Positions 1 to 64,000 of a stretch of DNA of 64,000 bases are shown here, piece by piece. The translations under genes and the position numbers were made by a program. Source of the stretch: Candidatus Omnitrophota bacterium (GTDB taxonomy: Bacteria; Omnitrophota; Omnitrophia; Omnitrophales; Aquincolibacteriaceae); the NCBI GenBank assembly GCA_035352955.1, contig DAOPYQ010000010.1:3145-67144 (forward strand). Direction: 5' to 3'. Numbering within the stretch: position 1 is the first letter of the stretch; each line of letters begins with the position of its first letter. The notes under the pieces were generated by a model. That model did not search any database. It was not told where the DNA came from and saw nothing but the letters and a program-made list of their open reading frames with translations.

Positions 1-103
1 TGGTATTTGACAATCTTTTCCTCAAATCTTCAAGCGGCAGATCAATTTCGTGTTTTTTAAAGCGCCCCGGTTAATTCAATGCGCCTTTATGTTTAAAGGT
101 AGA

Positions 104-143
104 CAGTTAACTGGTTGACATAATGCGAGTTGTCATCTATTAT
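104..143 (+). promoter_or_regulatory. Near-consensus sigma70-type promoter (TTGACA 115-120, 17-nt spacer, TATTAT 138-143). It overlaps a perfect 10-bp palindrome CAGTTAACTG (104-113), a candidate MarR auto-operator.
   Basis: Hexamers and spacing read directly from the sequence. The palindrome overlaps the -35 box immediately upstream of the MarR gene. Confidence 0.4.
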
Positions 144-182
144 TCAAATAGCTTTTTTATGCGCACGGAGCACGGAGACGAA

Positions 183-704
183 ATGGACAAACGCAAAGAA
201 ATCACCATTGACCAAAGAAGGGCTTATTACTGGGGTAAGGTCCGAAAATATTGCGAGCGGTACAAGGATTTTGATTGGCCTTCAACGGAATTAATCCTGA
301 ATTTTGCTTACACTCATGATGTTCTGGTTTCCCTCAAAGCGCATGCGGAATTCAATCTATCCCCCTCAGCAATGAACATTCTGATGATTCTTAATTTTGG
401 TGACGATAGGGGGTACATGCAGCAAGAACTGAGCGGCTTGCTTTTGGTGAGTCGGGCTAATGTGACGAAGGTCATTGATGGCATGGAAAAACAAAAGTTG
501 GTATTTCGAAGTTCGTCACAAGATGATCGAAGAGCAAGATTTGTAAAGCTTACAGACGCAGGCAAGACTTTAGCGCGCCGTGTTATCCCGATTCAAAATA
601 AAAAATTCGTTCGTATTACGGCAGGCTTATCCAAGAACGAAATTAAAACTTTAAATCAATTGCTGACAAAGTTCAGCGCATGGATTGTTGAAAGTCGGTC
701 ATGA
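183..704 (+). CDS. MarR-family transcriptional regulator. The ORF track starts it at 123. I use ATG 183, which has a GGAG 8 nt upstream and lies downstream of the putative promoter.
   Basis: Winged-helix MarR signature LLVSRANVTKVIDGMEKQKLVFRSSSQDDRRARFVKLTDAGK. It sits upstream of the RND operon. Confidence 0.75.
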   Translation: MDKRKEITIDQRRAYYWGKVRKYCERYKDFDWPSTELILNFAYTHDVLVSLKAHAEFNLSPSAMNILMILNFGDDRGYMQQELSGLLLVSRANVTKVIDGMEKQKLVFRSSSQDDRRARFVKLTDAGKTLARRVIPIQNKKFVRITAGLSKNEIKTLNQLLTKFSAWIVESRS

Positions 705-705
705 A

Positions 706-1932
706 ATGAAAACAAAAGAAACTGGAGTCTCGATTTCTAATCTTTGCGCTTTGATTTTTAAGGGTGTGTCTCATTGCTTTAGCGTCACGGCTCTTTGGAA
801 ATGGCCTGTTTTGATCCTGTTTTTGGGGACCACCGTTCTCATGGGCGTGGTTTCCGGATGCAAACCGAGGGACGCAATGCCCCCTCAGGGGGCGGAAGTA
901 GCCGTGGTCACTCTGCAAACCGAGAGGTTAGCTATTACAAACGAGTTGCCTGGCCGCACGAGCGCTTTTCTTGTTGCGGAAATCCGTCCCCAGGTTAATG
1001 GGATTGTCCTGAAGCGATTTTTTACCGAAGGTTCTGACGTTAAGGCGGGTGATGAACTTTATCAGATCGATCCTGCGCCATTTCAGGCAGTGCTCGAACG
1101 TTCCGAAGCGAATCTGGTGGCCCTTCGGGCACGGGTAAGCCGCTACAAGGAAGCTCTCGCGGACAAAGCCGTGAGCCAGCAGGCTTTTGATGACGCAAAC
1201 GCCGCTCTAAAACAGGCTGAAGCGGAACTTAAAGTAGCCCGCATCAACCTTGATTACACGCATATTGTTTCACCGATCAGCGGTCGCATCGGAGCTTCCA
1301 CCGTGACGGAAGGCGGTATTGTGACGGCGTATCAGCCCGTTGCTTTGGCCACCGTTCAGCAGCTGGATCCGATTTATGTGAACGTGCCTCAGTCCGCGAA
1401 TGATCTGCTTCGTTTTCAGCGTTCTTTTAAAAACGGAATTCTCAATCGCGATAAGACACAAAAGAGCACAGTTTTGCTCATTCTGGGAGACGGTACGCCG
1501 TATGCATTCCAAGGGACGCTTCAATTTAAAGATGTGACTGTGGATCCCACCACGGGGTCTGTGATTTTGCGCACCGTTTTCCCGAATCCGGAAAACATTC
1601 TTTTGCCGGGTATGTTCGTTCGTGCCATTATTACGGAGGGCGTCATGGAACAGGCGATTCTGGTCCCCCAGCAAGGCGTTGCTCAAACCCCGAAAGGAGA
1701 ATCCGTGGCGCTGGTGGTGGGTGACGGCGAGAAGGTGGAGCAGCGGATGCTCACGTTGGATCGCGCCGTCGGTGACAAATGGCTTGTGTCGTCCGGTCTT
1801 CAGCCGGGGGACCGGGTCATTGTCGAAGGCCTTCAACGGACCAGACCCGGCGCTGTTGTGAAGGTGGTTCCGTTTGAACCGGGTCAAAAAAATGATCCTG
1901 CGTATGGCAAAAACGTTTCATCGCCGCAATGA
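706..1932 (+). CDS. RND efflux membrane-fusion (periplasmic adaptor) lipoprotein, AcrA/MexA family.
   Basis: Lipobox LMGVVSGC. Long coiled-coil and beta-barrel adaptor sequence typical of HlyD_D23/AcrA. The ATG at 706 directly follows the MarR stop. The true start may be an internal alternative start. Confidence 0.8.
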   Translation: MKTKETGVSISNLCALIFKGVSHCFSVTALWKWPVLILFLGTTVLMGVVSGCKPRDAMPPQGAEVAVVTLQTERLAITNELPGRTSAFLVAEIRPQVNGIVLKRFFTEGSDVKAGDELYQIDPAPFQAVLERSEANLVALRARVSRYKEALADKAVSQQAFDDANAALKQAEAELKVARINLDYTHIVSPISGRIGASTVTEGGIVTAYQPVALATVQQLDPIYVNVPQSANDLLRFQRSFKNGILNRDKTQKSTVLLILGDGTPYAFQGTLQFKDVTVDPTTGSVILRTVFPNPENILLPGMFVRAIITEGVMEQAILVPQQGVAQTPKGESVALVVGDGEKVEQRMLTLDRAVGDKWLVSSGLQPGDRVIVEGLQRTRPGAVVKVVPFEPGQKNDPAYGKNVSSPQ

Positions 1933-1965
1933 CCCAGTAACATGACGCATTAGACGGAATACCCC

Positions 1966-4900
1966 ATGATATCGAAATTTTTTCTTGATCGGCCGGTGTT
2001 TGCCTGGGTCATTGCCATCATCCTGATGGTGCTGGGCGTATTGGCCATCACGCAACTTCCCATTTCGCAATATCCTCCTATTGCGCCGCCCTCCATTGCT
2101 ATTACGTCTTTTTACCCGGGGGCTTCCGCCGAGACTGTGGAAAACTCCGTGACCCAGATCATCGAACAAAAAATGACCGGGTTTGAAGACCTGATCTACA
2201 TGTCAGCGAAAAGCGATTCTGCCGGCGCCTCCCGTATCGAATTGACCTTTAAAGCAGGGACCGATCCGGATCTTGCCTGGTCCAAGGTTCAAAATAAACT
2301 CCAGCTTGCCATGGCTAGCTTGCCGGAGGTGGTCCAGCGTTCAGGTGTGACGGTCAGCAAATCCACGCGGAATTATCTGATTATTGTGGGGTTGATCTCG
2401 GATGACGGCAGTATGGACGGCATCGATTTGCGGGATTACGCCCAGTCCAATCTGGAAAAGGTCCTGGCGCGCGTCCCCGGAGTCGGGGAGGTCGAGAACT
2501 TTGGTTCTCAGTATTCAATGCGTGTTTGGGTGGATGTCGACAAGCTAACGAACTATAACCTCACCGTAGCCGACGTTGTCGCGGCGCTGAAGGCTTACAA
2601 CGTAGAAGTTTCCTCCGGGCAGTTCGGCGGGCTTCCGGCCGTGGAGGGCCAGCGTCTGAACGCCTCGATCATTGTTCAGAATTTACTTCAGACTCCGGAG
2701 GAATTTGCCAACATTCCCGTCCGTAGCAATCCGGACGGAGCCGTTGTCCGGATCAAGGATGTGGGGAGAACGGAGCTTGGGACCGAGTCCTACGATGTTG
2801 AAGGTTTCCACAACGGCAGACCTTCTGCGGGGTTAGCCATCCGCCAGGCTCCCGGCGCCAATGCGCTTGATACGGCAGATGCGGTCAAGGCGAAAATGAA
2901 GGAGATGAGCCAGTATTTTCCTCATGGCATGAAGGTCGTGTATCCTTACGATACGACACCCTTTGTGAAAGTCGCCATCGATGAAGTGGTGAAGACCCTT
3001 TTTGAAGCGATCCTGCTGGTTTTCCTGATCATGTATTTATTTATGGGGAACTTTCGGGCCACGTTGATTCCGACCATTGCGGTGCCTGTGGTTCTTTTAG
3101 GGACTTTTGCAGTGTTGAGCCTTTTCGGTTTTTCCATCAACATGCTGACCATGTTCGCCATGGTGCTGGCGATCGGCCTGTTGGTGGATGACGCTATCGT
3201 GGTCGTCGAGAATGTGGAGCGGATCATGGGCGAAGAGGGACTCTCTCCGCGGGCGGCGACGGCGAAGTCCATGGAGCAGATCACGAGCGCCTTGATCGGG
3301 ATTGGGTTGGTGCTCTCGGCGGTTTTCGGGCCGATGGCGTTTTTCCCGGGTTCGACCGGTGTGATTTACCGTCAGTTTTCTGTGACCGTTATCACGTCCA
3401 TGCTGTTGTCGGTGGCGGTCGCCTTGATCCTGACGCCCGTTCTTTGCGCTTCGCTGCTGAAGCCGGTACCGAAAGGGCATGAGCCGGCGGAAAATGCGAT
3501 CTGGTTCCTGCGCCCTTTTTTTCAGTGGTTCGACAGGACTTTTTTTAAAATTCGAGACGGATATATCAAGTTGGTGGGGCATTCTTTAGCCCAAAAATTG
3601 CGCTATTTGTTCCTCTATGGGGCGATCCTGTTTCTCATTGTTTTTCTGTTCGTGCGGCTCCCGACGGGGTATCTGCCGGATGAAGACCAGGGCATCTTGC
3701 TTTCTCAGATCATTATGCCGACAGGCGCGACGCTTGAGCAGACCAAAGCCGTCGCGAATGAAGTGAAGCAGTATTTCCAGGAAAAGGAAAAAGAGACCGT
3801 TGAATCGTGCATGGTGATCGTGGGAGTGGGGTTCTCGGGCAGGTCGCAAAATAACAGCATGGTGTTTGTTAAACTGAAGGACTGGGAATTGCGTCATCGG
3901 AAGGATCAGAAGGCCAAGGCGATCGCCGGAAGGGCCATGCGGTATTTCTCGGCCAATCGCAAAGCCATGATTTTTGTTTTTCCTCCTCCGGCTGTCGTCG
4001 AACTCGGCAATGCTCAGGGTGTGGATTTCCAGCTGGTGGACCGCGGCGGCCTCGGTCACGCGGCTCTCATGAACGCCCGAAATCAGCTGTTGGGTATGGC
4101 GGCTCAGGACAAAAGGCTCGCCAGCGTTCGACCCAACGGCATGGAAGACGTGCCGCAATTTCGGGTGGATGTGGATTGGGAGAAAGCCGGCGCGTTGGGA
4201 TTGCCGATCAGTTCGATCCACAACACCATTTCGGCGGCGTTTGGTGGCACGTATGTGAACAATTTCATTCAGAACGGCCGGGTTAAACGGGTTTATGTCC
4301 AAGCGGACGCCTCATATCGCATGCTCCCCAAGGATCTGGAAAAACTTTATGTGCGCAACAATGCCGGAAAGATGACCCCCTTTGATTCGTTTGCATTGAC
4401 GCGCTGGGATTTCGGATCTCCTCAGCTAGAACGTTTCAACGGATTCTCGTCCCTGAATATTTGGGCGGAGCCGGCGGCGCATCACAGTTCCGGCGAAGCC
4501 ATGCGGGCTCTGGAAGAGATTATCTCGAAATTGCCAAAAGGATTCGGCTATGACTGGGCGGGGCTTTCTTATCAGGAACGCATGGCAACGGCCCAGGGGC
4601 CTATCCTTTATATCTTTTCCATTCTTGTGATCTTTCTTTGCGTAGCGGCACTGTATGAAAGTTGGAGCATCCCTTTTGTCAACCTGTTGATGCTTCCGCT
4701 CGGCGTGCTTGGCGCGCTCACGGCTACTTTTTTGCGGGGATTTCCTAATGATGTTTACTTCCAGATCGGATTTTTGACGACGATGGGGCTTTCGACCAAG
4801 AACGCCATTTTGATTATTCAGTTCATCAAAGAACAGATGCAACAAGGCTTGGGACTTGTCGAGGCCACCCTGGCATCGGTCAAGATCCGGTTCCGGCCCG

Positions 4901-5142
4901 TCATCATGACGTCGTTGGCGTTTTTCTTCGGCACGTTGCCTTTGGCCATCGCCACTGGTGCCGGTGCCGGTGCCATGAATGCCATCGGGACGGCCGTGAC
5001 CGGCGGAATGATCTCAGCGACATTCATCGACCTCGTTTTCATTCCGTTGTTCTTTGTTCTTATCTCGCGCCTTTTTCGCAAGCGTCAGCCGAAAATCGTC
5101 GCAGACGACGCGAAAGCTCCGGTTTTACCGGGGGGCAATTGA
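1966..5142 (+). CDS. RND multidrug efflux transporter, HAE1 family (AcrB/MexB-like), 1058 aa.
   Basis: Twelve-TM RND architecture. Conserved N-terminus MISKFFLDRPVFAWVIAIILML and the typical ~1050-aa length. Confidence 0.9.
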   Translation: MISKFFLDRPVFAWVIAIILMVLGVLAITQLPISQYPPIAPPSIAITSFYPGASAETVENSVTQIIEQKMTGFEDLIYMSAKSDSAGASRIELTFKAGTDPDLAWSKVQNKLQLAMASLPEVVQRSGVTVSKSTRNYLIIVGLISDDGSMDGIDLRDYAQSNLEKVLARVPGVGEVENFGSQYSMRVWVDVDKLTNYNLTVADVVAALKAYNVEVSSGQFGGLPAVEGQRLNASIIVQNLLQTPEEFANIPVRSNPDGAVVRIKDVGRTELGTESYDVEGFHNGRPSAGLAIRQAPGANALDTADAVKAKMKEMSQYFPHGMKVVYPYDTTPFVKVAIDEVVKTLFEAILLVFLIMYLFMGNFRATLIPTIAVPVVLLGTFAVLSLFGFSINMLTMFAMVLAIGLLVDDAIVVVENVERIMGEEGLSPRAATAKSMEQITSALIGIGLVLSAVFGPMAFFPGSTGVIYRQFSVTVITSMLLSVAVALILTPVLCASLLKPVPKGHEPAENAIWFLRPFFQWFDRTFFKIRDGYIKLVGHSLAQKLRYLFLYGAILFLIVFLFVRLPTGYLPDEDQGILLSQIIMPTGATLEQTKAVANEVKQYFQEKEKETVESCMVIVGVGFSGRSQNNSMVFVKLKDWELRHRKDQKAKAIAGRAMRYFSANRKAMIFVFPPPAVVELGNAQGVDFQLVDRGGLGHAALMNARNQLLGMAAQDKRLASVRPNGMEDVPQFRVDVDWEKAGALGLPISSIHNTISAAFGGTYVNNFIQNGRVKRVYVQADASYRMLPKDLEKLYVRNNAGKMTPFDSFALTRWDFGSPQLERFNGFSSLNIWAEPAAHHSSGEAMRALEEIISKLPKGFGYDWAGLSYQERMATAQGPILYIFSILVIFLCVAALYESWSIPFVNLLMLPLGVLGALTATFLRGFPNDVYFQIGFLTTMGLSTKNAILIIQFIKEQMQQGLGLVEATLASVKIRFRPVIMTSLAFFFGTLPLAIATGAGAGAMNAIGTAVTGGMISATFIDLVFIPLFFVLISRLFRKRQPKIVADDAKAPVLPGGN

Positions 5143-5143
5143 C

Positions 5144-6610
5144 ATGAGGCGATCATTTGTCGTGACCCTGACGCTGGTTTTGGGGTTGAGCGGCTGCACC
5201 ATGGTCCCGAAATATAAGCGGCCCGACGCTCCGGTCCCGAGCCAGTGGCCTAGCGGCGCTGCTTACCCGGTGGCGGTAATACCGCCCGAGGGCAGTCCCG
5301 AGGTTCCTCAACTGAAATGGCAGGAATTTTTCACTGATCCCAAATTAAAAAAGGTCATCGAAACGGCCCTCCAAAATAATCGGGACCTGCGGCTTGCCAC
5401 TCTGAACATGGAGAGGGTGCGCGCCCTTTACGACATTCAACGGAGTGAGTTGCTTCCCAAGGTCTATGCGGACGCGGGAGGAGGGGAACAACAAGTTTCT
5501 GCTGATTTTGTGGCGCCCGGCGTTAAAAGAACGTCTAAGACTTATGATGTTAATCTGGGAATTGTTGCTTGGGAGATCGATTTTTTCGGCCGCATCCGAA
5601 GCTTGAGCCAAAAGGCTTTGGAGGAATATCTGGGTACGGAGGCGGCCCGGAGGAGCGCGCAGATCGCGTTGGTGTCTTCCGTGGCCAGCACGTATCTGTC
5701 CTTGGCCGCGGATCGGGAGAATCTTGCTTTGTCGGAGGAGACGCTCCAAAGTCAGACATCTGCCTGCAAACTGATCGAGCGGCAGTATGACCTTGGGGTG
5801 GTGAGCAAGCTAGACTTTCAACGCGCTCAAATACCGGTGGAAGTTGCCCGACGCGACGTTGCCTTGTACAGGCAACTCGTTGCACAGAGTCAAAATGCAT
5901 TGGATCTTTTGGCGGGTTCGTCGGTTCCGGAAGATCTCTTGCCGGTTGACCTAGCTAGCATTCAACCTACTACGGATATTTTTCCCGGACTTTCTTCCGA
6001 AGTGCTTCTCAGGAGGCCGGATATTATGGTTGCGGAGCACCAGCTAAAAGGGGCCTATGCCAATATTGGAGCGGCTCGGGCTGCCTTTTTCCCTCAGATT
6101 TCACTGACGACCACGCTCGGTTCTGCCAGCAATGATCTTTCGCATTTGTTCAAGACCGGCACGGCCACTTGGCTCTACGGGGCGCAAGCGACGATGCCGA
6201 TTTTCGATGCGCGCACGTGGTTCGCTTATCGGGTGAGCAAGGCAGATCGTGAAATTGCGGTAACTCAGTATGAAAAGGCCATCCAGACGGCGTTCAGAGA
6301 AGTTGCCGATGCTCTCGCCGTCTACGGAACCGTGGGACAACAGGTGGCGGCACAGCAATCCCTGGTCGATACGGCCGCTGAGACCTACCGGCTTTCGAAT
6401 TTCCGTTATGAGAAAGGCATTGACGATTATTTGGGCGTTCTGGATGCGCAACGCTCTCTCTTTGCCGCACAGCAGGTACTGGTTTCCCTCCGGCGGGCCA
6501 AGCTTGCTAATCAGGTACGTCTTTATGTCGTGTTGGGCGGAGGCGGGGAAGATGTGGCGGAGGCTAGGACTTCTCTGACAAAACGGATTCTCCGGTTTCT
6601 TCATATCTGA
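5144..6610 (+). CDS. Outer-membrane efflux lipoprotein, NodT/OprM family (OMF).
   Basis: ATG at 5144 follows the RND stop. Lipoprotein signal LVLGLSGCTMVP. Two-repeat TolC-like sequence. Confidence 0.85.
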   Translation: MRRSFVVTLTLVLGLSGCTMVPKYKRPDAPVPSQWPSGAAYPVAVIPPEGSPEVPQLKWQEFFTDPKLKKVIETALQNNRDLRLATLNMERVRALYDIQRSELLPKVYADAGGGEQQVSADFVAPGVKRTSKTYDVNLGIVAWEIDFFGRIRSLSQKALEEYLGTEAARRSAQIALVSSVASTYLSLAADRENLALSEETLQSQTSACKLIERQYDLGVVSKLDFQRAQIPVEVARRDVALYRQLVAQSQNALDLLAGSSVPEDLLPVDLASIQPTTDIFPGLSSEVLLRRPDIMVAEHQLKGAYANIGAARAAFFPQISLTTTLGSASNDLSHLFKTGTATWLYGAQATMPIFDARTWFAYRVSKADREIAVTQYEKAIQTAFREVADALAVYGTVGQQVAAQQSLVDTAAETYRLSNFRYEKGIDDYLGVLDAQRSLFAAQQVLVSLRRAKLANQVRLYVVLGGGGEDVAEARTSLTKRILRFLHI

Positions 6611-7068
6611 TGCCGATGAAAAATTCAGAAAGGAGAGCCGCAGTGAAAGAAAAATCTTCCGATTATTTCAAGGATCCTTTCGTATGCATCAAAGCATTCA
6701 TGGTAAAAGAGCATAAGATTTTTCTTCGAAGTGGGGTTATGTTTTTCGATGGTCTTGCATTGGCAGAGTTGAACGAAACTCCTCGTTTAAAAATGTCCGA
6801 TATTGCAGAAAAGACATTTTCGACTCGCCCCGCAACAACCTTTTGCGTGAATCGTCTGATCATGAACGGTCTTGTAAAACGGTACCGCTCCCAAGAGGAT
6901 GACCGGAGGGTCGTTTGGGTAAAAATTACTCCCAAAGGTAAACGATTATTCAAATCCATCCAGAAAAAATGGGAATTATTTCGTGGGGACATTTCAGCGG
7001 GGAAGTTTCGGGAAAATGGTAATCCTTTCGTTTGTTTCTCTCCTGTCAATGACTCGTATGGGGTGTAA
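6610..7068 (+). CDS. MarR-like winged-helix regulator (divergent sequence).
   Basis: Its start overlaps the OMF stop (TGATG). The motif MSDIAEKTFSTRPATTFCVNRLIMNGLVKRYRSQEDDRRVVWVKITPKGKRLF is MarR wHTH-like. Confidence 0.55.
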   Translation: MPMKNSERRAAVKEKSSDYFKDPFVCIKAFMVKEHKIFLRSGVMFFDGLALAELNETPRLKMSDIAEKTFSTRPATTFCVNRLIMNGLVKRYRSQEDDRRVVWVKITPKGKRLFKSIQKKWELFRGDISAGKFRENGNPFVCFSPVNDSYGV

Positions 7069-7109
7069 GCGCATCCAATCTGATCTTTGTCTCCCTATGA
7101 CATAAGGAG

Positions 7110-7290
7110 ATACGATAAAAATAAATCCCAAGTTGCTGATGAACGAGCGGGTCTAGGCCTATAACCTTCGGCGCTATGATAAGTAGAGGAATTTCAAACC
7201 TCATCGCCTTGAATCCTACATCTGGAGATTTATCGATGGTTTGGTTCTGGCGTCATTTAAAAAAAGAATTCCATTGTGAACGATCCCACA
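7110..7290 (+). pseudogene. Decayed remnant of the small sigma-region-2-like gene family. The intact copy is at 62326..62763.
   Basis: Nucleotide and peptide matches: GCCTATAACCTTCGGCGCTATGA...AATTTCAAACC encodes AYNLRRYDK*RNFKP, against KTYNLRYYDVQGNFKP in the intact copy. TCCTACATCTGGA and TTAAAAAAAGA are also shared. It contains stops. Confidence 0.5.
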
Positions 7291-7863
7291 ATCATGCTAT
7301 GCCGATGGGGGAAGGCTGCCAGTTGAAGAATTTGTTAAGGCTTGATAGGGTTCCACGTCTGCCCTTACTTTTTATGTCTATCTCTGATTTCAGGCTTTCA
7401 CCAAACTCGTTAATGATATATAAGGCGACATCAAAAATGATTACTACCGCATTCTTGTAGTATCACGAGGCCATTCTGGGACTGTTGGAAGAAGCTGCCA
7501 GTAAAACGCTCCCGAAGGGATCATTGACAGCCTTCATTTTCTGCAATAACATGCATTAATGTTCATATAAGCATATATGAAGAAAGCCGTATGCATGAAT
7601 TGTAGCGTCTGAAATGTGATTTTGCGTTAGAATGCCCTCCCGAAAAATGATCGTGAAGTTGGAAAGGGGGGGACCCGCCAATTTTCAAAGCAGGCAAGCT
7701 ATCTCGGTCCTCGGCGGAGCTTTAAGCGCGTTTTTGCCCGGCGGTTTTCTAAAGTGATAAAACACAGCATGATGCGGACATGTTTTGCGTCGGCAGCTTT
7801 TTTGAAAAATGGTTCCAATTTAAAAAAAACTTTTCTTTAACTTAATTATACGAAAGAGACCTC

Positions 7864-9528
7864 ATGTTTTCCCCCAAATTAGTGACTTGTCTTAAGGACT
7901 ATTCAAAAGAGAAATTTTTCACAGATTGCATTGCGGGATTCATTGTCGGGGTGGTTGCAATTCCCCTGGCGATTGCCTTCGCCATTGCCTCAGGAGTTTC
8001 TCCCGATAGAGGTCTTTTTACGGCGATCATTGCCGGTTTTCTTGTTTCTGTGCTGGGCGGGAGTCGTGTGCAGATCGGCGGTCCGACAGGCGCTTTTGTG
8101 GTCATTGTTTACGGAGTGGTACAGAAGTATGGGATTGACGGACTTATTATTGCCACCTTGATGGCGGGCGCTCTGCTTGTGATCATGGGGTTCGCAAAAC
8201 TCGGGACGGCGATCAAATTTATTCCCCATTCAGTGATCGTGGGTTTTACGAGCGGTATTGCGGTCATTATCTTTTCATCCCAGGTTAAAGATTTCCTGGG
8301 TTTGAGTATTGATAAAGTTCCGGCCGAATTTGTGGAAAAGTGGCATATTTTTATCCAGCATCTCGGTACGGTTAATTATGCAGCGTTGATCCTAGGCCTT
8401 GTCACGGTTTTTATTATTACCATAACCCCCATGATCTCCAAGCGCGTCCCGGGCGCCCTTGTGGCTCTTATCTCAGTCACGGCTATTGCGGCATTTTTTC
8501 ATCTGCCCGTTGAGACGATCGGCAGTCGTTTCGGGGAACTGCCTCACGGGTTGCCTGTACCGCACTTTCCTCTTTTAAGCTTTTCAAGGATCCGGGAACT
8601 CTTTCAGCCGGCGGTGACGATCGCTCTTTTGGGAGCGATCGAGTCTTTGCTTTCCGCGGTTGTCGCCGACGGTATGATCGGCGCCCGACATCGTCCGAAT
8701 ACTGAGCTGATTGGACAGGGGATCGCGAACCTCGGCTCAGCTTTTTTTGGCGGCATGCCCGCGACGGGAGCAATCGCTAGAACCGTTACCAATATTAAAA
8801 ATGGCGGAAGAACGCCCATCGCCGGTATCGTTCATGCGATTACGGTCCTCCTCATTATGCTGTTTTTGGGCGGTTTGATTAAATTTGTTCCTCTGGCTTG
8901 TTTGGCCGGTATTTTGGTCGTCGTCTCCTATCATATGAGCGAGTGGCGGTCGTTTTATGATCTCTTCAAGGGGTCTAAGGGAGCTAAGATCGTCTTGGGG
9001 CTGACGTTTCTTCTCACGGTTCTTGTCGATCTCAATGTCGCCATTGAGGTCGGGGTCGTGTTGTCCGCGTTCCTCTTCATGAAACGCATGTCGGATGTCA
9101 CGGATGTTAAAGTTTTTTCCAGAGAGTATGAAGAGGATGAGAGAATGGAGAAGGGAGAGGATCGACCGTTGTCTGCCTTTGTTCTTCCTCCGAAGGTTGA
9201 GGTCTATGAAGTTAACGGCCCACTGTTCTTTGGAGCAGCTAACAGTTTTGAAGAGGTTGAACGTGAGATTCATGAAAAACCCAAAGTGCGGATCCTGCGA
9301 TTCCGGGATGTGCCTTTGATTGATTCTACGGGGATGCACGCACTTAAAAGTTTTTATAACAAGAATAAAAGGGAAGGCATCCGTCTCGTTGTGACCGGGC
9401 TACATGTGCAACCGCTCAATGAAATGGTCAAATCGAATCTTTACGATCTTGTGGGCGAGGAGAATGTTTTTGCTAGCATGAAAGAGTCGATCGCGCGCGC
9501 GGAAGAATTGTTGAAAGAAAAAAAATAA
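7864..9528 (+). CDS. SulP-family inorganic anion transporter (sulfate/bicarbonate permease) with a C-terminal STAS domain.
   Basis: N-terminus FTDCIAGFIVGVVAIPLAIAFAIASGVSP is SulP-like. The C-terminus is a STAS domain. Confidence 0.85.
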   Translation: MFSPKLVTCLKDYSKEKFFTDCIAGFIVGVVAIPLAIAFAIASGVSPDRGLFTAIIAGFLVSVLGGSRVQIGGPTGAFVVIVYGVVQKYGIDGLIIATLMAGALLVIMGFAKLGTAIKFIPHSVIVGFTSGIAVIIFSSQVKDFLGLSIDKVPAEFVEKWHIFIQHLGTVNYAALILGLVTVFIITITPMISKRVPGALVALISVTAIAAFFHLPVETIGSRFGELPHGLPVPHFPLLSFSRIRELFQPAVTIALLGAIESLLSAVVADGMIGARHRPNTELIGQGIANLGSAFFGGMPATGAIARTVTNIKNGGRTPIAGIVHAITVLLIMLFLGGLIKFVPLACLAGILVVVSYHMSEWRSFYDLFKGSKGAKIVLGLTFLLTVLVDLNVAIEVGVVLSAFLFMKRMSDVTDVKVFSREYEEDERMEKGEDRPLSAFVLPPKVEVYEVNGPLFFGAANSFEEVEREIHEKPKVRILRFRDVPLIDSTGMHALKSFYNKNKREGIRLVVTGLHVQPLNEMVKSNLYDLVGEENVFASMKESIARAEELLKEKK

Positions 9529-9557
9529 ATTCACCTCAATTTTGCGAGGAAGGGTTT

Positions 9558-9893
9558 ATGAAAAAAATAGACAGCATGGTGTTCAAGATCAAAGCGGATT
9601 TTTTAAAAGCTTTGGCGCATCCGGCCCGTCTCCAGGTCGTGGAATATCTTAAGGGCGGAGAGGCCAGCGTGGGAAAGCTTGTCGCGGCGTTGGGGGTCGA
9701 ACAGTCCAGTTTGTCGCGGCATTTAGCCACCCTTCGGGATCTCGGAGTGCTGGAGGCTCGCCAGGAAAAGACAAATGTTTATTACGCTTTGCATGATCAT
9801 GATATTTTTAAGGTGTTGAAGCCGATCGCCGAGCTTCTCCGGAAAAAATTAAGAAAAAGCGAAAAGATGCTGGAGAGTCTTGGTGAGGATTAA
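9558..9893 (+). CDS. ArsR/SmtB-family metalloregulatory transcriptional repressor.
   Basis: LKALAHPARLQVVEYLKGGEASVGKLVAALGVEQSSLSRHLATLRDLGVL is a canonical ArsR HTH. Confidence 0.85.
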   Translation: MKKIDSMVFKIKADFLKALAHPARLQVVEYLKGGEASVGKLVAALGVEQSSLSRHLATLRDLGVLEARQEKTNVYYALHDHDIFKVLKPIAELLRKKLRKSEKMLESLGED

Positions 9894-9961
9894 GGATTGT
9901 TCGATAAGACGAAATAGTTTTTAGTCATCTTTTTTCGCGTTTTTCTAAGGCTGGAAAGAAT

Positions 9962-10645
9962 ATGCAAAAAACATTCCGTGAAATAGTAAAAGCCTTTGAA
10001 GTTGAAGAGAAAACGCTTTATCAGTGGCTGAATGATCGGAGTATGCCGGCGGTTAAGGCCAATGGCCAGTATTATTTTAATTCTGTCGAGGTTTTGGAGT
10101 GGGCTCTTAAATATAAGATTCCTTTAACGCTCGGAGCCTTAAAACTCTGCGGAAAGAGTCGTTCGAGCCAGGACATTATCACCCCAGCTCTTATCCGCGG
10201 GGGAGTTCATTTTGGGATTAAAGGAAATCGTCGCGAGGAGATTTTTGGGGAAGTCTTAGGTGTTCTGCCTCTCCCGGGCCATTTGGACCGGTCTTCTTTA
10301 AAAGATATGCTGATTTCCCGCGAACAAGCGGGCACGACAGGTATTGGGAACGGGATCGCTATCCCGCACGTCAAGCACCCCGTGATCTTTGCCGGTCTCG
10401 ATCCGGTAATCGGGCTTTTTTTTCTGGAAACCCCCGTTGATTTTGCTGCGCTGGATGGACAAAGGGTCCATACGCTATTTGTGATATTGTCCGGTTCTTT
10501 CAAAGGACATTTGTCGCTTTTGGCGCGCTTGGCGTTTTGTTTGCAAAATGAAAGCGTTCAATCGGTCTTAAAACGTCAAGCGAATGCCGAAGAGATCCTC
10601 GCGACATTCCAGGTTGCGGAAGCAAAAACCGCGCAGGCCGGCTAA
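9962..10645 (+). CDS. Two-domain regulator: an N-terminal excisionase/MerR-type HTH fused to a PTS EIIA type-2 (fructose/Ntr, PtsN-like) domain.
   Basis: HTH: KTLYQWLNDRSMPAVKANGQYYFNSVEVLEWA. EIIA active-site motif GIGNGIAIPHVKHP. The stop abuts the first gene of the Ehr-like operon. Confidence 0.7.
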   Translation: MQKTFREIVKAFEVEEKTLYQWLNDRSMPAVKANGQYYFNSVEVLEWALKYKIPLTLGALKLCGKSRSSQDIITPALIRGGVHFGIKGNRREEIFGEVLGVLPLPGHLDRSSLKDMLISREQAGTTGIGNGIAIPHVKHPVIFAGLDPVIGLFFLETPVDFAALDGQRVHTLFVILSGSFKGHLSLLARLAFCLQNESVQSVLKRQANAEEILATFQVAEAKTAQAG

Positions 10646-12496
10646 GTGGAAAAATTACTTCGTACGCCTTGGTTTGTTCCTCTCGGTGAATTCTCTTTTA
10701 GACTGGATCCCCTGGGCCTTGTATTCCTTGCCGCGATCACGATCCTCGCTTTATGTGCCGGAGTTTATGGTTTTGGATACATGCGTCCTTATCAGGGAAA
10801 GAAATCTCTGGGGATGCATGCCTTTTTTTATCTGATCTTCGTGCTCGATCTTGTTTTGATCACCACAGCCAACAATGCGATCCTTTTTTTGGGGGCGTGG
10901 GAGATCATGACTATTTCTACGTTTTTCCTGATTATCTTTAACGATGAAAAATCCGCGGTGCGCAAGGCCGGATTTATTTATTTGATAGCGTCCCATTGCG
11001 CGACATTTTTTCTTTTCCTGATGTTCTTTTTGATGGCGCATGCCGCAGGGTCCATGAGTTTTGATGTGATGGCGCAGACGGGTTTTTCGCCAGCCTTTGC
11101 GGGGGTGGTATTTCTCCTGGCTTTAGCCGGCTTTGGGGTTAAGGCGGGATGCCTGCCGATGCATATTTGGTTGCCGCATGCCCATCCGGCGGCACCCTCC
11201 CATGTCTCAGCCATCCTGTCGGGGGTCGCGATCAAGATGGGGATTTACGGAATCTGCCGCGTATTGTGGATCGTGAAAGTTCTTCCAGATTGGTGCGGGT
11301 ACGTTCTTTTGGTGATCGGTGTTACCTCTGGCCTCATGGGCGTTTTATATGCGCTTGGCCAGCATGAGCTTAAAAAGCTATTGGCGTATCACAGTATTGA
11401 AAATATCGGCATTATTGCTCTTGGTCTCGGGGTGGGGTTAGTGGGACGGAGTCATCAGGTTCCCTTTCTCGCGGTCCTCGGGTTTGGCGGAGGGCTCCTG
11501 CATGTTTTGAATCACTCGCTTTTTAAAGGGCTTTTGTTTTTGGGAGCGGGTTCCGTTATTCAAAAGACGCACTCCGGAGAGATGGATCATCTCGGGGGTT
11601 TGGCAAAGACATTGCCAGTCACCAGCGCTTTTTTCCTGGTGGGGGCGATCTCGATCTGCGGTTTGCCTCTCTTCAACGGGTTTATTAGCGAATTCATTAT
11701 TTATTTCGGACTCTTTCAAGGACTTTTCGGGCTTCCTGTTTCGGGAGTGATCTTTTGTTCGTTGGGGATCTTGTCTCTGGCTCTCATGGGCGCTCTTGCC
11801 TTGGCCTGTTTTAGCAAGGTCTATGGAACCGTTTTTTTGGGAAAGCCCCGCGTGGATTTAAAAGAATCTTCCCGAGGATCCGGGGCGCAGAAAGGGATAT
11901 GCGGCGAGGAGACATCCAAGTGGATGCTTGTCCCCATGATGATCCTAACGGGATTATGTGCATGGATCGGACTTGTTCCTCAAACCGTAACCGGTTTGGT
12001 TTTCCGCGGCGGGGCCTATCTAACGCATGTGGATTTTTCAACACTCCAACTTGAACAGGTTCTCATGCCCCTAACGCTGGTTGTTTTGATCGCATTTCTG
12101 TTCCTCCTGATCGTGTTGTGTTTGATCTTTATCCGGCGACTTCTTTTGGGGGGAGCGCCTATGCCGATTCGGGAAACATGGAGTTGCGGTTTTTCGCAGG
12201 TCTCAGCGAGGTTTCAATACACCTCAGCGTCTTTTGCCCGAACAATCGTCGAATTGATGCGGCATGCGCTGTTTTTCCGCCGTCAGGGGGGACAAATTAC
12301 GGGCTCTTTCCCGGGGGAAACCCGCGTGGCTTCTTCGGTTCATGATGCCTCTGAAGAGATGATTTTTGGTCCGGGGTTGGCTTTTCTAAATAATCTTTCT
12401 AAAAGGCTAAATCGTAACCGCATGCGTCATACCCAGCTCTACTTGATGTACATTCTTTTATTTCTAGTTTTCTTGTTGATCTGGAAATTAAAATAA
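10646..12496 (+). CDS. NuoL/HyfB/HycC-like antiporter-type membrane subunit of an energy-converting hydrogenase-related (Ehr-like) complex.
   Basis: WLPHAHPAAPSHVSAILSGVAIKMGIYG and HSIENIGIIALGLG are NuoL/MrpA-family motifs. Confidence 0.85.
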   Translation: MEKLLRTPWFVPLGEFSFRLDPLGLVFLAAITILALCAGVYGFGYMRPYQGKKSLGMHAFFYLIFVLDLVLITTANNAILFLGAWEIMTISTFFLIIFNDEKSAVRKAGFIYLIASHCATFFLFLMFFLMAHAAGSMSFDVMAQTGFSPAFAGVVFLLALAGFGVKAGCLPMHIWLPHAHPAAPSHVSAILSGVAIKMGIYGICRVLWIVKVLPDWCGYVLLVIGVTSGLMGVLYALGQHELKKLLAYHSIENIGIIALGLGVGLVGRSHQVPFLAVLGFGGGLLHVLNHSLFKGLLFLGAGSVIQKTHSGEMDHLGGLAKTLPVTSAFFLVGAISICGLPLFNGFISEFIIYFGLFQGLFGLPVSGVIFCSLGILSLALMGALALACFSKVYGTVFLGKPRVDLKESSRGSGAQKGICGEETSKWMLVPMMILTGLCAWIGLVPQTVTGLVFRGGAYLTHVDFSTLQLEQVLMPLTLVVLIAFLFLLIVLCLIFIRRLLLGGAPMPIRETWSCGFSQVSARFQYTSASFARTIVELMRHALFFRRQGGQITGSFPGETRVASSVHDASEEMIFGPGLAFLNNLSKRLNRNRMRHTQLYLMYILLFLVFLLIWKLK

Positions 12497-12511
12497 AAAA
12501 CGAGGTCGTTT

Positions 12512-13447
12512 GTGATCTTGATGCTAAGTAATGCATTCCCGGTTTTGTTCCACTGGTTGATTCTTTGTCTTCTTTCGCCGTTTTTTCTCGGTGTAATCGC
12601 CAAAGTTAAAGCTTTTTTTTCTGGAAAAGTGGGCCCCTCGGTGTTTCAACCCTACTTTGATCTAGCGAAGCTTTTTCGTAAAAAATGTGTCTATAGCCAT
12701 ACCATCACATGGATCTTTCGTGTGGCGCCCGCGGTGGTCCTTGCCGTTATGCTGGTTTTTTCACTGCTGGTTCCTTTTGGTAGATTCACCGCTCCGGTGC
12801 AATTTTCGGGCGACATTCTACTGGCCGTCTATCTCCTGGCTTTGGGCAGGTTCTTTATGATCTTGGCCGCTTTGGACACGGGATCCAGCTTCGAGGGCAT
12901 GGGCGCCAGTCGTGAAGCGTTTTTTTCGTGTTTGTCAGAATTGGCGCTGTTCATGAATTTTATCACGCTTGCGCTGCTCGCCAAGAGCCTCTCTTTGTCT
13001 CAGATGATCGGCTCGGGCTTTTCTTTGTCCTTTGAAGGTTTTGATCCGGCACTATTTCTGGTCATCGCAAGTTTTTTTATCGTGCTGTTGGCCGAAAACT
13101 GCCGTATTCCGGTAGACGATCCGGAGACTCACTTGGAGCTTACGATGATCCATGAGGTGATGATATTGGATCATAGCGGCGTCGACCTGGCCTACATGCT
13201 CTATGCTGCGGCAATGAAATTATTTATTTTTTCCGGGATCCTGGTTTCTCTCATCATTCCGGTTCGGACCGGCCATCCGGTGACGGATACGGCGATTTTT
13301 CTTTGCGGGATTTTGGGGTTGGCGGTCTTCGTGGGGATCGTGGAGTCGTCGATGGCACGCCTGCGCCTTAATCGCGTAAGACTTTTATTGCTGATCTCAT
13401 TTGCTCTGGCGTTTTTCGGTCTTATTGTAAGTCTATGGAGGGCCTAG
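12512..13447 (+). CDS. NuoH/HycD/HyfC-like membrane subunit.
   Basis: Polytopic protein of 311 aa. Its operon position and the conserved stretch ENCRIPVDDPETHLELTMIHEVM resemble HycD/NuoH. Confidence 0.7.
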   Translation: MILMLSNAFPVLFHWLILCLLSPFFLGVIAKVKAFFSGKVGPSVFQPYFDLAKLFRKKCVYSHTITWIFRVAPAVVLAVMLVFSLLVPFGRFTAPVQFSGDILLAVYLLALGRFFMILAALDTGSSFEGMGASREAFFSCLSELALFMNFITLALLAKSLSLSQMIGSGFSLSFEGFDPALFLVIASFFIVLLAENCRIPVDDPETHLELTMIHEVMILDHSGVDLAYMLYAAAMKLFIFSGILVSLIIPVRTGHPVTDTAIFLCGILGLAVFVGIVESSMARLRLNRVRLLLLISFALAFFGLIVSLWRA

Positions 13448-13451
13448 GGGT

Positions 13452-14105
13452 ATGATGTCCTGGATCGATGTGAGTTGCATCCTGGCCGTGTTCCTGGCGC
13501 TCTCTCTTCTGGCAACTCATCGTATTGTGGGAATGATCAAGATCTTTGCATTGCAATCTTTCTTCCTGAGTCTTGTGCCGTTATTTATGAGTGCGGGTGC
13601 CATTTCGGGTCGCACTCTCACGCTTTCTCTCGTGACGATGGCGTTCAAAGCTGTGTTGGCACCCTCCATTTTATTCTGGACGATCCGGCACATCTCCATG
13701 CGTTCCGAGGTCAAACCTATTCTCGGGTTCGGAACCTCGATCCTCTGTGGGTCGGTATTGATCGCCGTTGCTTTCTGGATCTCTTTGTCTTTGAGATTGC
13801 CGGGAAAGTTGGTGCCAAGTTTGATTCTGCCATGTTCGCTGGCGACGATGCTTTTGGGTTTTATGACCATGGTGACCCGTACCCGCGCCATTACCCAAGT
13901 GCTGGGATATATGGTGATCGAGAACGGGATCTTTCTTTTTGCTCTATCACTACTGGATGCAATGCCGGTGTTTATTGAAATGGGCATCTTGCTGGATATT
14001 TTTGTCGCGGTTTTTGTCATGGCCATCGTGCTGAATCACATTAATGAAGAATTCGAACGGACCCGGGGATCTTCGAGTCGGCCTAAATGGGGGGAAAGTA
14101 ATTGA
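13452..14105 (+). CDS. HyfE-like small membrane subunit (NuoK-related).
   Basis: Hydrophobic protein of 217 aa, placed between the NuoH-like and NuoN-like genes as in the hyf operon. Confidence 0.55.
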   Translation: MMSWIDVSCILAVFLALSLLATHRIVGMIKIFALQSFFLSLVPLFMSAGAISGRTLTLSLVTMAFKAVLAPSILFWTIRHISMRSEVKPILGFGTSILCGSVLIAVAFWISLSLRLPGKLVPSLILPCSLATMLLGFMTMVTRTRAITQVLGYMVIENGIFLFALSLLDAMPVFIEMGILLDIFVAVFVMAIVLNHINEEFERTRGSSSRPKWGESN

Positions 14106-15514
14106 TTCTGTCTCTTTTAATTGTGATCCCGCTGGTGGGGGCGCTTGTCGTATGGTTGCCGGCGAAAGCCATGTTCAGGCTGTGGTTGCTATGGGCCATG
14201 TCTCTCGGTCACGCCCTGGTGGTGGCATCCTTTTGGTTGCGGCGGCCGGTCCCTGAATGGCAGGGTTATTTGGTGCTGGATCCCCTGGGACTTATCCTGC
14301 TTTCGGTTGTGAGTCTTCTTTTTCTGTTCGTGTCTTTTTTTATGATCGGTTATTTCCAGCATGAACACAGTGGCAACCGGACCTTTACCTCCTGTCTCTT
14401 TTGCCTTTTATCCATGATGACGTTGGTTTCGGTAAGCTATCATATGGGGCTTCTGTGGGTGGCGATTGAGACGACAACGCTCTTTAGCGCGCCTTTGATC
14501 AGTTTTCATCGTAATTGGGAAACTTTGGAAGCGACCTGGAAGTATTTGCTGGTCTGTTCTGTGGGGATCGCTTTGGCGCTTATGGGGACATTCTTTCTTG
14601 CAATCGCCGCGCATGATGCACACACTCTTCTGTTGCCGGCCATCCTTAACGGCGCTTCTTCGCTTTCCCTCAATTGGTTAAAATTGAGCGTTATCTTTCT
14701 CTTCGTGGGTTATGGCTGCAAGATGGGGCTTGCTCCGATGCACAGTTGGAAGCCGAAAGCTTACGGTCATGCGACCGGCATGGTGACGGTTTTGATGGCT
14801 GGGGGATTGACGCAGTGCTCTTTTTTGGCGCTTATCCGGGTGAGCCAGATTTGTTATAAATCAGGGTTAAGCGATTTTTACGCTTCCATCTTGATCTTCA
14901 CGGGTATTCTGTCGCTTGTGGTTCCGGCGATATTCCTGTTAGGCGAGAAAAACATTAAGAGATCTTTTGCCTTTTCTTCCGTCGAACATATGGGGCTATT
15001 GGTTTTGGGGCTTGGCTTAGGTGGGGTCGGGATCTTCGGCGCTTTATTCCATATGATCAATAATGCCCTGGCAAAGGTGGTGATGTTCCTTACGGCTGGA
15101 TCTATGGCGCAGAAATACGGGTCTTCCAACGCTCATGAGGTCCGGGGAGTCATCCACATCTATCCTGTGACGTGTGTTTTTCTATTATTGGGATTGCTGG
15201 CCGGAACCGGAATGTTCCCCTTCGCAACATTTCATAGCGAGCTTTTGATCATCAATGCCGCCATCATTACGAAACATTACACTTTGGCGGGGATCATCAT
15301 TTTGTGTTTGGCGGTCATTTTTATCGGGATTGCAAGGCTTGTGCTGGAATTTGTCTATGGCAAGCCGACGGAACCGGTGTTGGCTAAAAAAGAGAATCTG
15401 TTCATAAATATCACGATCGCATCAGCCGCCGTGATGCTTCTGGTGCTTGGGCTGTGGATGCCGGCTCCCTTGAATCGGGTGCTTCACGAGGCGGTGGCTC
15501 TGATCGGGGCTTGA
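14102..15514 (+). CDS. NuoN/NuoM/HyfF-like antiporter-type membrane subunit.
   Basis: FLFVGYGCKMGLAPMHSWKPKAYGHATG is a NuoM/N signature. It is 470 aa with about 14 TM segments. Confidence 0.8.
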   Translation: MILSLLIVIPLVGALVVWLPAKAMFRLWLLWAMSLGHALVVASFWLRRPVPEWQGYLVLDPLGLILLSVVSLLFLFVSFFMIGYFQHEHSGNRTFTSCLFCLLSMMTLVSVSYHMGLLWVAIETTTLFSAPLISFHRNWETLEATWKYLLVCSVGIALALMGTFFLAIAAHDAHTLLLPAILNGASSLSLNWLKLSVIFLFVGYGCKMGLAPMHSWKPKAYGHATGMVTVLMAGGLTQCSFLALIRVSQICYKSGLSDFYASILIFTGILSLVVPAIFLLGEKNIKRSFAFSSVEHMGLLVLGLGLGGVGIFGALFHMINNALAKVVMFLTAGSMAQKYGSSNAHEVRGVIHIYPVTCVFLLLGLLAGTGMFPFATFHSELLIINAAIITKHYTLAGIIILCLAVIFIGIARLVLEFVYGKPTEPVLAKKENLFINITIASAAVMLLVLGLWMPAPLNRVLHEAVALIGA

Positions 15515-15556
15515 AGAGGCCCCGGCCGGGCGTTCAGCTGGAACGAATGAGGATCT

Positions 15557-17068
15557 ATGGAACTGTTTAATGGCGGTCATGTTTCGTTAAGGGATATTCC
15601 GGTCTTGTCGGAAAAAGAATTTCGCGATGAGGTGCTTCTTGGCTGTCAGAAAGGCGCGAGGTTGGCGAACCTTTTTGGAAGTCCCGAAGGCGAGGGAGGC
15701 GTTCGCCTGATCGCGATCCTTGGGTTGGATGAAGAGTCCGAACTGCGGATATTATCGACAAAAATCTCAGCGGAATGTCCCCGCTACAAATCTTTGGCCA
15801 AGGAGCTTCCTCAGGCGCAGTTGTTTGAGCGTGAGATCGCGGAACAGTGGGCGATTACACCCGAAGGGCACCCCTGGCTTAAACCCGTGAGGTACCACCC
15901 CAATTATCGCGGGGTCCCGGATCTTTGGCAAGATGTGGCGCAGCGAACGATCCCGGGGGCCTATCCGTTTTATGCTGTGGGTGGCGAGGAAGTTCACGAG
16001 GTTGGTGTGGGGCCGGTGCATGCCGGAATTATCGAGCCCGGACATTTTCGTTTTCAATGTCATGGCGAAGAAGTGATACATCTGGAGATTCAACTAGGAT
16101 ACCAGCACCGCGGGATTGAGCCCATGATGTGCGGGAGGGATTTGAGGCAAGGAGTTCTTTTGAGTGAGTCCATTGCCGGGGATACTTCCATCGGCCATTC
16201 GACATCATTCTGTGAAGTGGTGGAGTCCCTGGCGGGTTGTACGGTTCCGCTCAAGGCACAGGCCATTCGCGCTATCGCATTGGAATTGGAACGGTTGGCG
16301 AATCATGTTGGGGATCTTGGAGCTTTGGGAATGGATGCGGGTTTTCTGCCGACCAGCGCGTATTTTGGCCGTATGCGGGGAGATTATCTGAATTTATTAC
16401 TGGAGTTGACGGGAAACCGTTTTGGCAAAGGCCTGTGCCGTCCGGGAGGCGTTCTTTTTGATATGGACGTATCGATGGCGGACAGTTTCTGCCGTAAACT
16501 CAAATGTTACAAAAAAGAATTTGAGGAGGTGAGCGATCTTTTGTTCACCCGGCCGTCGGTTCTTGCGCGTTTTGAAGGCATCGGAGGGATTTCCCCCAAG
16601 GACGCGAAGAATCTGGGGTTGGTCGGTCCCGTGGCGCGCGCGAGTCAAGTGGAACATGATGTACGTATCGATCACTCTTCGGGAGTTTGGCAATTTTATC
16701 ATGTTCCCATTTCTTTGGCCGCGACGGGGGATGTGTACGCGCGGGCTTTGGTTCGGCGTCAGGAGGTGATGCGCTCGCTGGAATTTTTGTTGAAATTTTT
16801 ACCATCCTTGCCCCAAGGAGAGATTTTCGTTTCTCCCGGGCCTTTGAAGACGGAAACGCTTGCAGTTTCTCTTGTGGAAGGATGGCGTGGCGAGATCATG
16901 CATGTCGGGATTACGGATAGCCAGGGGGCTCTTTGCCGGTACAAGATTAAAGACCCCTCGTTCCAAAATTGGTTTGCCCTGACCTTGGCGATGCGCAATC
17001 AGGAAATCTCTGATTTTCCGCTATGTAATAAAAGTTTTAATCTGTCTTATTGCGGGCATGATCTGTGA
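15557..17068 (+). CDS. NuoC-NuoD fusion homolog of the group-4 [NiFe]-hydrogenase large subunit (HycE/EchE-like) that lacks the NiFe-ligating cysteines. This is an Ehr-type 'large subunit'.
   Basis: The conserved block VGPVHAGIIEPGHFRFQCHGEEVIHLEIQLGYQHRGIE is present. Where hydrogenases carry R-x-C-G-x-C, this protein has ESIAGDTSIGH. The C-terminus ends PLCNKSFNLSYCGHDL, not DPCxxC. Confidence 0.8.
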   Translation: MELFNGGHVSLRDIPVLSEKEFRDEVLLGCQKGARLANLFGSPEGEGGVRLIAILGLDEESELRILSTKISAECPRYKSLAKELPQAQLFEREIAEQWAITPEGHPWLKPVRYHPNYRGVPDLWQDVAQRTIPGAYPFYAVGGEEVHEVGVGPVHAGIIEPGHFRFQCHGEEVIHLEIQLGYQHRGIEPMMCGRDLRQGVLLSESIAGDTSIGHSTSFCEVVESLAGCTVPLKAQAIRAIALELERLANHVGDLGALGMDAGFLPTSAYFGRMRGDYLNLLLELTGNRFGKGLCRPGGVLFDMDVSMADSFCRKLKCYKKEFEEVSDLLFTRPSVLARFEGIGGISPKDAKNLGLVGPVARASQVEHDVRIDHSSGVWQFYHVPISLAATGDVYARALVRRQEVMRSLEFLLKFLPSLPQGEIFVSPGPLKTETLAVSLVEGWRGEIMHVGITDSQGALCRYKIKDPSFQNWFALTLAMRNQEISDFPLCNKSFNLSYCGHDL

Positions 17069-17099
17069 GGTCGAATGATCCTATGAGTAAGGCGCTACT

Positions 17100-17777
17100 A
17101 TGTTGAAAATCCTGATGACGCGTTTCAAACAAGGCTGCCGCACCTTGCGTTTTCCAAGGGGCAAGCCGCCGGTCCTGCCAGCACGCTATCGGGGGCGGCC
17201 TATTGTCGCACGCAAGGAAGACAGTGTGGACTTGGGAAAAATAGCCTTTATTCCTGATAGCGGTATTCGACATTCCAATGATTTCCGGATGGGGGCATCC
17301 CGGCGCGAAGATCTTATGCTCAAGGGAGATGCGGAGGCCTTGGCGTTTACTTTAAATAAAAGGATTACGAAGATGTTTGGCCGATCCCTCAAGCTGCGGC
17401 AGGTGTCGGCAGGCGGGTGCAATGCCTGCGAGGCGGACATTAACGTTCTGAACACGCCTGTTTTTGATCTCAGCCGTTTCGGTATCCAATTTGTGGCGTC
17501 ACCGCGTCATGCCGACGGAATTGTTGTTACGGGGCCCATCACTCGCAACATGAAGGAAGCGCTTCTAAAAACCTACGAAGCCATACCGGATCCGAAGATC
17601 GTTGTTGCGATTGGAGCCTGCGCGATATCCGGAGGCATTTTTTCTAAAAGTGCCGAAGCCTCCAAAGGGTTGGATGCCCTAATCCCCGTGGACCTCTACA
17701 TCCCCGGTTGCCCCCCGCATCCTTTGACGATTCTTGACGGATTTCTAAGATTGATAGGGAGGCTGAAGAATGGGTGA
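17100..17777 (+). CDS. NuoB/HycG-like small subunit that retains the four Cys of the N2-type [4Fe-4S] cluster.
   Basis: GGCNACEAD ... GACAISGG ... IPGCPPHP give the CxxC...C...CPP pattern of group-4 small subunits. Confidence 0.85.
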   Translation: MLKILMTRFKQGCRTLRFPRGKPPVLPARYRGRPIVARKEDSVDLGKIAFIPDSGIRHSNDFRMGASRREDLMLKGDAEALAFTLNKRITKMFGRSLKLRQVSAGGCNACEADINVLNTPVFDLSRFGIQFVASPRHADGIVVTGPITRNMKEALLKTYEAIPDPKIVVAIGACAISGGIFSKSAEASKGLDALIPVDLYIPGCPPHPLTILDGFLRLIGRLKNG

Positions 17778-17848
17778 GATGGGTTCTTTCCAGAGGGCGT
17801 TGCGTTAGACGGTGTGTTCGGATCCTATGTTAAGTTAGACGGAGATTC

Positions 17849-18208
17849 ATGGATTTCCGCGATCTCACGAAGCATAAAGGCGTGGATGCATTTCAGGTGT
17901 CCGGGCCCTCTTTGATCGGACCTCTTCACATTTATGAAGAGGTGATGAAGATAGTAGCGAATAAACCCAAGATGCGAATTATCGATTTTTAAAAGGTCCC
18001 ATTCTTAACGCCATCTGATTTGAACCTTCTAGAGTCCTTCTATAAAAAATGCCACAAGGACAATGTTTGTCTGATCCTGCTCGGAATGCAGGCGCAGCCT
18101 TTCAGCATGATCAAGGGGAAGGGTGTGTATGACTCGATCGGCCCAAAAAATTTCGTAACGAGTATGGATGAGGCCGAAAAACGCATCCTCCAGATTTTAA
18201 CAAAATGA
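17849..18208 (+). pseudogene. Stand-alone STAS-domain gene, a paralog of the SulP C-terminus, interrupted by one in-frame TAA (17989-17991).
   Basis: The ORF track's 18020..18208 segment and the upstream peptide MDFRDL...KMRIIDF are in the same frame. Read together they align with the SulP STAS region (PKVRILRFRDVPLIDSTGMHALKSFYNKNKREGIRLVV). The TAA falls at the position of that Arg. Confidence 0.6.
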
Positions 18209-18370
18209 TAAAAGACGGCTCAAAATGAAAACCGTGATACCTTGGATTCGGATGGTGTCTGTCAAAGGTGCGGATAGTCTCGCTGTTATTGGATGCAAAA
18301 CATTTTCTGAAACTTATGGCCCCTACCCATTCCTCCGTCTAATTTAAAACCCCCAAGTCAGCTATCTTGT

Positions 18371-18490
18371 GTGAAAGTGACCGGGGATTCCATCATCGAT
18401 GCCAGGATCATGTCGGACAACCTTGTGATCGTGGAGCGCGGCCGTCAACTGCGGCACGGGGATATCGTGATCGCTTTGGTGAAACGATAA
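18371..18490 (+). pseudogene. Fragment of a LexA/UmuD-type S24 peptidase domain.
   Basis: The translation VKVTGDSIIDARIMSDNLVIVERGRQLRHGDIVIALVKR matches the conserved S24 block (GDSM...GI.DGD.V.V.R......GDIVVA). It is only 39 codons with no N-terminal domain. Confidence 0.5.
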
Positions 18491-19259
18491 CACCGCCTAT
18501 AGATGACATGATCCCGCCGCTCTCTACCGCAAGGTAGCGCAGACGCACTAAATCCTTCAGATTAAAAATGTCGTTTTTTTTCTCCAAAGTACGACATAAC
18601 GCCTCAAATATCCGGAGCTTTGAACCGGACATTTCCTATCGTATTCAGCAAGAATAGGTTGCAGAAATTGGTGTATATAATAGTAGCATCATCAACTCAT
18701 GACATAGTTCGTGGCGATTGCTGAGATCATGACGCGTACATGACGTAAGCGCGTCACAAAAACGTCTGGCACGAAAGTGGCAGGCGTTGTTGTGCTTGAG
18801 GGTGGAGGTAGCCGTACAGGACATCCATAGTCCTGACGGCGTTGTCTTTGCTTATCGGAAACAGGGGCGAATCCATCCGGGCTCACTTGTCCTCGTTGTA
18901 CAAGCGCGGCATCGTAACGGCTTAATGAAGGCCGTTTACGATGACCGCATTTCTCTTGCCCCAATCTCAGCTACGCTTCGATTGATTGGAATTGGGGCTA
19001 TCTCCAAAACGGCCTTCAGTTTCACCCAGCCAGTTTCAGTTCATCTCTGATTCATTTCGTTTTTGAACATCAAGATAACATTGCTGAAACTGGAATGCTG
19101 CCCAAAATGCGGCCATTTTGGATTGAGTCTTTCTAGTCAGGGGAGGCATTAGGCGAGAATTTGCTGTTAGGCGAAATTGTCACTTTTCCTCTCAAGGCAG
19201 TAAGTGTAGGTTCTTTTTTAAGGAGTGGCATTCGAATCATTCGATTAAATTATGCAAAC

Positions 19260-20153
19260 TTAATTAAGTTTGAAATTCTCAATGATCCGCGTGATAAGAG
19301 GGTGGGGGATTTTCCGTTCCCGGTTGATCAGATAGATGGTGTCATGGATCTTGAATTTTGATTTATCTTTCAATATGGTGAGATATTTTCTTTCCGGGGA
19401 ATTCAGGACGGCATAGGAATTAAGAAGCCCGATGCCTTTTCCCATCGCTACAAATATCCTGCCCAGCTCCAAGTCCTGAATTTCGGCGATGACCTTCGGT
19501 TTTATTTTGTTGGTGTGAATATAATTTTGCATCGCATGATAAGTTTGATCCGGTGCGGTCGGCAAAATCAAAGGGGCTCCGTTCAGATCCTTGGGAATGT
19601 TTTTGAATTTATGCGCCAGTTCTTTGCTGACGCAAAACACCATCGGAATCGTTCCCACTAAATGATTTTGGATCCCTTGCTCATGGGGTGTTTCGTAGGG
19701 GAAATCATTGATAACAAGGTCGAGCTTATGAACCATAAGATCTTCGATCATGTTGTCGATCTTATCCTGACGCAAAATCAGATTTGCCGTTGGTTTGCAT
19801 TGGTAAATAAACTGCACAAGCGCCTCGACGATCGCTTTAGGGACCGCGCTTGAAGCGCCAAGTTGGATCCTGAGATCTTCGGTGTGTTTGCGGTTGATGA
19901 CGGTGTCCGCTAGTTCTTGCCCCAGATCAAAAATCGCCTTCGCATAATTAAAAACCATCAAGCCGTCTTCGGTTAAAGTGAGGTTGCCCGGATCTCGGTT
20001 GAAAAGCTGATGGTCCCAATAGTTTTCCAGCTGTCTGAGTTGCGCGCTTAATGCGGGCTGAGAAACGCGAAGAGCTCTGGCCGCTTTCGAAAAGGAGCGC
20101 TCCTTGGCGACAACGTAAAAATAATAGAGATGGTGATAATTGAATGGAATCAT
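19260..20153 (-). CDS. LysR-family transcriptional regulator.
   Basis: N-terminal HTH YHHLYYFYVVAKERSFSKAARALRVSQPALSAQLRQLE. It is divergent from the downstream gene. Confidence 0.9.
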   Translation of the reverse strand: MIPFNYHHLYYFYVVAKERSFSKAARALRVSQPALSAQLRQLENYWDHQLFNRDPGNLTLTEDGLMVFNYAKAIFDLGQELADTVINRKHTEDLRIQLGASSAVPKAIVEALVQFIYQCKPTANLILRQDKIDNMIEDLMVHKLDLVINDFPYETPHEQGIQNHLVGTIPMVFCVSKELAHKFKNIPKDLNGAPLILPTAPDQTYHAMQNYIHTNKIKPKVIAEIQDLELGRIFVAMGKGIGLLNSYAVLNSPERKYLTILKDKSKFKIHDTIYLINRERKIPHPLITRIIENFKLN

Positions 20154-20170
20154 AATATAAATTTATAAGA

Positions 20171-20767
20171 ATGATAAATATTATATATTTTTATTATGAT
20201 CATGTCTATGGCATGCTCCTCCTAGAAATAGAAATCTTCAAGGAGCGGAGGCGAGGCATGTTGAAAGCGTTAGATGAGAGATTGAAGCGTCTCTCTAAAG
20301 ATCCCGGCGATGATTTTCATCATCAAATCCGTGGCAGGATTGGGAAAAAAGCCACGCATCTTTTTGAACAACGGTTAAAAAATCTGATTTGTCTCATGCC
20401 GCAGCTTTTGTCGCGGGGTCTGGCTTATTGCAATCGGGGGGAGGTCCCCACCGAAATTAAAAAGTCGATCGGATTTACGCTGACCTATCTCTACCACCCG
20501 AAAGATTTTCTTCTGGAAGATAATGAAAAGCTGTTCGGCTATTTGGATGATGCTTATTGCATGGCGCTTGTTTATGAAAAAGTTCTGAAAACTCTCCAAA
20601 AGGCGCGCGTCAAATTAACTTCGGCTGATGAGGATTTCTTAAGGCGATTCTCGTTGACGAAAAGGAGTATCAAGGCGGTTATTCCGGAGGAGGGGAAGGC
20701 TATATCGGAAATGGTCGTCGGTATGTTTAAAGGAAATTACAGTTCATTTCATGCCGTTTTTCAGTGA
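20171..20767 (+). CDS. Hypothetical protein, possibly DUF1232 (YkvA-like) family. The true start is probably the ATG at about 20249 (MLKALDERLK).
   Basis: Motif LTYLYHPKDFLLEDNEKLFGYLDDAYCMALV resembles the DUF1232 core. It is divergently arranged with the LysR gene. Confidence 0.4.
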   Translation: MINIIYFYYDHVYGMLLLEIEIFKERRRGMLKALDERLKRLSKDPGDDFHHQIRGRIGKKATHLFEQRLKNLICLMPQLLSRGLAYCNRGEVPTEIKKSIGFTLTYLYHPKDFLLEDNEKLFGYLDDAYCMALVYEKVLKTLQKARVKLTSADEDFLRRFSLTKRSIKAVIPEEGKAISEMVVGMFKGNYSSFHAVFQ

Positions 20768-21618
20768 ACGTTAATTTTTATCAAATCAAAGGAGCTGTTG
20801 TGGATATTGAAAAAATTCTGACCGAGATTCAAAAGAACATTGCAATTTATGGGCTGGATATTCTGGCAGCCCTGGTTATTTTTGTTGTCGGGAAATGGCT
20901 GGCGAGCCGGTTGTCCATTATTTTCGAAAAAATACTTTTGCGCGCCAAGATCGATGAAACGCTCGCGAAATTTTCTAAGCATCTTAGTTATGTGGGTTTA
21001 TTAGTCTTCGTCAGCATCACGGCGTTGGCCAAACTGGGAATTCAAACGGCTTCCTTTGTGGCCGTCCTGGGCGCTGCCGGATTTGCGGTCGGTATGGCCC
21101 TTCAAGGTTCCCTGTCAAATTTTGCGGCCGGAATTTTAATTTTAATTTTCCGGCCTTTTAAGGTCGGCGATACGGTCATTCTTGCGGGCGTTACGGGAAA
21201 AGTTCAGGAAATCCAAATATTTAATACCATTTTGTGTTCCGGGGACAATATCCAATACGTTATTCCGAACAGCCACGCTACGGGTGGATGTATCACGAAT
21301 ATGACGGCTCATAATAAACGGCGCATTGATATGGTGATAGGAGTTTCTTATTCAGATGATCTAAATAAGACCAAGCAAGTTTTGCGTTCCGTTCTTGATG
21401 CTGATCCCGACGTGCTTCAAGATCCAGCGCCCGTTGTTGCCGTAGGCGAACTTGCCGAAAGTAGTATTAATTTTTATGTTCGCCCATGGGTCGAAAATAA
21501 CGAGTATTGGAATGTGCGTTTTCGTTTAACGGAAAAAATCAAAGAAGCGTTTGATGCGAATAGTATCACGATTCCTTTTCCTCAACGAGAGGTGCGCATA
21601 AAAAACGGCACAACGTAG
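20764..21618 (+). CDS. MscS-family small-conductance mechanosensitive channel.
   Basis: GILILIFRPFKVGDTVILAGVTGKVQEIQIFNTIL is the MscS beta-domain signature. Three N-terminal TM helices. Confidence 0.85.
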   Translation: MNVNFYQIKGAVVDIEKILTEIQKNIAIYGLDILAALVIFVVGKWLASRLSIIFEKILLRAKIDETLAKFSKHLSYVGLLVFVSITALAKLGIQTASFVAVLGAAGFAVGMALQGSLSNFAAGILILIFRPFKVGDTVILAGVTGKVQEIQIFNTILCSGDNIQYVIPNSHATGGCITNMTAHNKRRIDMVIGVSYSDDLNKTKQVLRSVLDADPDVLQDPAPVVAVGELAESSINFYVRPWVENNEYWNVRFRLTEKIKEAFDANSITIPFPQREVRIKNGTT

Positions 21619-21669
21619 AAAGTTAATGGCGTTCGATTTGTGAAAATACAATAAGCCCGGAGGTGCTTT

Positions 21670-22086
21670 GTGGAAGAAAGAAAGATATTTGTTACCACCC
21701 ATGATGCGGAACGGCTTCGGCAACTGATTCGCGGGATGACAAATCCCGGGGATCACGAGCGGATTTATCTGAGAATGCTTGCGGAAGAGCTTCTTCGGGC
21801 GGAAATCGTGGATCCTTTGAAAATCCCAAGGGATGTCGTGACGATGAATTCGCTCGTTAAATTCAGGGATATGGATACCCGTGAGATCTGCATGTACAGC
21901 ATCGTTTATCCGGCAAACGCAGATTTCGAACACGGAAGAATTTCTGTGTTAGCTCCGATCGGCATGGCCTTATTGGGCTATCGCGTTGGCGATCTCGTGG
22001 AGTGGCCGGTTCCCGCAGGAATGAGGCGGCTCAAAGTCGAAGAGGTGTTGTATCAACCGGAGGCTGCGGGGCAGTACGAGCTCTGA
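21670..22086 (+). CDS. GreA/GreB C-terminal-domain protein, Rnk-like (regulator of nucleoside diphosphate kinase).
   Basis: ISVLAPIGMALLGYRVGDLVEWPVPAGMRRLKVEEVLYQPEAAG matches the GreA FKBP-like C-terminal domain (SPIGRALLGK.VGD). Confidence 0.7.
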   Translation: MEERKIFVTTHDAERLRQLIRGMTNPGDHERIYLRMLAEELLRAEIVDPLKIPRDVVTMNSLVKFRDMDTREICMYSIVYPANADFEHGRISVLAPIGMALLGYRVGDLVEWPVPAGMRRLKVEEVLYQPEAAGQYEL

Positions 22087-22138
22087 GCGAGTTTATCATT
22101 GGTAAAAGAGGTTTTTAGATAAACAAAGGAGGGTGATC

Positions 22139-23590
22139 ATGATGCAATTCAACCAAAAGGTGCTCTGCATCGGTTTCGGCTCTGTGGGGCGATGCACTTT
22201 ACCCGTACTTTTGGAACACATCCGCATCCCGTATAAAAATATTACAGTTCTTGATTTCGCTGATAAACGCAAGGAGCTTGCACTTTGGATCAAAAAAGGC
22301 GTCCGCTATGCCCAGGAAAGGATCAGTCCGGTCAACGTTGCAAGGACTCTTTCCAAGTACGTTTCGTCAGGGGGGATGATCATTGATCTGTCATGGAACA
22401 TCGATTCGCTCGATATGCTTAGCTGGTGCCATGACAACAAGGTCTTTTACATCAACACCTCGGTTGAGGAATGGGATCCCTATGCTAATATCGAGAGAAA
22501 AACGCCTTTTGAAAAATCGCTTTATTTCAAGCAAATGAAGATCCGGGAAATGACCGCCAAGTGGGCTGACGGTCATACCACGGCCGTTCTGGATCACGGC
22601 GCGAATCCGGGGCTTATTTCCCATTTTACGAAACAAGGTCTCTTGGATATTGCTGAAAAATCGGTTCATGACAAAACGACTCTCAAAAAAGACCGAAAAA
22701 TTCTCGAACACTTGATCCGGGGAGAGGATTTTGCTGCTTTAGCGATGAAGCTTGGCGTTAAAACGATCCATGTAAGCGAACGCGATACGCAGATTACCGA
22801 TCAGCCTAAAGAGGTCGACGAATTTGTCGGCACATGGTCGATCGAGGGGTTGCGTGAAGAAGGTGTTGCTCCCTCTGAAATGGGATGGGGCACCCATGAA
22901 AAAGAACTTCCTCCTTTTGCCGCGGTGCCGGAATTTGGCCCGAAGAATCAGATCTTCTTATCCCAAATGGGTATGAACACATGGATCCGGTCTTGGGTCC
23001 CGAATTATGAGATCGTCGGGATGGCGATCCGTCACGCGGAAGCGTTTTCGATTTCTGAAAAACTTACCGTTTGGCGGAATTCGAAGGCGGTTTATCGTCC
23101 GACAGTCCATTACGTCTATATGCCCTGCAATGAAACGCTCTCTTCGCTGCATGAGCTCCGGTGCCGCAACTACGAACTTCAACCGCGCTGCCGCATCATG
23201 TCGGATGAGATCATCCGGGGGAAGGATATCCTTGGGGCCCTTCTCATGGGACACAAATATACCTCTTGGTGGACGGGAAGCGTTCTGGATATCGAGGAAG
23301 CTCGAAAACTCGTGCCTCACCAGAATGCGACTACGATCCAGGTCGCGATCGGTGTGGTTGCGGCGGCGATGTGGATGATCAAAAATCCACAGAATGGGGT
23401 TTGCCTTCCGGATGATCTTCCCCACAAGGAAGTTCTTTCCGTTGCGAAGCCATACCTTGGCCAATTCGTTTCAGAGCCCTATAGCTGGACGCCTTTCAAA
23501 AATTACCAGGTGTTTTTTCCGGAAAATCCAAATTCGAACTTAGACAAAAAAAATCCGTGGAGCTTTCGGAATTTTCTTTTTAAGGATTGA
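22139..23590 (+). CDS. Homospermidine-synthase-like NAD-dependent enzyme (saccharopine-dehydrogenase fold).
   Basis: N-terminal Rossmann motif LCIGFGSVGRCTLPVLLEH. Length about 480 aa. AGGAGGG RBS 5 nt upstream of ATG 22139. The family assignment is from memory of bacterial HSS sequences. Confidence 0.5.
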   Translation: MMQFNQKVLCIGFGSVGRCTLPVLLEHIRIPYKNITVLDFADKRKELALWIKKGVRYAQERISPVNVARTLSKYVSSGGMIIDLSWNIDSLDMLSWCHDNKVFYINTSVEEWDPYANIERKTPFEKSLYFKQMKIREMTAKWADGHTTAVLDHGANPGLISHFTKQGLLDIAEKSVHDKTTLKKDRKILEHLIRGEDFAALAMKLGVKTIHVSERDTQITDQPKEVDEFVGTWSIEGLREEGVAPSEMGWGTHEKELPPFAAVPEFGPKNQIFLSQMGMNTWIRSWVPNYEIVGMAIRHAEAFSISEKLTVWRNSKAVYRPTVHYVYMPCNETLSSLHELRCRNYELQPRCRIMSDEIIRGKDILGALLMGHKYTSWWTGSVLDIEEARKLVPHQNATTIQVAIGVVAAAMWMIKNPQNGVCLPDDLPHKEVLSVAKPYLGQFVSEPYSWTPFKNYQVFFPENPNSNLDKKNPWSFRNFLFKD

Positions 23591-23594
23591 ATAT

Positions 23595-24062
23595 ATGAGA
23601 CACAAAAAAGAAAAAAAGAACGTCGAACCGGAAAATGTCACGGTTGAGGCAAATCCCAAAAAAAAGATATCAAAAAACGACCTCGATCGTTTGACGGAGG
23701 CGATTAGAATCGCCCGTGAAATCGGCGGGGGAAGGGATATCGTTTTAGGAAGGCTTAGAAAGGTTCTCCGAGATTCGGAGATTATGCCGGCTCAGAAAAT
23801 ACCTAAAAGTATCGTGACCATGAATTCGGCGGGAAAGATCTTGTGGCTAGACACACAGGAGGTTCGATTGTTCTGGCTCGGTTTTCCCGAAGCTATTAAT
23901 CACGACGGGAACAAAGTGTCGATTTTTTCGTCGTTGGGGATCGCGTTGTTGGGTGCCCGTGTGGGCGAGGACACCGCCCAGGAAGTCCCCACAGGACATC
24001 GATTGTTCAAGGTCATGAAGCTGCTGTATCAGCCGGAAGCGAAAAAAGATTTCCATCTTTGA
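23595..24062 (+). CDS. Second GreA/Rnk-like C-terminal-domain protein, a paralog of the gene at 21670..22086.
   Basis: SIFSSLGIALLGARVGEDTAQEVPTGHRLFKVMKLLYQPEA aligns with the first copy and with the GreA C-terminal domain. Confidence 0.65.
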   Translation: MRHKKEKKNVEPENVTVEANPKKKISKNDLDRLTEAIRIAREIGGGRDIVLGRLRKVLRDSEIMPAQKIPKSIVTMNSAGKILWLDTQEVRLFWLGFPEAINHDGNKVSIFSSLGIALLGARVGEDTAQEVPTGHRLFKVMKLLYQPEAKKDFHL

Positions 24063-24200
24063 GCCACCCTTAAAGTCGGAAGTTTTAACCGCCGGTGAAA
24101 TCTATTTTCTTTGTCTCCTCGGCTTAAGGGATCCTGACGGACACGGTTCCTTTTTAATTCGCCAAAGCTTATAATAACGAAAAAATGGAAGAGGGTATTT

Positions 24201-24755
24201 GTGACCGAATATAAAAAAATGATCGCGGGACAACTCTATAACGGAAACGATCCCGAATTGGTGCGCCTAAGGCGGAAAGCGAGAGCCCTTCTCGATCGGA
24301 TCAATGCCACGGTTCAAGACGTTAGGGAGGGGGAACGTCTGGCCTTGTGCCGGCGTCTTTTTGGAAAAACCGGGAAAGGACTGTGGCTGCAACCGCCCTT
24401 TTTTTGTGATTACGGTATCAACATTCAACTCGGGGACAATGTTTATTTCAATTTTAACTGTGTTCTTCTTGATGTCGCTAAAATAATGATCGGCTCTAAT
24501 GTGTTAATGGGGCCCAACGTCCAGATTTATACCGCCGGTCACCCGCTTAATTTTAAACAGAGACAACAAGGTCTCGAGTTTGGAAAACCTGTTAGGGTGG
24601 GCAATGACGTTTGGATCGGCGGCGGCGCGATCATATGCCCGGGGGTGAACATAGGGGAGAAAAGCGTGATCGCGGCCGGAGCGGTTGTCACCAAAGATGT
24701 ACCCCAGGGGTGCCTCGTGGGCGGAACTCCAGCGAAGATTATCAAAAAGCTATAA
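24201..24755 (+). CDS. Hexapeptide-repeat sugar O-acetyltransferase (maltose/galactoside O-acetyltransferase family).
   Basis: N-terminus MTEYKKMIAGQLYNGNDPELVRLRRKARALLDRINAT. Left-handed beta-helix repeats GDNVYFNFNCVLLDV...IGSNVLMGPNVQIY...VGNDVWIGGGAIICPGVNIGEKSVIAAGAVV. Confidence 0.85.
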   Translation: MTEYKKMIAGQLYNGNDPELVRLRRKARALLDRINATVQDVREGERLALCRRLFGKTGKGLWLQPPFFCDYGINIQLGDNVYFNFNCVLLDVAKIMIGSNVLMGPNVQIYTAGHPLNFKQRQQGLEFGKPVRVGNDVWIGGGAIICPGVNIGEKSVIAAGAVVTKDVPQGCLVGGTPAKIIKKL

Positions 24756-24758
24756 AGG

Positions 24759-24941
24759 ATGAGAATTCGAGAGGGGGGCATGATCAAAAAAATTCTTGTA
24801 GAGCTTGATAAAACGCCCGCTTCGGATTCGGTTATCAAATGCGCCGTTGAATTAGCCAAAACTCACAACGCGGAGCTTGCGGGCGTTACCCTGGTTGATT
24901 TAAGAAGTCGGGGATGCGGGTGTGATACTTCCGGGCGGTGA
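24759..24941 (+). pseudogene. Truncated universal-stress-protein (UspA) N-terminal fragment.
   Basis: IKKILVELDKTPASDSVIKCAVELAKTHNAELAGVTLVDL is a Usp N-terminus. The ORF stops after 60 aa, about 40% of a Usp domain. Confidence 0.4.
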
Positions 24942-25140
24942 TGCCCTTTGGGTGCTCGTTCATGCCGGTGATCTTTCGACGCCTCAGTGGATATCAGGCA
25001 GCTTAAAAACGATGAAAAAAAGAAAGCGGCGAATAATAGTTTTTTAAAATGTCATTATGCGTAAATTATGAACGACAAGATTTAATACTGGTTTTGTAAT
25101 GCTGTAACATGAACAATGCTCCGTTGTGTCGAAGACGTAT

Positions 25141-25440
25141 CGGAGTATTATCCGTAAGTATCCTAAAATATCCCTCCAAGAAGAGCGCTGATCGATTCGG
25201 GAAGCAAAACGCGGAGGCAAGGTGCAAGCCGAGGAGCTTGTCCTGCGGCACATCGGCTTCGTGATCTTCCGGATCCATAGGGGTGCTTTCCCGGTCTATG
25301 CCCGTCGTTTCGGGGAAGACATCCTGTCTCAGACGATCGTTGTTTTGTTTGAGTGTGTCCTGGCCTATAACCTTCGCTACTGTGACGAGCAGGGCATTTC
25401 AAGCCCGTCCGTTTTATGGGAACTGACATTTCATATCTAA
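25141..25440 (+). pseudogene. Decayed copy of the sigma-region-2-like gene (intact copy at 62326..62763). It carries a CGA->TGA nonsense change and a divergent, truncated C-terminus.
   Basis: About 80% nucleotide identity to 62340-62590. It encodes (I)RKYPKISLQEER*SIREAKRGGKVQAEELVLRHIGFVIFRIHRGAFPVYARRFGEDILSQ. Confidence 0.6.
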
Positions 25441-25675
25441 TCCATCAAGGGGTGTTGCGGAAAATTGTCACTCAAGAAAAAGGTCAGAACAGACGCTTTT
25501 CTATAACGTAAGTGAAGTTCCCCAGCAAGGGTATGATTGTTCCGGAATCGCGAGTTTGTGTGATAGCATCATGGCGCTGTTAGTCAGAGCGACACGTTCA
25601 ATGGTGTCTATAAATTTGGCGATTTCATCAACGATTAGAAAATCTGATCCAATCTCTTAAATCAAGGAGCACTAT

Positions 25676-26179
25676 ATGAAATCCATGTGGCTCGGTATTA
25701 TGTTGTTGGGGATTGTTTGTGTGCCGGCGCGGTTGGCGAACGCCGACGATCCGATTGTTTATCCGAAGAACGGCCAGAGCCCGGTTCAACAGGGGCAGGA
25801 CGCGAACGAGTGCCGGACTTGGGCGAAACGGGAGACCGGTGTAGATCCCGCGTATCTTCAGGGCGAACTTTCGGCAATGCAGTCACAACAGGGCGAATCT
25901 CCCCAAAAGAGACCCATTGCGCGCGGTGCGTTGCGGGGTGTTACGACGGGAGCGGCTTTGGGCGGTATCAGTGAGAATACGGATCCGGGCGCCGGACGGG
26001 GTGCCGCGATGGGCGTGACCGCGGGCGCGATGCGCGGCGTGGGACAGAGGATGGAAATGGCCCGCGAAGCGAAAACCCAGGAAGCTCAGAAACAAGTTCA
26101 GACTGTGCAGGCCCAATACGCCAGGTTCAACCGCGCCTTTTCGGCCTGTATGGACGGAAAAGGCTACAGCGTCAGCTAA
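25676..26179 (+). CDS. Secreted glycine-zipper protein (hypothetical).
   Basis: Signal peptide MKSMWLGIMLLGIVCVPARLANA. Gly-zipper GVTTGAALGGISENTDPGAGRGAAMGVTAGAMRGVG. Confidence 0.6.
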   Translation: MKSMWLGIMLLGIVCVPARLANADDPIVYPKNGQSPVQQGQDANECRTWAKRETGVDPAYLQGELSAMQSQQGESPQKRPIARGALRGVTTGAALGGISENTDPGAGRGAAMGVTAGAMRGVGQRMEMAREAKTQEAQKQVQTVQAQYARFNRAFSACMDGKGYSVS

Positions 26180-26207
26180 AACGACAAAGGAGGAAAGGGC
26201 AAGGGTC

Positions 26208-26957
26208 ATGAAAAGCGACTTGATCAAAACGAACTCCGGAATTTTAAACATGGTTTGCCTGCTGCTTGCCGTTACGACGGTTCCGTTCTTCGCCGTGGCG
26301 GGAGAGCCCAAATCGAGCGGATTCATGGACCAAAAGAACATGACGCTGCGCGGGGATCTCCCGTTTGAGATGTCCTGGATCAAGCCCGGCGTGAATTGGA
26401 AAAAATATCAAAAGGTCGTGATCGCTCCCGTGGACACGAGGCATCTGATGACCTCGAATTTCTGGCAGGAGTTCGGGAGGACCGGGGAGATCGAAAAGGA
26501 CATCGCCAAACTCGCGAAATACACCCGTGCGTCCTTCGAGCGGGCGTTCTTTGAGGATCCCCAAAAGCATTTCCGGGTGACTTTCAGCTCGCAACCCGAC
26601 CCCGGTGTGCTTCGGGTGGAGATGGCTCTTACGGAACTGACACCGAACAAGGTTCTTTTGAAGGCGGCCGGTTTTGTGCCGCTTTATGGATTGGCGGCCA
26701 CGGCTTTGAACCAGACCAATCCGAGCCGTGTTGCGATCGAGATCCGTTTGAAGGACGGCCGTACGGGCGAGATCGTTGCCAAATTTGCGGACAAGAAGAA
26801 CGAGCCGTTCACGCTCGTGAACGTCGATCAGTTGACCTGGTATGGGTTTGCCGAAAAACGGGTCGACGAATGGTCCGGAAAACTGGTGGAGACGCTGAAC
26901 CGGCGGCCGGGACAAGTGGTGGAGAAGTCTTCGAATTTCGACCTCAGCCCGGTATGA
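26208..26957 (+). CDS. Hypothetical exported protein. The start is possibly the ATG at 26250.
   Basis: N-terminal signal MVCLLLAVTTVPFFAVAG. Coding-like composition. No family recognised. Confidence 0.5.
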   Translation: MKSDLIKTNSGILNMVCLLLAVTTVPFFAVAGEPKSSGFMDQKNMTLRGDLPFEMSWIKPGVNWKKYQKVVIAPVDTRHLMTSNFWQEFGRTGEIEKDIAKLAKYTRASFERAFFEDPQKHFRVTFSSQPDPGVLRVEMALTELTPNKVLLKAAGFVPLYGLAATALNQTNPSRVAIEIRLKDGRTGEIVAKFADKKNEPFTLVNVDQLTWYGFAEKRVDEWSGKLVETLNRRPGQVVEKSSNFDLSPV

Positions 26958-27147
26958 TCCCCGGCGCGTTGTTTTGTTCTTGTCGCTTCAAATAGTCCTG
27001 TTTTTATTTTAGGAATGGAAGCGGTTTTTTCTCTTTGAATTTAAAGCACTTATGCATAGTATGGGAAAGTCCGGTGGGTTTTATATACGGGTTCATAGCT
27101 ACAGGCAATGATCAAATCTTTAAATCTCAACTATTAGGGAGTCTCCT

Positions 27148-28212
27148 ATGCCCGAAACTGTCTCCAAGAAAAAGTCTTTAAACCTGAAGTGGATCATTGT
27201 CCTGGCGGTGGTCCTGGCAGCGGCGTTCTTTGGTTATCAGTACTGGCAGGCGATGAAAACAGCGTTGCCGAAAGGGATCGCTTCGGGGAACGGCCGGATC
27301 GAGGCCAAGCTGGTGGACGCGGTGGCCAAGGATGCGTTGAGGGTCAAAGAGATCCTTGTGGATGAAGGTGACCTCGTCCAGCCGGGTCAGGTGCTGGTAC
27401 GTCTGGATACCGCGACGTTCGATTCCCAACTGAACGAAGCCAAGTTGAGAGTGACGGCCTTGCAGGAGAAGGTGGCAAGCGCCAACTTTGCCGTCGTCAG
27501 GCAAAAGAGCCTGCTCGAAAACGCCCAGCTTGAGTTTGACCGTACCCGGAAACTCGTCGATCAGAATGCCCTTTCTCAACAGGAGTTTGACGCGCGGAAC
27601 ACGTCATTGCAGACAAACACAGCGGCCCTTGCGGAGGCGGATGCGGCCCTGCGGACCGCCAAGCAGGAGGTTGAAGTCGCGCAGGCCAATGTGGCGACGA
27701 TTCAGACGCATATCGATGACGCAACGCTCAAGTCTCCCGTTACCGGAAGGGTGCTTTATCGTTTGGCAGAACCCGGTGAAATGCTCGCTGCCGGAGGGAA
27801 AGCGTTGACGGTTGTGAATCTCGAAGACGTTTACATGGAGATCTACCTTCCTTCCGAGCAGGCCGCGGGCCTAAAAGTCGGTGCCGAAGCGAGGTTGACC
27901 GTTGATTATGCTCCGGGACGTGCGGCTGCCGGCTATGTCACCTTCGTTTCTCCAGAAGCTCAGTTCACCCCCAAGCAGGTCGAGACGAAAAGCGAACGTG
28001 ACAAGTTGATGTTCCGCGTCAAGATCCAGGCGCCTCAGGAATTGGTGTCCGGGTACATCGAGCGTGTCAAGACAGGCGTTCGCGGCGTCGGGTATGTGAA
28101 GGTCAAAGAATCTGCCGTCTGGCCCAACTGGCTGCAGAATCTCGTCCAGCCCGCCGCTAAAAAACAGACTTCCGAACCGGTCAATCCCGCGCCTGCCGTG
28201 AAGGCCAATTAA
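27148..28212 (+). CDS. HlyD-family membrane-fusion protein (YhiI/YbhG-like adaptor for ABC-type efflux).
   Basis: N-terminal TM anchor, long coiled coils, and C-terminal beta-domain PKQVETKSERDKLMFRVKIQ. Confidence 0.8.
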   Translation: MPETVSKKKSLNLKWIIVLAVVLAAAFFGYQYWQAMKTALPKGIASGNGRIEAKLVDAVAKDALRVKEILVDEGDLVQPGQVLVRLDTATFDSQLNEAKLRVTALQEKVASANFAVVRQKSLLENAQLEFDRTRKLVDQNALSQQEFDARNTSLQTNTAALAEADAALRTAKQEVEVAQANVATIQTHIDDATLKSPVTGRVLYRLAEPGEMLAAGGKALTVVNLEDVYMEIYLPSEQAAGLKVGAEARLTVDYAPGRAAAGYVTFVSPEAQFTPKQVETKSERDKLMFRVKIQAPQELVSGYIERVKTGVRGVGYVKVKESAVWPNWLQNLVQPAAKKQTSEPVNPAPAVKAN

Positions 28213-28276
28213 AAGAGCGTGAAACGGGTGCGGTGACCTGAGTTTTAGTCACGGCATCATGTCGGAGATTTAAACC

Positions 28277-31072
28277 ATGGCGTCATCCGAAGCACAGGTG
28301 CCTTCAACCGCATCCGCCGGCAAGCCGGTGGTCTCCATCAAGGAAGTCACCCACCGCTATGGCAAGGTTGTAGCGCTCGACAGTATTTCCCTCGATATCC
28401 CAAGCGGTCTGATGGTCGGCATCATCGGTCCTGACGGCGTCGGAAAGTCGACGCTCATGGCTCTGATCGCGGGATCTAAAACGATCCAACAGGGGCAGGT
28501 GACCGCCCTCGGCGGGGAAATGACCGATGCCGTGCACCGCCGCCGTGCGTGCCCTCGGATCGCCTACATGCCGCAGGGGTTGGGTAAGAACCTTTACCTC
28601 GAGCTCAGCGTGTATGACAATGTCGATTTTATGGCGCAACTTTTCGGCCTTTCTGTGGCGGAGCGTCCGGTCCGCGTGAAGCAACTTCTCGAAGCTACGG
28701 GGCTCGCGCCGTTCGCGGATCGTCCCGCGGGGAAACTTTCCGGAGGGATGAAACAAAAGGTCGGACTTTGCGGCGCGTTGGTCCATGATCCCGACCTTTT
28801 GATCCTCGATGAGCCCACCACGGGGGTCGACCCTCTCTCGCGCCGGCAATTTTGGACGCTGATTAACGATATTCGCGCCAGTCGTTCCGGCATGAGCGTT
28901 CTTATTTCCACCGCTTACATGGACGAGGCGGCGCAGTGGGACTGGATCGTGGCGATGGATGCCGGACGCGTTCTGGCAACGGGAACGCCTGCGGAGTTGA
29001 TGAAACGGACGGGGACTGAGGACCTGGAAAAGTGTTTCATTGGGCTTCTTCCGGAAGAAAAAAGAATGGGGCATACGGAGCTTGCCATCCCGCCGCGCGC
29101 GGCGGGAAAAGCGGATATTGTGATCGACTCGAAAGGCCTGACCCGCCGTTTTGGCAGTTTCACCGCGGTCGATCACGTGACTCTTTCCATCGAGTGCGGT
29201 GAGATCTTTGGGTTTCTCGGTTCCAACGGTTGCGGCAAATCCACGACCATGAAGATGTTGACGGGACTCTTGCCCCCGACGGAGGGAACCGCCACGCTTT
29301 TTGGAAGCTCGGTCGAAGCGGGAAGCATGGAAGTGCGGAAGAACCTCGGTTACATGACGCAGGCGTTCTCGCTTTACGGCGAGTTGACGGTCCGGCAAAA
29401 CCTTGTCTTGGACGCGCTCCTCTATCATATTCCGGCAAAAAAGACAGAGGAACGCATCAAAGAGCTGGTGGAAAAATTCGGATTGGGTCCGCATCTCGAT
29501 TCGTTGGCCGATTCTCTGCCTATGGGGCTGCGTCAGAGGCTTTCGTTGGCGGTTGCGGTATTGCATGAACCCAAAATATTGATTCTGGATGAACCGACTT
29601 CCGGGGTCGATCCGGTCGCAAGGGACAGCTTTTGGGAGCTGCTGATCGATCTTTCGCGAAAGCAGGGTGTGACGATCTTTATCACCACGCACTTCATGAA
29701 CGAAGGGATGCGTTGCGACCGGATCTCGCTTATGAATGCGGGGAAGGTCCTGGCCTGTGACGCTCCTCAAAAGTTGATTGAAACGCGGGGAGCGGCCAAC
29801 CTCGAAGATGCGTTTATCGGTTACATGGAAGATGCCATGGCCGATGCCGGGTCCGCCGCCAAAGGCAAGGTCAAGAGCTCCGGCGGCGGGGTTGCAGCCG
29901 AGCGGCCGGAGGCTCCGAAAGATTTGAAGCAACCTTCCGGTTTTAAACTGCGGCTCGGCCGGACGCTCGCCTATGTCCGGAATGAAACCATGCAGATCCT
30001 TCGCGATCCCGTGAGGCTGGTTTTTTCCTTTGTCGGCTCTGCGCTACTGATGCTCGTTTTTGGTTTCGGCATCACCACGGACATTGAGCATATCCGCTAC
30101 GCCTCATTTGACCTCGATCAGTCGCCGGAAAGCCGCGCCTATCTCGAGCAATTCGCCGGAACCCCGCGATATTTCACGCCGACTGCGCCGGTTCGTTCTG
30201 CAGAGGAAGGCTTGCACCGGCTGCAGGCGGATGACGTGTCCGTGGTCCTTGAAATACCGCCCAACTTCGGCAGGGATTTCCGCCGGGGGAACGCCCCGGA
30301 GGTCCTGGCCCAGGTGGATGCCGCCATGACCTTCCGCGGTGAGACGGTCGCCCAGTATGTTCAGGCGGTCAATACGACCATGTTGCAGAATCCCGCGAAC
30401 GGGTTGCAGGTCGGTCCCCGGAAAGATACGGCGACCTTTGAAGAGCGTTACATGTACAATCCTACGTTTGAAAGCGTCTATTCGATCGTGCCGAGCATTC
30501 CGGCCCTGCTTCTGGTGCTCATTCCGGCGATCCTGATGGCGGTGAGTATTGTCCGTGAAAAAGAGCTTGGTTCCATGATCAACTTTTACGTGACGCCGAC
30601 GGGAAGGCTGGAATATCTTTTGGGGAAGCAGATCCCTTATATCGCGATCGCGATGATCAACTTTTTTATTTTAGCGGGCATGGCGCGATTCATTTTTGGG
30701 GTGCCGGTCAAAGGCAGTTTTTTGATGCTGGCCTTCACCACGTTGCTTTATGTCACCGCGACGACTGGGATCGGCATGATGATCTCAAGTTTTACCACGA
30801 GCCAGGTGGCAGCCGTTTTTGTCACCGCGATCCTTACGATCACGCCGACCATACAATTTTCGGGTCTGTTGCAGCCGGTGTCGACCCTGATGGGGAAGGC
30901 CAAGCTGATCGGTTCGATCTGGCCGACCACCTATTACATGCACTCAAGCGTGGGGGCCTATACCAAGGGGCTGAGCCCCGGGCTTATGATGCAGGACGTT
31001 GTTTTCCTGGCGTGCTGTATCCCGGTCTTCTGGGCGGTCAGCATGCTCGGACTCAGAAAGCAGGAGAAATAG
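28277..31072 (+). CDS. Fused ABC transporter with two ATP-binding domains and a C-terminal ABC-2 permease (RbbA/YhiH-like).
   Basis: Two Walker A motifs (GPDGVGKST, GSNGCGKST), two ABC signatures (LSGGMKQK, LPMGLRQR), two Walker B motifs (LLILDEPT, ILILDEPT), and a C-terminal 6-TM ABC-2 domain. Confidence 0.9.
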   Translation: MASSEAQVPSTASAGKPVVSIKEVTHRYGKVVALDSISLDIPSGLMVGIIGPDGVGKSTLMALIAGSKTIQQGQVTALGGEMTDAVHRRRACPRIAYMPQGLGKNLYLELSVYDNVDFMAQLFGLSVAERPVRVKQLLEATGLAPFADRPAGKLSGGMKQKVGLCGALVHDPDLLILDEPTTGVDPLSRRQFWTLINDIRASRSGMSVLISTAYMDEAAQWDWIVAMDAGRVLATGTPAELMKRTGTEDLEKCFIGLLPEEKRMGHTELAIPPRAAGKADIVIDSKGLTRRFGSFTAVDHVTLSIECGEIFGFLGSNGCGKSTTMKMLTGLLPPTEGTATLFGSSVEAGSMEVRKNLGYMTQAFSLYGELTVRQNLVLDALLYHIPAKKTEERIKELVEKFGLGPHLDSLADSLPMGLRQRLSLAVAVLHEPKILILDEPTSGVDPVARDSFWELLIDLSRKQGVTIFITTHFMNEGMRCDRISLMNAGKVLACDAPQKLIETRGAANLEDAFIGYMEDAMADAGSAAKGKVKSSGGGVAAERPEAPKDLKQPSGFKLRLGRTLAYVRNETMQILRDPVRLVFSFVGSALLMLVFGFGITTDIEHIRYASFDLDQSPESRAYLEQFAGTPRYFTPTAPVRSAEEGLHRLQADDVSVVLEIPPNFGRDFRRGNAPEVLAQVDAAMTFRGETVAQYVQAVNTTMLQNPANGLQVGPRKDTATFEERYMYNPTFESVYSIVPSIPALLLVLIPAILMAVSIVREKELGSMINFYVTPTGRLEYLLGKQIPYIAIAMINFFILAGMARFIFGVPVKGSFLMLAFTTLLYVTATTGIGMMISSFTTSQVAAVFVTAILTITPTIQFSGLLQPVSTLMGKAKLIGSIWPTTYYMHSSVGAYTKGLSPGLMMQDVVFLACCIPVFWAVSMLGLRKQEK

Positions 31073-31073
31073 C

Positions 31074-32198
31074 ATGGCGTCCCTTCTGAATATTTTCTGG
31101 CTCGGGCTCAAGGAGATCCGCAGTCTCATCAGCGATAAGGTGATGCTTCTGTTCGTCATTTATGCGTTTACCATGGCGATCTACGTCCAGGCGACGGGAA
31201 CCTCGAACGAAGTCAACAACGCCTCGATCGCTTTTGTGGATGAGAATAATTCGACCTTGTCCAAGGAGCTGATCAACGCGTTTTACCCTCCGCGTTTCCA
31301 GATCCCCAAAAAGATCACCGCGAGTGAAGTGGAAGATTCGATGGACCGGGGACTCTTCATGTTCGTGGTTGCGATCCCTCCGAGGTTTGAAGACGACCTC
31401 CGGTTTGGGCGGAATCCGGAGATCCAGATCAATATCGACGCCACAGCCATGCAGCAGGCCGGGATCGGTACGAACTACATCAAGAACATCATCAACGGCC
31501 GTATCTCGAACTATTTGAAACGCACCGATGAAAAGCAGTCGGCGCCGGTCACGTTGATCATTCGCAAGCTTTTTAATCCGAACGGAACGGCCTCCTGGTT
31601 TTTGAGCGTGGTGGCCATCATTAACCAGATCACGTTGCTTACGATCGTTCTGACGGGTGCCGCGGTGATCCGGGAGCGCGAACACGGGACGTTGGAGCAT
31701 CTGCTTGTCATGCCGCTCACCGCCTTTGAGATCGCTATGGCGAAGGTGTGGGCCAACGGGCTGGTGATCCTGATCGCGACCGGGATGTCTCTTTTCGGTG
31801 TGGTTCAGATGGCGTTGAAGGTGCCGTTTGCCGGCTCGCACCTGCTTTGGTTTTTTGGCGTGATCCTCTATCTGTTCTTTGCGACGGCGCTCGGGATATT
31901 CCTCGGGACGATCTCGCGGTCCATGGCGCAGTTCGCGCTTTTGAATATTTTGATGGTTCTCGTACTGATGCTCCTTTCCGGGGGATCGACGCCGGTCGAA
32001 AGCCAGCCGGAATGGCTCCAGCGCATTACGTTCTTTCTGCCTTCAAGGCATTTTGTCAGTTTTTCGCAGGTGATTATTTACCGGGGCGGCGGATTGAGCG
32101 CGGTCTGGCGCCAGTTTTTGATGGTGAGCGCGATTGGTCTCGGCTTCTTTGTTTACAGCCTTGGCTTTTTCCGGAAATCGATCGCGGTCACGAAATAA
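31074..32198 (+). CDS. ABC-2 family permease (YhhJ-like).
   Basis: ATG at 31074 follows the ABC stop. 374 aa with a large periplasmic loop then 6 TM segments. A paralog of the C-terminus of the preceding gene. Confidence 0.8.
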   Translation: MASLLNIFWLGLKEIRSLISDKVMLLFVIYAFTMAIYVQATGTSNEVNNASIAFVDENNSTLSKELINAFYPPRFQIPKKITASEVEDSMDRGLFMFVVAIPPRFEDDLRFGRNPEIQINIDATAMQQAGIGTNYIKNIINGRISNYLKRTDEKQSAPVTLIIRKLFNPNGTASWFLSVVAIINQITLLTIVLTGAAVIREREHGTLEHLLVMPLTAFEIAMAKVWANGLVILIATGMSLFGVVQMALKVPFAGSHLLWFFGVILYLFFATALGIFLGTISRSMAQFALLNILMVLVLMLLSGGSTPVESQPEWLQRITFFLPSRHFVSFSQVIIYRGGGLSAVWRQFLMVSAIGLGFFVYSLGFFRKSIAVTK

Positions 32199-32313
32199 TG
32201 CTCGCAACGCGTAAAGCTCAACGCACCATGTAAAAATAACTAGCGATTCGTTGCGCGTTGTGCGTGGCGCGCCGAACTGTTATTAATGTGGAAATGTTTA
32301 AAGGAGAATCGAT

Positions 32314-33717
32314 ATGAAAAAAACGACTTTATTGTGTTTGCTGACCCTGCTCGTTTCCGGTTGCGCGATCGGTCCCCGGTATCGCGAGCCTAAGATGGAG
32401 CTGCCTCAAAGTTACCGCAGTTACAAGACTCTTGAGCAGGGAGAGTCGATGGTCAACCTGCCGTGGTGGAAAGTTTTCGATGACAAGCAGCTGCAGGAGG
32501 TGATCCGCGAGACCCTGGTCAATAACTACGACTTGCGTGCTGCGGCGGCACGGGTGGACGAAGCGCGGGCCATGGTGGGCGTGACGCGGGCTCAGATCAT
32601 GCCTCAGACGGACCTGACGAGCGGCGTTTCACGCGATCGGAACTCACAGGTTCTTTATCCCGGTCTCGACCGGTTGACCTCGACCATGACCGGAGGATTC
32701 AGCACGGCGTGGGAGCTTGACGTTTGGGGAAAGATCCGCCAGTCGATCCGTGCCGCGCAGGCGCAGTATCTGGCAACGGAAGACGCCCGCCGCGGGGTCA
32801 TGGTCACGCTTGTGGCAGATGCCGCTCAGACTTATTTCACGCTTCTGGAACTGGATCTGGAACTTGATATTGCCCGGAAAACCCTCAAAACCCGCGGAGA
32901 CAACCTGGATCTTTTTCAGAAGCGACAAAAAGGGGGAGTGGCTTCGGGTCTTGAGGTGGCGCGGGCCGAGGCTGATTATGAACAGACGGCGGCCAATATT
33001 CCTGATATTGAACGCCAGATCGAGATTCAGGAAAACAAACTTTCGGCATTGCTTGGCCGGAACCCCGGCGCTGTTTCAAGGATTTCGGATATCGATAAAG
33101 AGACATTGGCCCTTGGGTTACCGGGCACAGGTCTTCCTTCCGAAGTGTTGAAGCGCCGGCCGGATATCATGGAAGCGGAGCAGCTTTTAAGGGCGGCGAA
33201 TGCGCAGGTAGGGGTCTCTGTCGGTGAATTCATGCCGAAGGTGAATTTGAATAATTTTGTCGGCGGCGGCGGAGAGAGGCCTTCCGAGATTTTTAATGGC
33301 AAGGGGTATACGTGGTCGATCGGCGGGGATGTGGATATGCCTGTTTTTAAGGGGGGAAAGAATGTTTACGGTTACAAGGCCGCCCAAGCCAAATGGCAGC
33401 AGTCCGTGGCGTCTTACAAGCAGGTGGTGATCGGTGCGTTCCAGGAGGTCGCTAATGCTTTGGCGGACATCGAAAAATATAAGGTTGTACGCGCGGCACA
33501 GGAAAAACAGGTCGCGGCCCTGGCTGAATCCGTGAAACTTTCCCTGGCGCGTTATGAGGGGGGGCTTTCCAGCTATACCGAGGTCCTGGACGCAGACCAG
33601 CAATATTACAGCGCTCAAAACACCCTCGCGCGAACGCAGGGCTCGCAGCTGGTCTCTTACGTCCAGCTTTACCGTGCGTTGGGCGGGGGATGGCAGCCTG
33701 AGGATATTAAGAAATAA
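32314..33717 (+). CDS. Outer-membrane efflux lipoprotein (NodT/OMF family).
   Basis: Lipoprotein signal LLTLLVSGCAIG. TolC-like repeats. Confidence 0.85.
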   Translation: MKKTTLLCLLTLLVSGCAIGPRYREPKMELPQSYRSYKTLEQGESMVNLPWWKVFDDKQLQEVIRETLVNNYDLRAAAARVDEARAMVGVTRAQIMPQTDLTSGVSRDRNSQVLYPGLDRLTSTMTGGFSTAWELDVWGKIRQSIRAAQAQYLATEDARRGVMVTLVADAAQTYFTLLELDLELDIARKTLKTRGDNLDLFQKRQKGGVASGLEVARAEADYEQTAANIPDIERQIEIQENKLSALLGRNPGAVSRISDIDKETLALGLPGTGLPSEVLKRRPDIMEAEQLLRAANAQVGVSVGEFMPKVNLNNFVGGGGERPSEIFNGKGYTWSIGGDVDMPVFKGGKNVYGYKAAQAKWQQSVASYKQVVIGAFQEVANALADIEKYKVVRAAQEKQVAALAESVKLSLARYEGGLSSYTEVLDADQQYYSAQNTLARTQGSQLVSYVQLYRALGGGWQPEDIKK

Positions 33718-34151
33718 AGCATTGAACGAAGTCTTTCTTGTCTCGGTTCTCCGGTAAGCAAGCCGGATTCTGAACCGGCGACATGTCTCATGTCCGGATT
33801 TCTCTGACGACCTCCCGCGCAGAACGATCGATCTCTACGGCTGGTTTCTGGAGGCAGCCCTTGTTTCGGCCGGCCAATCCCGTGTAATGCCGTCTTCCTG
33901 AAAAGCATTCCTCCCCAAAGGAAAAATTCGTATTTTCCTGTATTTGGACGACCTCTATGCAAAAGCGTATTTTATTTATCTGCTAAATCGATGCAACCTA
34001 TTGCAGCAAAATGAGTTACGATATTTTCCAAGAATTTGACGATTCGAGAAGCGTCGTGTATACTTCAGATAATTAGAAAACTTATAAAAAGGTATTACAT
34101 AGTAGGTCATTCCTGTAGGTCCCAGGTGCGCTCCTGGCTAAAAAAATAACT

Positions 34152-37100
34152 ATGAACAAACAATCCCGACCCTCGTGGATGTGTAGGGGAATTTCTTTTT
34201 TTGTGGCCGTCGTATTCTTGACGACCACGATCCTGTGGGATCCGTCCGCTGTGCTCGCGGCAGTAGGGGGAATGGCGCTGCGGGAGCAGGAACAATTTCG
34301 AAAAGATCTGCAAAGTTACCTCTATACGTTGCCGTCTGAGATCGGCACTTTACATGAAATAGTGGATGGCGGAGGGCGGAGGGCGGATGGAGCAAGCAGT
34401 GTTTCGCCAACCTCCAACCTCCAACCTCCATTCGAATTTGTTATTCATATCCAAGACGCTCACGCCAATCCCGAGGCTCAGCGGAATATCTATCGAACGC
34501 TGAAATTTCTTGCCGAAAAATATCCCGGTCTTTCCGTCGCTATCGAAGGCGCGGAGGGACCGCTTTACCCTGAGTATCTGGATCTTTTCCGGGAATTTCC
34601 GGCGGCGAATCAGGCCGTGATCGAAGACCTCCTTCAAAAAGGGGAATTGACCGGCGCGGAGCTTTTTGTATGGGACAATTACAGAGCAACGCGCAACGCG
34701 CAAGGCGCGACGGGAAAGACGAATGCGTTGAGCGTTGAGCGTGGTGCGTTGATCGCACCGAAGGTTCAGGGTGTTGAAAACACCGAACTCTACGCCTCCA
34801 ACCTCAGGGCCTACCGCGATCTGCTTTTTAAACGCGGCGATATTCAAAAACTCCTGATCCCCATTCGTGAGAGACTCGAAAAGGAAAGCTCGCGTGCGCT
34901 TAACCCCGGGCTTCGCGGGTTTCTGAAAGAGCGCGACCGCCGCAAAGAAGGCCGCTATGACGTGTCCGGTACGGTTTCGGACGCCAATCTCCAGGCCTAT
35001 GTTCGTACGCTTCGCAAGGAAATCTCAAAAACCCTTGCGATCGATCTGAATGATGCGATCGAGCAGCTGCGTTTCCCGAACCTGGTCCGTGTGGTTCTTC
35101 TTGAGAAGAACGGACAGGGATTCGACCGCGCGCGTGCCGCGGACGAATGGAAAAAACTGATCGAAGAGATCCGTCCGGCCGCTAAAACCGTCGCCGAGAA
35201 GCAGCTGGTCGAGGCTTTGTCGGTTTATGGAGCGGAAAAGGTGGGGCTGGAAAAAAACAGCGCAACGGAAAACTCTTCCGCGAAGGTTGGCCGTGGCATG
35301 TTGGGCGCGCCGGAAGCGCTTTATCCCCGCAAGCTCCTTGAACGCTTGTCTGTTTTCGCCCGGGGACACAAGATCGACCTGGCCGACCGCAAGGCGTTCC
35401 TCGAGAGCCTGAAGTTTTTGATCTTCCAATCCGAGATCGATGTGACGGGTCTTATGAGTGAAATGGATTCCCTGGAGTCGCAGCTCATCGCAAAGCTTTC
35501 GCGAACGGATGCGGAAAAAGAGTTCGTCCGGCAGTTAGAGAATTCCGGGCTTCTCGTTAAACTTCTTTCACTGGAACTTTCGCGTGCCGAGTACCGGAAG
35601 GCTCTTGAAGTCCGCGGAGATCTTGCGGTGTTGGTCAAAGGCAACAAGAATCTCCTGGCCGCGCTCGAAAAGGCCTTTTCCTTTTATGAAGGCACGCTCA
35701 AGCGTGACGGGGCCTTGGCGGAGAATACTCTTGCCCTTTCAAAACAGGATGGCGGAAGGCGGATGGCCGATGGAGCAAGCGGATTTTCGTCACCCTTCAT
35801 GCTCCATCCCTCATCCCGATTGGTGGTGCTGATCACCGGCGGCTTTCACTCCGAAGGCGTCCGCGAGGCCCTGGTCGAGCAAGGCGCCGGTTATGCGAGC
35901 CTGACACCGCGGATCTCGAAGACCGATCATGGCGAAATGTACCAGAGGGTCATGGCGGACGATAACGCGGACCTGAGCGCCTATTTCAAAGTGAAGAACC
36001 CGTTCCTCACGAAACAGGAAGCCCTTCTTTTCAAGGAAACCCTCGAAATTGCGGCTCCGGTCCTTTCTGGAACCTATCAGATCACAGGTGCCGACAAGGC
36101 TCGCCGGGTCCAGAACGCTTTTGCGGACAGTCCCGTTCTTTCCCGGGCGACCGCCGCGGAGAATTTGCAGGATCCTGCGGAGCTTCGTTTTTCTCCGAGA
36201 TCCGCCGGAGCCATGCTGCCCCAAAACGCCGCGATCCCGTCCGTTCCTGTGACCGCGGGCCAGGAATTTGCCGCCCATGTCGCGCGTGCCGGGTCCGTGG
36301 TTGTGTCGACTGTTCCCGCCGATGTTTCCTTTACCGGTCCTTCAGTGGTCACGGTTTCCGGGGCGCGTCAACTGTCCGGGACGTTCCCCGGATCGTCGAC
36401 GGCTACTACCCCAGTCGATTTCCGCGCGGAGAAACGGGAGAGTCCCCAGACCTCTTCGGTCGCTGAAGGCGTTGAATTTTCGGAGCTTCTTGCAGGGAAA
36501 GTGCTGTCCGAGGGGACGAAGAATCGTTGGCGGAGTTTGTTGGCATCGGATCCTGTTTTCCAGGAGTTTATCCGGCGGTACAGGGGGAGCCTTGAAATTT
36601 TGGTCCGATCGGGGCGCGGCGAGCAGGCGTTTGCCCGGGAGTTGCTCGAGAAGTTCCCGAAGACCGATTGGGGGGCGTCGGTTGCGGAAGGCATTGAGCT
36701 ATCAGCGTTGCTTGCGGGTGAGGCATTCTCCCCGGAGGCTAAAGATCGATGGAGAGCTTTGCTTGGATCGGATCCTGCATTCAAACAATTCATTTTAAAG
36801 TACCGGGATCGTCTTGAATTATTCGCCGGATCCCAAAGCCGTGGCGACCGTGAGTTTGCACGGGAGGTGCTGGGAAGGGTTTCCCGCGCTGAATTGCGTG
36901 CCATCGAGGAAACGAACGCAAAACTCGAAGCTTCGGATCGCGCGGAACGGCGGGGCGTTTCGTACGAAGCGGTATTCGGTGTAATGAACGCGGGGTTCCT
37001 CGACCGGGTGCGTTCCGGAAAAACCGTTTCGTCTGATGAACATATCTTGATGGATCTCCGTTCCAAAGCTTTAAGGGAACTCGGCGCCGCTTTTGACGAG

Positions 37101-40100
37101 GATAGCGCGGATGAGGCCGTCCGGAGGATCAGGGAAGAAGTGATCCCTTCGTTCCTTGTCGCCGCGGATGCCGGACAGCGCGAACTCCTGCGGGACCTGT
37201 TGCTGAAACAGGCGCGTCAATACCACGAGCTTGTGCGTGGTTTCGGGACGGTCGCCTTTGATAAAGACCGGGATACCCGGCAGACGCTTGGGGCCAAGGA
37301 AGACGTTCATGAGGATGTTCTCTACGCGAGCTTTCAGGCCATGGATATGCTGACCGTTTTGGGCGATGAGAAAGCTTTAACGGAACTCATCAATCTTTCC
37401 CGCGAAGGTCTCCAGGCCCACTCTCAAAGCCGCGGGCTTCAAAAACTTATCGACGGTGTGGACAAACTTGAAAAGGAACAACGTCAGGATGACGCTTGGA
37501 AAGCCCTCGTGGAACAGTCGAGCGTTTACGAAGCGGTCCGGCGCTGGACCGTCCAGCAATGCATGCTTTTGCAGAGCGTGAGCCGTATTGCCCGGCAACT
37601 ACCGCAGAGCGGTGCGCGAGACGCCGCGGTCCGGCTATTGGCGGATATTTTGCTGGATCATGACGCAACGGCGGAGGGATATTACTGGCTTCGCCAGCAG
37701 GCGGCTTACCGGCTCAGGGATTTCGACTCGGATGTCGCCGTGCAGGCGCTTGACCGGGAAGCTTCCAATAAAACGCGTCCGCCTGCGACGACGATCTTTA
37801 TCACACCCAATCTGGACGCCGCAAACGATGACACGATGAGTGTTCAGCTTCAGGCCGGGATGAGCCGGATGCATATTCACAGGACTCGCGCTTTTGTGTC
37901 GCTTCGCGATCACTCGGATGACTTCTTGAGTTCACCGGAGTTCGAATCTTCGCAGAACAGGTTCGCGCGGCTCGTCGGTATCCAGGACGCTCTGATCGAT
38001 CCGGTGATCAGCGAAGCGATCCGCATTAAAACGCTGGAGAGAATCGGAAAGGCCCAAGGCGATGCTTTCGCGCTGGCGGGGAATATCCTTCTCGACGCGC
38101 TGGAGGAAATGATGGCACAAAAGCCCGGCGAGATCTTTTCTTCGAAAGGACGTCAAGGCTTGTTGACCCCGGGTGTTAAAAAAGCCGCTCTTAAAGCTTT
38201 CATGAGAATCGCCGGAGCGGTCGGCAGCCGATTGGAAAATAATTCCAAGCTTTACGCCGGATTTCGATCGGCGATCGGAAGGGCGGCTGCGAACGGTAGC
38301 GGCATTGCCGAAGCTCTTCATCTGACGCATGTCGCTTTGGCGAATCTAGACCGGATCGCCCAACTTGCCAGTTTTGAAGAAGGGGCGACCCGTCTGGACC
38401 TTTCACGGAACATCATTATCGAATCGGGCGGCGGTGCAGCCGTGGCGATGGCGGGCGTGGTCCACCGGATGACGACTGACCCTGCGCTTGCGGTGATCAG
38501 CGGAACGGATAACGGAGGCGGAACGCTGCTCGTGCGGGGACGTAATGCCGCTCAATTCGGGGTGCCAACCACGGCGATGGGAGACACGACCCGGTTTGCG
38601 TGTGAAGCGGCCGTGATGGAAAGCGCTCCTGCGGCTTTGATTATCCGCGCGCTGATGTCCTACCGGTGCAGCAAAGGCGCAAAAAGTTTTGTGGATGAAC
38701 TGGGCCAGATCAAAGACGATCTTTTCAAAAAAGCGCGTCAAGCCAACGGGGAAGAGGCCTTCAAAAAGGTTTTTGACCGGGTGCTGGAGATCGCCAAGCG
38801 TGTGGATGCCACGGGACAGGCGGTTGAATTCAACAGTGTCCGGAACCTTGTGCATGACGGTCTTCAGCTCATGACAGAGGGGCAAGGCGAAGAATCGATG
38901 AACCTGGATGCCGTCTATGCCGGGTTCGGCTTGTTCCGGGACCTGGTCGGATCAAAGGGGTTTGCGGTGGTCGATACTCCTTATGGTAATGAAATGGTCG
39001 TCACGACGAATGACGGGCAGGAAAAAATAGGGCAGGATTTTTTCTCCCACACGCCTTCCGGCACCCGTTTCGGCCGCGAACGCCGCATCAGCCGGATGAA
39101 AGATGTCAGCAATTATTATCCCGATATTCCGCTGCACAGCCGCGTCAGTCCTACGATCAAAAATGCGGATCTCATTCTCTCCGGGCTTTCGAGCTGGGGG
39201 ACAAGCCTCGGGATCCTTTTCAAGAATCCCGGCATTGTCAGCGCGATGGAGGCCAATCATAAGGCGACAAAGATCCTTCTGGCGAATCCCGTCCGGGACG
39301 ATGAAACGCGCGGCATGATCTGGCGGGAAGCTGTCGATGATTTTATTCATCATATGGCCGGCGTCCCCGTGGAATCTTTGTGGAACCGGATCTTGACGAC
39401 CGCGAACACGGATCTGGATCTTCCGATCGATACGGCGATGCCTCAAATGGGAACGAAACGGGATGCCCATGACGGAAAAATGGGAGGGTATACGGGCGCC
39501 AACACGCCGACCAACGCGGATATCGAGGCATTGCAAAAACGCGGTATCCAGGTGAACGTTTCGCGCAACTGGACCGAAGTGAAAATGACGCCGCGCCGGA
39601 CCAATCCGGATCTTTTTAACGCGTCGATCCTTGCGGTCTCTGAAGAACTGGCGCAGGCCCTTTGGGAAATCATGAAGACAACCACGCAGAAAAAACTGAC
39701 GCCGCTTCCGATCTTCACGCTTATTGAGCGTCACGAAGAGCTCTCGGAGAAGCTGCAGCAGGCGGGTTTGACCCTCGAAATGCTCGGGCTTTCGGATGTT
39801 CACAAGCTTATTTTTCATCCGGGTCTTGTCAAAGAATTTACGGCTTGGCTGAATGAGGGAACGGTTCCGGCCTGGATCGCGGAAAAAGGACCCGAAGAAG
39901 GCTGGGTCGAATATACGCTTCGCCGAGCGATCGAAGAAACCACCGGGACGCGCATGGATCCCGGGGCCATTCGTCTGGACCGACCGCTCACGATACTGCA
40001 AAAGGGCGGCCGGACGGTTATGGTGGAGTTCCTTTCGAAAGAACGGACCGATCAGGTTTTTCATGCTAGTCGCGTTCCCATCGCAAGCGATCTTAATAAA

Positions 40101-43100
40101 CGCCGGGAGGAAGCGACGCACCGTCTTGGCAAAGTGGACTTCACCGACTATGTGACGAAAAAAACCGTCACGATCCTTTTTCCGAACGAGCTCTTGACCG
40201 TCGGACGGAATCCCAAGGATCGTTTGGATCGTCTCAAGGCGGTTCTTCAATTCCAGATCGAAAAAATGGACTGGATCCTTCAAGATAAGGACGCGGTCCG
40301 TTTGTCCGAAAGCAACCCGGAGGCTTTTGTGGGGGGGCTCGCCGCCGCCGGTTTTCGGATCGCGGAAAGTCTGACGGATGAGATCCGGATCCTAAATCTT
40401 GAGCAGGCAATCGCTCCAACAGGCGTCGGAGAAGCCCAGGATATCTTTCGAGGTCATCTCCTCAGCGTGGTGGAGCAGGGCTTGGGGCAAGCGGTTGCTG
40501 TCCGGAAAGAAGCGGCTTATCGTGAACATCTCGAGTTCCTCCTGCATCTTGAGTCTTTGGCGGAAAAGGATAAAGCCGCGGATGGCAAAGATGAAACGGT
40601 TGCGGGACGAAATGCCTTTTTGAAGTTGATCGGAGAGCTTTCGGTCGCGATCCCTTACCAGCGGTTCTTGAGGATCGCTCAAGCTCAGGGGAAAGTCCCT
40701 GTGACCATGACGGACATGGATGGAACGATGTCGGCCGCGGGAACGGAGCTGACCACGCCGATGGCGCATGCTCACCACGATGCGGCCACGAGCGAAACGA
40801 GCGCGATCCACTATATTACCGGGCAGGATTTCCGGGGTCCAAAAAAACAGATCATTGAACCGATGAAGCAGATCGAAAGGATCCTGTCATGGCTTAGCAT
40901 TCGGACGGGGGTCGCTCTTTCCCGCGAGGGAATGCACCAGATCTTTCAGAATATGTCCTTTGGAGCCTGCGCCGGAAGCGCCCTTTTTATCTATAAGAAG
41001 GGGGTTGGGTATATCAAGGTCAACCAGAGGAGCATTCCCAAGAAGCAGGTCGATCTGATCGTTCTAGCGTCCCGGCTCAGCATGCCGAAAGTTCCCTACG
41101 AGATCGAGGGATATCAGATCGAGCTCCGGGAACCGCAAATGGTACAGCGGCCGGATGGTTCCTGGAAAGCTCTTGGGTTCGCTTCCGTTGCCATCCTTCC
41201 GTCCGGGCGGTTTGACTCAAAACGGAATTGGGATTTGCCTCCCGAAGCCAAACTCCGCAAAAAGCAGGCCGCAATCATGGAAGCTTTGTTATCGGATCCG
41301 GGAGAGATGCTCAGGATCGTCAAGCAACTTCTTGGTAAGGGAAAGAACGCGGACTGGGAGTTTACCGTCCGCGGAAAAGATGGTGCCGAGAGGCGCATTA
41401 AGGTTCTGCCCGAGCAAAAAGAAGCGGTCCTGGAACTTTTTAAAAAGAACAAGGATAAGTGGGAAAATCCCGGACAGATCGCGCCTATTATCATTTCGGC
41501 CCAGGCCGGCGGCAGCACCACGACCGACGTTTCTGGAAGGAGCAAGGCCGAGGGCGTGGATTTTGCTCTGAGCGATCCTGATTTCAACGAAATACCGGCC
41601 ATTCAGGGCAGGGATGTTACGGTGGCGGCGATCGGGGACGAAATGCAGCAGTTTGAGTCGGAAGATCCGGACCGTCCGGGTGAAAAGATCCAGAGCCGGG
41701 GGAATGATTTTGCGATGGCGGAAGATCCCGTTGCTGAGATAGGACTTCTTGTTCATACGGGTTCGTGGGGAGGAACGTTGCCGAACACCGCGACGGCTTA
41801 TGATCCCCGCGGCATCGAGCCGTTTATCACGGTCGATCTTGTGACCTATTCCGGCCGGGCGGTCGCGCGCGGCGAGAACGTGAAGCGTGTCCTTGAGATG
41901 GAAAAAGAAGAGCCGGACAGATTTGGCGATATCTCGAAGTATCTGGTCACAAGTCTGGAAGATCTGAACGAAAGTCAGGCGTCCGAACTTTTGATCGCTC
42001 GCGGGGCCGGACGTTTGGAGATCCGCGCGAAAACGGGTGTTTCTTCTCTCGAAGCTTCGGATCGCGCGGAACGGCGTACGGCTGAAGATCTTGCCAGGGC
42101 CGTGATTGATCTGAAGATGACAGACCCCGCGGATGTTGAGGTTCTGCGTTACATCCAGGGCCGCCTTTTGGAAAAAGCCGAGAAGGGGCTCAAGGGGATC
42201 TCGGGCCTTTTGAGCCCGCAACAGAGTTTTAACGCTTCTGCCGGGATCGTCGCGGACATGATCGGCGCCGGGACCGAAGCAAGCGACAGGCCTCTCTTTG
42301 AGCGAATGGCGGCCTTTATTTTGAGGCCGACTCTCGACGGGAAATTTTCCCCAAGAGATGATCGTTTGTTCGAGGCGGTGAGGACCCTTTTCTCTTTCAC
42401 CGAGGGGGTTGCTCCCTCGAAACTGCGCTTTTCCGGGGCGGTTCGCGCTATCGGCGATCTTCTTCAGCCGGGGGTTTCCCTGACCGGAGGAAAACTCCGG
42501 GTTCATGAGAATATCCGGCAGCAGCAGGCGGAACATTTTCTCCGGTTGGTAAAGACCCTCGAAGGTCGGAACGAGAGGGCCGACCCGTCGATCGAGCAGA
42601 TGGTCATCAATTATTTGCTCTATACCGGAATGTCGCGCCTTTTCCGGGAACATCTTGTTCTGCACACGAGGGAATACTCCGGCGCTGCGGTCCAAAAGGC
42701 CTTTCTGATCCTTGATGCCGTGGATAAGGCCACCGGTCGTCGCGGCGAATTACGCGCCGATGCCGCCCGCGGTTTCGAACTCCGATACGATAAAGCGTCC
42801 GGGAACTACATTCTTGTTAAAAACAAAAGAGAGATCGAGCGAATTTCGTTCTACCGCGGCCCCATTGCCGTCGCGGGAGATCTCGTCCGGGCCTTGCAAT
42901 CCGAGGGGATCTCTGTTGTTCGCGATCCCGGCGATGTGAGCCGGATCATTTTCGGGGCCGGGCCGGAGGCTGTTGGCGAGTCGGTCTCGGTGTCGAATTT
43001 TCAAAAACTTCAGGAATGGGTTGCGTGTTCCCCGGCGCTTGCCGCAGGCGCGGCGGCCGCAAAAGAACCGCAGCATCCGATCAACTTTTTTCGCGACGGC

Positions 43101-46100
43101 CTTTTTGTACAGCATATTTTTCCGGAAGAAGCGGCGAAAAGCGGCCGGGGTGTCCGCGCCGAGAGGCGGGATGCTGTCGTCGAACCAGGACCTGCCGCGG
43201 AGGTCGAGGGACAGGAAGAGATCGTGATGAAGGCTAAAGCCCTGCCGATCAGCTCCGTCAGCGGGACCGTTCTTTTTATGCCCCGGACGAAGCTTTCCCT
43301 GTATTGGTACGTTGATGCCGAGAATCTGCCCGCGGCACTTGCGACCACCCTCCGGTTCACTGAAGAAATGTCCGAGGATCTCGGGGTCATGTTTCCCAAG
43401 TCGACCGGAGCCTACCGGCCGTTCGTCGATCTTGAATATTACAAACAGAAGGCTTCGACTCTGTTGAAAGAAGTTCTTGAACTTCCACTTCCGGACCAGG
43501 GACAGACGGGCAAGGGTTTGCAAAAAGTCAGGGAGCTTTTCAAATACCGTCACTTTTTACCGTTTGTCCGCATCGGGGTTTCCGAACGAGAAGTGTTGAT
43601 CGCAAAGTTCGAAAAGCTCGTCGCTGAAGAAGCGGACCGGCGGGATTCCGAGATCGTGAATTCCTTGATCCAGTTGCAGGGCCTGTCGTATGAGCATTGG
43701 CTCGAACTGAAACTTGTGCTTGCGACGGTTCAGCGAGAGGCGCTGCAAGGACAGGCTCTTTTGGAAAATATGCCTACGTTGAACACCGCTACGGCGGATC
43801 AATGGGGTTCTCCGGAGATGGTCCGCGAACTTGGGATACTGTTGTCGAATCTCGGTAAGTCCCATCCGGCACGGAGTCATCCCGCCCTGGTTCGTTTCCT
43901 CGAAGATTATCATGATGCCGATATTGCGTCATCCGGGGCGGAAGAAGGACGCGATCTCGAAGAACTGATCGTAGCGTTGAAAAAGAACGGGAAACCAGAA
44001 GCGACGCTCCTTCACCCGCTTGCCGCGATCTCGAATTTTTTGGTCGACGAAGAACCTCAACCGGAGCCGGGAGAGCTCGGAATGTGGAGGAACGGTTTCT
44101 TTATGGATCACGTGCGTGATCGTATCGCGTTGCTGAGTCACCGGGCCCGTGTTCAGCAGCAGAAAGAGCAGGGGGAAAACGGGGACGAACTGCTTGAAAA
44201 AGAATGGGCGCTTGCCCTTCGGGCGATCCAGGGTATTGAACGGCAGTTTATGGCGGAGGCACAATCCCTCGAGAGCCGGTTGCGCGGCTACCATGAGAGG
44301 GAGAAGAAAGTGGCGGAATATAAAGCGCGGCGTGCCAATCCTGTGGGGCTTAACGCTGAAGACCTTCGCAGTTTGGACCGTAAGATCAAGGACGGGGAGC
44401 AATTTCTTGAGGAATTTAAAGACCTCAGCAGTTCTTTGGCGAGGTCTCAGAGCAACATGGTGAATCTAAAAAGTAATTTTTTAAACGATCTCAATGATCC
44501 CGAGTTCAAGATACGGGCTTTTGCCGCCGTGAAGGTTTCCGGAGAAAGCTTGATCGAATACCTTTACCGGGAAAAGAGCGGGGATATGCGGATGGTTACC
44601 GGGCTCGCTCTGCGAACGTTGCTCGAAGAACTTCCGGAAGCCTCACGGGTGATGAAACGGGGGATGGCCGATCTCGTTAGTAATTATCACGTGGGCTTGC
44701 GCCGGATCCTGGAAACTTTTGATGACGAAGAGAAACCGGCGGCGGAAAAATCTCAAGGTTCGGAACGCGTGTGGGGGGACGGAAAAGGTCCGGTCGTGGT
44801 ACTGATCCGGGGATTTGTCGTCGATTCCCAGGTGGAAAATATCCGGAAGATCCTCGGGAAGCGTTTGGTCGGGATCTTTGCGACGCAAGGGGACAAGGGA
44901 ACGCATTGGGTCCAGCTTTTGCTTAGCCGGTCGAACCGTCCCGGGTTGGCGTTCCTGAGCGAGGGGAAATATAAGGATCTTCTCGACAATATCCGGGAAG
45001 GTGACACCGTGGCTCTCAAACTCCAGGAGGGATCGGAAGAGGCCGAGGTGATCCACCATCCGTCCGCCAAGACGCTTGCGGAAATTCACGCGGCTCAGCG
45101 GGAAGAAGCCTTATTGCGAGGCGGCGAAAAGATCCTCGAGGCCGCCCGCACGAGGGTGCCCGTTCGGGTGACGCTGGACACCCAGAACCCTGATGCGTTG
45201 AAGGCGGAAGGCTCCGCGGGGGCGGGGCTCGTGCGAGGGGACGTCATGAACCATGCCATGCGAAGGCGTTACTCCGCGGTTTTGGAGGCGATCGGAAGGA
45301 ACAAGTTTGATTTTGAGGGGTGGTTCCGTTTGTGGGGCACGGTCGATTTCAGGGGGATGAAGTCCGGGGCGGATCTGGACCATTTTCAGCAGGACCTGAC
45401 GAGGGTCCTGGACGTGGACGCCCTGATGGAGGTCCAGGGTTTTCTCGCGGAACTTGTGGCTGAGGATCTGGCGTTGCTCCGGAACGCCAGGGGGCGCGTG
45501 CCTTTCCGGACCATCGACCTTGTCAATGACGACAGCAAGGGACAGGAAATGGTCAACCTGATCCTCGAGATGCAGCGTCGTTATCCTCATTCGAATCTGG
45601 TCAGGGACCTCAACAAAGGTTTTTTTAGTTTCCATTTTTATGAGAACAGCCAAGCCGGCCTGTTTGTTTTGATCAAACAGCTGACGGCCGAGTTCATTGC
45701 GGCGCATCAGCTCGCGGAAGAGGGTGGGAGCCCGCAACTGGCCCCGCTTTTTCCGATGGTCGAATCCGCCGCGCAGATTGATTTTATCCAACGTGAGGTT
45801 CTTCCCGTCGCGACCCGCCTCGCGGTATGGAACATCGCTTCCCAGAAAATGAAAGAGCAGAACCTGTCGAACGGCGAAAGGTTCGAGCTTCTCCGCAAGA
45901 TCGAAGAATCGATGCGGGAGCAGGTGCTCGGCAAAACCCGGTTTGGGGTGATGGTGGAAACAAGGAGCCTTCTCAGGGATCCGGAAGAACGCAAAAAGAT
46001 CATCGCGCATCCGCTCGTCAGTTTCTTTAATTTTGGCACTAATGATCTGACACAGCAGGCGGCGTCGGATGCGATCGGGCATAACGTTCGGAGGGACGAC

Positions 46101-49100
46101 CCGGAAAGCTCCTACTTTTTTTCCCCGATGTACGGCGAGCTGGTCAATGAGGAAGACGCGCTTCTGACGGATCTGGCGGCGTATAACCGGGACAGGCCGG
46201 AATCTCAAAATAAAGACGCGGACATTTGCGGGCAGAAGGCGAGTGATGATAATTTTCTTAATCCGGTGACCCAATGGGACCGTCAGGGGATCCCGATTTC
46301 CGTGAGCGTTCCCCCGGCCGATATCCCGCATGTGAAGCACGTTCTTCTCCGTCTTCAACAGGTTCCGGCGGAGCGCCTCGATCAGACCACCAAACTTCCG
46401 CTTTCAGCCAGGGATATTGAACTGCTGGATCTCCGGGTGTCCGAGCTGAACGCGTCTCTTTTGGGGGAATCCCGGAAATTCCTGAAAACGGCCTACGAAT
46501 GGCACGACCGGTATCGTGAGGCGGGGTTCTACAGGAATTTTTACCGTTCGGACCTGAACCCTGTGGAGGGGCTCGGGAGTGTTCGGGAATTCTATTATCT
46601 GAGAAAGCTTATCCGGTCGAGGATGAGTGATTCGAGGAAGGATGATCCCGCAGAGCCGGTTACGAGCAAAACCGTGGCGGCGATGGTCAGGGTTCTTTCC
46701 AAAAACGGATTTTTGCTGCCTTACGAACAGGAAGGATTGATCCGGGGGTTCGTGTTTCTGGACGCTGTCCGGCGGGCGTATGGCAGGCTGGGGTTGACGG
46801 GATCTATCGATCCTTCCAGGCTTGAAGAATTGATCGCTGTTTTTTCCGAAGAAGAACCTGCGCCCTGGTTGCCGCCGCTTCCTCCGGATGCCACTGCGGA
46901 GGACCGGGCCAAAAGGGCGAACGCGTTTTACAAGCAGTATTTTTCCCATGCAAATCTTGTCTTTAATACGATGATACGGTACGTCCACGAGGGTTTCATG
47001 GAATTATTTCCGCCCGCGTCGGAAAATGTGCAGGTGATCGGAACGTTGAAGAGCGCGAACGGGCGCGAGATCCTGCTTCGCAGAGCCGATCGTTCCGGAG
47101 TCATGTTTGAGCGGGACGAAGGGTTCGTTTATAAAACGGCGGCGGAACTTTATGTCGAGCCTCAGGATATGGCCGCGCTGGATCAACTGCTCAAAGAGGA
47201 CCCCTCGGCGGTCATCGAACTTTTCAAAATGGTCGTGGGGCCGCGCGGAAGGCTGCGGATCGGCTATGGGATCCAGCGGGCGATCGTCAAAGCGGTTGCG
47301 ACCATGCCCGAGCGCCAGGATCTTTCTCCGGAGATGAGGTCCAAACTTGACCGGGCCTTGAAGGAATTTTTCACGATGCCCGAGGATATTTCGTACGCGT
47401 TTTGGCGCATGCACCGGTTCGGTTTTTTGAGAAAGTGTTGTCCGGGGTACGATGCCATGCGGGCGGATTTCCTGACGGGGGAAAACCGTTTTTCAGTTCA
47501 TATGGAGACGTTCCAGGCGATCGAATTCATGGAAGGACTGCCCAGACGCGGCGAGTTCGCCCTCGCGCATGCCAGGGAGGTTTCATTGAAGATCCGAAAA
47601 GACCAGGGCGAACACGCTTCCGGAATCCTCCGCCTGGCCGTATTTTTGGACGGGATCATGCGGAGTGTTTATAAGACCGCGCCGATGTCTCGCGATGAAG
47701 TCGCCGCGTTCGTGAATAAGGAGCTTGAATCCCGGGGATGGTCTGGGGAGGACCGCGCGAAGATCTCCTGGCTTATTTACGAGAAAAGGATCCTTGCGGA
47801 CCTCGATCCGATGTCGGACCAGGAAGTGGCCGAGACGCTTGCGAAAGTTCTCTCCGGATGGAACCAGAAATCCGGGATGATCGATCTTTTGTACATGATG
47901 CTTTTGGCGACGCGGATCGGTTCTATGAGGCCCAGCAAAATATTGCTGGCATTGCGCCAGGGCCCGGAATCGGGGCTTGCGGGCTGGGAGGAATTCCACC
48001 GGGTCGGGACCGCAGTCCTTGATAGCGGAACCCAAAAAAGTCCGTTGATTGACCTTTACCGTAGAGCGGGCGAAGTCCGCCAGTTCATGCTTGCGGAGGG
48101 GGCGGTCGGGGAGCTTGCGGGGGAACTTGCCGCGAGCATCAGGGATCCCAAGGTTTTTCAGCGGTTGTTCGATGAAGCGAACGTTGTGAATGTTCCTTTG
48201 TCGGCGGCAGAAAAGGGTCAGATCCTGGCTTTTCTGAGCGACCCGGATTTCTTTAAGGTTCTTTTCCAGAAATATGTTGAACGCTTCGGATGGCGTTATA
48301 TTCGTGCGCTCGACCTGGAGGAACACACGCGGGACCGCAAAACGATCCTGAAACAGCTTCTTTTTCTTGCGGCGCTGGAATTTTTGGCCGGGAAGGGTAA
48401 GTCGGATGCGCTGACGATCGCTGAATTTCCTCTTCCTTTGAGCGAGAACCGGGCGCCTTACGAGATCCTGATCGGGGTTCCTGTGGCGGATTCCGAGGTT
48501 CTGTCCGCCGTTCACCTTACCTCCAGGGCGCTTTACCAACACGGGTTTGTGATCGAAGATATGTCGGCATCGGTCCTTGGCACAGGGTCGGGGGTCGTGC
48601 TCCGGTTCCTCGGGGTTTTTCCCGCGAAAATTACGGATTCCGCCTCCGAGTTGCAAAAAGTCCGTACCGATCTACAGAAGATCTTTGAACGGCAAAAATG
48701 GTCGGTTGTCCGTTTCCTGAGTGGTTCTGACGAAAAACGGATCGTCGGTCGCCGGTATCATGCCATGGATAATTTGTTCCGCGGTCCCCTCCGCGTCTGG
48801 CGACGGGGTGCCGTGGGAGGCGCTGCTTCGCGGGTTAAATTGACACCGCACCGGTTTCGCAACAACGTGCTGGTCCTCAATGCCACGACGGTGGACTATC
48901 CGGGGCTGATCGCTTTTGTAAGTGGCATGCTCGCAAGAAATTATAAGCTGAACGGGCGCGATTTCAGCATGACGGACCTGAGCGGCGGGGTGACGCGTAT
49001 CATGGCCTACATTGAACGAGAAACAACCTCCGAAGAGCCGGGTTTTCAGCAGCGGATCGAAAAAGAGATGAAGGAACGGCTCGAGTATCCGGCGGCCGAG

Positions 49101-52100
49101 ATGGATGGATCGAAAATAAAGAATCTGAGTGAGGCCGACCGAGCTGAGAAACGGGGAGAGAAAAAGGAAGCGGTTGTTCGCGGAACAACGAAGGCCGGCG
49201 CCTCGGAAAGAAAGAAAGCTTCCGCGGAGAAAATCCAGAAGCCCACGGTCGATATGAATTGGAAAAAAATAAAAACGGATCAGGAGAGAACGCTTAAAAA
49301 CAGCGGCGTGAAATTCTATCCCGATGTCAGGGACGGCTCCGGTGCGGGATTTGAAGTCGAAATGGGTTCGGCGCGGTGGCAATACTGGCTCGAGACCGGG
49401 AAAGATCCGGTGTCCGAAAAGTCGTTCGTTCGGGTGATCAACTGGTTTGTGTCGCACGGGCGAAGGAGGGTCTTTCCCGAGCAATCAAGTTCGGATCGTT
49501 CCCTCAGCTTTCGTCCTCTCGAGAGTGCGGAGGGTCCGGTTCGTGCGATTGTGTCGGTCGGAATAAATGAAAAAGAAGGTATTTCCGTGACAATAGCGGA
49601 TGTAAGTCCCGCGGGATTTACGTCTCCGGTGGTCCGTTGGGCCGACAAGCCCGGAACTTCATCGGAAGAGATGCTTTTTGAGACTTCCAAGGGTTCTCCG
49701 ACATCATCTAAGGGTTCGGAAGGTTCTTCCGGGCTTCCCCAGCAATTGGGAGCTCCTGACGCGTTTCTTCCCGCGCACGCGGCTTCGCCATCGAGCGCAG
49801 AGCCGAGTTCGGGGGAGCTTTTGGCCAAAGATGATTCCAGCCTCGGAATGGCCGTCAGGGTTCCGAAAGACAGGCCTTTTTTAGTTGATGTCGGTCATCG
49901 AATCGTGACCCTTAATCCCGCGTTTGACAAGACTCGCTACCGGTTCCTGTCCGTTCCGGCCACGCGGTCTGAGGACGGAACGGTGATGACCGTTTACGAC
50001 CGGCTTGTGTGGGCCATGACGCAGGTTCTGGAAAACTGGGCTAAACTTCCCGAGGAAGTGAAATCCGGCGAGGAAAAACTGGTCTCCAGGCCGTCGGAGG
50101 CGGGCGTGATGACGCAGGCAAAAGGCGTGAAAATGACGGAGGACCCGGAATTGTTTGTGGCACGGAAAACAGCCGAACTTGGGAAGCTCTGGAAGATCCT
50201 CGGGGATTCCGGGCCTGATTTTGCGTGGGTGTTGGATGAAGATGCGCTGAAGGATTTTATGGCTGAAGCGGCTTATCGTAATCACCGGGGAGTTCGGGAA
50301 TTTATAAAAAAATATTTCGAGATGGTCCTTTTTTACGCGGAGGCCGGTCCGGAATTGCGCGGTGAGATGATGGCCGGTTTACGGGACAACCTGCCGGAAA
50401 AATTCCGGGGGAGGGTGTTTTCGTATACCGCGTTCGTAAAGGCCGCGCTTTTAAAAAACAGGCCCTTTTCCAAGACGGTCTTTCTCCGTGAACGTCCACC
50501 TTCTATTGTTGCATGGAAGGGAACCAAGGACGCGTCGTGGCAAAATTCAATGGCTTTCGAAAATTCGGTTTACCGTTTTGAACAAGGAGAAGATTGGTAC
50601 ATCGCGGCGTTTGCGGAATGGGCAGGGCGCACGTTCCTTTTCTACAAAACAACGCGTCTCCGTGACTGGCAGCATGCGGATTTTGTCCGTGAACTCGGAA
50701 GCCGTTACGAGCCCATGGCGGATGTCCCGGGGGGGATGACCCTTTTGTCGCCGCAACTTTCGGCCAAGATCGAAGCGCTTGTCGCCGGCACGCCCGGCGT
50801 GGTGAAAACGGTCGACAAGAGCGTTTTCGGGAATGTTGCCCGGGAAAAAGGGCTTGTTGGTTTTACGGATAATTCGGTGCTTGAAAAAGTCCTTGGCTCA
50901 AAAAAGCTGGAGGCCCTGAAACACGAGCTTGAAAACCTTTCGCTTGCGGACCGTCCGTATTTTGTCATGGTCTGGAAGCGGCCGCTTTTGGGAGCGTGGA
51001 TCGAAAAGCGGTTTGGCCGGTGGCTCGACAAGTGGCTGGGGAACAGTCTGTTGATTTGGTATAAAAAGTCCGCGAGCGCCCAGATCCGTCAGACGGTTGA
51101 ACGGATGGTTGCGATGCTGAAAGAGCGGGACCGTGTCTCAAAAGAGCGCGGGGTAAGCGCTGTCGCGTCCGGTCCCGATCTTGGGCAAACGGCTCCGAAG
51201 GACCGCGCAGAAAAGCGTGTAGGGGCGGTCACGAGGCCTCTTGAAATGTCCGCCGCAGAGGCGGCCCGGGTCCGCAAGATCTTCATTCTCGGCCACCAAG
51301 GGCAGGGTAACACGCAGCTGAGCTATGACGTTAAACACTTTTCGGTGCTGGTCCCGCTTCTTTTGACGCGGTTTCCGAACGCGCAGGTGGATATGGCGGT
51401 GGATTATGCCAACCTTTTTGCGGCGCGGCGTTTTGCCGACCGGGTCTCGATCGTGAGGGACCCCGCTTATTCCGAAAGGACAGAGCCACAGGAACCGGTC
51501 CGGGTGATCTATGTGCCTACGGGGGCGATCGCGGATGCCGTGGATCGCGGGAATTCCGCGGCCCTTGTCGATTGGCTCGCGGCCGGGGGTTATGATTACG
51601 TTCTGGATTTTGCGCAGTGCGGGGTGGGGCTTGAAGAATCCCTTTTTGAACTTTCTCAAAGACCGGCGCCCGCGGACGGTAGCGCCCGGCCGAAGCTTCC
51701 GGTGGCATTTCTCAATATGAGCCCGCTTCCCGGGACGAATCCTTCGATGACGGATGTGCCGGATCCCGTTTTTAGGGTCGATGTGAACCTTTCCGAGGGG
51801 GAGCATCTGTCCCGGGTCCGGGGGACTGAGGACCTTAACCGGACAACCCCGTTGGGCCGTGAGGCGCGGTATTGGGAGATGATCTTCCGGGTCTACCGGG
51901 AGATGGGGCTGTTGAGAGAAAGAATGGATCTTCAGCTGCTCGATCTCGGGAACTGGGGGCTGGATGATCTGGAGAAGGATTGGGTCAAGCCATCGCTGGA
52001 AGGAATGCTTCGTAGGAGTGGTCTTTCGGAATCGGAAGCCCGGGACGTTCTCGCCTCGGGGCGGAAATTCATTTATGTGAACGTTTTTTCGCACAGTTAT

Positions 52101-53945
52101 CCCGAGCTCGGAAGTCCGGAGATCTGGGAGCCGCTCCTCTCATGGGTTTTACGGAATACGGACAGTGTTCTTTTCTTTTCTCTGGGTGGCCGGAAGGATG
52201 AGGGCGATATCCGGCAACTCCGTGGGTTGACGCAGAAGCTTGCGGCCGAGAATCCGGAAGCGGCCAAGAGGATCGTGCTGGCGCCCGAGAATCTTTCGGT
52301 AACGCGTGTGATTCAATTGATGCGGGTTATGGACCTTGCGATGACGCCGGAACGTTCCGGTTTTTCGGACATTGCGACGGTGCTGAATGTTCCGCAGTTC
52401 GTGGTCGCTAAAGCAAACGATTCTCCCTACCTCACTTATCGGACGAATTCTGTGATCGCGGAACAGGGCGGTTTGCAAAAAACGGGAGAGATCGCGCAAA
52501 GTCTCTCCGCCCGGAAAGACCCGGTCCGGCTCCAGATCCTTGAAAACCGGACCAACAAAATGCCGAAGCATATTCTCCTGGTGGATGACGAACGCACGCT
52601 CCGTTACGTCACAGCGATGTTTTTGCGTGCGAAATACAGGGGAACGAAGGTCACCGAAGCGGGCGACGGGGAAGAGGCCCTGGCAATCCTCCGGGGGGAT
52701 CCTACGATCGATTTTCTTTTGACCGACCTGAAAATGCCGCGTGTCGACGGGATAGCCTTGTCGCGGCAGGCGAGTGATCTCCGGCCGGGGATGCCGATCC
52801 TTGTAATGTCGGCTTATCTGGGGACGGAGGATTCGTGGGCGAGGGAGCAGATTTCGGCGTTCCAGGTTTCCGGGATCCCGATTGCTTCGATCTTGAAGCC
52901 GTTTAAGGGCGAGGAGTTCGAGTCGGCGATCATTGACGTTCGTGCGGTTTCGGAAAATCAAAAATTGAAGGCACAAATCCCCGTTACGCCGGAAGAAGGG
53001 CTCCGGAAAGAGGGACGTGCGGAGCTGCGGTTGCAGGACCTGGACGGTTCGACGCCGGTGGCGAAGAGAATCCTCGGCAGAACGTTCCGGCCGGGGATCC
53101 TGGGTGTTGTGGACCGTTGGGTGCCCCAGGAATTTTTCCCGCAGATTTTTTCGGCTCGGGTTGTGACGGACGGCATGATGCATGCTCCGGGCGTGGCCTA
53201 TTACATGGCGGGCGGGGTCAATGAGGCAAACGTCGGAAAAGCGAATCTCTGGATCGCCGGGCAGTTGATCAGCGAAGAGCTTGCCGTCGCGCCGGGGATT
53301 TCGGACGCGCGGCTTGAAAAATTGCTGACGGTATTAAAAAGCGCTTTGCCGGCCGGCATTCAGCTGCTTTCGCTCGGGGAGCGGGAGGGACCTGAGGTTC
53401 ACGTGAATCTTTCCAATCTTACCGGAACGGACTGGACGGCGCTTTTAAGCGAAAAGAACTGGGTTCCGCTGGTTCCGGATTTTGGGGTCATGTTGGGTGC
53501 TTTGGCGGCCGTTCATGGAAAACTTCTGCTTAACGTGACCGCGGACGAACGGACGGCGCAGGTGATCGAACAAAAATTGCGCGGGGTGGCTGCGAAAAGC
53601 GGGATCTCGCTGGGGCGGAAAGAGCTTCGCTTGATCGCGACGGGCCGTCAGGATCCTTTCGCGTCGTTGTCCGGTGTGACGAAAGCGGATGCCCTGGTGG
53701 CGCAGAACCGGGGGATCCTGGAGCAGGTGGCCTATCGCAAGGGATTGGGATCGCGGTGGGTGACCGATGACGCCGGGGATATGAAGAGTCTTGTGGCCGG
53801 TATTACGACCATCCTCTACGCGGCGATGGACGAACGGGTCGACCGTTTCGGGATCCACCGTCCGTCGGAATATAACCACGGCGCCATGCTGAACGCCGTT
53901 CTCGACGCGATCAAGGGCTACGCCCAGCTCCTCATCGCGGCGTGA
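34152..53945 (+). CDS. Giant multidomain protein (6597 aa) with a signal/TM anchor at the N-terminus. The domains I could read are: a ChaN/TIKI-like region (~34.4-35.9 kb), internal tandem repeats (36.46-36.90 kb), a YvcK/CofD-like domain (~38.38-39.33 kb), a HAD-phosphatase DxDGT motif (~40.70 kb), a PTS-EI-like PEP-utilising phosphohistidine plus TIM module (~44.78-46.10 kb), a GlnD-like HD plus 2x ACT (~47.3-49.0 kb), a GT9-like glycosyltransferase (~51.27-52.41 kb) and a REC receiver (~52.57-52.94 kb).
   Basis: Single uninterrupted frame of 19.8 kb. Motifs: IQDAHANPEAQ / VVLITGGFHSEG; ESGGGAAV...GTDNGGGT...ADLILSGLSSWGTS; MTDMDGTM; GIFATQGDKGTHWVQLL + PLFPMVES + FGVMVETRS + FNFGTNDLTQ; ACT-like NNVLVLNATTVDYPGLIAFVSGMLARNYKLNGRDFSMTD; GT9-like RKIFILGHQGQGNTQLSYDVKHFSVLVPLL...YDYVLDF; HILLVDDERTLRYV...DFLLTDLKMPRVDG. 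Confidence 0.85.
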   Translation: MNKQSRPSWMCRGISFFVAVVFLTTTILWDPSAVLAAVGGMALREQEQFRKDLQSYLYTLPSEIGTLHEIVDGGGRRADGASSVSPTSNLQPPFEFVIHIQDAHANPEAQRNIYRTLKFLAEKYPGLSVAIEGAEGPLYPEYLDLFREFPAANQAVIEDLLQKGELTGAELFVWDNYRATRNAQGATGKTNALSVERGALIAPKVQGVENTELYASNLRAYRDLLFKRGDIQKLLIPIRERLEKESSRALNPGLRGFLKERDRRKEGRYDVSGTVSDANLQAYVRTLRKEISKTLAIDLNDAIEQLRFPNLVRVVLLEKNGQGFDRARAADEWKKLIEEIRPAAKTVAEKQLVEALSVYGAEKVGLEKNSATENSSAKVGRGMLGAPEALYPRKLLERLSVFARGHKIDLADRKAFLESLKFLIFQSEIDVTGLMSEMDSLESQLIAKLSRTDAEKEFVRQLENSGLLVKLLSLELSRAEYRKALEVRGDLAVLVKGNKNLLAALEKAFSFYEGTLKRDGALAENTLALSKQDGGRRMADGASGFSSPFMLHPSSRLVVLITGGFHSEGVREALVEQGAGYASLTPRISKTDHGEMYQRVMADDNADLSAYFKVKNPFLTKQEALLFKETLEIAAPVLSGTYQITGADKARRVQNAFADSPVLSRATAAENLQDPAELRFSPRSAGAMLPQNAAIPSVPVTAGQEFAAHVARAGSVVVSTVPADVSFTGPSVVTVSGARQLSGTFPGSSTATTPVDFRAEKRESPQTSSVAEGVEFSELLAGKVLSEGTKNRWRSLLASDPVFQEFIRRYRGSLEILVRSGRGEQAFARELLEKFPKTDWGASVAEGIELSALLAGEAFSPEAKDRWRALLGSDPAFKQFILKYRDRLELFAGSQSRGDREFAREVLGRVSRAELRAIEETNAKLEASDRAERRGVSYEAVFGVMNAGFLDRVRSGKTVSSDEHILMDLRSKALRELGAAFDEDSADEAVRRIREEVIPSFLVAADAGQRELLRDLLLKQARQYHELVRGFGTVAFDKDRDTRQTLGAKEDVHEDVLYASFQAMDMLTVLGDEKALTELINLSREGLQAHSQSRGLQKLIDGVDKLEKEQRQDDAWKALVEQSSVYEAVRRWTVQQCMLLQSVSRIARQLPQSGARDAAVRLLADILLDHDATAEGYYWLRQQAAYRLRDFDSDVAVQALDREASNKTRPPATTIFITPNLDAANDDTMSVQLQAGMSRMHIHRTRAFVSLRDHSDDFLSSPEFESSQNRFARLVGIQDALIDPVISEAIRIKTLERIGKAQGDAFALAGNILLDALEEMMAQKPGEIFSSKGRQGLLTPGVKKAALKAFMRIAGAVGSRLENNSKLYAGFRSAIGRAAANGSGIAEALHLTHVALANLDRIAQLASFEEGATRLDLSRNIIIESGGGAAVAMAGVVHRMTTDPALAVISGTDNGGGTLLVRGRNAAQFGVPTTAMGDTTRFACEAAVMESAPAALIIRALMSYRCSKGAKSFVDELGQIKDDLFKKARQANGEEAFKKVFDRVLEIAKRVDATGQAVEFNSVRNLVHDGLQLMTEGQGEESMNLDAVYAGFGLFRDLVGSKGFAVVDTPYGNEMVVTTNDGQEKIGQDFFSHTPSGTRFGRERRISRMKDVSNYYPDIPLHSRVSPTIKNADLILSGLSSWGTSLGILFKNPGIVSAMEANHKATKILLANPVRDDETRGMIWREAVDDFIHHMAGVPVESLWNRILTTANTDLDLPIDTAMPQMGTKRDAHDGKMGGYTGANTPTNADIEALQKRGIQVNVSRNWTEVKMTPRRTNPDLFNASILAVSEELAQALWEIMKTTTQKKLTPLPIFTLIERHEELSEKLQQAGLTLEMLGLSDVHKLIFHPGLVKEFTAWLNEGTVPAWIAEKGPEEGWVEYTLRRAIEETTGTRMDPGAIRLDRPLTILQKGGRTVMVEFLSKERTDQVFHASRVPIASDLNKRREEATHRLGKVDFTDYVTKKTVTILFPNELLTVGRNPKDRLDRLKAVLQFQIEKMDWILQDKDAVRLSESNPEAFVGGLAAAGFRIAESLTDEIRILNLEQAIAPTGVGEAQDIFRGHLLSVVEQGLGQAVAVRKEAAYREHLEFLLHLESLAEKDKAADGKDETVAGRNAFLKLIGELSVAIPYQRFLRIAQAQGKVPVTMTDMDGTMSAAGTELTTPMAHAHHDAATSETSAIHYITGQDFRGPKKQIIEPMKQIERILSWLSIRTGVALSREGMHQIFQNMSFGACAGSALFIYKKGVGYIKVNQRSIPKKQVDLIVLASRLSMPKVPYEIEGYQIELREPQMVQRPDGSWKALGFASVAILPSGRFDSKRNWDLPPEAKLRKKQAAIMEALLSDPGEMLRIVKQLLGKGKNADWEFTVRGKDGAERRIKVLPEQKEAVLELFKKNKDKWENPGQIAPIIISAQAGGSTTTDVSGRSKAEGVDFALSDPDFNEIPAIQGRDVTVAAIGDEMQQFESEDPDRPGEKIQSRGNDFAMAEDPVAEIGLLVHTGSWGGTLPNTATAYDPRGIEPFITVDLVTYSGRAVARGENVKRVLEMEKEEPDRFGDISKYLVTSLEDLNESQASELLIARGAGRLEIRAKTGVSSLEASDRAERRTAEDLARAVIDLKMTDPADVEVLRYIQGRLLEKAEKGLKGISGLLSPQQSFNASAGIVADMIGAGTEASDRPLFERMAAFILRPTLDGKFSPRDDRLFEAVRTLFSFTEGVAPSKLRFSGAVRAIGDLLQPGVSLTGGKLRVHENIRQQQAEHFLRLVKTLEGRNERADPSIEQMVINYLLYTGMSRLFREHLVLHTREYSGAAVQKAFLILDAVDKATGRRGELRADAARGFELRYDKASGNYILVKNKREIERISFYRGPIAVAGDLVRALQSEGISVVRDPGDVSRIIFGAGPEAVGESVSVSNFQKLQEWVACSPALAAGAAAAKEPQHPINFFRDGLFVQHIFPEEAAKSGRGVRAERRDAVVEPGPAAEVEGQEEIVMKAKALPISSVSGTVLFMPRTKLSLYWYVDAENLPAALATTLRFTEEMSEDLGVMFPKSTGAYRPFVDLEYYKQKASTLLKEVLELPLPDQGQTGKGLQKVRELFKYRHFLPFVRIGVSEREVLIAKFEKLVAEEADRRDSEIVNSLIQLQGLSYEHWLELKLVLATVQREALQGQALLENMPTLNTATADQWGSPEMVRELGILLSNLGKSHPARSHPALVRFLEDYHDADIASSGAEEGRDLEELIVALKKNGKPEATLLHPLAAISNFLVDEEPQPEPGELGMWRNGFFMDHVRDRIALLSHRARVQQQKEQGENGDELLEKEWALALRAIQGIERQFMAEAQSLESRLRGYHEREKKVAEYKARRANPVGLNAEDLRSLDRKIKDGEQFLEEFKDLSSSLARSQSNMVNLKSNFLNDLNDPEFKIRAFAAVKVSGESLIEYLYREKSGDMRMVTGLALRTLLEELPEASRVMKRGMADLVSNYHVGLRRILETFDDEEKPAAEKSQGSERVWGDGKGPVVVLIRGFVVDSQVENIRKILGKRLVGIFATQGDKGTHWVQLLLSRSNRPGLAFLSEGKYKDLLDNIREGDTVALKLQEGSEEAEVIHHPSAKTLAEIHAAQREEALLRGGEKILEAARTRVPVRVTLDTQNPDALKAEGSAGAGLVRGDVMNHAMRRRYSAVLEAIGRNKFDFEGWFRLWGTVDFRGMKSGADLDHFQQDLTRVLDVDALMEVQGFLAELVAEDLALLRNARGRVPFRTIDLVNDDSKGQEMVNLILEMQRRYPHSNLVRDLNKGFFSFHFYENSQAGLFVLIKQLTAEFIAAHQLAEEGGSPQLAPLFPMVESAAQIDFIQREVLPVATRLAVWNIASQKMKEQNLSNGERFELLRKIEESMREQVLGKTRFGVMVETRSLLRDPEERKKIIAHPLVSFFNFGTNDLTQQAASDAIGHNVRRDDPESSYFFSPMYGELVNEEDALLTDLAAYNRDRPESQNKDADICGQKASDDNFLNPVTQWDRQGIPISVSVPPADIPHVKHVLLRLQQVPAERLDQTTKLPLSARDIELLDLRVSELNASLLGESRKFLKTAYEWHDRYREAGFYRNFYRSDLNPVEGLGSVREFYYLRKLIRSRMSDSRKDDPAEPVTSKTVAAMVRVLSKNGFLLPYEQEGLIRGFVFLDAVRRAYGRLGLTGSIDPSRLEELIAVFSEEEPAPWLPPLPPDATAEDRAKRANAFYKQYFSHANLVFNTMIRYVHEGFMELFPPASENVQVIGTLKSANGREILLRRADRSGVMFERDEGFVYKTAAELYVEPQDMAALDQLLKEDPSAVIELFKMVVGPRGRLRIGYGIQRAIVKAVATMPERQDLSPEMRSKLDRALKEFFTMPEDISYAFWRMHRFGFLRKCCPGYDAMRADFLTGENRFSVHMETFQAIEFMEGLPRRGEFALAHAREVSLKIRKDQGEHASGILRLAVFLDGIMRSVYKTAPMSRDEVAAFVNKELESRGWSGEDRAKISWLIYEKRILADLDPMSDQEVAETLAKVLSGWNQKSGMIDLLYMMLLATRIGSMRPSKILLALRQGPESGLAGWEEFHRVGTAVLDSGTQKSPLIDLYRRAGEVRQFMLAEGAVGELAGELAASIRDPKVFQRLFDEANVVNVPLSAAEKGQILAFLSDPDFFKVLFQKYVERFGWRYIRALDLEEHTRDRKTILKQLLFLAALEFLAGKGKSDALTIAEFPLPLSENRAPYEILIGVPVADSEVLSAVHLTSRALYQHGFVIEDMSASVLGTGSGVVLRFLGVFPAKITDSASELQKVRTDLQKIFERQKWSVVRFLSGSDEKRIVGRRYHAMDNLFRGPLRVWRRGAVGGAASRVKLTPHRFRNNVLVLNATTVDYPGLIAFVSGMLARNYKLNGRDFSMTDLSGGVTRIMAYIERETTSEEPGFQQRIEKEMKERLEYPAAEMDGSKIKNLSEADRAEKRGEKKEAVVRGTTKAGASERKKASAEKIQKPTVDMNWKKIKTDQERTLKNSGVKFYPDVRDGSGAGFEVEMGSARWQYWLETGKDPVSEKSFVRVINWFVSHGRRRVFPEQSSSDRSLSFRPLESAEGPVRAIVSVGINEKEGISVTIADVSPAGFTSPVVRWADKPGTSSEEMLFETSKGSPTSSKGSEGSSGLPQQLGAPDAFLPAHAASPSSAEPSSGELLAKDDSSLGMAVRVPKDRPFLVDVGHRIVTLNPAFDKTRYRFLSVPATRSEDGTVMTVYDRLVWAMTQVLENWAKLPEEVKSGEEKLVSRPSEAGVMTQAKGVKMTEDPELFVARKTAELGKLWKILGDSGPDFAWVLDEDALKDFMAEAAYRNHRGVREFIKKYFEMVLFYAEAGPELRGEMMAGLRDNLPEKFRGRVFSYTAFVKAALLKNRPFSKTVFLRERPPSIVAWKGTKDASWQNSMAFENSVYRFEQGEDWYIAAFAEWAGRTFLFYKTTRLRDWQHADFVRELGSRYEPMADVPGGMTLLSPQLSAKIEALVAGTPGVVKTVDKSVFGNVAREKGLVGFTDNSVLEKVLGSKKLEALKHELENLSLADRPYFVMVWKRPLLGAWIEKRFGRWLDKWLGNSLLIWYKKSASAQIRQTVERMVAMLKERDRVSKERGVSAVASGPDLGQTAPKDRAEKRVGAVTRPLEMSAAEAARVRKIFILGHQGQGNTQLSYDVKHFSVLVPLLLTRFPNAQVDMAVDYANLFAARRFADRVSIVRDPAYSERTEPQEPVRVIYVPTGAIADAVDRGNSAALVDWLAAGGYDYVLDFAQCGVGLEESLFELSQRPAPADGSARPKLPVAFLNMSPLPGTNPSMTDVPDPVFRVDVNLSEGEHLSRVRGTEDLNRTTPLGREARYWEMIFRVYREMGLLRERMDLQLLDLGNWGLDDLEKDWVKPSLEGMLRRSGLSESEARDVLASGRKFIYVNVFSHSYPELGSPEIWEPLLSWVLRNTDSVLFFSLGGRKDEGDIRQLRGLTQKLAAENPEAAKRIVLAPENLSVTRVIQLMRVMDLAMTPERSGFSDIATVLNVPQFVVAKANDSPYLTYRTNSVIAEQGGLQKTGEIAQSLSARKDPVRLQILENRTNKMPKHILLVDDERTLRYVTAMFLRAKYRGTKVTEAGDGEEALAILRGDPTIDFLLTDLKMPRVDGIALSRQASDLRPGMPILVMSAYLGTEDSWAREQISAFQVSGIPIASILKPFKGEEFESAIIDVRAVSENQKLKAQIPVTPEEGLRKEGRAELRLQDLDGSTPVAKRILGRTFRPGILGVVDRWVPQEFFPQIFSARVVTDGMMHAPGVAYYMAGGVNEANVGKANLWIAGQLISEELAVAPGISDARLEKLLTVLKSALPAGIQLLSLGEREGPEVHVNLSNLTGTDWTALLSEKNWVPLVPDFGVMLGALAAVHGKLLLNVTADERTAQVIEQKLRGVAAKSGISLGRKELRLIATGRQDPFASLSGVTKADALVAQNRGILEQVAYRKGLGSRWVTDDAGDMKSLVAGITTILYAAMDERVDRFGIHRPSEYNHGAMLNAVLDAIKGYAQLLIAA
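36458..36900 (+). repeat. Intragenic tandem duplication of two ~219-nt (73-aa) units inside the giant ORF.
   Basis: VAEGVEFSELLAGKVLSEGTKNRWRSLLASDPVFQEFIRRYRGSLEIL... is followed immediately by VAEGIELSALLAGEAFSPEAKDRWRALLGSDPAFKQFILKYRDRLELF... Confidence 0.7.
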
Positions 53946-54013
53946 TCCGCTTAATCCGCTTGGCATTTTCACCAGAAACGGTATAATTCACCCTCTGTTC
54001 TCTCGAATTGCGC

Positions 54014-54091
54014 GTCCCCATCGTCTAGGTCGGCCTAGGACACTAGATTTTCATTCTAGTAACAGGGGTTCGAATCCCCTTGGGGACGCCA
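54014..54091 (+). tRNA. tRNA-Glu (anticodon UUC).
   Basis: Cloverleaf folds by hand: acceptor GTCCCCA/TGGGGAC, anticodon stem CTAGA/TCTAG with loop TTTTCAT (anticodon TTC, A37), T-arm GGGGTTCGAATCCCC, discriminator G, encoded CCA. Near-identical to canonical bacterial tRNA-Glu. Confidence 0.9.
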
Positions 54092-54092
54092 A

Positions 54093-54135
54093 TTATCGCA
54101 GGTGGCTTTTGCCGCCTGCGGTAATTGCTTTTATG
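54093..54135 (+). terminator. Hairpin (CGCAGGTGGC-TTTT-GCCGCCTGCG) followed by a T-rich tract immediately 3' of the tRNA.
   Basis: Inverted repeat with one mismatch, read directly. Downstream TTTTATGG. Confidence 0.4.
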
Positions 54136-54138
54136 GTT

Positions 54139-54305
54139 GGGGATTTGAAGGGAGTCCCGCTTTGAAATATGACTGACGTCATATTTTAGGGGCGGGTGGC
54201 CGACCCGGAACGAAGTGAAGGGCGCCAAATCCCTCCCAACGCTGATCGCCTTGGGACGTTAAACAAATCGAAACTTGTGGTTTCGATTTAACGTTGGGGA
54301 CGCCA
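54139..54305 (+). repeat. Copy A of a ~170-nt repeat element. It begins GGGGATTTGAAG, contains a 17-bp hairpin (CGTTAAACAAATCGAAAC-TTGTG-GTTTCGATTTAACG) and ends TTGGGGACGCCA, identical to the tRNA-Glu 3' end.
   Basis: Aligned by eye with copy B at 63662..63838. Shared blocks: GTGGCCGACC, GAAGGCGCC, CTCCCAA, TTGGGACGTTAAA.AAATCGAAACTTGTGG.TTCGATTTAACGTT.GGG. Confidence 0.6.
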
Positions 54306-54425
54306 TTCATTTCTATCTCTGGCCGACAGAGATAGTCCCAATACCTATCAATTTTAACGAAGTTGAAATTGGGGTAATCCTTGCCGACCATTTGAGAAAT
54401 CAAATATCAGGCAAGGATAGATAAA

Positions 54426-54470
54426 ACGGCCTTGGTTCGATAAACGAGCCAAGGCCGTCTTTATGTCTGC
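54426..54470 (+). terminator. Strong rho-independent-type hairpin (ACGGCCTTGG ... CCAAGGCCGT, 10-bp perfect stem) followed by CTTTATG.
   Basis: Perfect inverted repeat read directly. Confidence 0.45.
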
Positions 54471-54900
54471 ACGTTCTCGCGACTTACGCCAAGTCTAAAA
54501 TCCGAGCTATTCCGCAGATCCGCTGGTTTCAAAACCACAAACCAGTAGCAAACTACTTTGAGCCAATAATTCGCGATCTATCTCTAAATAGGACATAAAA
54601 GTGGTCAAGCTAGTTTTGCGTTCAATCATTGATTCATTAGCAATCCGTATGGATCTGAAACTGCAATGTTGGCTTGATTGACGACTGCAGACGAGGGTAT
54701 CTCTAGCTTTGGCAGTGCGTTAAACGGTGGAGATCAGCTGGGGGCAGGCTGATAGTTGCTTATCCCAGTCCATTTCGATCGATATTGCTTTTTGAATGTC
54801 TCTTTTCTAACCAATAACGTCATTAGGTGCGCTTTTCTTTCTATCTGGCTTTCTCATTCATAATTGACGTGATAGAGAAAGGTTGCTATGATTCCGCACC

Positions 54901-55188
54901 ATGCGTAAGAAATTTATTTGGATATTAGCCATTGTTGCTTTAATCGGCTTTGTGAATTGTGTGCTTGTGGAACCGGCGTTTGCCTATCAAGAACATGCTG
55001 CCGGTTCTTCAGTAAATGATTCTCACGGATGTATGATTTGCAATACCGGCGCGCATCAGTGGATCGCTCTGCAGCCTGTGCTGCCAATTGGGGTCCCTGA
55101 TTTTACGCATGCAGTCTATCTTCCCTCCATCAACATTCCCATAGACCCCTCTCTCGGGTCAATCTTTCATCCACCGACTCTTTTCTAA
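54901..55188 (+). CDS. Small exported hypothetical protein with a Cys/His cluster (HGCMICNTGAH). Possibly a metal-binding periplasmic protein of the czc island.
   Basis: Signal peptide MRKKFIWILAIVALIGFVNCVL. Sits at the head of the low-GC metal-resistance cluster. Confidence 0.4.
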   Translation: MRKKFIWILAIVALIGFVNCVLVEPAFAYQEHAAGSSVNDSHGCMICNTGAHQWIALQPVLPIGVPDFTHAVYLPSINIPIDPSLGSIFHPPTLF

Positions 55189-55280
55189 ACCCGCGCGTTA
55201 TCCGTCTGTAAATTTTCGATAACTTATTTACAGATATATTTCTGTCCCAATAGTGTCGCGTTTAGGAACGGAGTTCTTTC

Positions 55281-55772
55281 ATGAAACTAAAACATTTAAT
55301 CAACATTACTGTCCTATCAGGCATAGTCCTCTTTTTGAGCGGATGCGCCTTGATGCGTTATGACGTAATTCCGCAAACAAATAAAGGTCCTCATGGCGGG
55401 CAAATGATGCGTATCGATCAATGGTGTTCGCCCGGATATGTCGAATTTTTAGCCACGCCTACTGCTGAAGATGAGCAGCTATTTCAGATTTTTAGCTACG
55501 ATAAGAACGTGAATCCAAGAAACATTCACTATTCAAGCGCCGATGTCGAGATCGAAACTCCTGATGGAAAAACAACCTATGGAACTTTGTGGGATACGAA
55601 GCCTTTTTTTTGGAATCGGGGCCTCGGGATTCTTGAAGGCAAAGTGAAGATCAAAGAAAAAGCGTTTAAGATCCAAACCTATTTGTCCCACGGGAATACG
55701 GGCAGTGCAACTGTCGTTGAATTTTCTTATCCGTATTCCAGTTTTAAAGATAGTCCGAAGGCGGAATTATGA
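55281..55772 (+). CDS. Hypothetical lipoprotein.
   Basis: Lipobox VLFLSGCALM. The stop overlaps the start of the downstream czcC-like gene. Confidence 0.55.
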   Translation: MKLKHLINITVLSGIVLFLSGCALMRYDVIPQTNKGPHGGQMMRIDQWCSPGYVEFLATPTAEDEQLFQIFSYDKNVNPRNIHYSSADVEIETPDGKTTYGTLWDTKPFFWNRGLGILEGKVKIKEKAFKIQTYLSHGNTGSATVVEFSYPYSSFKDSPKAEL

Positions 55773-57058
55773 GATTAATGAAAATGGTCATTTGCATTCA
55801 AATGGTTTCTTGCATTTTTGTTCAGCCCATATTTGCTAATGAAATCGGATTTGATGCGTTGAGCCTCAATGATGCATTGCGGATCGCCTATATCAATCAT
55901 CCCAGGATGCAAGAAGCAAAACAGGAGATTTCTGCGGCAAAAGGAGCTTGGATTCAAGCCGAAGCATTGCCAGATCCAGAATTTTCATTGGATGTTGGCG
56001 GCTTGAAGAAACATGCTAAGGTGGAAGACGAAGCAGACTCCAACCAGATCCGAAAAGGAAATATCGATGCCTTTTCTATCAAACAACCGCTTGATCCTTT
56101 AGGGACAAGATTTCTTAGAGGAAGTGTTGCTCGGGATAATGTGAAAATCTCAAAAGGATCGCTTCAACTTGCATGGGCTGAAGTAAGAAAACAAGTTATC
56201 GAGGTTTATTCAAGGATTCTTGCACAGGAAAAAGCTCATGAAATCGCACAGGAAAATCTTAAGGCAACCAGACAGTTCTTTACACAGGTCGAAACTAAAT
56301 TCCAAGCCGGTAACGCCTTACAAAGCGACTCGTTACGCGCCCGAATTGAAGTTTCGCGTGCCGAAAACGATTTGCTCATTGCCCAGAAAAATCTCAAAGT
56401 GTCCAAGGGAGAGCTTAATCTCGCGCTTGGGCGGTCCGTAGAATCATCCTTTTCTCTGAAGGATTCTCTCGCCTATGACTCATTGCGTTATGAATATGAA
56501 AAAATTCGTGAAAGCGCAATCGTTCAGCGGGCCGATGTGGGGAATGAAAAGACGCTGCTTCGTTCAAAGAAAAAAGAACTTTGGAGTGCGATCTTAAAGA
56601 CCTTTTTTCCAAAAATGTCGATTGGGGTCGAACGAGTCACTACGGATTTTGACAACGATACGGCTATTTTGCTTGAGGCCTCCTATCCCTTATGGGGATT
56701 TAACTGGGGTGCCATCAAAGAAGCCAAGGCAAACAAGGAAAAACAAAACGTGCGTTTTGAGGCGCTCAAGCGACAAGTCGGGCTTGAAGTTTATCAGGCT
56801 TTTCTCGAAGCCGAATTAGCCGATAAGCAGGTTCTTCTTCAAAAGAAAGCGATTGAAGAAGCCAATGAACTATTAAGACAAGTGACCCTGCAATATGAGA
56901 CAGGAGAAGTTCAATTTTTAACATACCTTGAGAACATTAAAACAATAAAAGAAACACGTCTGGCTTACTTTACTGCACTTAAAGATTACAAAGAAAAGGT
57001 GGCAGAGCTTGAACGGGTTATTCAAGCCACGCCAACTCCCGGAAAGGAAAAAATATGA
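55769..57058 (+). CDS. czcC: Outer-membrane factor of a heavy-metal RND system (CzcC/CusC-like, TolC family).
   Basis: TolC-like repeats. Translationally coupled to the downstream MFP and HME-RND genes. Confidence 0.75.
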   Translation: MRLMKMVICIQMVSCIFVQPIFANEIGFDALSLNDALRIAYINHPRMQEAKQEISAAKGAWIQAEALPDPEFSLDVGGLKKHAKVEDEADSNQIRKGNIDAFSIKQPLDPLGTRFLRGSVARDNVKISKGSLQLAWAEVRKQVIEVYSRILAQEKAHEIAQENLKATRQFFTQVETKFQAGNALQSDSLRARIEVSRAENDLLIAQKNLKVSKGELNLALGRSVESSFSLKDSLAYDSLRYEYEKIRESAIVQRADVGNEKTLLRSKKKELWSAILKTFFPKMSIGVERVTTDFDNDTAILLEASYPLWGFNWGAIKEAKANKEKQNVRFEALKRQVGLEVYQAFLEAELADKQVLLQKKAIEEANELLRQVTLQYETGEVQFLTYLENIKTIKETRLAYFTALKDYKEKVAELERVIQATPTPGKEKI

Positions 57059-57969
57059 AACGAACGTTTATATTATGCTTAATCATGAGTTTTGTGCTTA
57101 TTGGATGCGGAGGCAAAAAAAATGAAGAAGCGAAAAAAAAAGAAAATCAATTACCGACCGTTCATTTGACCGTTGAGCAACAAAAATTAATCGACTTAAA
57201 AATTGAGAAAGTGAAAAAAGCGCCGCTTGAAAACAGGATACAGGTTATCGGGGAAATCGCCCAAGAAACTGAAAAAGCGCTACACCTTACATCTCCTGAA
57301 TCCGGAACCTTAAAATCGTTCTTTAAAGAGATTGGTGAGGCAGTTCAAAAAGATGAACCTCTTTTTGAAGTCACCGCGAAAGATGGCAAAACGATAAAAA
57401 TCCCGTCTCCTGATCACGGAGTTATCCTCGCACGCTATATCAAAGTGGGCGAATCTGTGGACAGCATCACTTCTGTTATGACGATCGTTAATCCGGATGT
57501 GCTTCGTGCAAGTTTTAATGTTTATGAAAAAGATATTGCCAGAGTGAAATTAGGGCAAAAAGTCATCGTGAAGTCCATCGCTTATCCGGATGAGGAATTC
57601 CAAGGAGTAGTGGCTTTCATTTCTCCGAACGTCGATGAGAAATCACGGACGATCAAGATCCGGGTGAATATCAATAATGAAAAAGATCTGCTTAAATTCG
57701 GGATGTTTGTGACGGGCGATGTTATCGAGACTTCAACTGAATCAGCGATTCTTGCACCAAGCAATTCGATCGTTTCCGTGGAGGATAAGCCCGGGGTGTT
57801 CGTTCCTTCTTCTCAAGAGGATTTTGTCTTAAAGGTTGTTAAAGTCGGGCGAGCCTCGGGAAATTTTACTGAAATCAAAGAAGGTCTATCCGAAAACGAC
57901 AACGTTGTATCTCAGGGGAGTTTTCAGCTTAAATCAGAACTCCTAAAAAGTACTTTCGGGGAGGATTGA
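57055..57969 (+). CDS. czcB: Membrane-fusion protein of the heavy-metal efflux system (CzcB/CusB-like).
   Basis: Lipoprotein-like signal LIMSFVLIGCGG. MFP beta-barrel and lipoyl motifs. Operon context. Confidence 0.75.
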   Translation: MKRTFILCLIMSFVLIGCGGKKNEEAKKKENQLPTVHLTVEQQKLIDLKIEKVKKAPLENRIQVIGEIAQETEKALHLTSPESGTLKSFFKEIGEAVQKDEPLFEVTAKDGKTIKIPSPDHGVILARYIKVGESVDSITSVMTIVNPDVLRASFNVYEKDIARVKLGQKVIVKSIAYPDEEFQGVVAFISPNVDEKSRTIKIRVNINNEKDLLKFGMFVTGDVIETSTESAILAPSNSIVSVEDKPGVFVPSSQEDFVLKVVKVGRASGNFTEIKEGLSENDNVVSQGSFQLKSELLKSTFGED

Positions 57970-57976
57970 GGATTTT

Positions 57977-60900
57977 ATGATTAATTGGCTCATTCAATTT
58001 AGTCTCAGGCAACGTTTATTAATCGTTATCATGGTACTTGTTGTCGTTGGAATCGGCATCCGTTCGATGAAAAGCTTGCCCATTGATGCTTTTCCTGACG
58101 TAACGCCTACGATGGTTCAAATCGTTACGGAGTCGGAAGGGCTTGCTCCTGAGGAAGTCGAACGTTTGATCACTTATCCTGTCGAGGTTTCGATCAACGG
58201 TATTCCCGGTGTAAAACAAGTAAAGTCAATTTCTGCATTTGGTTTGTCCATGGTGTCCGTTTATTTTAAAGACAACATCGATATCTATTTTGCCCGCCAG
58301 TTGATTCTCGAAAAATTGCAAAAGGCAAAAGAAGAAATTCCTCAGGGACTTGGCGAACCCGAGATGGGGCCCATCACGACAGGATTGGGGCAAGTTTATC
58401 AGTACGTGGTCGAGGGAAAAGGCAAGGATCTAACCGAACTTCGTAGTATCCAGGACTGGATTGTGAAGTTTAATCTGCGAACCGTTCCGGGCGTGACTGA
58501 AATATTGAGTTTCGGAGGAAAGGTAAAACAATATCAGGTGCAGATTAATCCCGATCTTTTAAGGAAATATGACATTCACCTTAACGAGGTCATCAACGCT
58601 TTGAAAGCGAATAATGCCAATGTCGGCGGAAGTTTTATTGAGAAAAATTCCGAAGAATATCTCGTCCGTGGATTGGGATGGGTCAAAGACATTGAAGATT
58701 TGCGCCGTATTGTTATCGGGACAAACGAACAAACACCTATTTACTTAAAAGATGTGGCCAATATTCAATTTGGCCCTGAAATCCGGAGAGGGGCCGTTTC
58801 GAGAAATGGTAATGGTGAAATAGTTACCGGCATCGTTTTAAAACTCATTCGAGAAAATACGGCAGAAGTTATCAAGGCCGTCAAAGAAAAAGTTTCTCAA
58901 ATTAATAAGATTTTGCCCGAAGGGGTCAAAATCGTTCCATTTTATGATCAGGCTGATCTTGTGGCGAAGTGTATCGAGACTGTTCGTGACGCCCTTATCA
59001 TCGGTATTGTTTTGGTTGTGATCATTCTTTTCCTCTTTTTGGGTAATGTTCGCACAGCGTTGATTGTTACTGCAATTCTGCCCCTTTCCTGTTTGGTTGC
59101 CTTTACTTTGATGAAGATCGGTGGTTTCTCCGCAAACCTCATGTCTTTGGGGGGGCTCGCCATTGGGATAGGTATGATGGTCGATGGCGGCGTTGTAATG
59201 GTGGAGAATATTTATCGCCATCTCTCGGAGCACAACGGAAATGATGAATCTGTGATTCACGTTGTATTGCGTGCGGCTCAAGAAATGGGAAAACCCATTG
59301 TTTTTGCCATCGGAATCATCGTTATTGTTTTTCTGCCTATTTTCACTTTTGAAGGTGTCGAAGGAAAACTCTTCACCCCGATGGCTTTCACAATCAGCTT
59401 TGCAATGCTTGGATCGCTTATCTTTTCTTTGACCGTTGTTCCAGTTCTGTGCGCTTTTTTCCTTAAAAAAGGAGGCTCAGAACATGAACCGAAAATCGTA
59501 AGTTGGATAAGGCAACGATACATCCCTCTTCTCAACAGCGCTTTGAACAACCGGAAAAGGGTTATTACAATCGCTTCGGCATGTCTTATTGGGAGCCTTT
59601 TGCTGATACCTTTTCTGGGAACGGAATTTGTTCCTGTTTTGGATGAAGGAACATTTATGGTGCGGGCAACAATGGCACCGAGTACATCGCTGAATGAAGC
59701 TATTGCGATCAGTGGAAAAATCGAAAAACTCCTTCTAGGATTCCCAGAAGTCAAGAATGCTATTTCAAGGGTTGGGCGTGCTGAAATCGGCGGCGATCCT
59801 GAACCCGTTAACAATGTCGAAATATTTGTAGATGTAAAACCTCAAAAGGAATGGAAGACCGCCCACTCGCGGGATGAATTTATTAAAAAATTGGAGGAGA
59901 AGATTTCGCAGTACCCTGGCATTTCACTCAATATTTCCCAACCTATTGCAATTCGTGTCGACGAATTGATTTCAGGGGTTAAAGCCCAGCTTGCCATAAA
60001 TCTTTTTGGTGATGATCTTGATATTCTTGTCCAAAAGGGAAATGAAATTGCCAAAATTATTCAATCGATACGTGGGGCAGCGGATGTCCAGACCGAACAA
60101 GTCACGGGTCAGCCTCAGTTAGTCATCGCGATTGACCGCGAGAAAATCGCAAGATACGGAATCAATGTGGCCGATGTTCAAGAAATTATTCGCACGGCTA
60201 TCGGTGGAGAGGCGGCAGGAGAAGTATTCGAGGGCCAGAAACGGTTTAATATTTTTGTTCGGTTGCAGGAATCCTTCAGGAATGATGTGAAAGCTATTGG
60301 CAATTTACTTGTTCATGCCCCGGTGGGAGGTGAAATTCCGCTTGCTCAGCTTGCCGATATAAAGATCCTTACAGGCCCAAAACAGATTAGCAGAGATGAC
60401 AATCAGCGGCGTATTGTCATCCAGGCGAACATCCGTGGTCGCGACATGGGCGGATTCGTCAGTGAGGCTCAGCAGAGGATCGAAAAGCAGGTCAAGCTTC
60501 CAACCGGCTATTTCGTGACCTGGGGCGGCCAGTTTGAAAATCAACAACGCGCCATGAAACGACTCATGTTGATTGTGCCAGTCACAATCGCGATTATTTT
60601 CTTTTTGCTATTCCTGAGTTTTAATTCGCTAAAAAACGCATCTTTGATTATCTTGAATGTTCCTTTCTCAATGGTAGGCGGTATCGTGGCACTATGGATT
60701 TCAAGGCTTTATTTAAGCGTTCCTGCCTCAGTTGGTTTTATTGCGCTTTTCGGCGTTGCCGTGTTGAACGGTGTTGTGCTTGTTACCTGTATCAATCAGC
60801 TGAGACAAGAAGGAACGCCTTTAAATGAAGCTATTACTCAAGGCTGCATGTTGAGATTGAGGCCGGTTTTAATGACAGCTCTTGTAGCAAGTCTTGGCCT

Positions 60901-61057
60901 TGTACCTCTTTTATTTTCGACAGGAACCGGCTCAGAAGTCCAAAAACCGCTAGCAACCGTTGTTGTTGGTGGCTTATTCACGTCAACCATCCTAACTTTA
61001 CTTGTTTTGCCTGTATTGTATGGGTGGTTTCAAAAAGATGAGGAGGAGTACCAGTGA
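57977..61057 (+). CDS. czcA: Heavy-metal efflux RND transporter (HME family, CzcA/CusA-like), 1026 aa.
   Basis: N-terminus MINWLIQFSLRQRLLIVIMVLVV matches CzcA/CusA-type N-termini. Twelve-TM RND architecture. Confidence 0.85.
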   Translation: MINWLIQFSLRQRLLIVIMVLVVVGIGIRSMKSLPIDAFPDVTPTMVQIVTESEGLAPEEVERLITYPVEVSINGIPGVKQVKSISAFGLSMVSVYFKDNIDIYFARQLILEKLQKAKEEIPQGLGEPEMGPITTGLGQVYQYVVEGKGKDLTELRSIQDWIVKFNLRTVPGVTEILSFGGKVKQYQVQINPDLLRKYDIHLNEVINALKANNANVGGSFIEKNSEEYLVRGLGWVKDIEDLRRIVIGTNEQTPIYLKDVANIQFGPEIRRGAVSRNGNGEIVTGIVLKLIRENTAEVIKAVKEKVSQINKILPEGVKIVPFYDQADLVAKCIETVRDALIIGIVLVVIILFLFLGNVRTALIVTAILPLSCLVAFTLMKIGGFSANLMSLGGLAIGIGMMVDGGVVMVENIYRHLSEHNGNDESVIHVVLRAAQEMGKPIVFAIGIIVIVFLPIFTFEGVEGKLFTPMAFTISFAMLGSLIFSLTVVPVLCAFFLKKGGSEHEPKIVSWIRQRYIPLLNSALNNRKRVITIASACLIGSLLLIPFLGTEFVPVLDEGTFMVRATMAPSTSLNEAIAISGKIEKLLLGFPEVKNAISRVGRAEIGGDPEPVNNVEIFVDVKPQKEWKTAHSRDEFIKKLEEKISQYPGISLNISQPIAIRVDELISGVKAQLAINLFGDDLDILVQKGNEIAKIIQSIRGAADVQTEQVTGQPQLVIAIDREKIARYGINVADVQEIIRTAIGGEAAGEVFEGQKRFNIFVRLQESFRNDVKAIGNLLVHAPVGGEIPLAQLADIKILTGPKQISRDDNQRRIVIQANIRGRDMGGFVSEAQQRIEKQVKLPTGYFVTWGGQFENQQRAMKRLMLIVPVTIAIIFFLLFLSFNSLKNASLIILNVPFSMVGGIVALWISRLYLSVPASVGFIALFGVAVLNGVVLVTCINQLRQEGTPLNEAITQGCMLRLRPVLMTALVASLGLVPLLFSTGTGSEVQKPLATVVVGGLFTSTILTLLVLPVLYGWFQKDEEEYQ

Positions 61058-61392
61058 AGGAAATCAAAGCTTATATTCAGCCCTTTATGTTGCAAAAAGT
61101 CACGGATGCTTTGCATAAAATTCACATTCGCGGCATGAGTGTTTCGGAGATAAAAGGCTTTGGTAGAGAAAAAGATGCGGCCTTCCCGCAGCATTCAAAA
61201 AATGATGTGACCGAGTTTAGCCCCAAAACAAAAATAGAGATTATCTGTAATGACGATGAAGTTGATCTCATCATTGAAACCATCCCAAAAAATGCGCATA
61301 CCGGTCATAAGGGGGATGGTAAAATTATTGTTACGGAAGTGCTAGAAGCCATCAGCATTCTTTCCGGAGAAAAAGGGTCGAAAGCTATTTAG
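61054..61392 (+). CDS. P-II-like (GlnB-fold) small protein of the type found inside czc/cus operons.
   Basis: MKEIKAYIQPFMLQKVTDALHKIHIRGMSVSEIKGFGREKD has the GlnB-like fold pattern. It overlaps the czcA stop. Confidence 0.6.
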   Translation: MKEIKAYIQPFMLQKVTDALHKIHIRGMSVSEIKGFGREKDAAFPQHSKNDVTEFSPKTKIEIICNDDEVDLIIETIPKNAHTGHKGDGKIIVTEVLEAISILSGEKGSKAI

Positions 61393-61399
61393 GTATATT

Positions 61400-62299
61400 A
61401 TGTCGCACGAATTGTCCGCTTCAAAAGAGAATAGCAAGAAACTCATTGTGGTTTTTTCAGTCACTACAATTTATATGGTGATTGAAGCGGTTGCCGGTTT
61501 CTTGACCAAAAGTCTCGCGCTTTTAGCCGATGCGGGACACATGCTGACAGATGCGGGAGGGTTGGGGCTCGCTTTGTTGGCTGTTTGGTTTTCATCTCGT
61601 CCGGCAACCAAAAGAAACAGCTTTGGTTTTTATCGTATGGAAATCCTTGCTGCCTTTATCAATGCGCTCGTGCTTCTTGGGATTTCTTTTTTTATTCTTT
61701 ATGAGGCATGGAAACGCTTTGCAAATCCGCCCCAAATTCAAAGCAAGCAGATGCTTCTTGTTGCTATTGCCGGTTTTGCGGTTAATCTCTTCAGCATGTT
61801 TGTTTTGCACCGTTCTTCAGAAAAAAGTTTAAATCTGAAGGGAGCATATCTTGAGGTCCTTAGCGATATGCTCGCATCTGTGGGTGTTATTGCTGCTGGC
61901 GTCATTATGCTTCTGACGGGTTGGTATTACGCCGATCCCATTATTAGTGCCTTAATTGGGGTTTTTATTTTGCCCAGAACATGGAACCTGTTAAGTGATG
62001 CTGCCCATATTCTTTTGGAGGGAACGCCGGAGCACATTGACCTTAACGCCGTGGAACAGGCGGTGCTTAAGATAAACGGTGTTTTAGGTATTCACGATCT
62101 TCATATTTGGACAATTACTTCCGGGATTGATTCATTGAGCGCTCATATTAGTATTGAAAATGATTTTGATAGTGGAAAGATTCAGACGAAATTAGAAGGT
62201 CTTTTCAAAAAGCAATTTCAAATTACTCATACAACAATTCAGTTCGAGATAGGATCTCACGCTGATAAGGGCTGCCATATATATGAACGAAAACAGTAG
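61400..62299 (+). CDS. czcD: Cation-diffusion-facilitator metal exporter (CzcD/ZitB-like).
   Basis: CDF signature SLALLADAGHMLTDAGGLGLAL. Six TM segments. C-terminal cytoplasmic domain with LHIWTITSG. Confidence 0.85.
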   Translation: MSHELSASKENSKKLIVVFSVTTIYMVIEAVAGFLTKSLALLADAGHMLTDAGGLGLALLAVWFSSRPATKRNSFGFYRMEILAAFINALVLLGISFFILYEAWKRFANPPQIQSKQMLLVAIAGFAVNLFSMFVLHRSSEKSLNLKGAYLEVLSDMLASVGVIAAGVIMLLTGWYYADPIISALIGVFILPRTWNLLSDAAHILLEGTPEHIDLNAVEQAVLKINGVLGIHDLHIWTITSGIDSLSAHISIENDFDSGKIQTKLEGLFKKQFQITHTTIQFEIGSHADKGCHIYERKQ

Positions 62300-62325
62300 G
62301 ATTTTAAAATTTAAAATGTTGCGGG

Positions 62326-62763
62326 ATGTGGAAGTCTTATCGAGACATTAACCGTAAATATCCCAAAATTTCCCTCCAAGAAGAACGACGATTAATCCGT
62401 GAAGCTAAGCGCGGCGGCAAGGCGCAAGCTGAAGAATTAGTGCTTCGGCATATCGGATTCGTGATCTTCCGAATCAATAAACGTGCTTTTCCGGCCTATG
62501 CCCGTCGATTCGGCGAAGACTTACTCTCTCAGGGGATTTTCCTTCTTTACGACAAGATCAAAACCTATAACCTCCGTTATTATGACGTGCAGGGGAATTT
62601 CAAGCCTGTCCGATTTGTCTCCTACATCTGGAAAGCCGTGGACGGTCTTATCCTCGCTTCGCTTAAAAAAGAGCTTCGACACGAGAAACTTCAAAGACAA
62701 CCAAACTGGGAGAGGTGGAGGTATGAAGATCCTGTGCAGCAGTTGCAAGAAGCTAATGGGTGA
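62326..62763 (+). CDS. Small sigma-70 region-2-like protein (145 aa). Region 2.1-2.4-like, with no region 4.
   Basis: AEELVLRHIGFVIFRINKRAFPAYARRFGEDLLSQGIFLLYDKIKTYN parallels sigma-70 region 2 (LVESNLRLVVSIAKKY...DLIQEGNIGLMKAVDKFD). YIWKAVDGLILASLKK is region 2.3/2.4-like. This is the intact member of a three-copy family in this window. Confidence 0.55.
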   Translation: MWKSYRDINRKYPKISLQEERRLIREAKRGGKAQAEELVLRHIGFVIFRINKRAFPAYARRFGEDLLSQGIFLLYDKIKTYNLRYYDVQGNFKPVRFVSYIWKAVDGLILASLKKELRHEKLQRQPNWERWRYEDPVQQLQEANG

Positions 62764-63352
62764 ACAAAAACCGTTTGAAGATCAATCTGAAGTGCATGCC
62801 AAATGTGCTGATTGCGCACAGAGAGAAAAAGATGCGGAGATTGAAAGAGTCGCTAAAGAACCTTTGCCCGGATCTAAAAAGCAGCGGGTTGTTGAGCTAG
62901 AGAATGGATTGCAGGGGTTAATCACGATTGGAGGAAAGGAAACGCCGAATCTTTCATTTTGGGATGTTCTTTTTGCAGATAAACAGTTCTTCTGCTGCAA
63001 GGACAAGCGGAAAGAATTCGATGGGTATTTAGGCAGTCTTCGGGGTGATCTGATAGATATTACATTCCTGCATTCTATGGAGGCTTATCTTGATCTTCCG
63101 AAGCGTGGAAAGCGGAAGAAGCTAAATGCTGAAGAGCCAAAAGCGGAGGAGGGGAAGAGGGAATCAATTAATTATAATTGCACGATCCGGGTTCCCAAAG
63201 AGTATGCCGTCCATGTTTTTGAGACCAAGACAAGACAGAACATGGAGATCATAGGTATTCTTGCGGAGGGTATTGAAAAGCAGTACTGGAAGGAGAAAGA
63301 AGCAGAGAAAGCCGCTGCCTCTCCAAGCCCCTCTTTTGATGTCGGTCTATGA
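62723..63352 (+). CDS. Hypothetical zinc-ribbon protein (CxxC...CxxC N-terminus), overlapping the end of the sigma-like gene.
   Basis: GGAGGT RBS then ATG 62723. MKILCSSCKKLMGEQKPFEDQSEVHAKCADCAQ. Confidence 0.45.
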   Translation: MKILCSSCKKLMGEQKPFEDQSEVHAKCADCAQREKDAEIERVAKEPLPGSKKQRVVELENGLQGLITIGGKETPNLSFWDVLFADKQFFCCKDKRKEFDGYLGSLRGDLIDITFLHSMEAYLDLPKRGKRKKLNAEEPKAEEGKRESINYNCTIRVPKEYAVHVFETKTRQNMEIIGILAEGIEKQYWKEKEAEKAAASPSPSFDVGL

Positions 63353-63609
63353 AAATGTCCACTTCGACGAGGTTGGACAAACGCATCTCATTTATCAATA
63401 ATAAGTTAAGTATAAATCAACCTCTCTAAAACTGGACAAATTGGACAAAATTCGGCTCATTTTGCCTCATGATGACCTCAAGACATGGGCAAAGAGTCGG
63501 ATAATCTGGCATCTCCGATCTCCCATAATTGCTGGATATAATGTAGCGCTTCGATTATAATTTCGCCCATTCGTCCCGAGAGGATCGCGGTTCCATGACA
63601 TCCTAGGGA

Positions 63610-63650
63610 CGCCAAAAATACCCGATGGTTTTAAATCATCGGGTATTTTT
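63610..63650. terminator. Perfect 13-bp hairpin AAAATACCCGATG-GTTTTAAATC-CATCGGGTATTTT followed by a T-run. Looks like a bidirectional terminator.
   Basis: Read directly. It is preceded by TAGGGACGCCA, which resembles the tRNA-Glu 3' end. Confidence 0.45.
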
Positions 63651-63661
63651 GTTTCTACGGC

Positions 63662-63838
63662 GGGGATTTGAAGAGAGCGCTTGTGTACAATAATGACTCA
63701 TGTCATGATCGTAAGTACGAGTGGCCGACCTGAAGTGAGTGAAACGAACGGAAGGCGCCGAATTCTCTCCCAAAGCCAATTGTTTTGGGACGTTAAAGAA
63801 ATCGAAACTTGTGGCTTCGATTTAACGTTAGGGGCACT
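63662..63838 (+). repeat. Copy B of the ~175-nt repeat element (see 54139..54305).
   Basis: About 70% identity to copy A in ordered blocks, including the long hairpin TTGGGACGTTAAAGAAATCGAAACTTGTGGCTTCGATTTAACGTTAGGGG. Confidence 0.6.
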
Positions 63839-63891
63839 TGATTTCGTCCGCCTCGACTGATTTCATTTGAACTTTAAGCAGGTAAAACATT

Positions 63892-64000
63892 ATGAAGCAA
63901 TGGTATGAAGCATTATTTGAGAATTACGCCCACAAATATGATAAAGAGTGTTTTGTCCAAGGCACATTGGGCGAATGTGATTTTATTGAAGGTGAGATTG
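63892..64000 (+). CDS. 5' end of a gene (MKQWYEALFENYAHKYDKECFVQGTLGECDFIEGEI...), likely a SAM-dependent methyltransferase. Truncated by the window edge.
   Basis: ORF continues to the window end. The N-terminus resembles class-I methyltransferase N-termini. Confidence 0.3.
   Translation, partial: MKQWYEALFENYAHKYDKECFVQGTLGECDFIEGEI

Follow-up and report, generated by a model that had tools for sequence, protein, structure and literature searches.

A predicted sigma-70 domain-2-only protein family bordering accessory gene blocks in Omnitrophota

Sigma factors bind the core RNA polymerase and melt the -10 box with domain 2, and read the -35 box with domain 4. To our knowledge, the best-known sigma factor that consists of domain 2 alone is gp55 of phage T4, which needs special co-activators: this late sigma factor reads a -10-like TATAAATA box and requires gp33 and the sliding clamp. 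SigO-RsoA of Bacillus subtilis is a two-piece sigma factor, whereas sigK is split by the skin element. SCC cassettes integrate at the 3' end of rlmH via CcrAB. Orf7 of Tn916, a sigma-like protein, is presumably a member of PF12645 (HTH_16). Together with Orf8, it activates its own promoter, with transcription reading through into xis/int (PMC5812530). Finally, islands with dusA-specific integrases lie at the 5' end of dusA, with the gene end replaced and restored (PMC4482086).

So how does the gene described here compare with these systems? The window analysed, a stretch of 64,000 nucleotides from a Candidatus Omnitrophota bacterium (contig DAOPYQ010000010.1), was described in an earlier note as harbouring a three-copy family of small sigma-like genes. 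The window map has to be corrected because there are four copies on the contig, three in the window and one, intact, upstream of it:

62326..62763, + strand: copy 1, intact ORF of 145 aa, predicted stand-alone sigma-70 domain-2 gene (HNX69273.1)
25126..25415, + strand: copy 2, pseudogene retaining codons 1-97, delimited by blastn, repeat search and translation
7106..7342, + strand: copy 3, 3' relic retaining codons ~63-139, delimited by blastn and tblastn
contig positions 1921-2349, 918-1346 nt upstream of window position 1: copy 0, intact, 142 aa (HNX69235.1)

The ORF of copy 1 is confirmed as intact; it starts 26 nt past the stop codon of a CDF transporter gene, and no Shine-Dalgarno sequence precedes it. 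As modelled by AlphaFold2 (pLDDT 84, five helices), the 145-aa protein consists of a stand-alone sigma-70 domain 2 (regions 1.2-2.4), with no domain 3 or 4, ending in a short, Trp-and-acid-rich C-terminal tail. The top 41 Foldseek matches of this model in the PDB are all sigma factors, sigmaS among them, with sigma32 as the best (E 0.011, probability 1.0), and isolated region 2 of sigmaE reaches a TM score of 0.81 (Foldseek); in BFVD, sigma factors of phages rank highest, a gp55 homologue being among the matches (TM 0.57, rank 14). The sigma-70 region-2-like core that had been proposed from the letters alone is thus right at the level of the fold, with no Pfam match to accompany it. The window protein hits no Pfam family at E <= 1 and stays below the curated cut-offs for Sigma70_r2 (PF04542) and TIGR02937; Sigma70_r2 gives a weak match in 2 of 32 family members (best E 0.0065), NCBIfam gives weak matches of the window protein to SigI, RpoH and SigE (12-17 bits against curated cut-offs of 319-349 bits), and PHROG 351 matches it weakly as well. 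The nearest full-length sigma factor, P0246 (257 aa, 42% identity, hhalign probability 97.9), has a Pfam region 4, scores above the TIGR02937 cut-off and lacks an 8-residue insertion that is characteristic of the family; a distant relative, P0256, is also linked to the family by HMM comparison (hhalign probability 96).

In the family alignment (A1), where residues were assigned to regions by inspection, G63, E64, D65, L67, S68 and Q69 are invariant or near-invariant at the core-binding motif of region 2.2, as are F97, S99, Y100 and W102 at the aromatic residues of regions 2.3/2.4. The window protein shares with the canonical sigma-70 groups 3-4 (RpoH, SigI, FliA/WhiG, ECF) the fold, the order of the regions (1.2-2.1-2.2-2.3-2.4), EDLLSQ where the core is bound and F/Y/W where the -10 box is melted, but the family differs from them in that regions 3 and 4 are wholly missing, in the insertion before region 2.3 (YDKQGNFKPV, modelled as a beta-hairpin-like loop), in the Trp-and-acid-rich tail and in the lack of a Pfam Sigma70_r2 match at the cut-off. 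Could all this be a chance similarity between helical bundles, in a protein with an unrelated function? The missing Pfam match and the modest Foldseek E-values, none better than 0.011, are what one would expect in that case, but the top ranks in both structure libraries are almost all taken by sigma factors, the HMM links to SigI/RpoH, PHROG 351, P0246 and P0256 are independent, and the motif positions agree with regions 1.2, 2.2 and 2.4, so that we regard this explanation as very improbable.

The absence of region 4, likewise claimed before, holds across the family: none of the 113 representative clusters at E <= 1e-10 exceeds 224 aa, and the 120 homologues listed of 622 are 121-225 aa long, none with a Pfam domain. 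These observations bear on the idea that the short ORFs are the 5' halves of sigma genes interrupted by an element, in the manner of sigK and skin, with region 4 located far downstream. XisF/CcrB-related large serine recombinases do occur 0.1-2.3 kb downstream at several loci; however, in more than 600 clusters the proteins all stop after 130-160 aa, have their own stop codons and show a small set of conserved tail types, most loci lack a recombinase, and the closest full-length sigma is just 42% identical and has no 8-residue insertion. A split gene of this kind is scarcely credible, being largely refuted by the conserved tails, the genes' own stops and the lack of region 4 across the family.

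The family, an old one with 622 homologues and more than 600 clusters, comes mostly from Omnitrophota MAGs, in one to several copies per genome, and evolves under strong purifying selection (pS 0.63-0.86, pN 0.03-0.10). The source records label its members as hypothetical proteins or carry a generic automatic sigma-subunit annotation, and a literature search found no description of the family, which is uncharacterised and unnamed and has no Pfam model. For a cellular family so large and so strongly conserved, it is unusual to have kept domain 2 alone. T4 gp55 likewise has a single sigma-2-like domain, a similar size and no reader of the -35 box, but the present family is cellular, searches of IMG/VR, PLSDB and INPHARED having returned no relatives from phages, plasmids or viral contigs; the window protein shows no detectable sequence similarity to gp55, and neither a gp33-like partner nor a clamp-binding motif was found for it. 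Orf7 of Tn916 is comparable in that the family, too, is small (~140 aa) and sigma-region-2-like, with some members beside recombinase genes of putative integrative elements, and the distant relative P0256 matches PF12645 (27.1 bits against a cut-off of 22). It differs in that PF12645 matches neither the window protein nor the 32 aligned members, no conjugation genes or Orf8/Orf9 partners were seen, and most copies have no adjacent recombinase. With SigO-RsoA the family has in common a small polypeptide that lacks the full set of sigma domains, but not a conserved adjacent partner gene: neighbour clustering of 79 loci revealed no universal neighbour or adjacent partner.

If the modelled fold is taken as a guide, the protein would dock on the beta-prime clamp helices of the core RNA polymerase, like any sigma-2 domain, and once docked might either initiate transcription at a few promoters, as a minimal '-10-only' factor, or compete with the housekeeping sigma. 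We infer both polymerase binding and promoter specificity from the modelled fold and from the residues conserved at the 2.2 and 2.3/2.4 positions. Should the proteins bind RNA polymerase, they would show a minimal sigma at work in a phylum that is uncultured and whose very small cells carry giant genes, and their sequences would also serve to mark the flexible genome of this phylum.

The two damaged copies in the window are real, if not quite as they had been reported. For copy 2, a DNA identity to copy 1 of about 80% had been given; the measured values are 75.5% over 290 nt (25127..25415, E 3e-53, blastn) and 77% over 233 nt (repeat search, D1). It starts with GTG in place of ATG, has an in-frame TGA at 25189-25191 (EER*SIREAKRGG), where the intact copies encode Arg22, and, downstream of it, a 1-nt deletion near 25396. 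Similarity stops at 25415, with nothing beyond codon ~97 and a residual ORF running to 25440, and translation bears out both the nonsense codon and the loss of the 3' end. Copy 3, which does contain stop codons, extends over about 237 nt rather than 180: copy 1 as the blastn query recovers 7158..7264 (69% over 107 nt, E 2e-6), and a closer family member as the tblastn query recovers 7106..7342 (residues 63-139, 52% identity, E 3e-16). This relic, of the subfamily with the '...HERSHHQPDWGRLP' tail, is interrupted by two TAG codons (7154-7156, 7184-7186), has one A too many in the run 7259-7265 and lacks the 5' third; the MarR ORF ends at 7068.

Are these relics eroded versions of the intact gene, as was assumed at the outset? 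Protein comparisons argue otherwise: copy 2 is most similar to P0036 (76% identity, against 60% to copy 1) and copy 3 to P0058/L016 (60%, against 45% to copy 1). Given that synonymous sites are saturated between the two intact copies, the paralogues must be old, and the contig copies are distinct ancient paralogues of three or four lineages rather than recent duplicates. The site of copy 2 matches the order Rnk - saccharopine dehydrogenase - GreA - Usp - Na/H exchanger - sigma2 that is found in L009 and L017, with one remnant of the missing pair:

24759..24941, + strand: Usp fragment, left over from the Usp - Na/H-exchanger pair found ahead of the orthologous sigma2 gene in L009/L017

By this gene order, copy 2 is an orthologue that has decayed, its place in the chromosome being conserved, and it provides no evidence of a recent arrival.

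The four copies lie within 68 kb, each where the gene block changes, as had been noted for the three copies recognized earlier. Copy 0 precedes the MarR-RND block, the copy 3 relic lies between the RND block and sulP, the copy 2 pseudogene precedes a lipoprotein/ABC/giant-gene block, and copy 1 occupies the far end of a czc island linked to tRNA-Glu. The two relics mark places where gene blocks were joined or lost. A change of GC content, which was thought to accompany every copy, is seen across copy 3 (0.54 -> 0.43 -> 0.51) and, roughly, near copy 2 (0.49 -> 0.56, ~0.6 kb downstream), but not at copy 1, which has a GC content of 0.42-0.43 to its left and to its right; the true shift of the island, from about 0.58 to 0.43, falls at the tRNA-Glu gene, at 54.0 kb. 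Nor do the flanks of the three window copies share terminal sequences: blastn similarity is confined to the ORF.

Copy 1 itself is inside this island, which spans 9.5 kb of low GC (0.41-0.46 against 0.53-0.60 outside), adjoins tRNA-Glu and is bracketed by direct repeats of ~230 nt:

54014..54091, + strand: tRNA-Glu (UUC), left island edge (Rfam 57 bits, ARAGORN, composition)
54065..54305, + strand: left direct repeat, tRNA-Glu 3' end plus ~215 nt (repeat search D2, alignment A3, 9-mer search)
63587..63835, + strand: right direct repeat, tRNA 3'-end fragment plus ~220 nt, ~78% identical to the left repeat

The sequence GGGACGCCA occurs at 54083 and 54297 in the left repeat and at 63606 in the right one, where the tRNA fragment reads GGTTCC...GGGACGCCA (63587-63614). 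The block around copy 1 displays what characterizes a tRNA-linked island, namely adjacency to a tRNA gene, direct repeats containing the 3' end of that gene, and a deviant composition. None of the genes called from 54.3 to 63.6 kb encodes an integrase, and an exact 20-mer scan of the metagenome contigs for the empty island site returned one chance match on an unrelated contig. The corrected map consists of four copies, one tRNA-Glu-linked czc island with defined ends, and two relics. The proposal in the earlier note that the gene travels with a mobile or integrative element, perhaps as its regulator, is supported in part: the association with the flexible genome and with the tRNA-Glu island stands, no phage or plasmid relatives were found, and the regulatory role is hypothetical.

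Beyond this contig, too, the family belongs to the flexible genome and borders blocks of accessory genes. The neighbours in 79 other loci include Fic genes, RelE/HicAB/HEPN-MNT pairs, Xer-like tyrosine integrases, CcrB-like serine recombinases, an ImmA/terminase region and an IS3 transposase. Fic genes lie within 250 nt of the sigma2 gene in 12 of 14 cases (P 3e-8), and all four tyrosine integrases lie within 0.8 kb (P 0.009); serine recombinases are found within 2.4 kb in eight loci, a closeness that is not significant within the fetched loci (P 0.10). Most loci have no recombinase, and conjugation genes were not seen in any. Breaks inside the ORF are present in copies 2 and 3 of the window, at codon 16 in L005 and at codon 74 in L024, and L073 and L078 contain fragments and L023 a 77-nt insertion; about one locus in ten has a broken copy. 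A comparison can be made between L013, where f35 is directly followed by sigma2, and L005, where the synteny with L013 ends in a 16-codon sigma2 fragment, beyond which lie a truncated tyrosine integrase, a hairpin, a promoter, a complete sigma2 gene and unrelated genes. On this comparison, the gene as a junction and the gene as a regulator of a mobile element are equally viable.

One possibility suggested by these arrangements is that sigma2 genes are preferred targets of integration or recombination rather than cargo, elements inserting into or beside the ORF, restoring the gene and leaving partial copies at the other junction. The contrast between L005, with its fragment, truncated integrase and complete gene, and the uninterrupted synteny of L013 fits this. 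So does a 3.5-kb module of sigma2 and a CcrB-like serine recombinase, in which homology begins within 13 nt of the sigma2 ATG and the recombinase is CcrB/CcrC/XisF-like, as do the window relics, whose break points, codon ~63 and codon ~97, lie within the ORF. There is also the precedent of islands that replace the 5' end of a gene (PMC4482086): L005 similarly has an integrase beside a replaced gene end and a fragment at the other junction, and CcrB-like recombinases adjoin sigma2 genes as in SCC. However, in contrast to the dusA and SCC islands, the family shows no fixed att core, and just one clear case of fragment plus integrase was found; the breakpoints are at codons 16, 63, 74 and 97, too scattered for a single att core. 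Isolated 5' fragments that could be att scars were found in L005/L006 alone, and L097 has no sigma2 remnant within 10 kb downstream. In L080, the order is tRNA-Ala - integrase - sigma2, and because the integrase - sigma2 pair adjoins tRNA-Ala, the usual target, the sigma2 gene there would be inside the element. Moreover, targeting would account for the location of the gene and not for the function of the protein; we consider this reading unlikely.

Could the genes instead be ordinary resident paralogues, lineage-specific transcription factors perhaps involved in ion or metal homeostasis, the dead copies being plain losses and the borders incidental? The saturated synonymous divergence between copies and the shared synteny of copy 2 with L009/L017, where the adjacent Usp and Na/H-exchanger genes were lost too, are in line with this view, as is the lack of phage or plasmid relatives. 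The Na/H exchanger - sigma2 pair is kept across divergent genomes (L009, L017, L051), a position that looks like that of an ordinary resident gene, and cation and metal genes recur as neighbours (Na/H exchanger, CzcCBA, CDF, NikR, Fur, Znu-like ABC). It is hard to reconcile, though, with four copies in 68 kb, all of them where one gene block gives way to another, with the tight adjacency to Fic genes and integrases, with the many toxin-antitoxin, restriction-modification and AlbA_2 neighbours, with a broken copy in roughly a tenth of the loci, and with a compact unit that is conserved even though its flanks differ. Residency of this sort is somewhat unlikely.

The compact unit, seen in some subfamilies, measures ~0.8-0.9 kb. 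It has its own conserved upstream promoter, which ends 8-10 nt before the ATG without a Shine-Dalgarno sequence, and a conserved non-coding stretch 3' of the gene, with GGACA/TGTCC repeats and an outward-reading promoter; in L090, L011, L015, L019 and L027, homology is limited to about -50 to +400 of the gene, and the flanks differ. Rfam returned nothing at or near gathering scores for the conserved non-coding flanks. AATGTC..GACATT palindromes flank copy 0 and several other loci and are missing at the window copies. Outward promoters were found in 24 of 78 loci on the strand of the gene, against 4 on the other strand; because any gene with a co-directional downstream gene shows such a strand excess, only flank conservation was counted as promoter evidence. 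These parts (a leaderless promoter, a sigma-2-only factor, the conserved GGACA-repeat region and the outward promoter) might be taken to form portable 'driver and junction' cassettes of ~0.85 kb, in which the sigma factor would control outward transcription into the neighbouring accessory module and integrases or CcrB-like recombinases would swap modules at the units. If true, this would be a new kind of module shuffling in Omnitrophota, organized around a one-domain sigma factor and similar in its logic to integrons or SCC arrays. The downstream gene is co-directional in just 48 of 73 loci, a proportion that lends little weight to the idea of a gene driving the module next to it, and on the whole the cassette scenario seems rather improbable.

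The explanation that we favour for the whole, with a probability of roughly 0.55, is a family of sigma-2-only factors, carried in units at the borders of accessory blocks and broken by module turnover. The most likely role for the protein, given its modelled structure, is that of a minimal factor that would bind RNA polymerase and be carried at module borders. The units would be borne at the borders of integrative modules and also broken by them, and we propose that truncated copies are left behind because modules turn over at these borders.

Two further features follow copy 1 within the island:

62723..63352, + strand: CxxC...CxxC ORF, 209 aa, with a 41-nt overlap with the tail of copy 1
63353..63570, + strand: conserved non-coding element that follows sigma2 genes, with TGGACAAA at 63374, 63433 and 63442

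The CxxC ORF, bounded by TATGAA at 62722-62727 and 63348-63353, was considered as an anti-sigma or region-4 partner that would be a general feature of the family, and rejected as such: a search of 5.8 billion proteins returned a single further homologue, likewise located directly behind a sigma2 gene, and family members with the same tail have no such ORF. On this distribution, it is best regarded as an orphan and not a general partner of the family. The non-coding element contains a promoter-like TGGATA-17-TATAAT at 63533-63561, pointing away from copy 1, and its first 50 nt correspond to the C-terminal tail (ENVH..LIYQ*) of members of the P0004/P0007 type.

Four copies of one gene, sigma2, lie in and just before the window, and the product of the intact window copy is, at a probability that we put near 0.9, a free-standing sigma-70 domain 2 (regions 1.2-2.4). 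The copies, all on the + strand, and the gene order around them (gene calls and Pfam annotation) are listed here, with the window taken as positions 3268-67267 of the 68,686-bp contig.

TauE and DUF1634 genes
contig 1921-2349 (918-1346 nt ahead of window position 1), +, copy 0, intact, 142 aa
MarR, RND efflux, MarR
7106..7342, +, copy 3, relic
SulP, ArsR, EIIA, Mrp/complex-I-like cluster, LysR, MscS, Rnk, saccharopine dehydrogenase, GreA, acetyltransferase, Usp fragment
25126..25415, +, copy 2, pseudogene
lipoprotein and ABC exporter cluster, 6597-aa gene, tRNA-Glu, small Cys-rich protein, CzcCBA, P-II, CDF
62326..62763, +, copy 1, intact ORF, 145 aa
CxxC ORF, methyltransferase, IS3-type transposase

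The ORF, blastn and the translations agree that the window has one live copy and two dead ones, and the three-copy family of the earlier note gains a fourth member just outside it (copy 0, seen in locus L095 and also in L090, a locus that matches 19.5 kb of the window at 99.97% identity). A blastn of the copy-1 region against the window recovers copy 2 (25127..25415) at 75.5% identity over 290 nt (E 3e-53), related as claimed although below the estimated 80%, and copy 3 (7158..7264) at 69% over 107 nt (E 2e-6), with no further match above noise; a repeat search of the window returns the same copy pairs. In-frame translation of copy 2 shows the start codon changed to GTG and the nonsense codon and lost 3' end that had been described, namely a TGA at 25189-25191 within EER*SIREAKRGG, a 1-nt deletion near 25396 and no similarity past codon ~97. 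Copy 3 is indeed an eroded remnant, larger than the ~180 nt at 7110..7290 first assigned to it: queried with a closer family member, it covers residues 63-139, with two in-frame TAG codons and one additional A in an A-run, the first 62 codons being absent and the upstream MarR ORF ending at 7068. Copy 2 shares 76% identity with the family protein P0036 vs 60% with copy 1, and copy 3 shares 60% with P0058 vs 45% with copy 1, values which indicate that the dead copies are not descended from copy 1. The deposited MAG (Candidatus Omnitrophota bacterium) lists the live copies as HNX69235.1 (copy 0) and HNX69273.1 (copy 1), each annotated 'hypothetical protein'.

The copy-1 protein matches no Pfam family and, in NCBIfam, matches SigI, RpoH and SigE, all weakly, and in PHROGs a sigma-factor family (E 3e-6). 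Its AlphaFold2 model (pLDDT 84) consists of five helices, residues 86-92 forming a short loop that resembles a hairpin, and the best 41 Foldseek matches in the PDB are all sigma factors, among them sigma32 in holoenzyme (E 0.011, probability 1.0), sigmaS, the isolated region 2 of SigC and that of sigmaE (TM 0.81 on the target); among viral models, phage sigma factors come out on top, a gp55 homologue among them. Searched exhaustively with a profile, 1.84 billion representatives yielded only 159 clusters, and all 113 with E <= 1e-10 are of 224 aa or less. The nearest full-length protein, P0246 (257 aa), carries Pfam region 4, clears the sigma-70 superfamily cut-off and aligns with the family at an hhalign probability of 97.9 and 42% identity, without the family's 8-residue insertion. 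Fold matches, hhalign and family lengths thus agree with the original proposal of a sigma-70 region-2-like core that lacks region 4. In an alignment of 32 homologues, 35 columns are invariant within residues 1-120 and the tail is variable; by eye, the block Y..I..YP.LS.EEE..LI resembles region 1.2, ELVLRHI.FV region 2.1 and GEDLLSQ region 2.2 (cf. DLxQE), and RFVSYIWK.IDG we take to be region 2.3/2.4 (cf. the sigma-70 consensus FSTYATWWIRQ). The family is not a canonical sigma member because the curated HMM thresholds are missed and the defining domain 4 is absent; group 3/4 sigma factors have the domain in common with it, but in these region 4 is always present.

In functional terms, sigma2 would bind the beta-prime clamp helices of the core polymerase via its 2.2-like surface and, once bound, would either open a -10-like element with no -35 reader or compete with the primary sigma; on balance, we favor polymerase binding. 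T4 gp55 opens a -10-like element in just this manner and, like sigma2, has one domain, but it is phage-borne and shows no sequence kinship. The two-piece SigO-RsoA is among the nearest known relatives in kind, and the small sigma-like regulators of the Tn916 Orf7 type (PF12645) are tied to the family only via a distant relative, P0256.

The family comprises 622 clusters at 90% identity; homologues among the matches listed are 121-225 aa long, none with a Pfam domain, and the named clusters come from Omnitrophota MAGs. Contigs from one genome per species gave 121 matches, almost all Omnitrophota, of which 79 loci were fetched, and the locus counts rest on these; several genomes have two or three loci each. 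The more divergent members belong to MAGs submitted as Elusimicrobiota (where NCBI taxonomy places Candidatus Obscuribacterium magneticum), Planctomycetia, 'delta proteobacterium' and Bacteroidota. A literature search found no description of the family. Counted by the Nei-Gojobori method over codons 1-120, pS is 0.63-0.86 and pN 0.03-0.10 (0.81 and 0.10 for copy 0 vs copy 1), which indicates strong selection on the protein and old paralogues.

Each of the four copies parts unlike gene blocks, as the earlier note had it for the copies in the window; the change of GC that it had placed at the same points is found at copy 3, roughly at copy 2 and not at copy 1. Loci L009 and L017 share with the window region the order Rnk, saccharopine dehydrogenase (92% amino-acid identity) and GreA, and then carry a full Usp, a Na/H exchanger and sigma2. 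In the window, a 60-codon Usp fragment remains (24759..24941) and the exchanger is lost. By gene order, copy 2 is the orthologue of sigma2 in these loci, and, with Usp reduced and the exchanger gone at the orthologous site, it therefore represents decay at an old position rather than a recent arrival. It may be that sigma2 genes are ordinary resident paralogues, a reading under which the protein could have the same function. A stretch of ~1.5 kb (17778-19259) lacks any long ORF and includes a 39-aa Peptidase_S24 (LexA-like) fragment, which is among the gene calls of L090 (20507-20626, window 18370-18489); since L014, L016 and L026 have a sigma2 gene upstream of the same LysR-f25 block as is found near this stretch, it may hold a further decayed junction.

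The gene has a promoter architecture of its own. Several subfamilies keep a promoter-like pair with the -10 hexamer ending 8-10 nt before the ATG; in seven loci of one subfamily (L041, L043, L046, L052, L057, L062, L064), TTGGTT-N16-TGTATAAT ends 9 nt ahead of the start codon (90 nt before ATG examined). No Shine-Dalgarno sequence was seen in any upstream region inspected which, together with the closeness of the -10 element, suggests leaderless messages. In five genomes with unlike flanks, homology in the copy-0 subfamily extends no further than ~50 nt upstream of the ORF and 300-400 nt downstream of it. This non-coding tail holds hairpins and GGACA/TGTCC repeats, then TTGACA-18-TATGAT; as it is ~80% identical while 63-66% of synonymous sites differ, it must, on this comparison, be functional. 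A related tail lies behind copy 1, past the CxxC ORF, with TGGACAAA repeats and TGGATA-17-TATAAT, and behind the sigma2 genes of L013, L016 and L094.

window 63353-63570, non-coding tail of copy 1
L090 1220-1630, non-coding tail of copy 0
L016 10430-10640, non-coding tail
L094 4846-5000, non-coding tail

In these tails, GGACA/TGTCC repeats (TGGACAAATTGGACAAA) and hairpins accompany a sigma-70-type promoter that points away from the gene. Palindromes of the form AATGTC-N8-30-GACATT show a ~16-fold higher density within 250 nt of sigma2 genes than in the rest of the fetched loci, with none beside the three window copies; they occur at copy 0 (L090 678-748 and 1267-1361) and in L005, L011, L014, L027, L032 and L087, one example, GAATGTCGCTTTTC..GAAAGCGACATTC, forming a 15-bp stem in an RNA fold. 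Rfam has no match for tails, palindromes or other non-coding flanks.

Neighbour clustering over the 79 loci reveals no universal partner gene, and the neighbours place sigma2 in the flexible genome. Fic-domain proteins lie within 250 nt in 12 of 14 cases (P 3e-8), Xer-like tyrosine integrases within 0.8 kb in 4 of 4 (P 0.009) and CcrB/CcrC/XisF-like large serine recombinases within 2.4 kb in 8 of 10, not significant under a conservative null. AlbA_2 proteins and a type I restriction system recur, as do, named only by sequence appearance, pairs of the RelE, HicAB and HEPN-MNT kinds, ArsR, PhoU and a ClC channel; cation and metal genes are many, and a terminase-like gene (named from sequence) stands beside an HTH_3/ImmA pair (Pfam). 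Of 73 loci, 61 have a co-directional upstream gene (median gap ~55 nt) and 48 a co-directional downstream gene (median gap ~190 nt). A tRNA gene within 1.8 kb in ~10 loci is no clear enrichment over the ~6 expected at one tRNA gene per 50 kb; L080 has the order tRNA-Ala, integrase, sigma2. A 3.5-kb module is conserved in L007, L009, L012 and L017, its homology starting within 13 nt of the sigma2 ATG and stopping at the stop codon of the serine recombinase. Found behind three different upstream contexts, it consists of sigma2, then 1.3 kb of DNA that is mostly non-coding and contains a palindrome with an 18-bp stem (CTCGACCAC.CTCTC..GAGAG.GTGGTCGAG), and then a CcrB/XisF-like large serine recombinase.

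Breakpoints also fall inside the ORF, with a broken copy in about one locus in ten. In L005, a 16-codon 5' fragment directly follows the gene that in L013 precedes an intact sigma2; behind this fragment come a truncated integrase, then a hairpin and a promoter, then a complete sigma2 and finally unrelated genes. In L024, an AlbA_2 gene is fused to codons 1-74, and L073/L075 and L078 hold short internal fragments. The gene of L023 is interrupted by a 77-nt insertion (10055-10131) with inverted ends CTGATCTT..AAGATCAG, which looks like a miniature inverted-repeat element. The unit would move at the edge of integrative modules or serve as the joint for their exchange, and its link to module borders is probably non-random; that sigma2 regulates a mobile element seems rather unlikely. 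It may instead be the site where modules integrate, which is compatible with the same protein function; as a precedent for the genomic behaviour, integration of the dusA or SCC type into a protein-coding gene comes closest. The biology is unusual and can be tested, the function being one that we infer.

Copy 1 sits within a low-GC block that starts at tRNA-Glu (54014..54091) and is bracketed by imperfect direct repeats (54065..54305 and 63587..63835, ~78% identical), each made of the tRNA 3' end and ~215 nt. The tRNA 3'-end 9-mer GGGACGCCA is present at 54083, 54297 and 63606: the second closes the ~215-nt segment behind tRNA-Glu, and the third, with a homologous segment, closes the 9.5-kb czc/CDF block. 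The block is laid out like a tRNA-linked island, and the repeats suggest nested or tandem integration remnants; it has no integrase among its genes, and one exact-match scan for an empty site gave none. A small Cys-rich secreted protein (54889-55176, ~95 aa) ahead of the czc operon recurs in L042 and L060 beside czc genes that themselves adjoin sigma2 genes. The 6597-aa ORF before the tRNA (34152-53945) has a Response_reg match, a weak PEP-utilizers_C match, internal repeats of 78 nt and 29 nt (34364/35747; 36924/42048) and, antisense to it, many long overlapping ORFs that are probably spurious. The 209-aa CxxC ORF is flanked by TATGAA at both ends (62722-63353), precise deletion between which would give a 149-aa sigma2 ending ...ENVHFDEVGQTHLIYQ*, the tail of the family proteins P0004/P0007; its one homologue in 5.8 billion proteins (L094) also lies directly 3' of a sigma2 gene.
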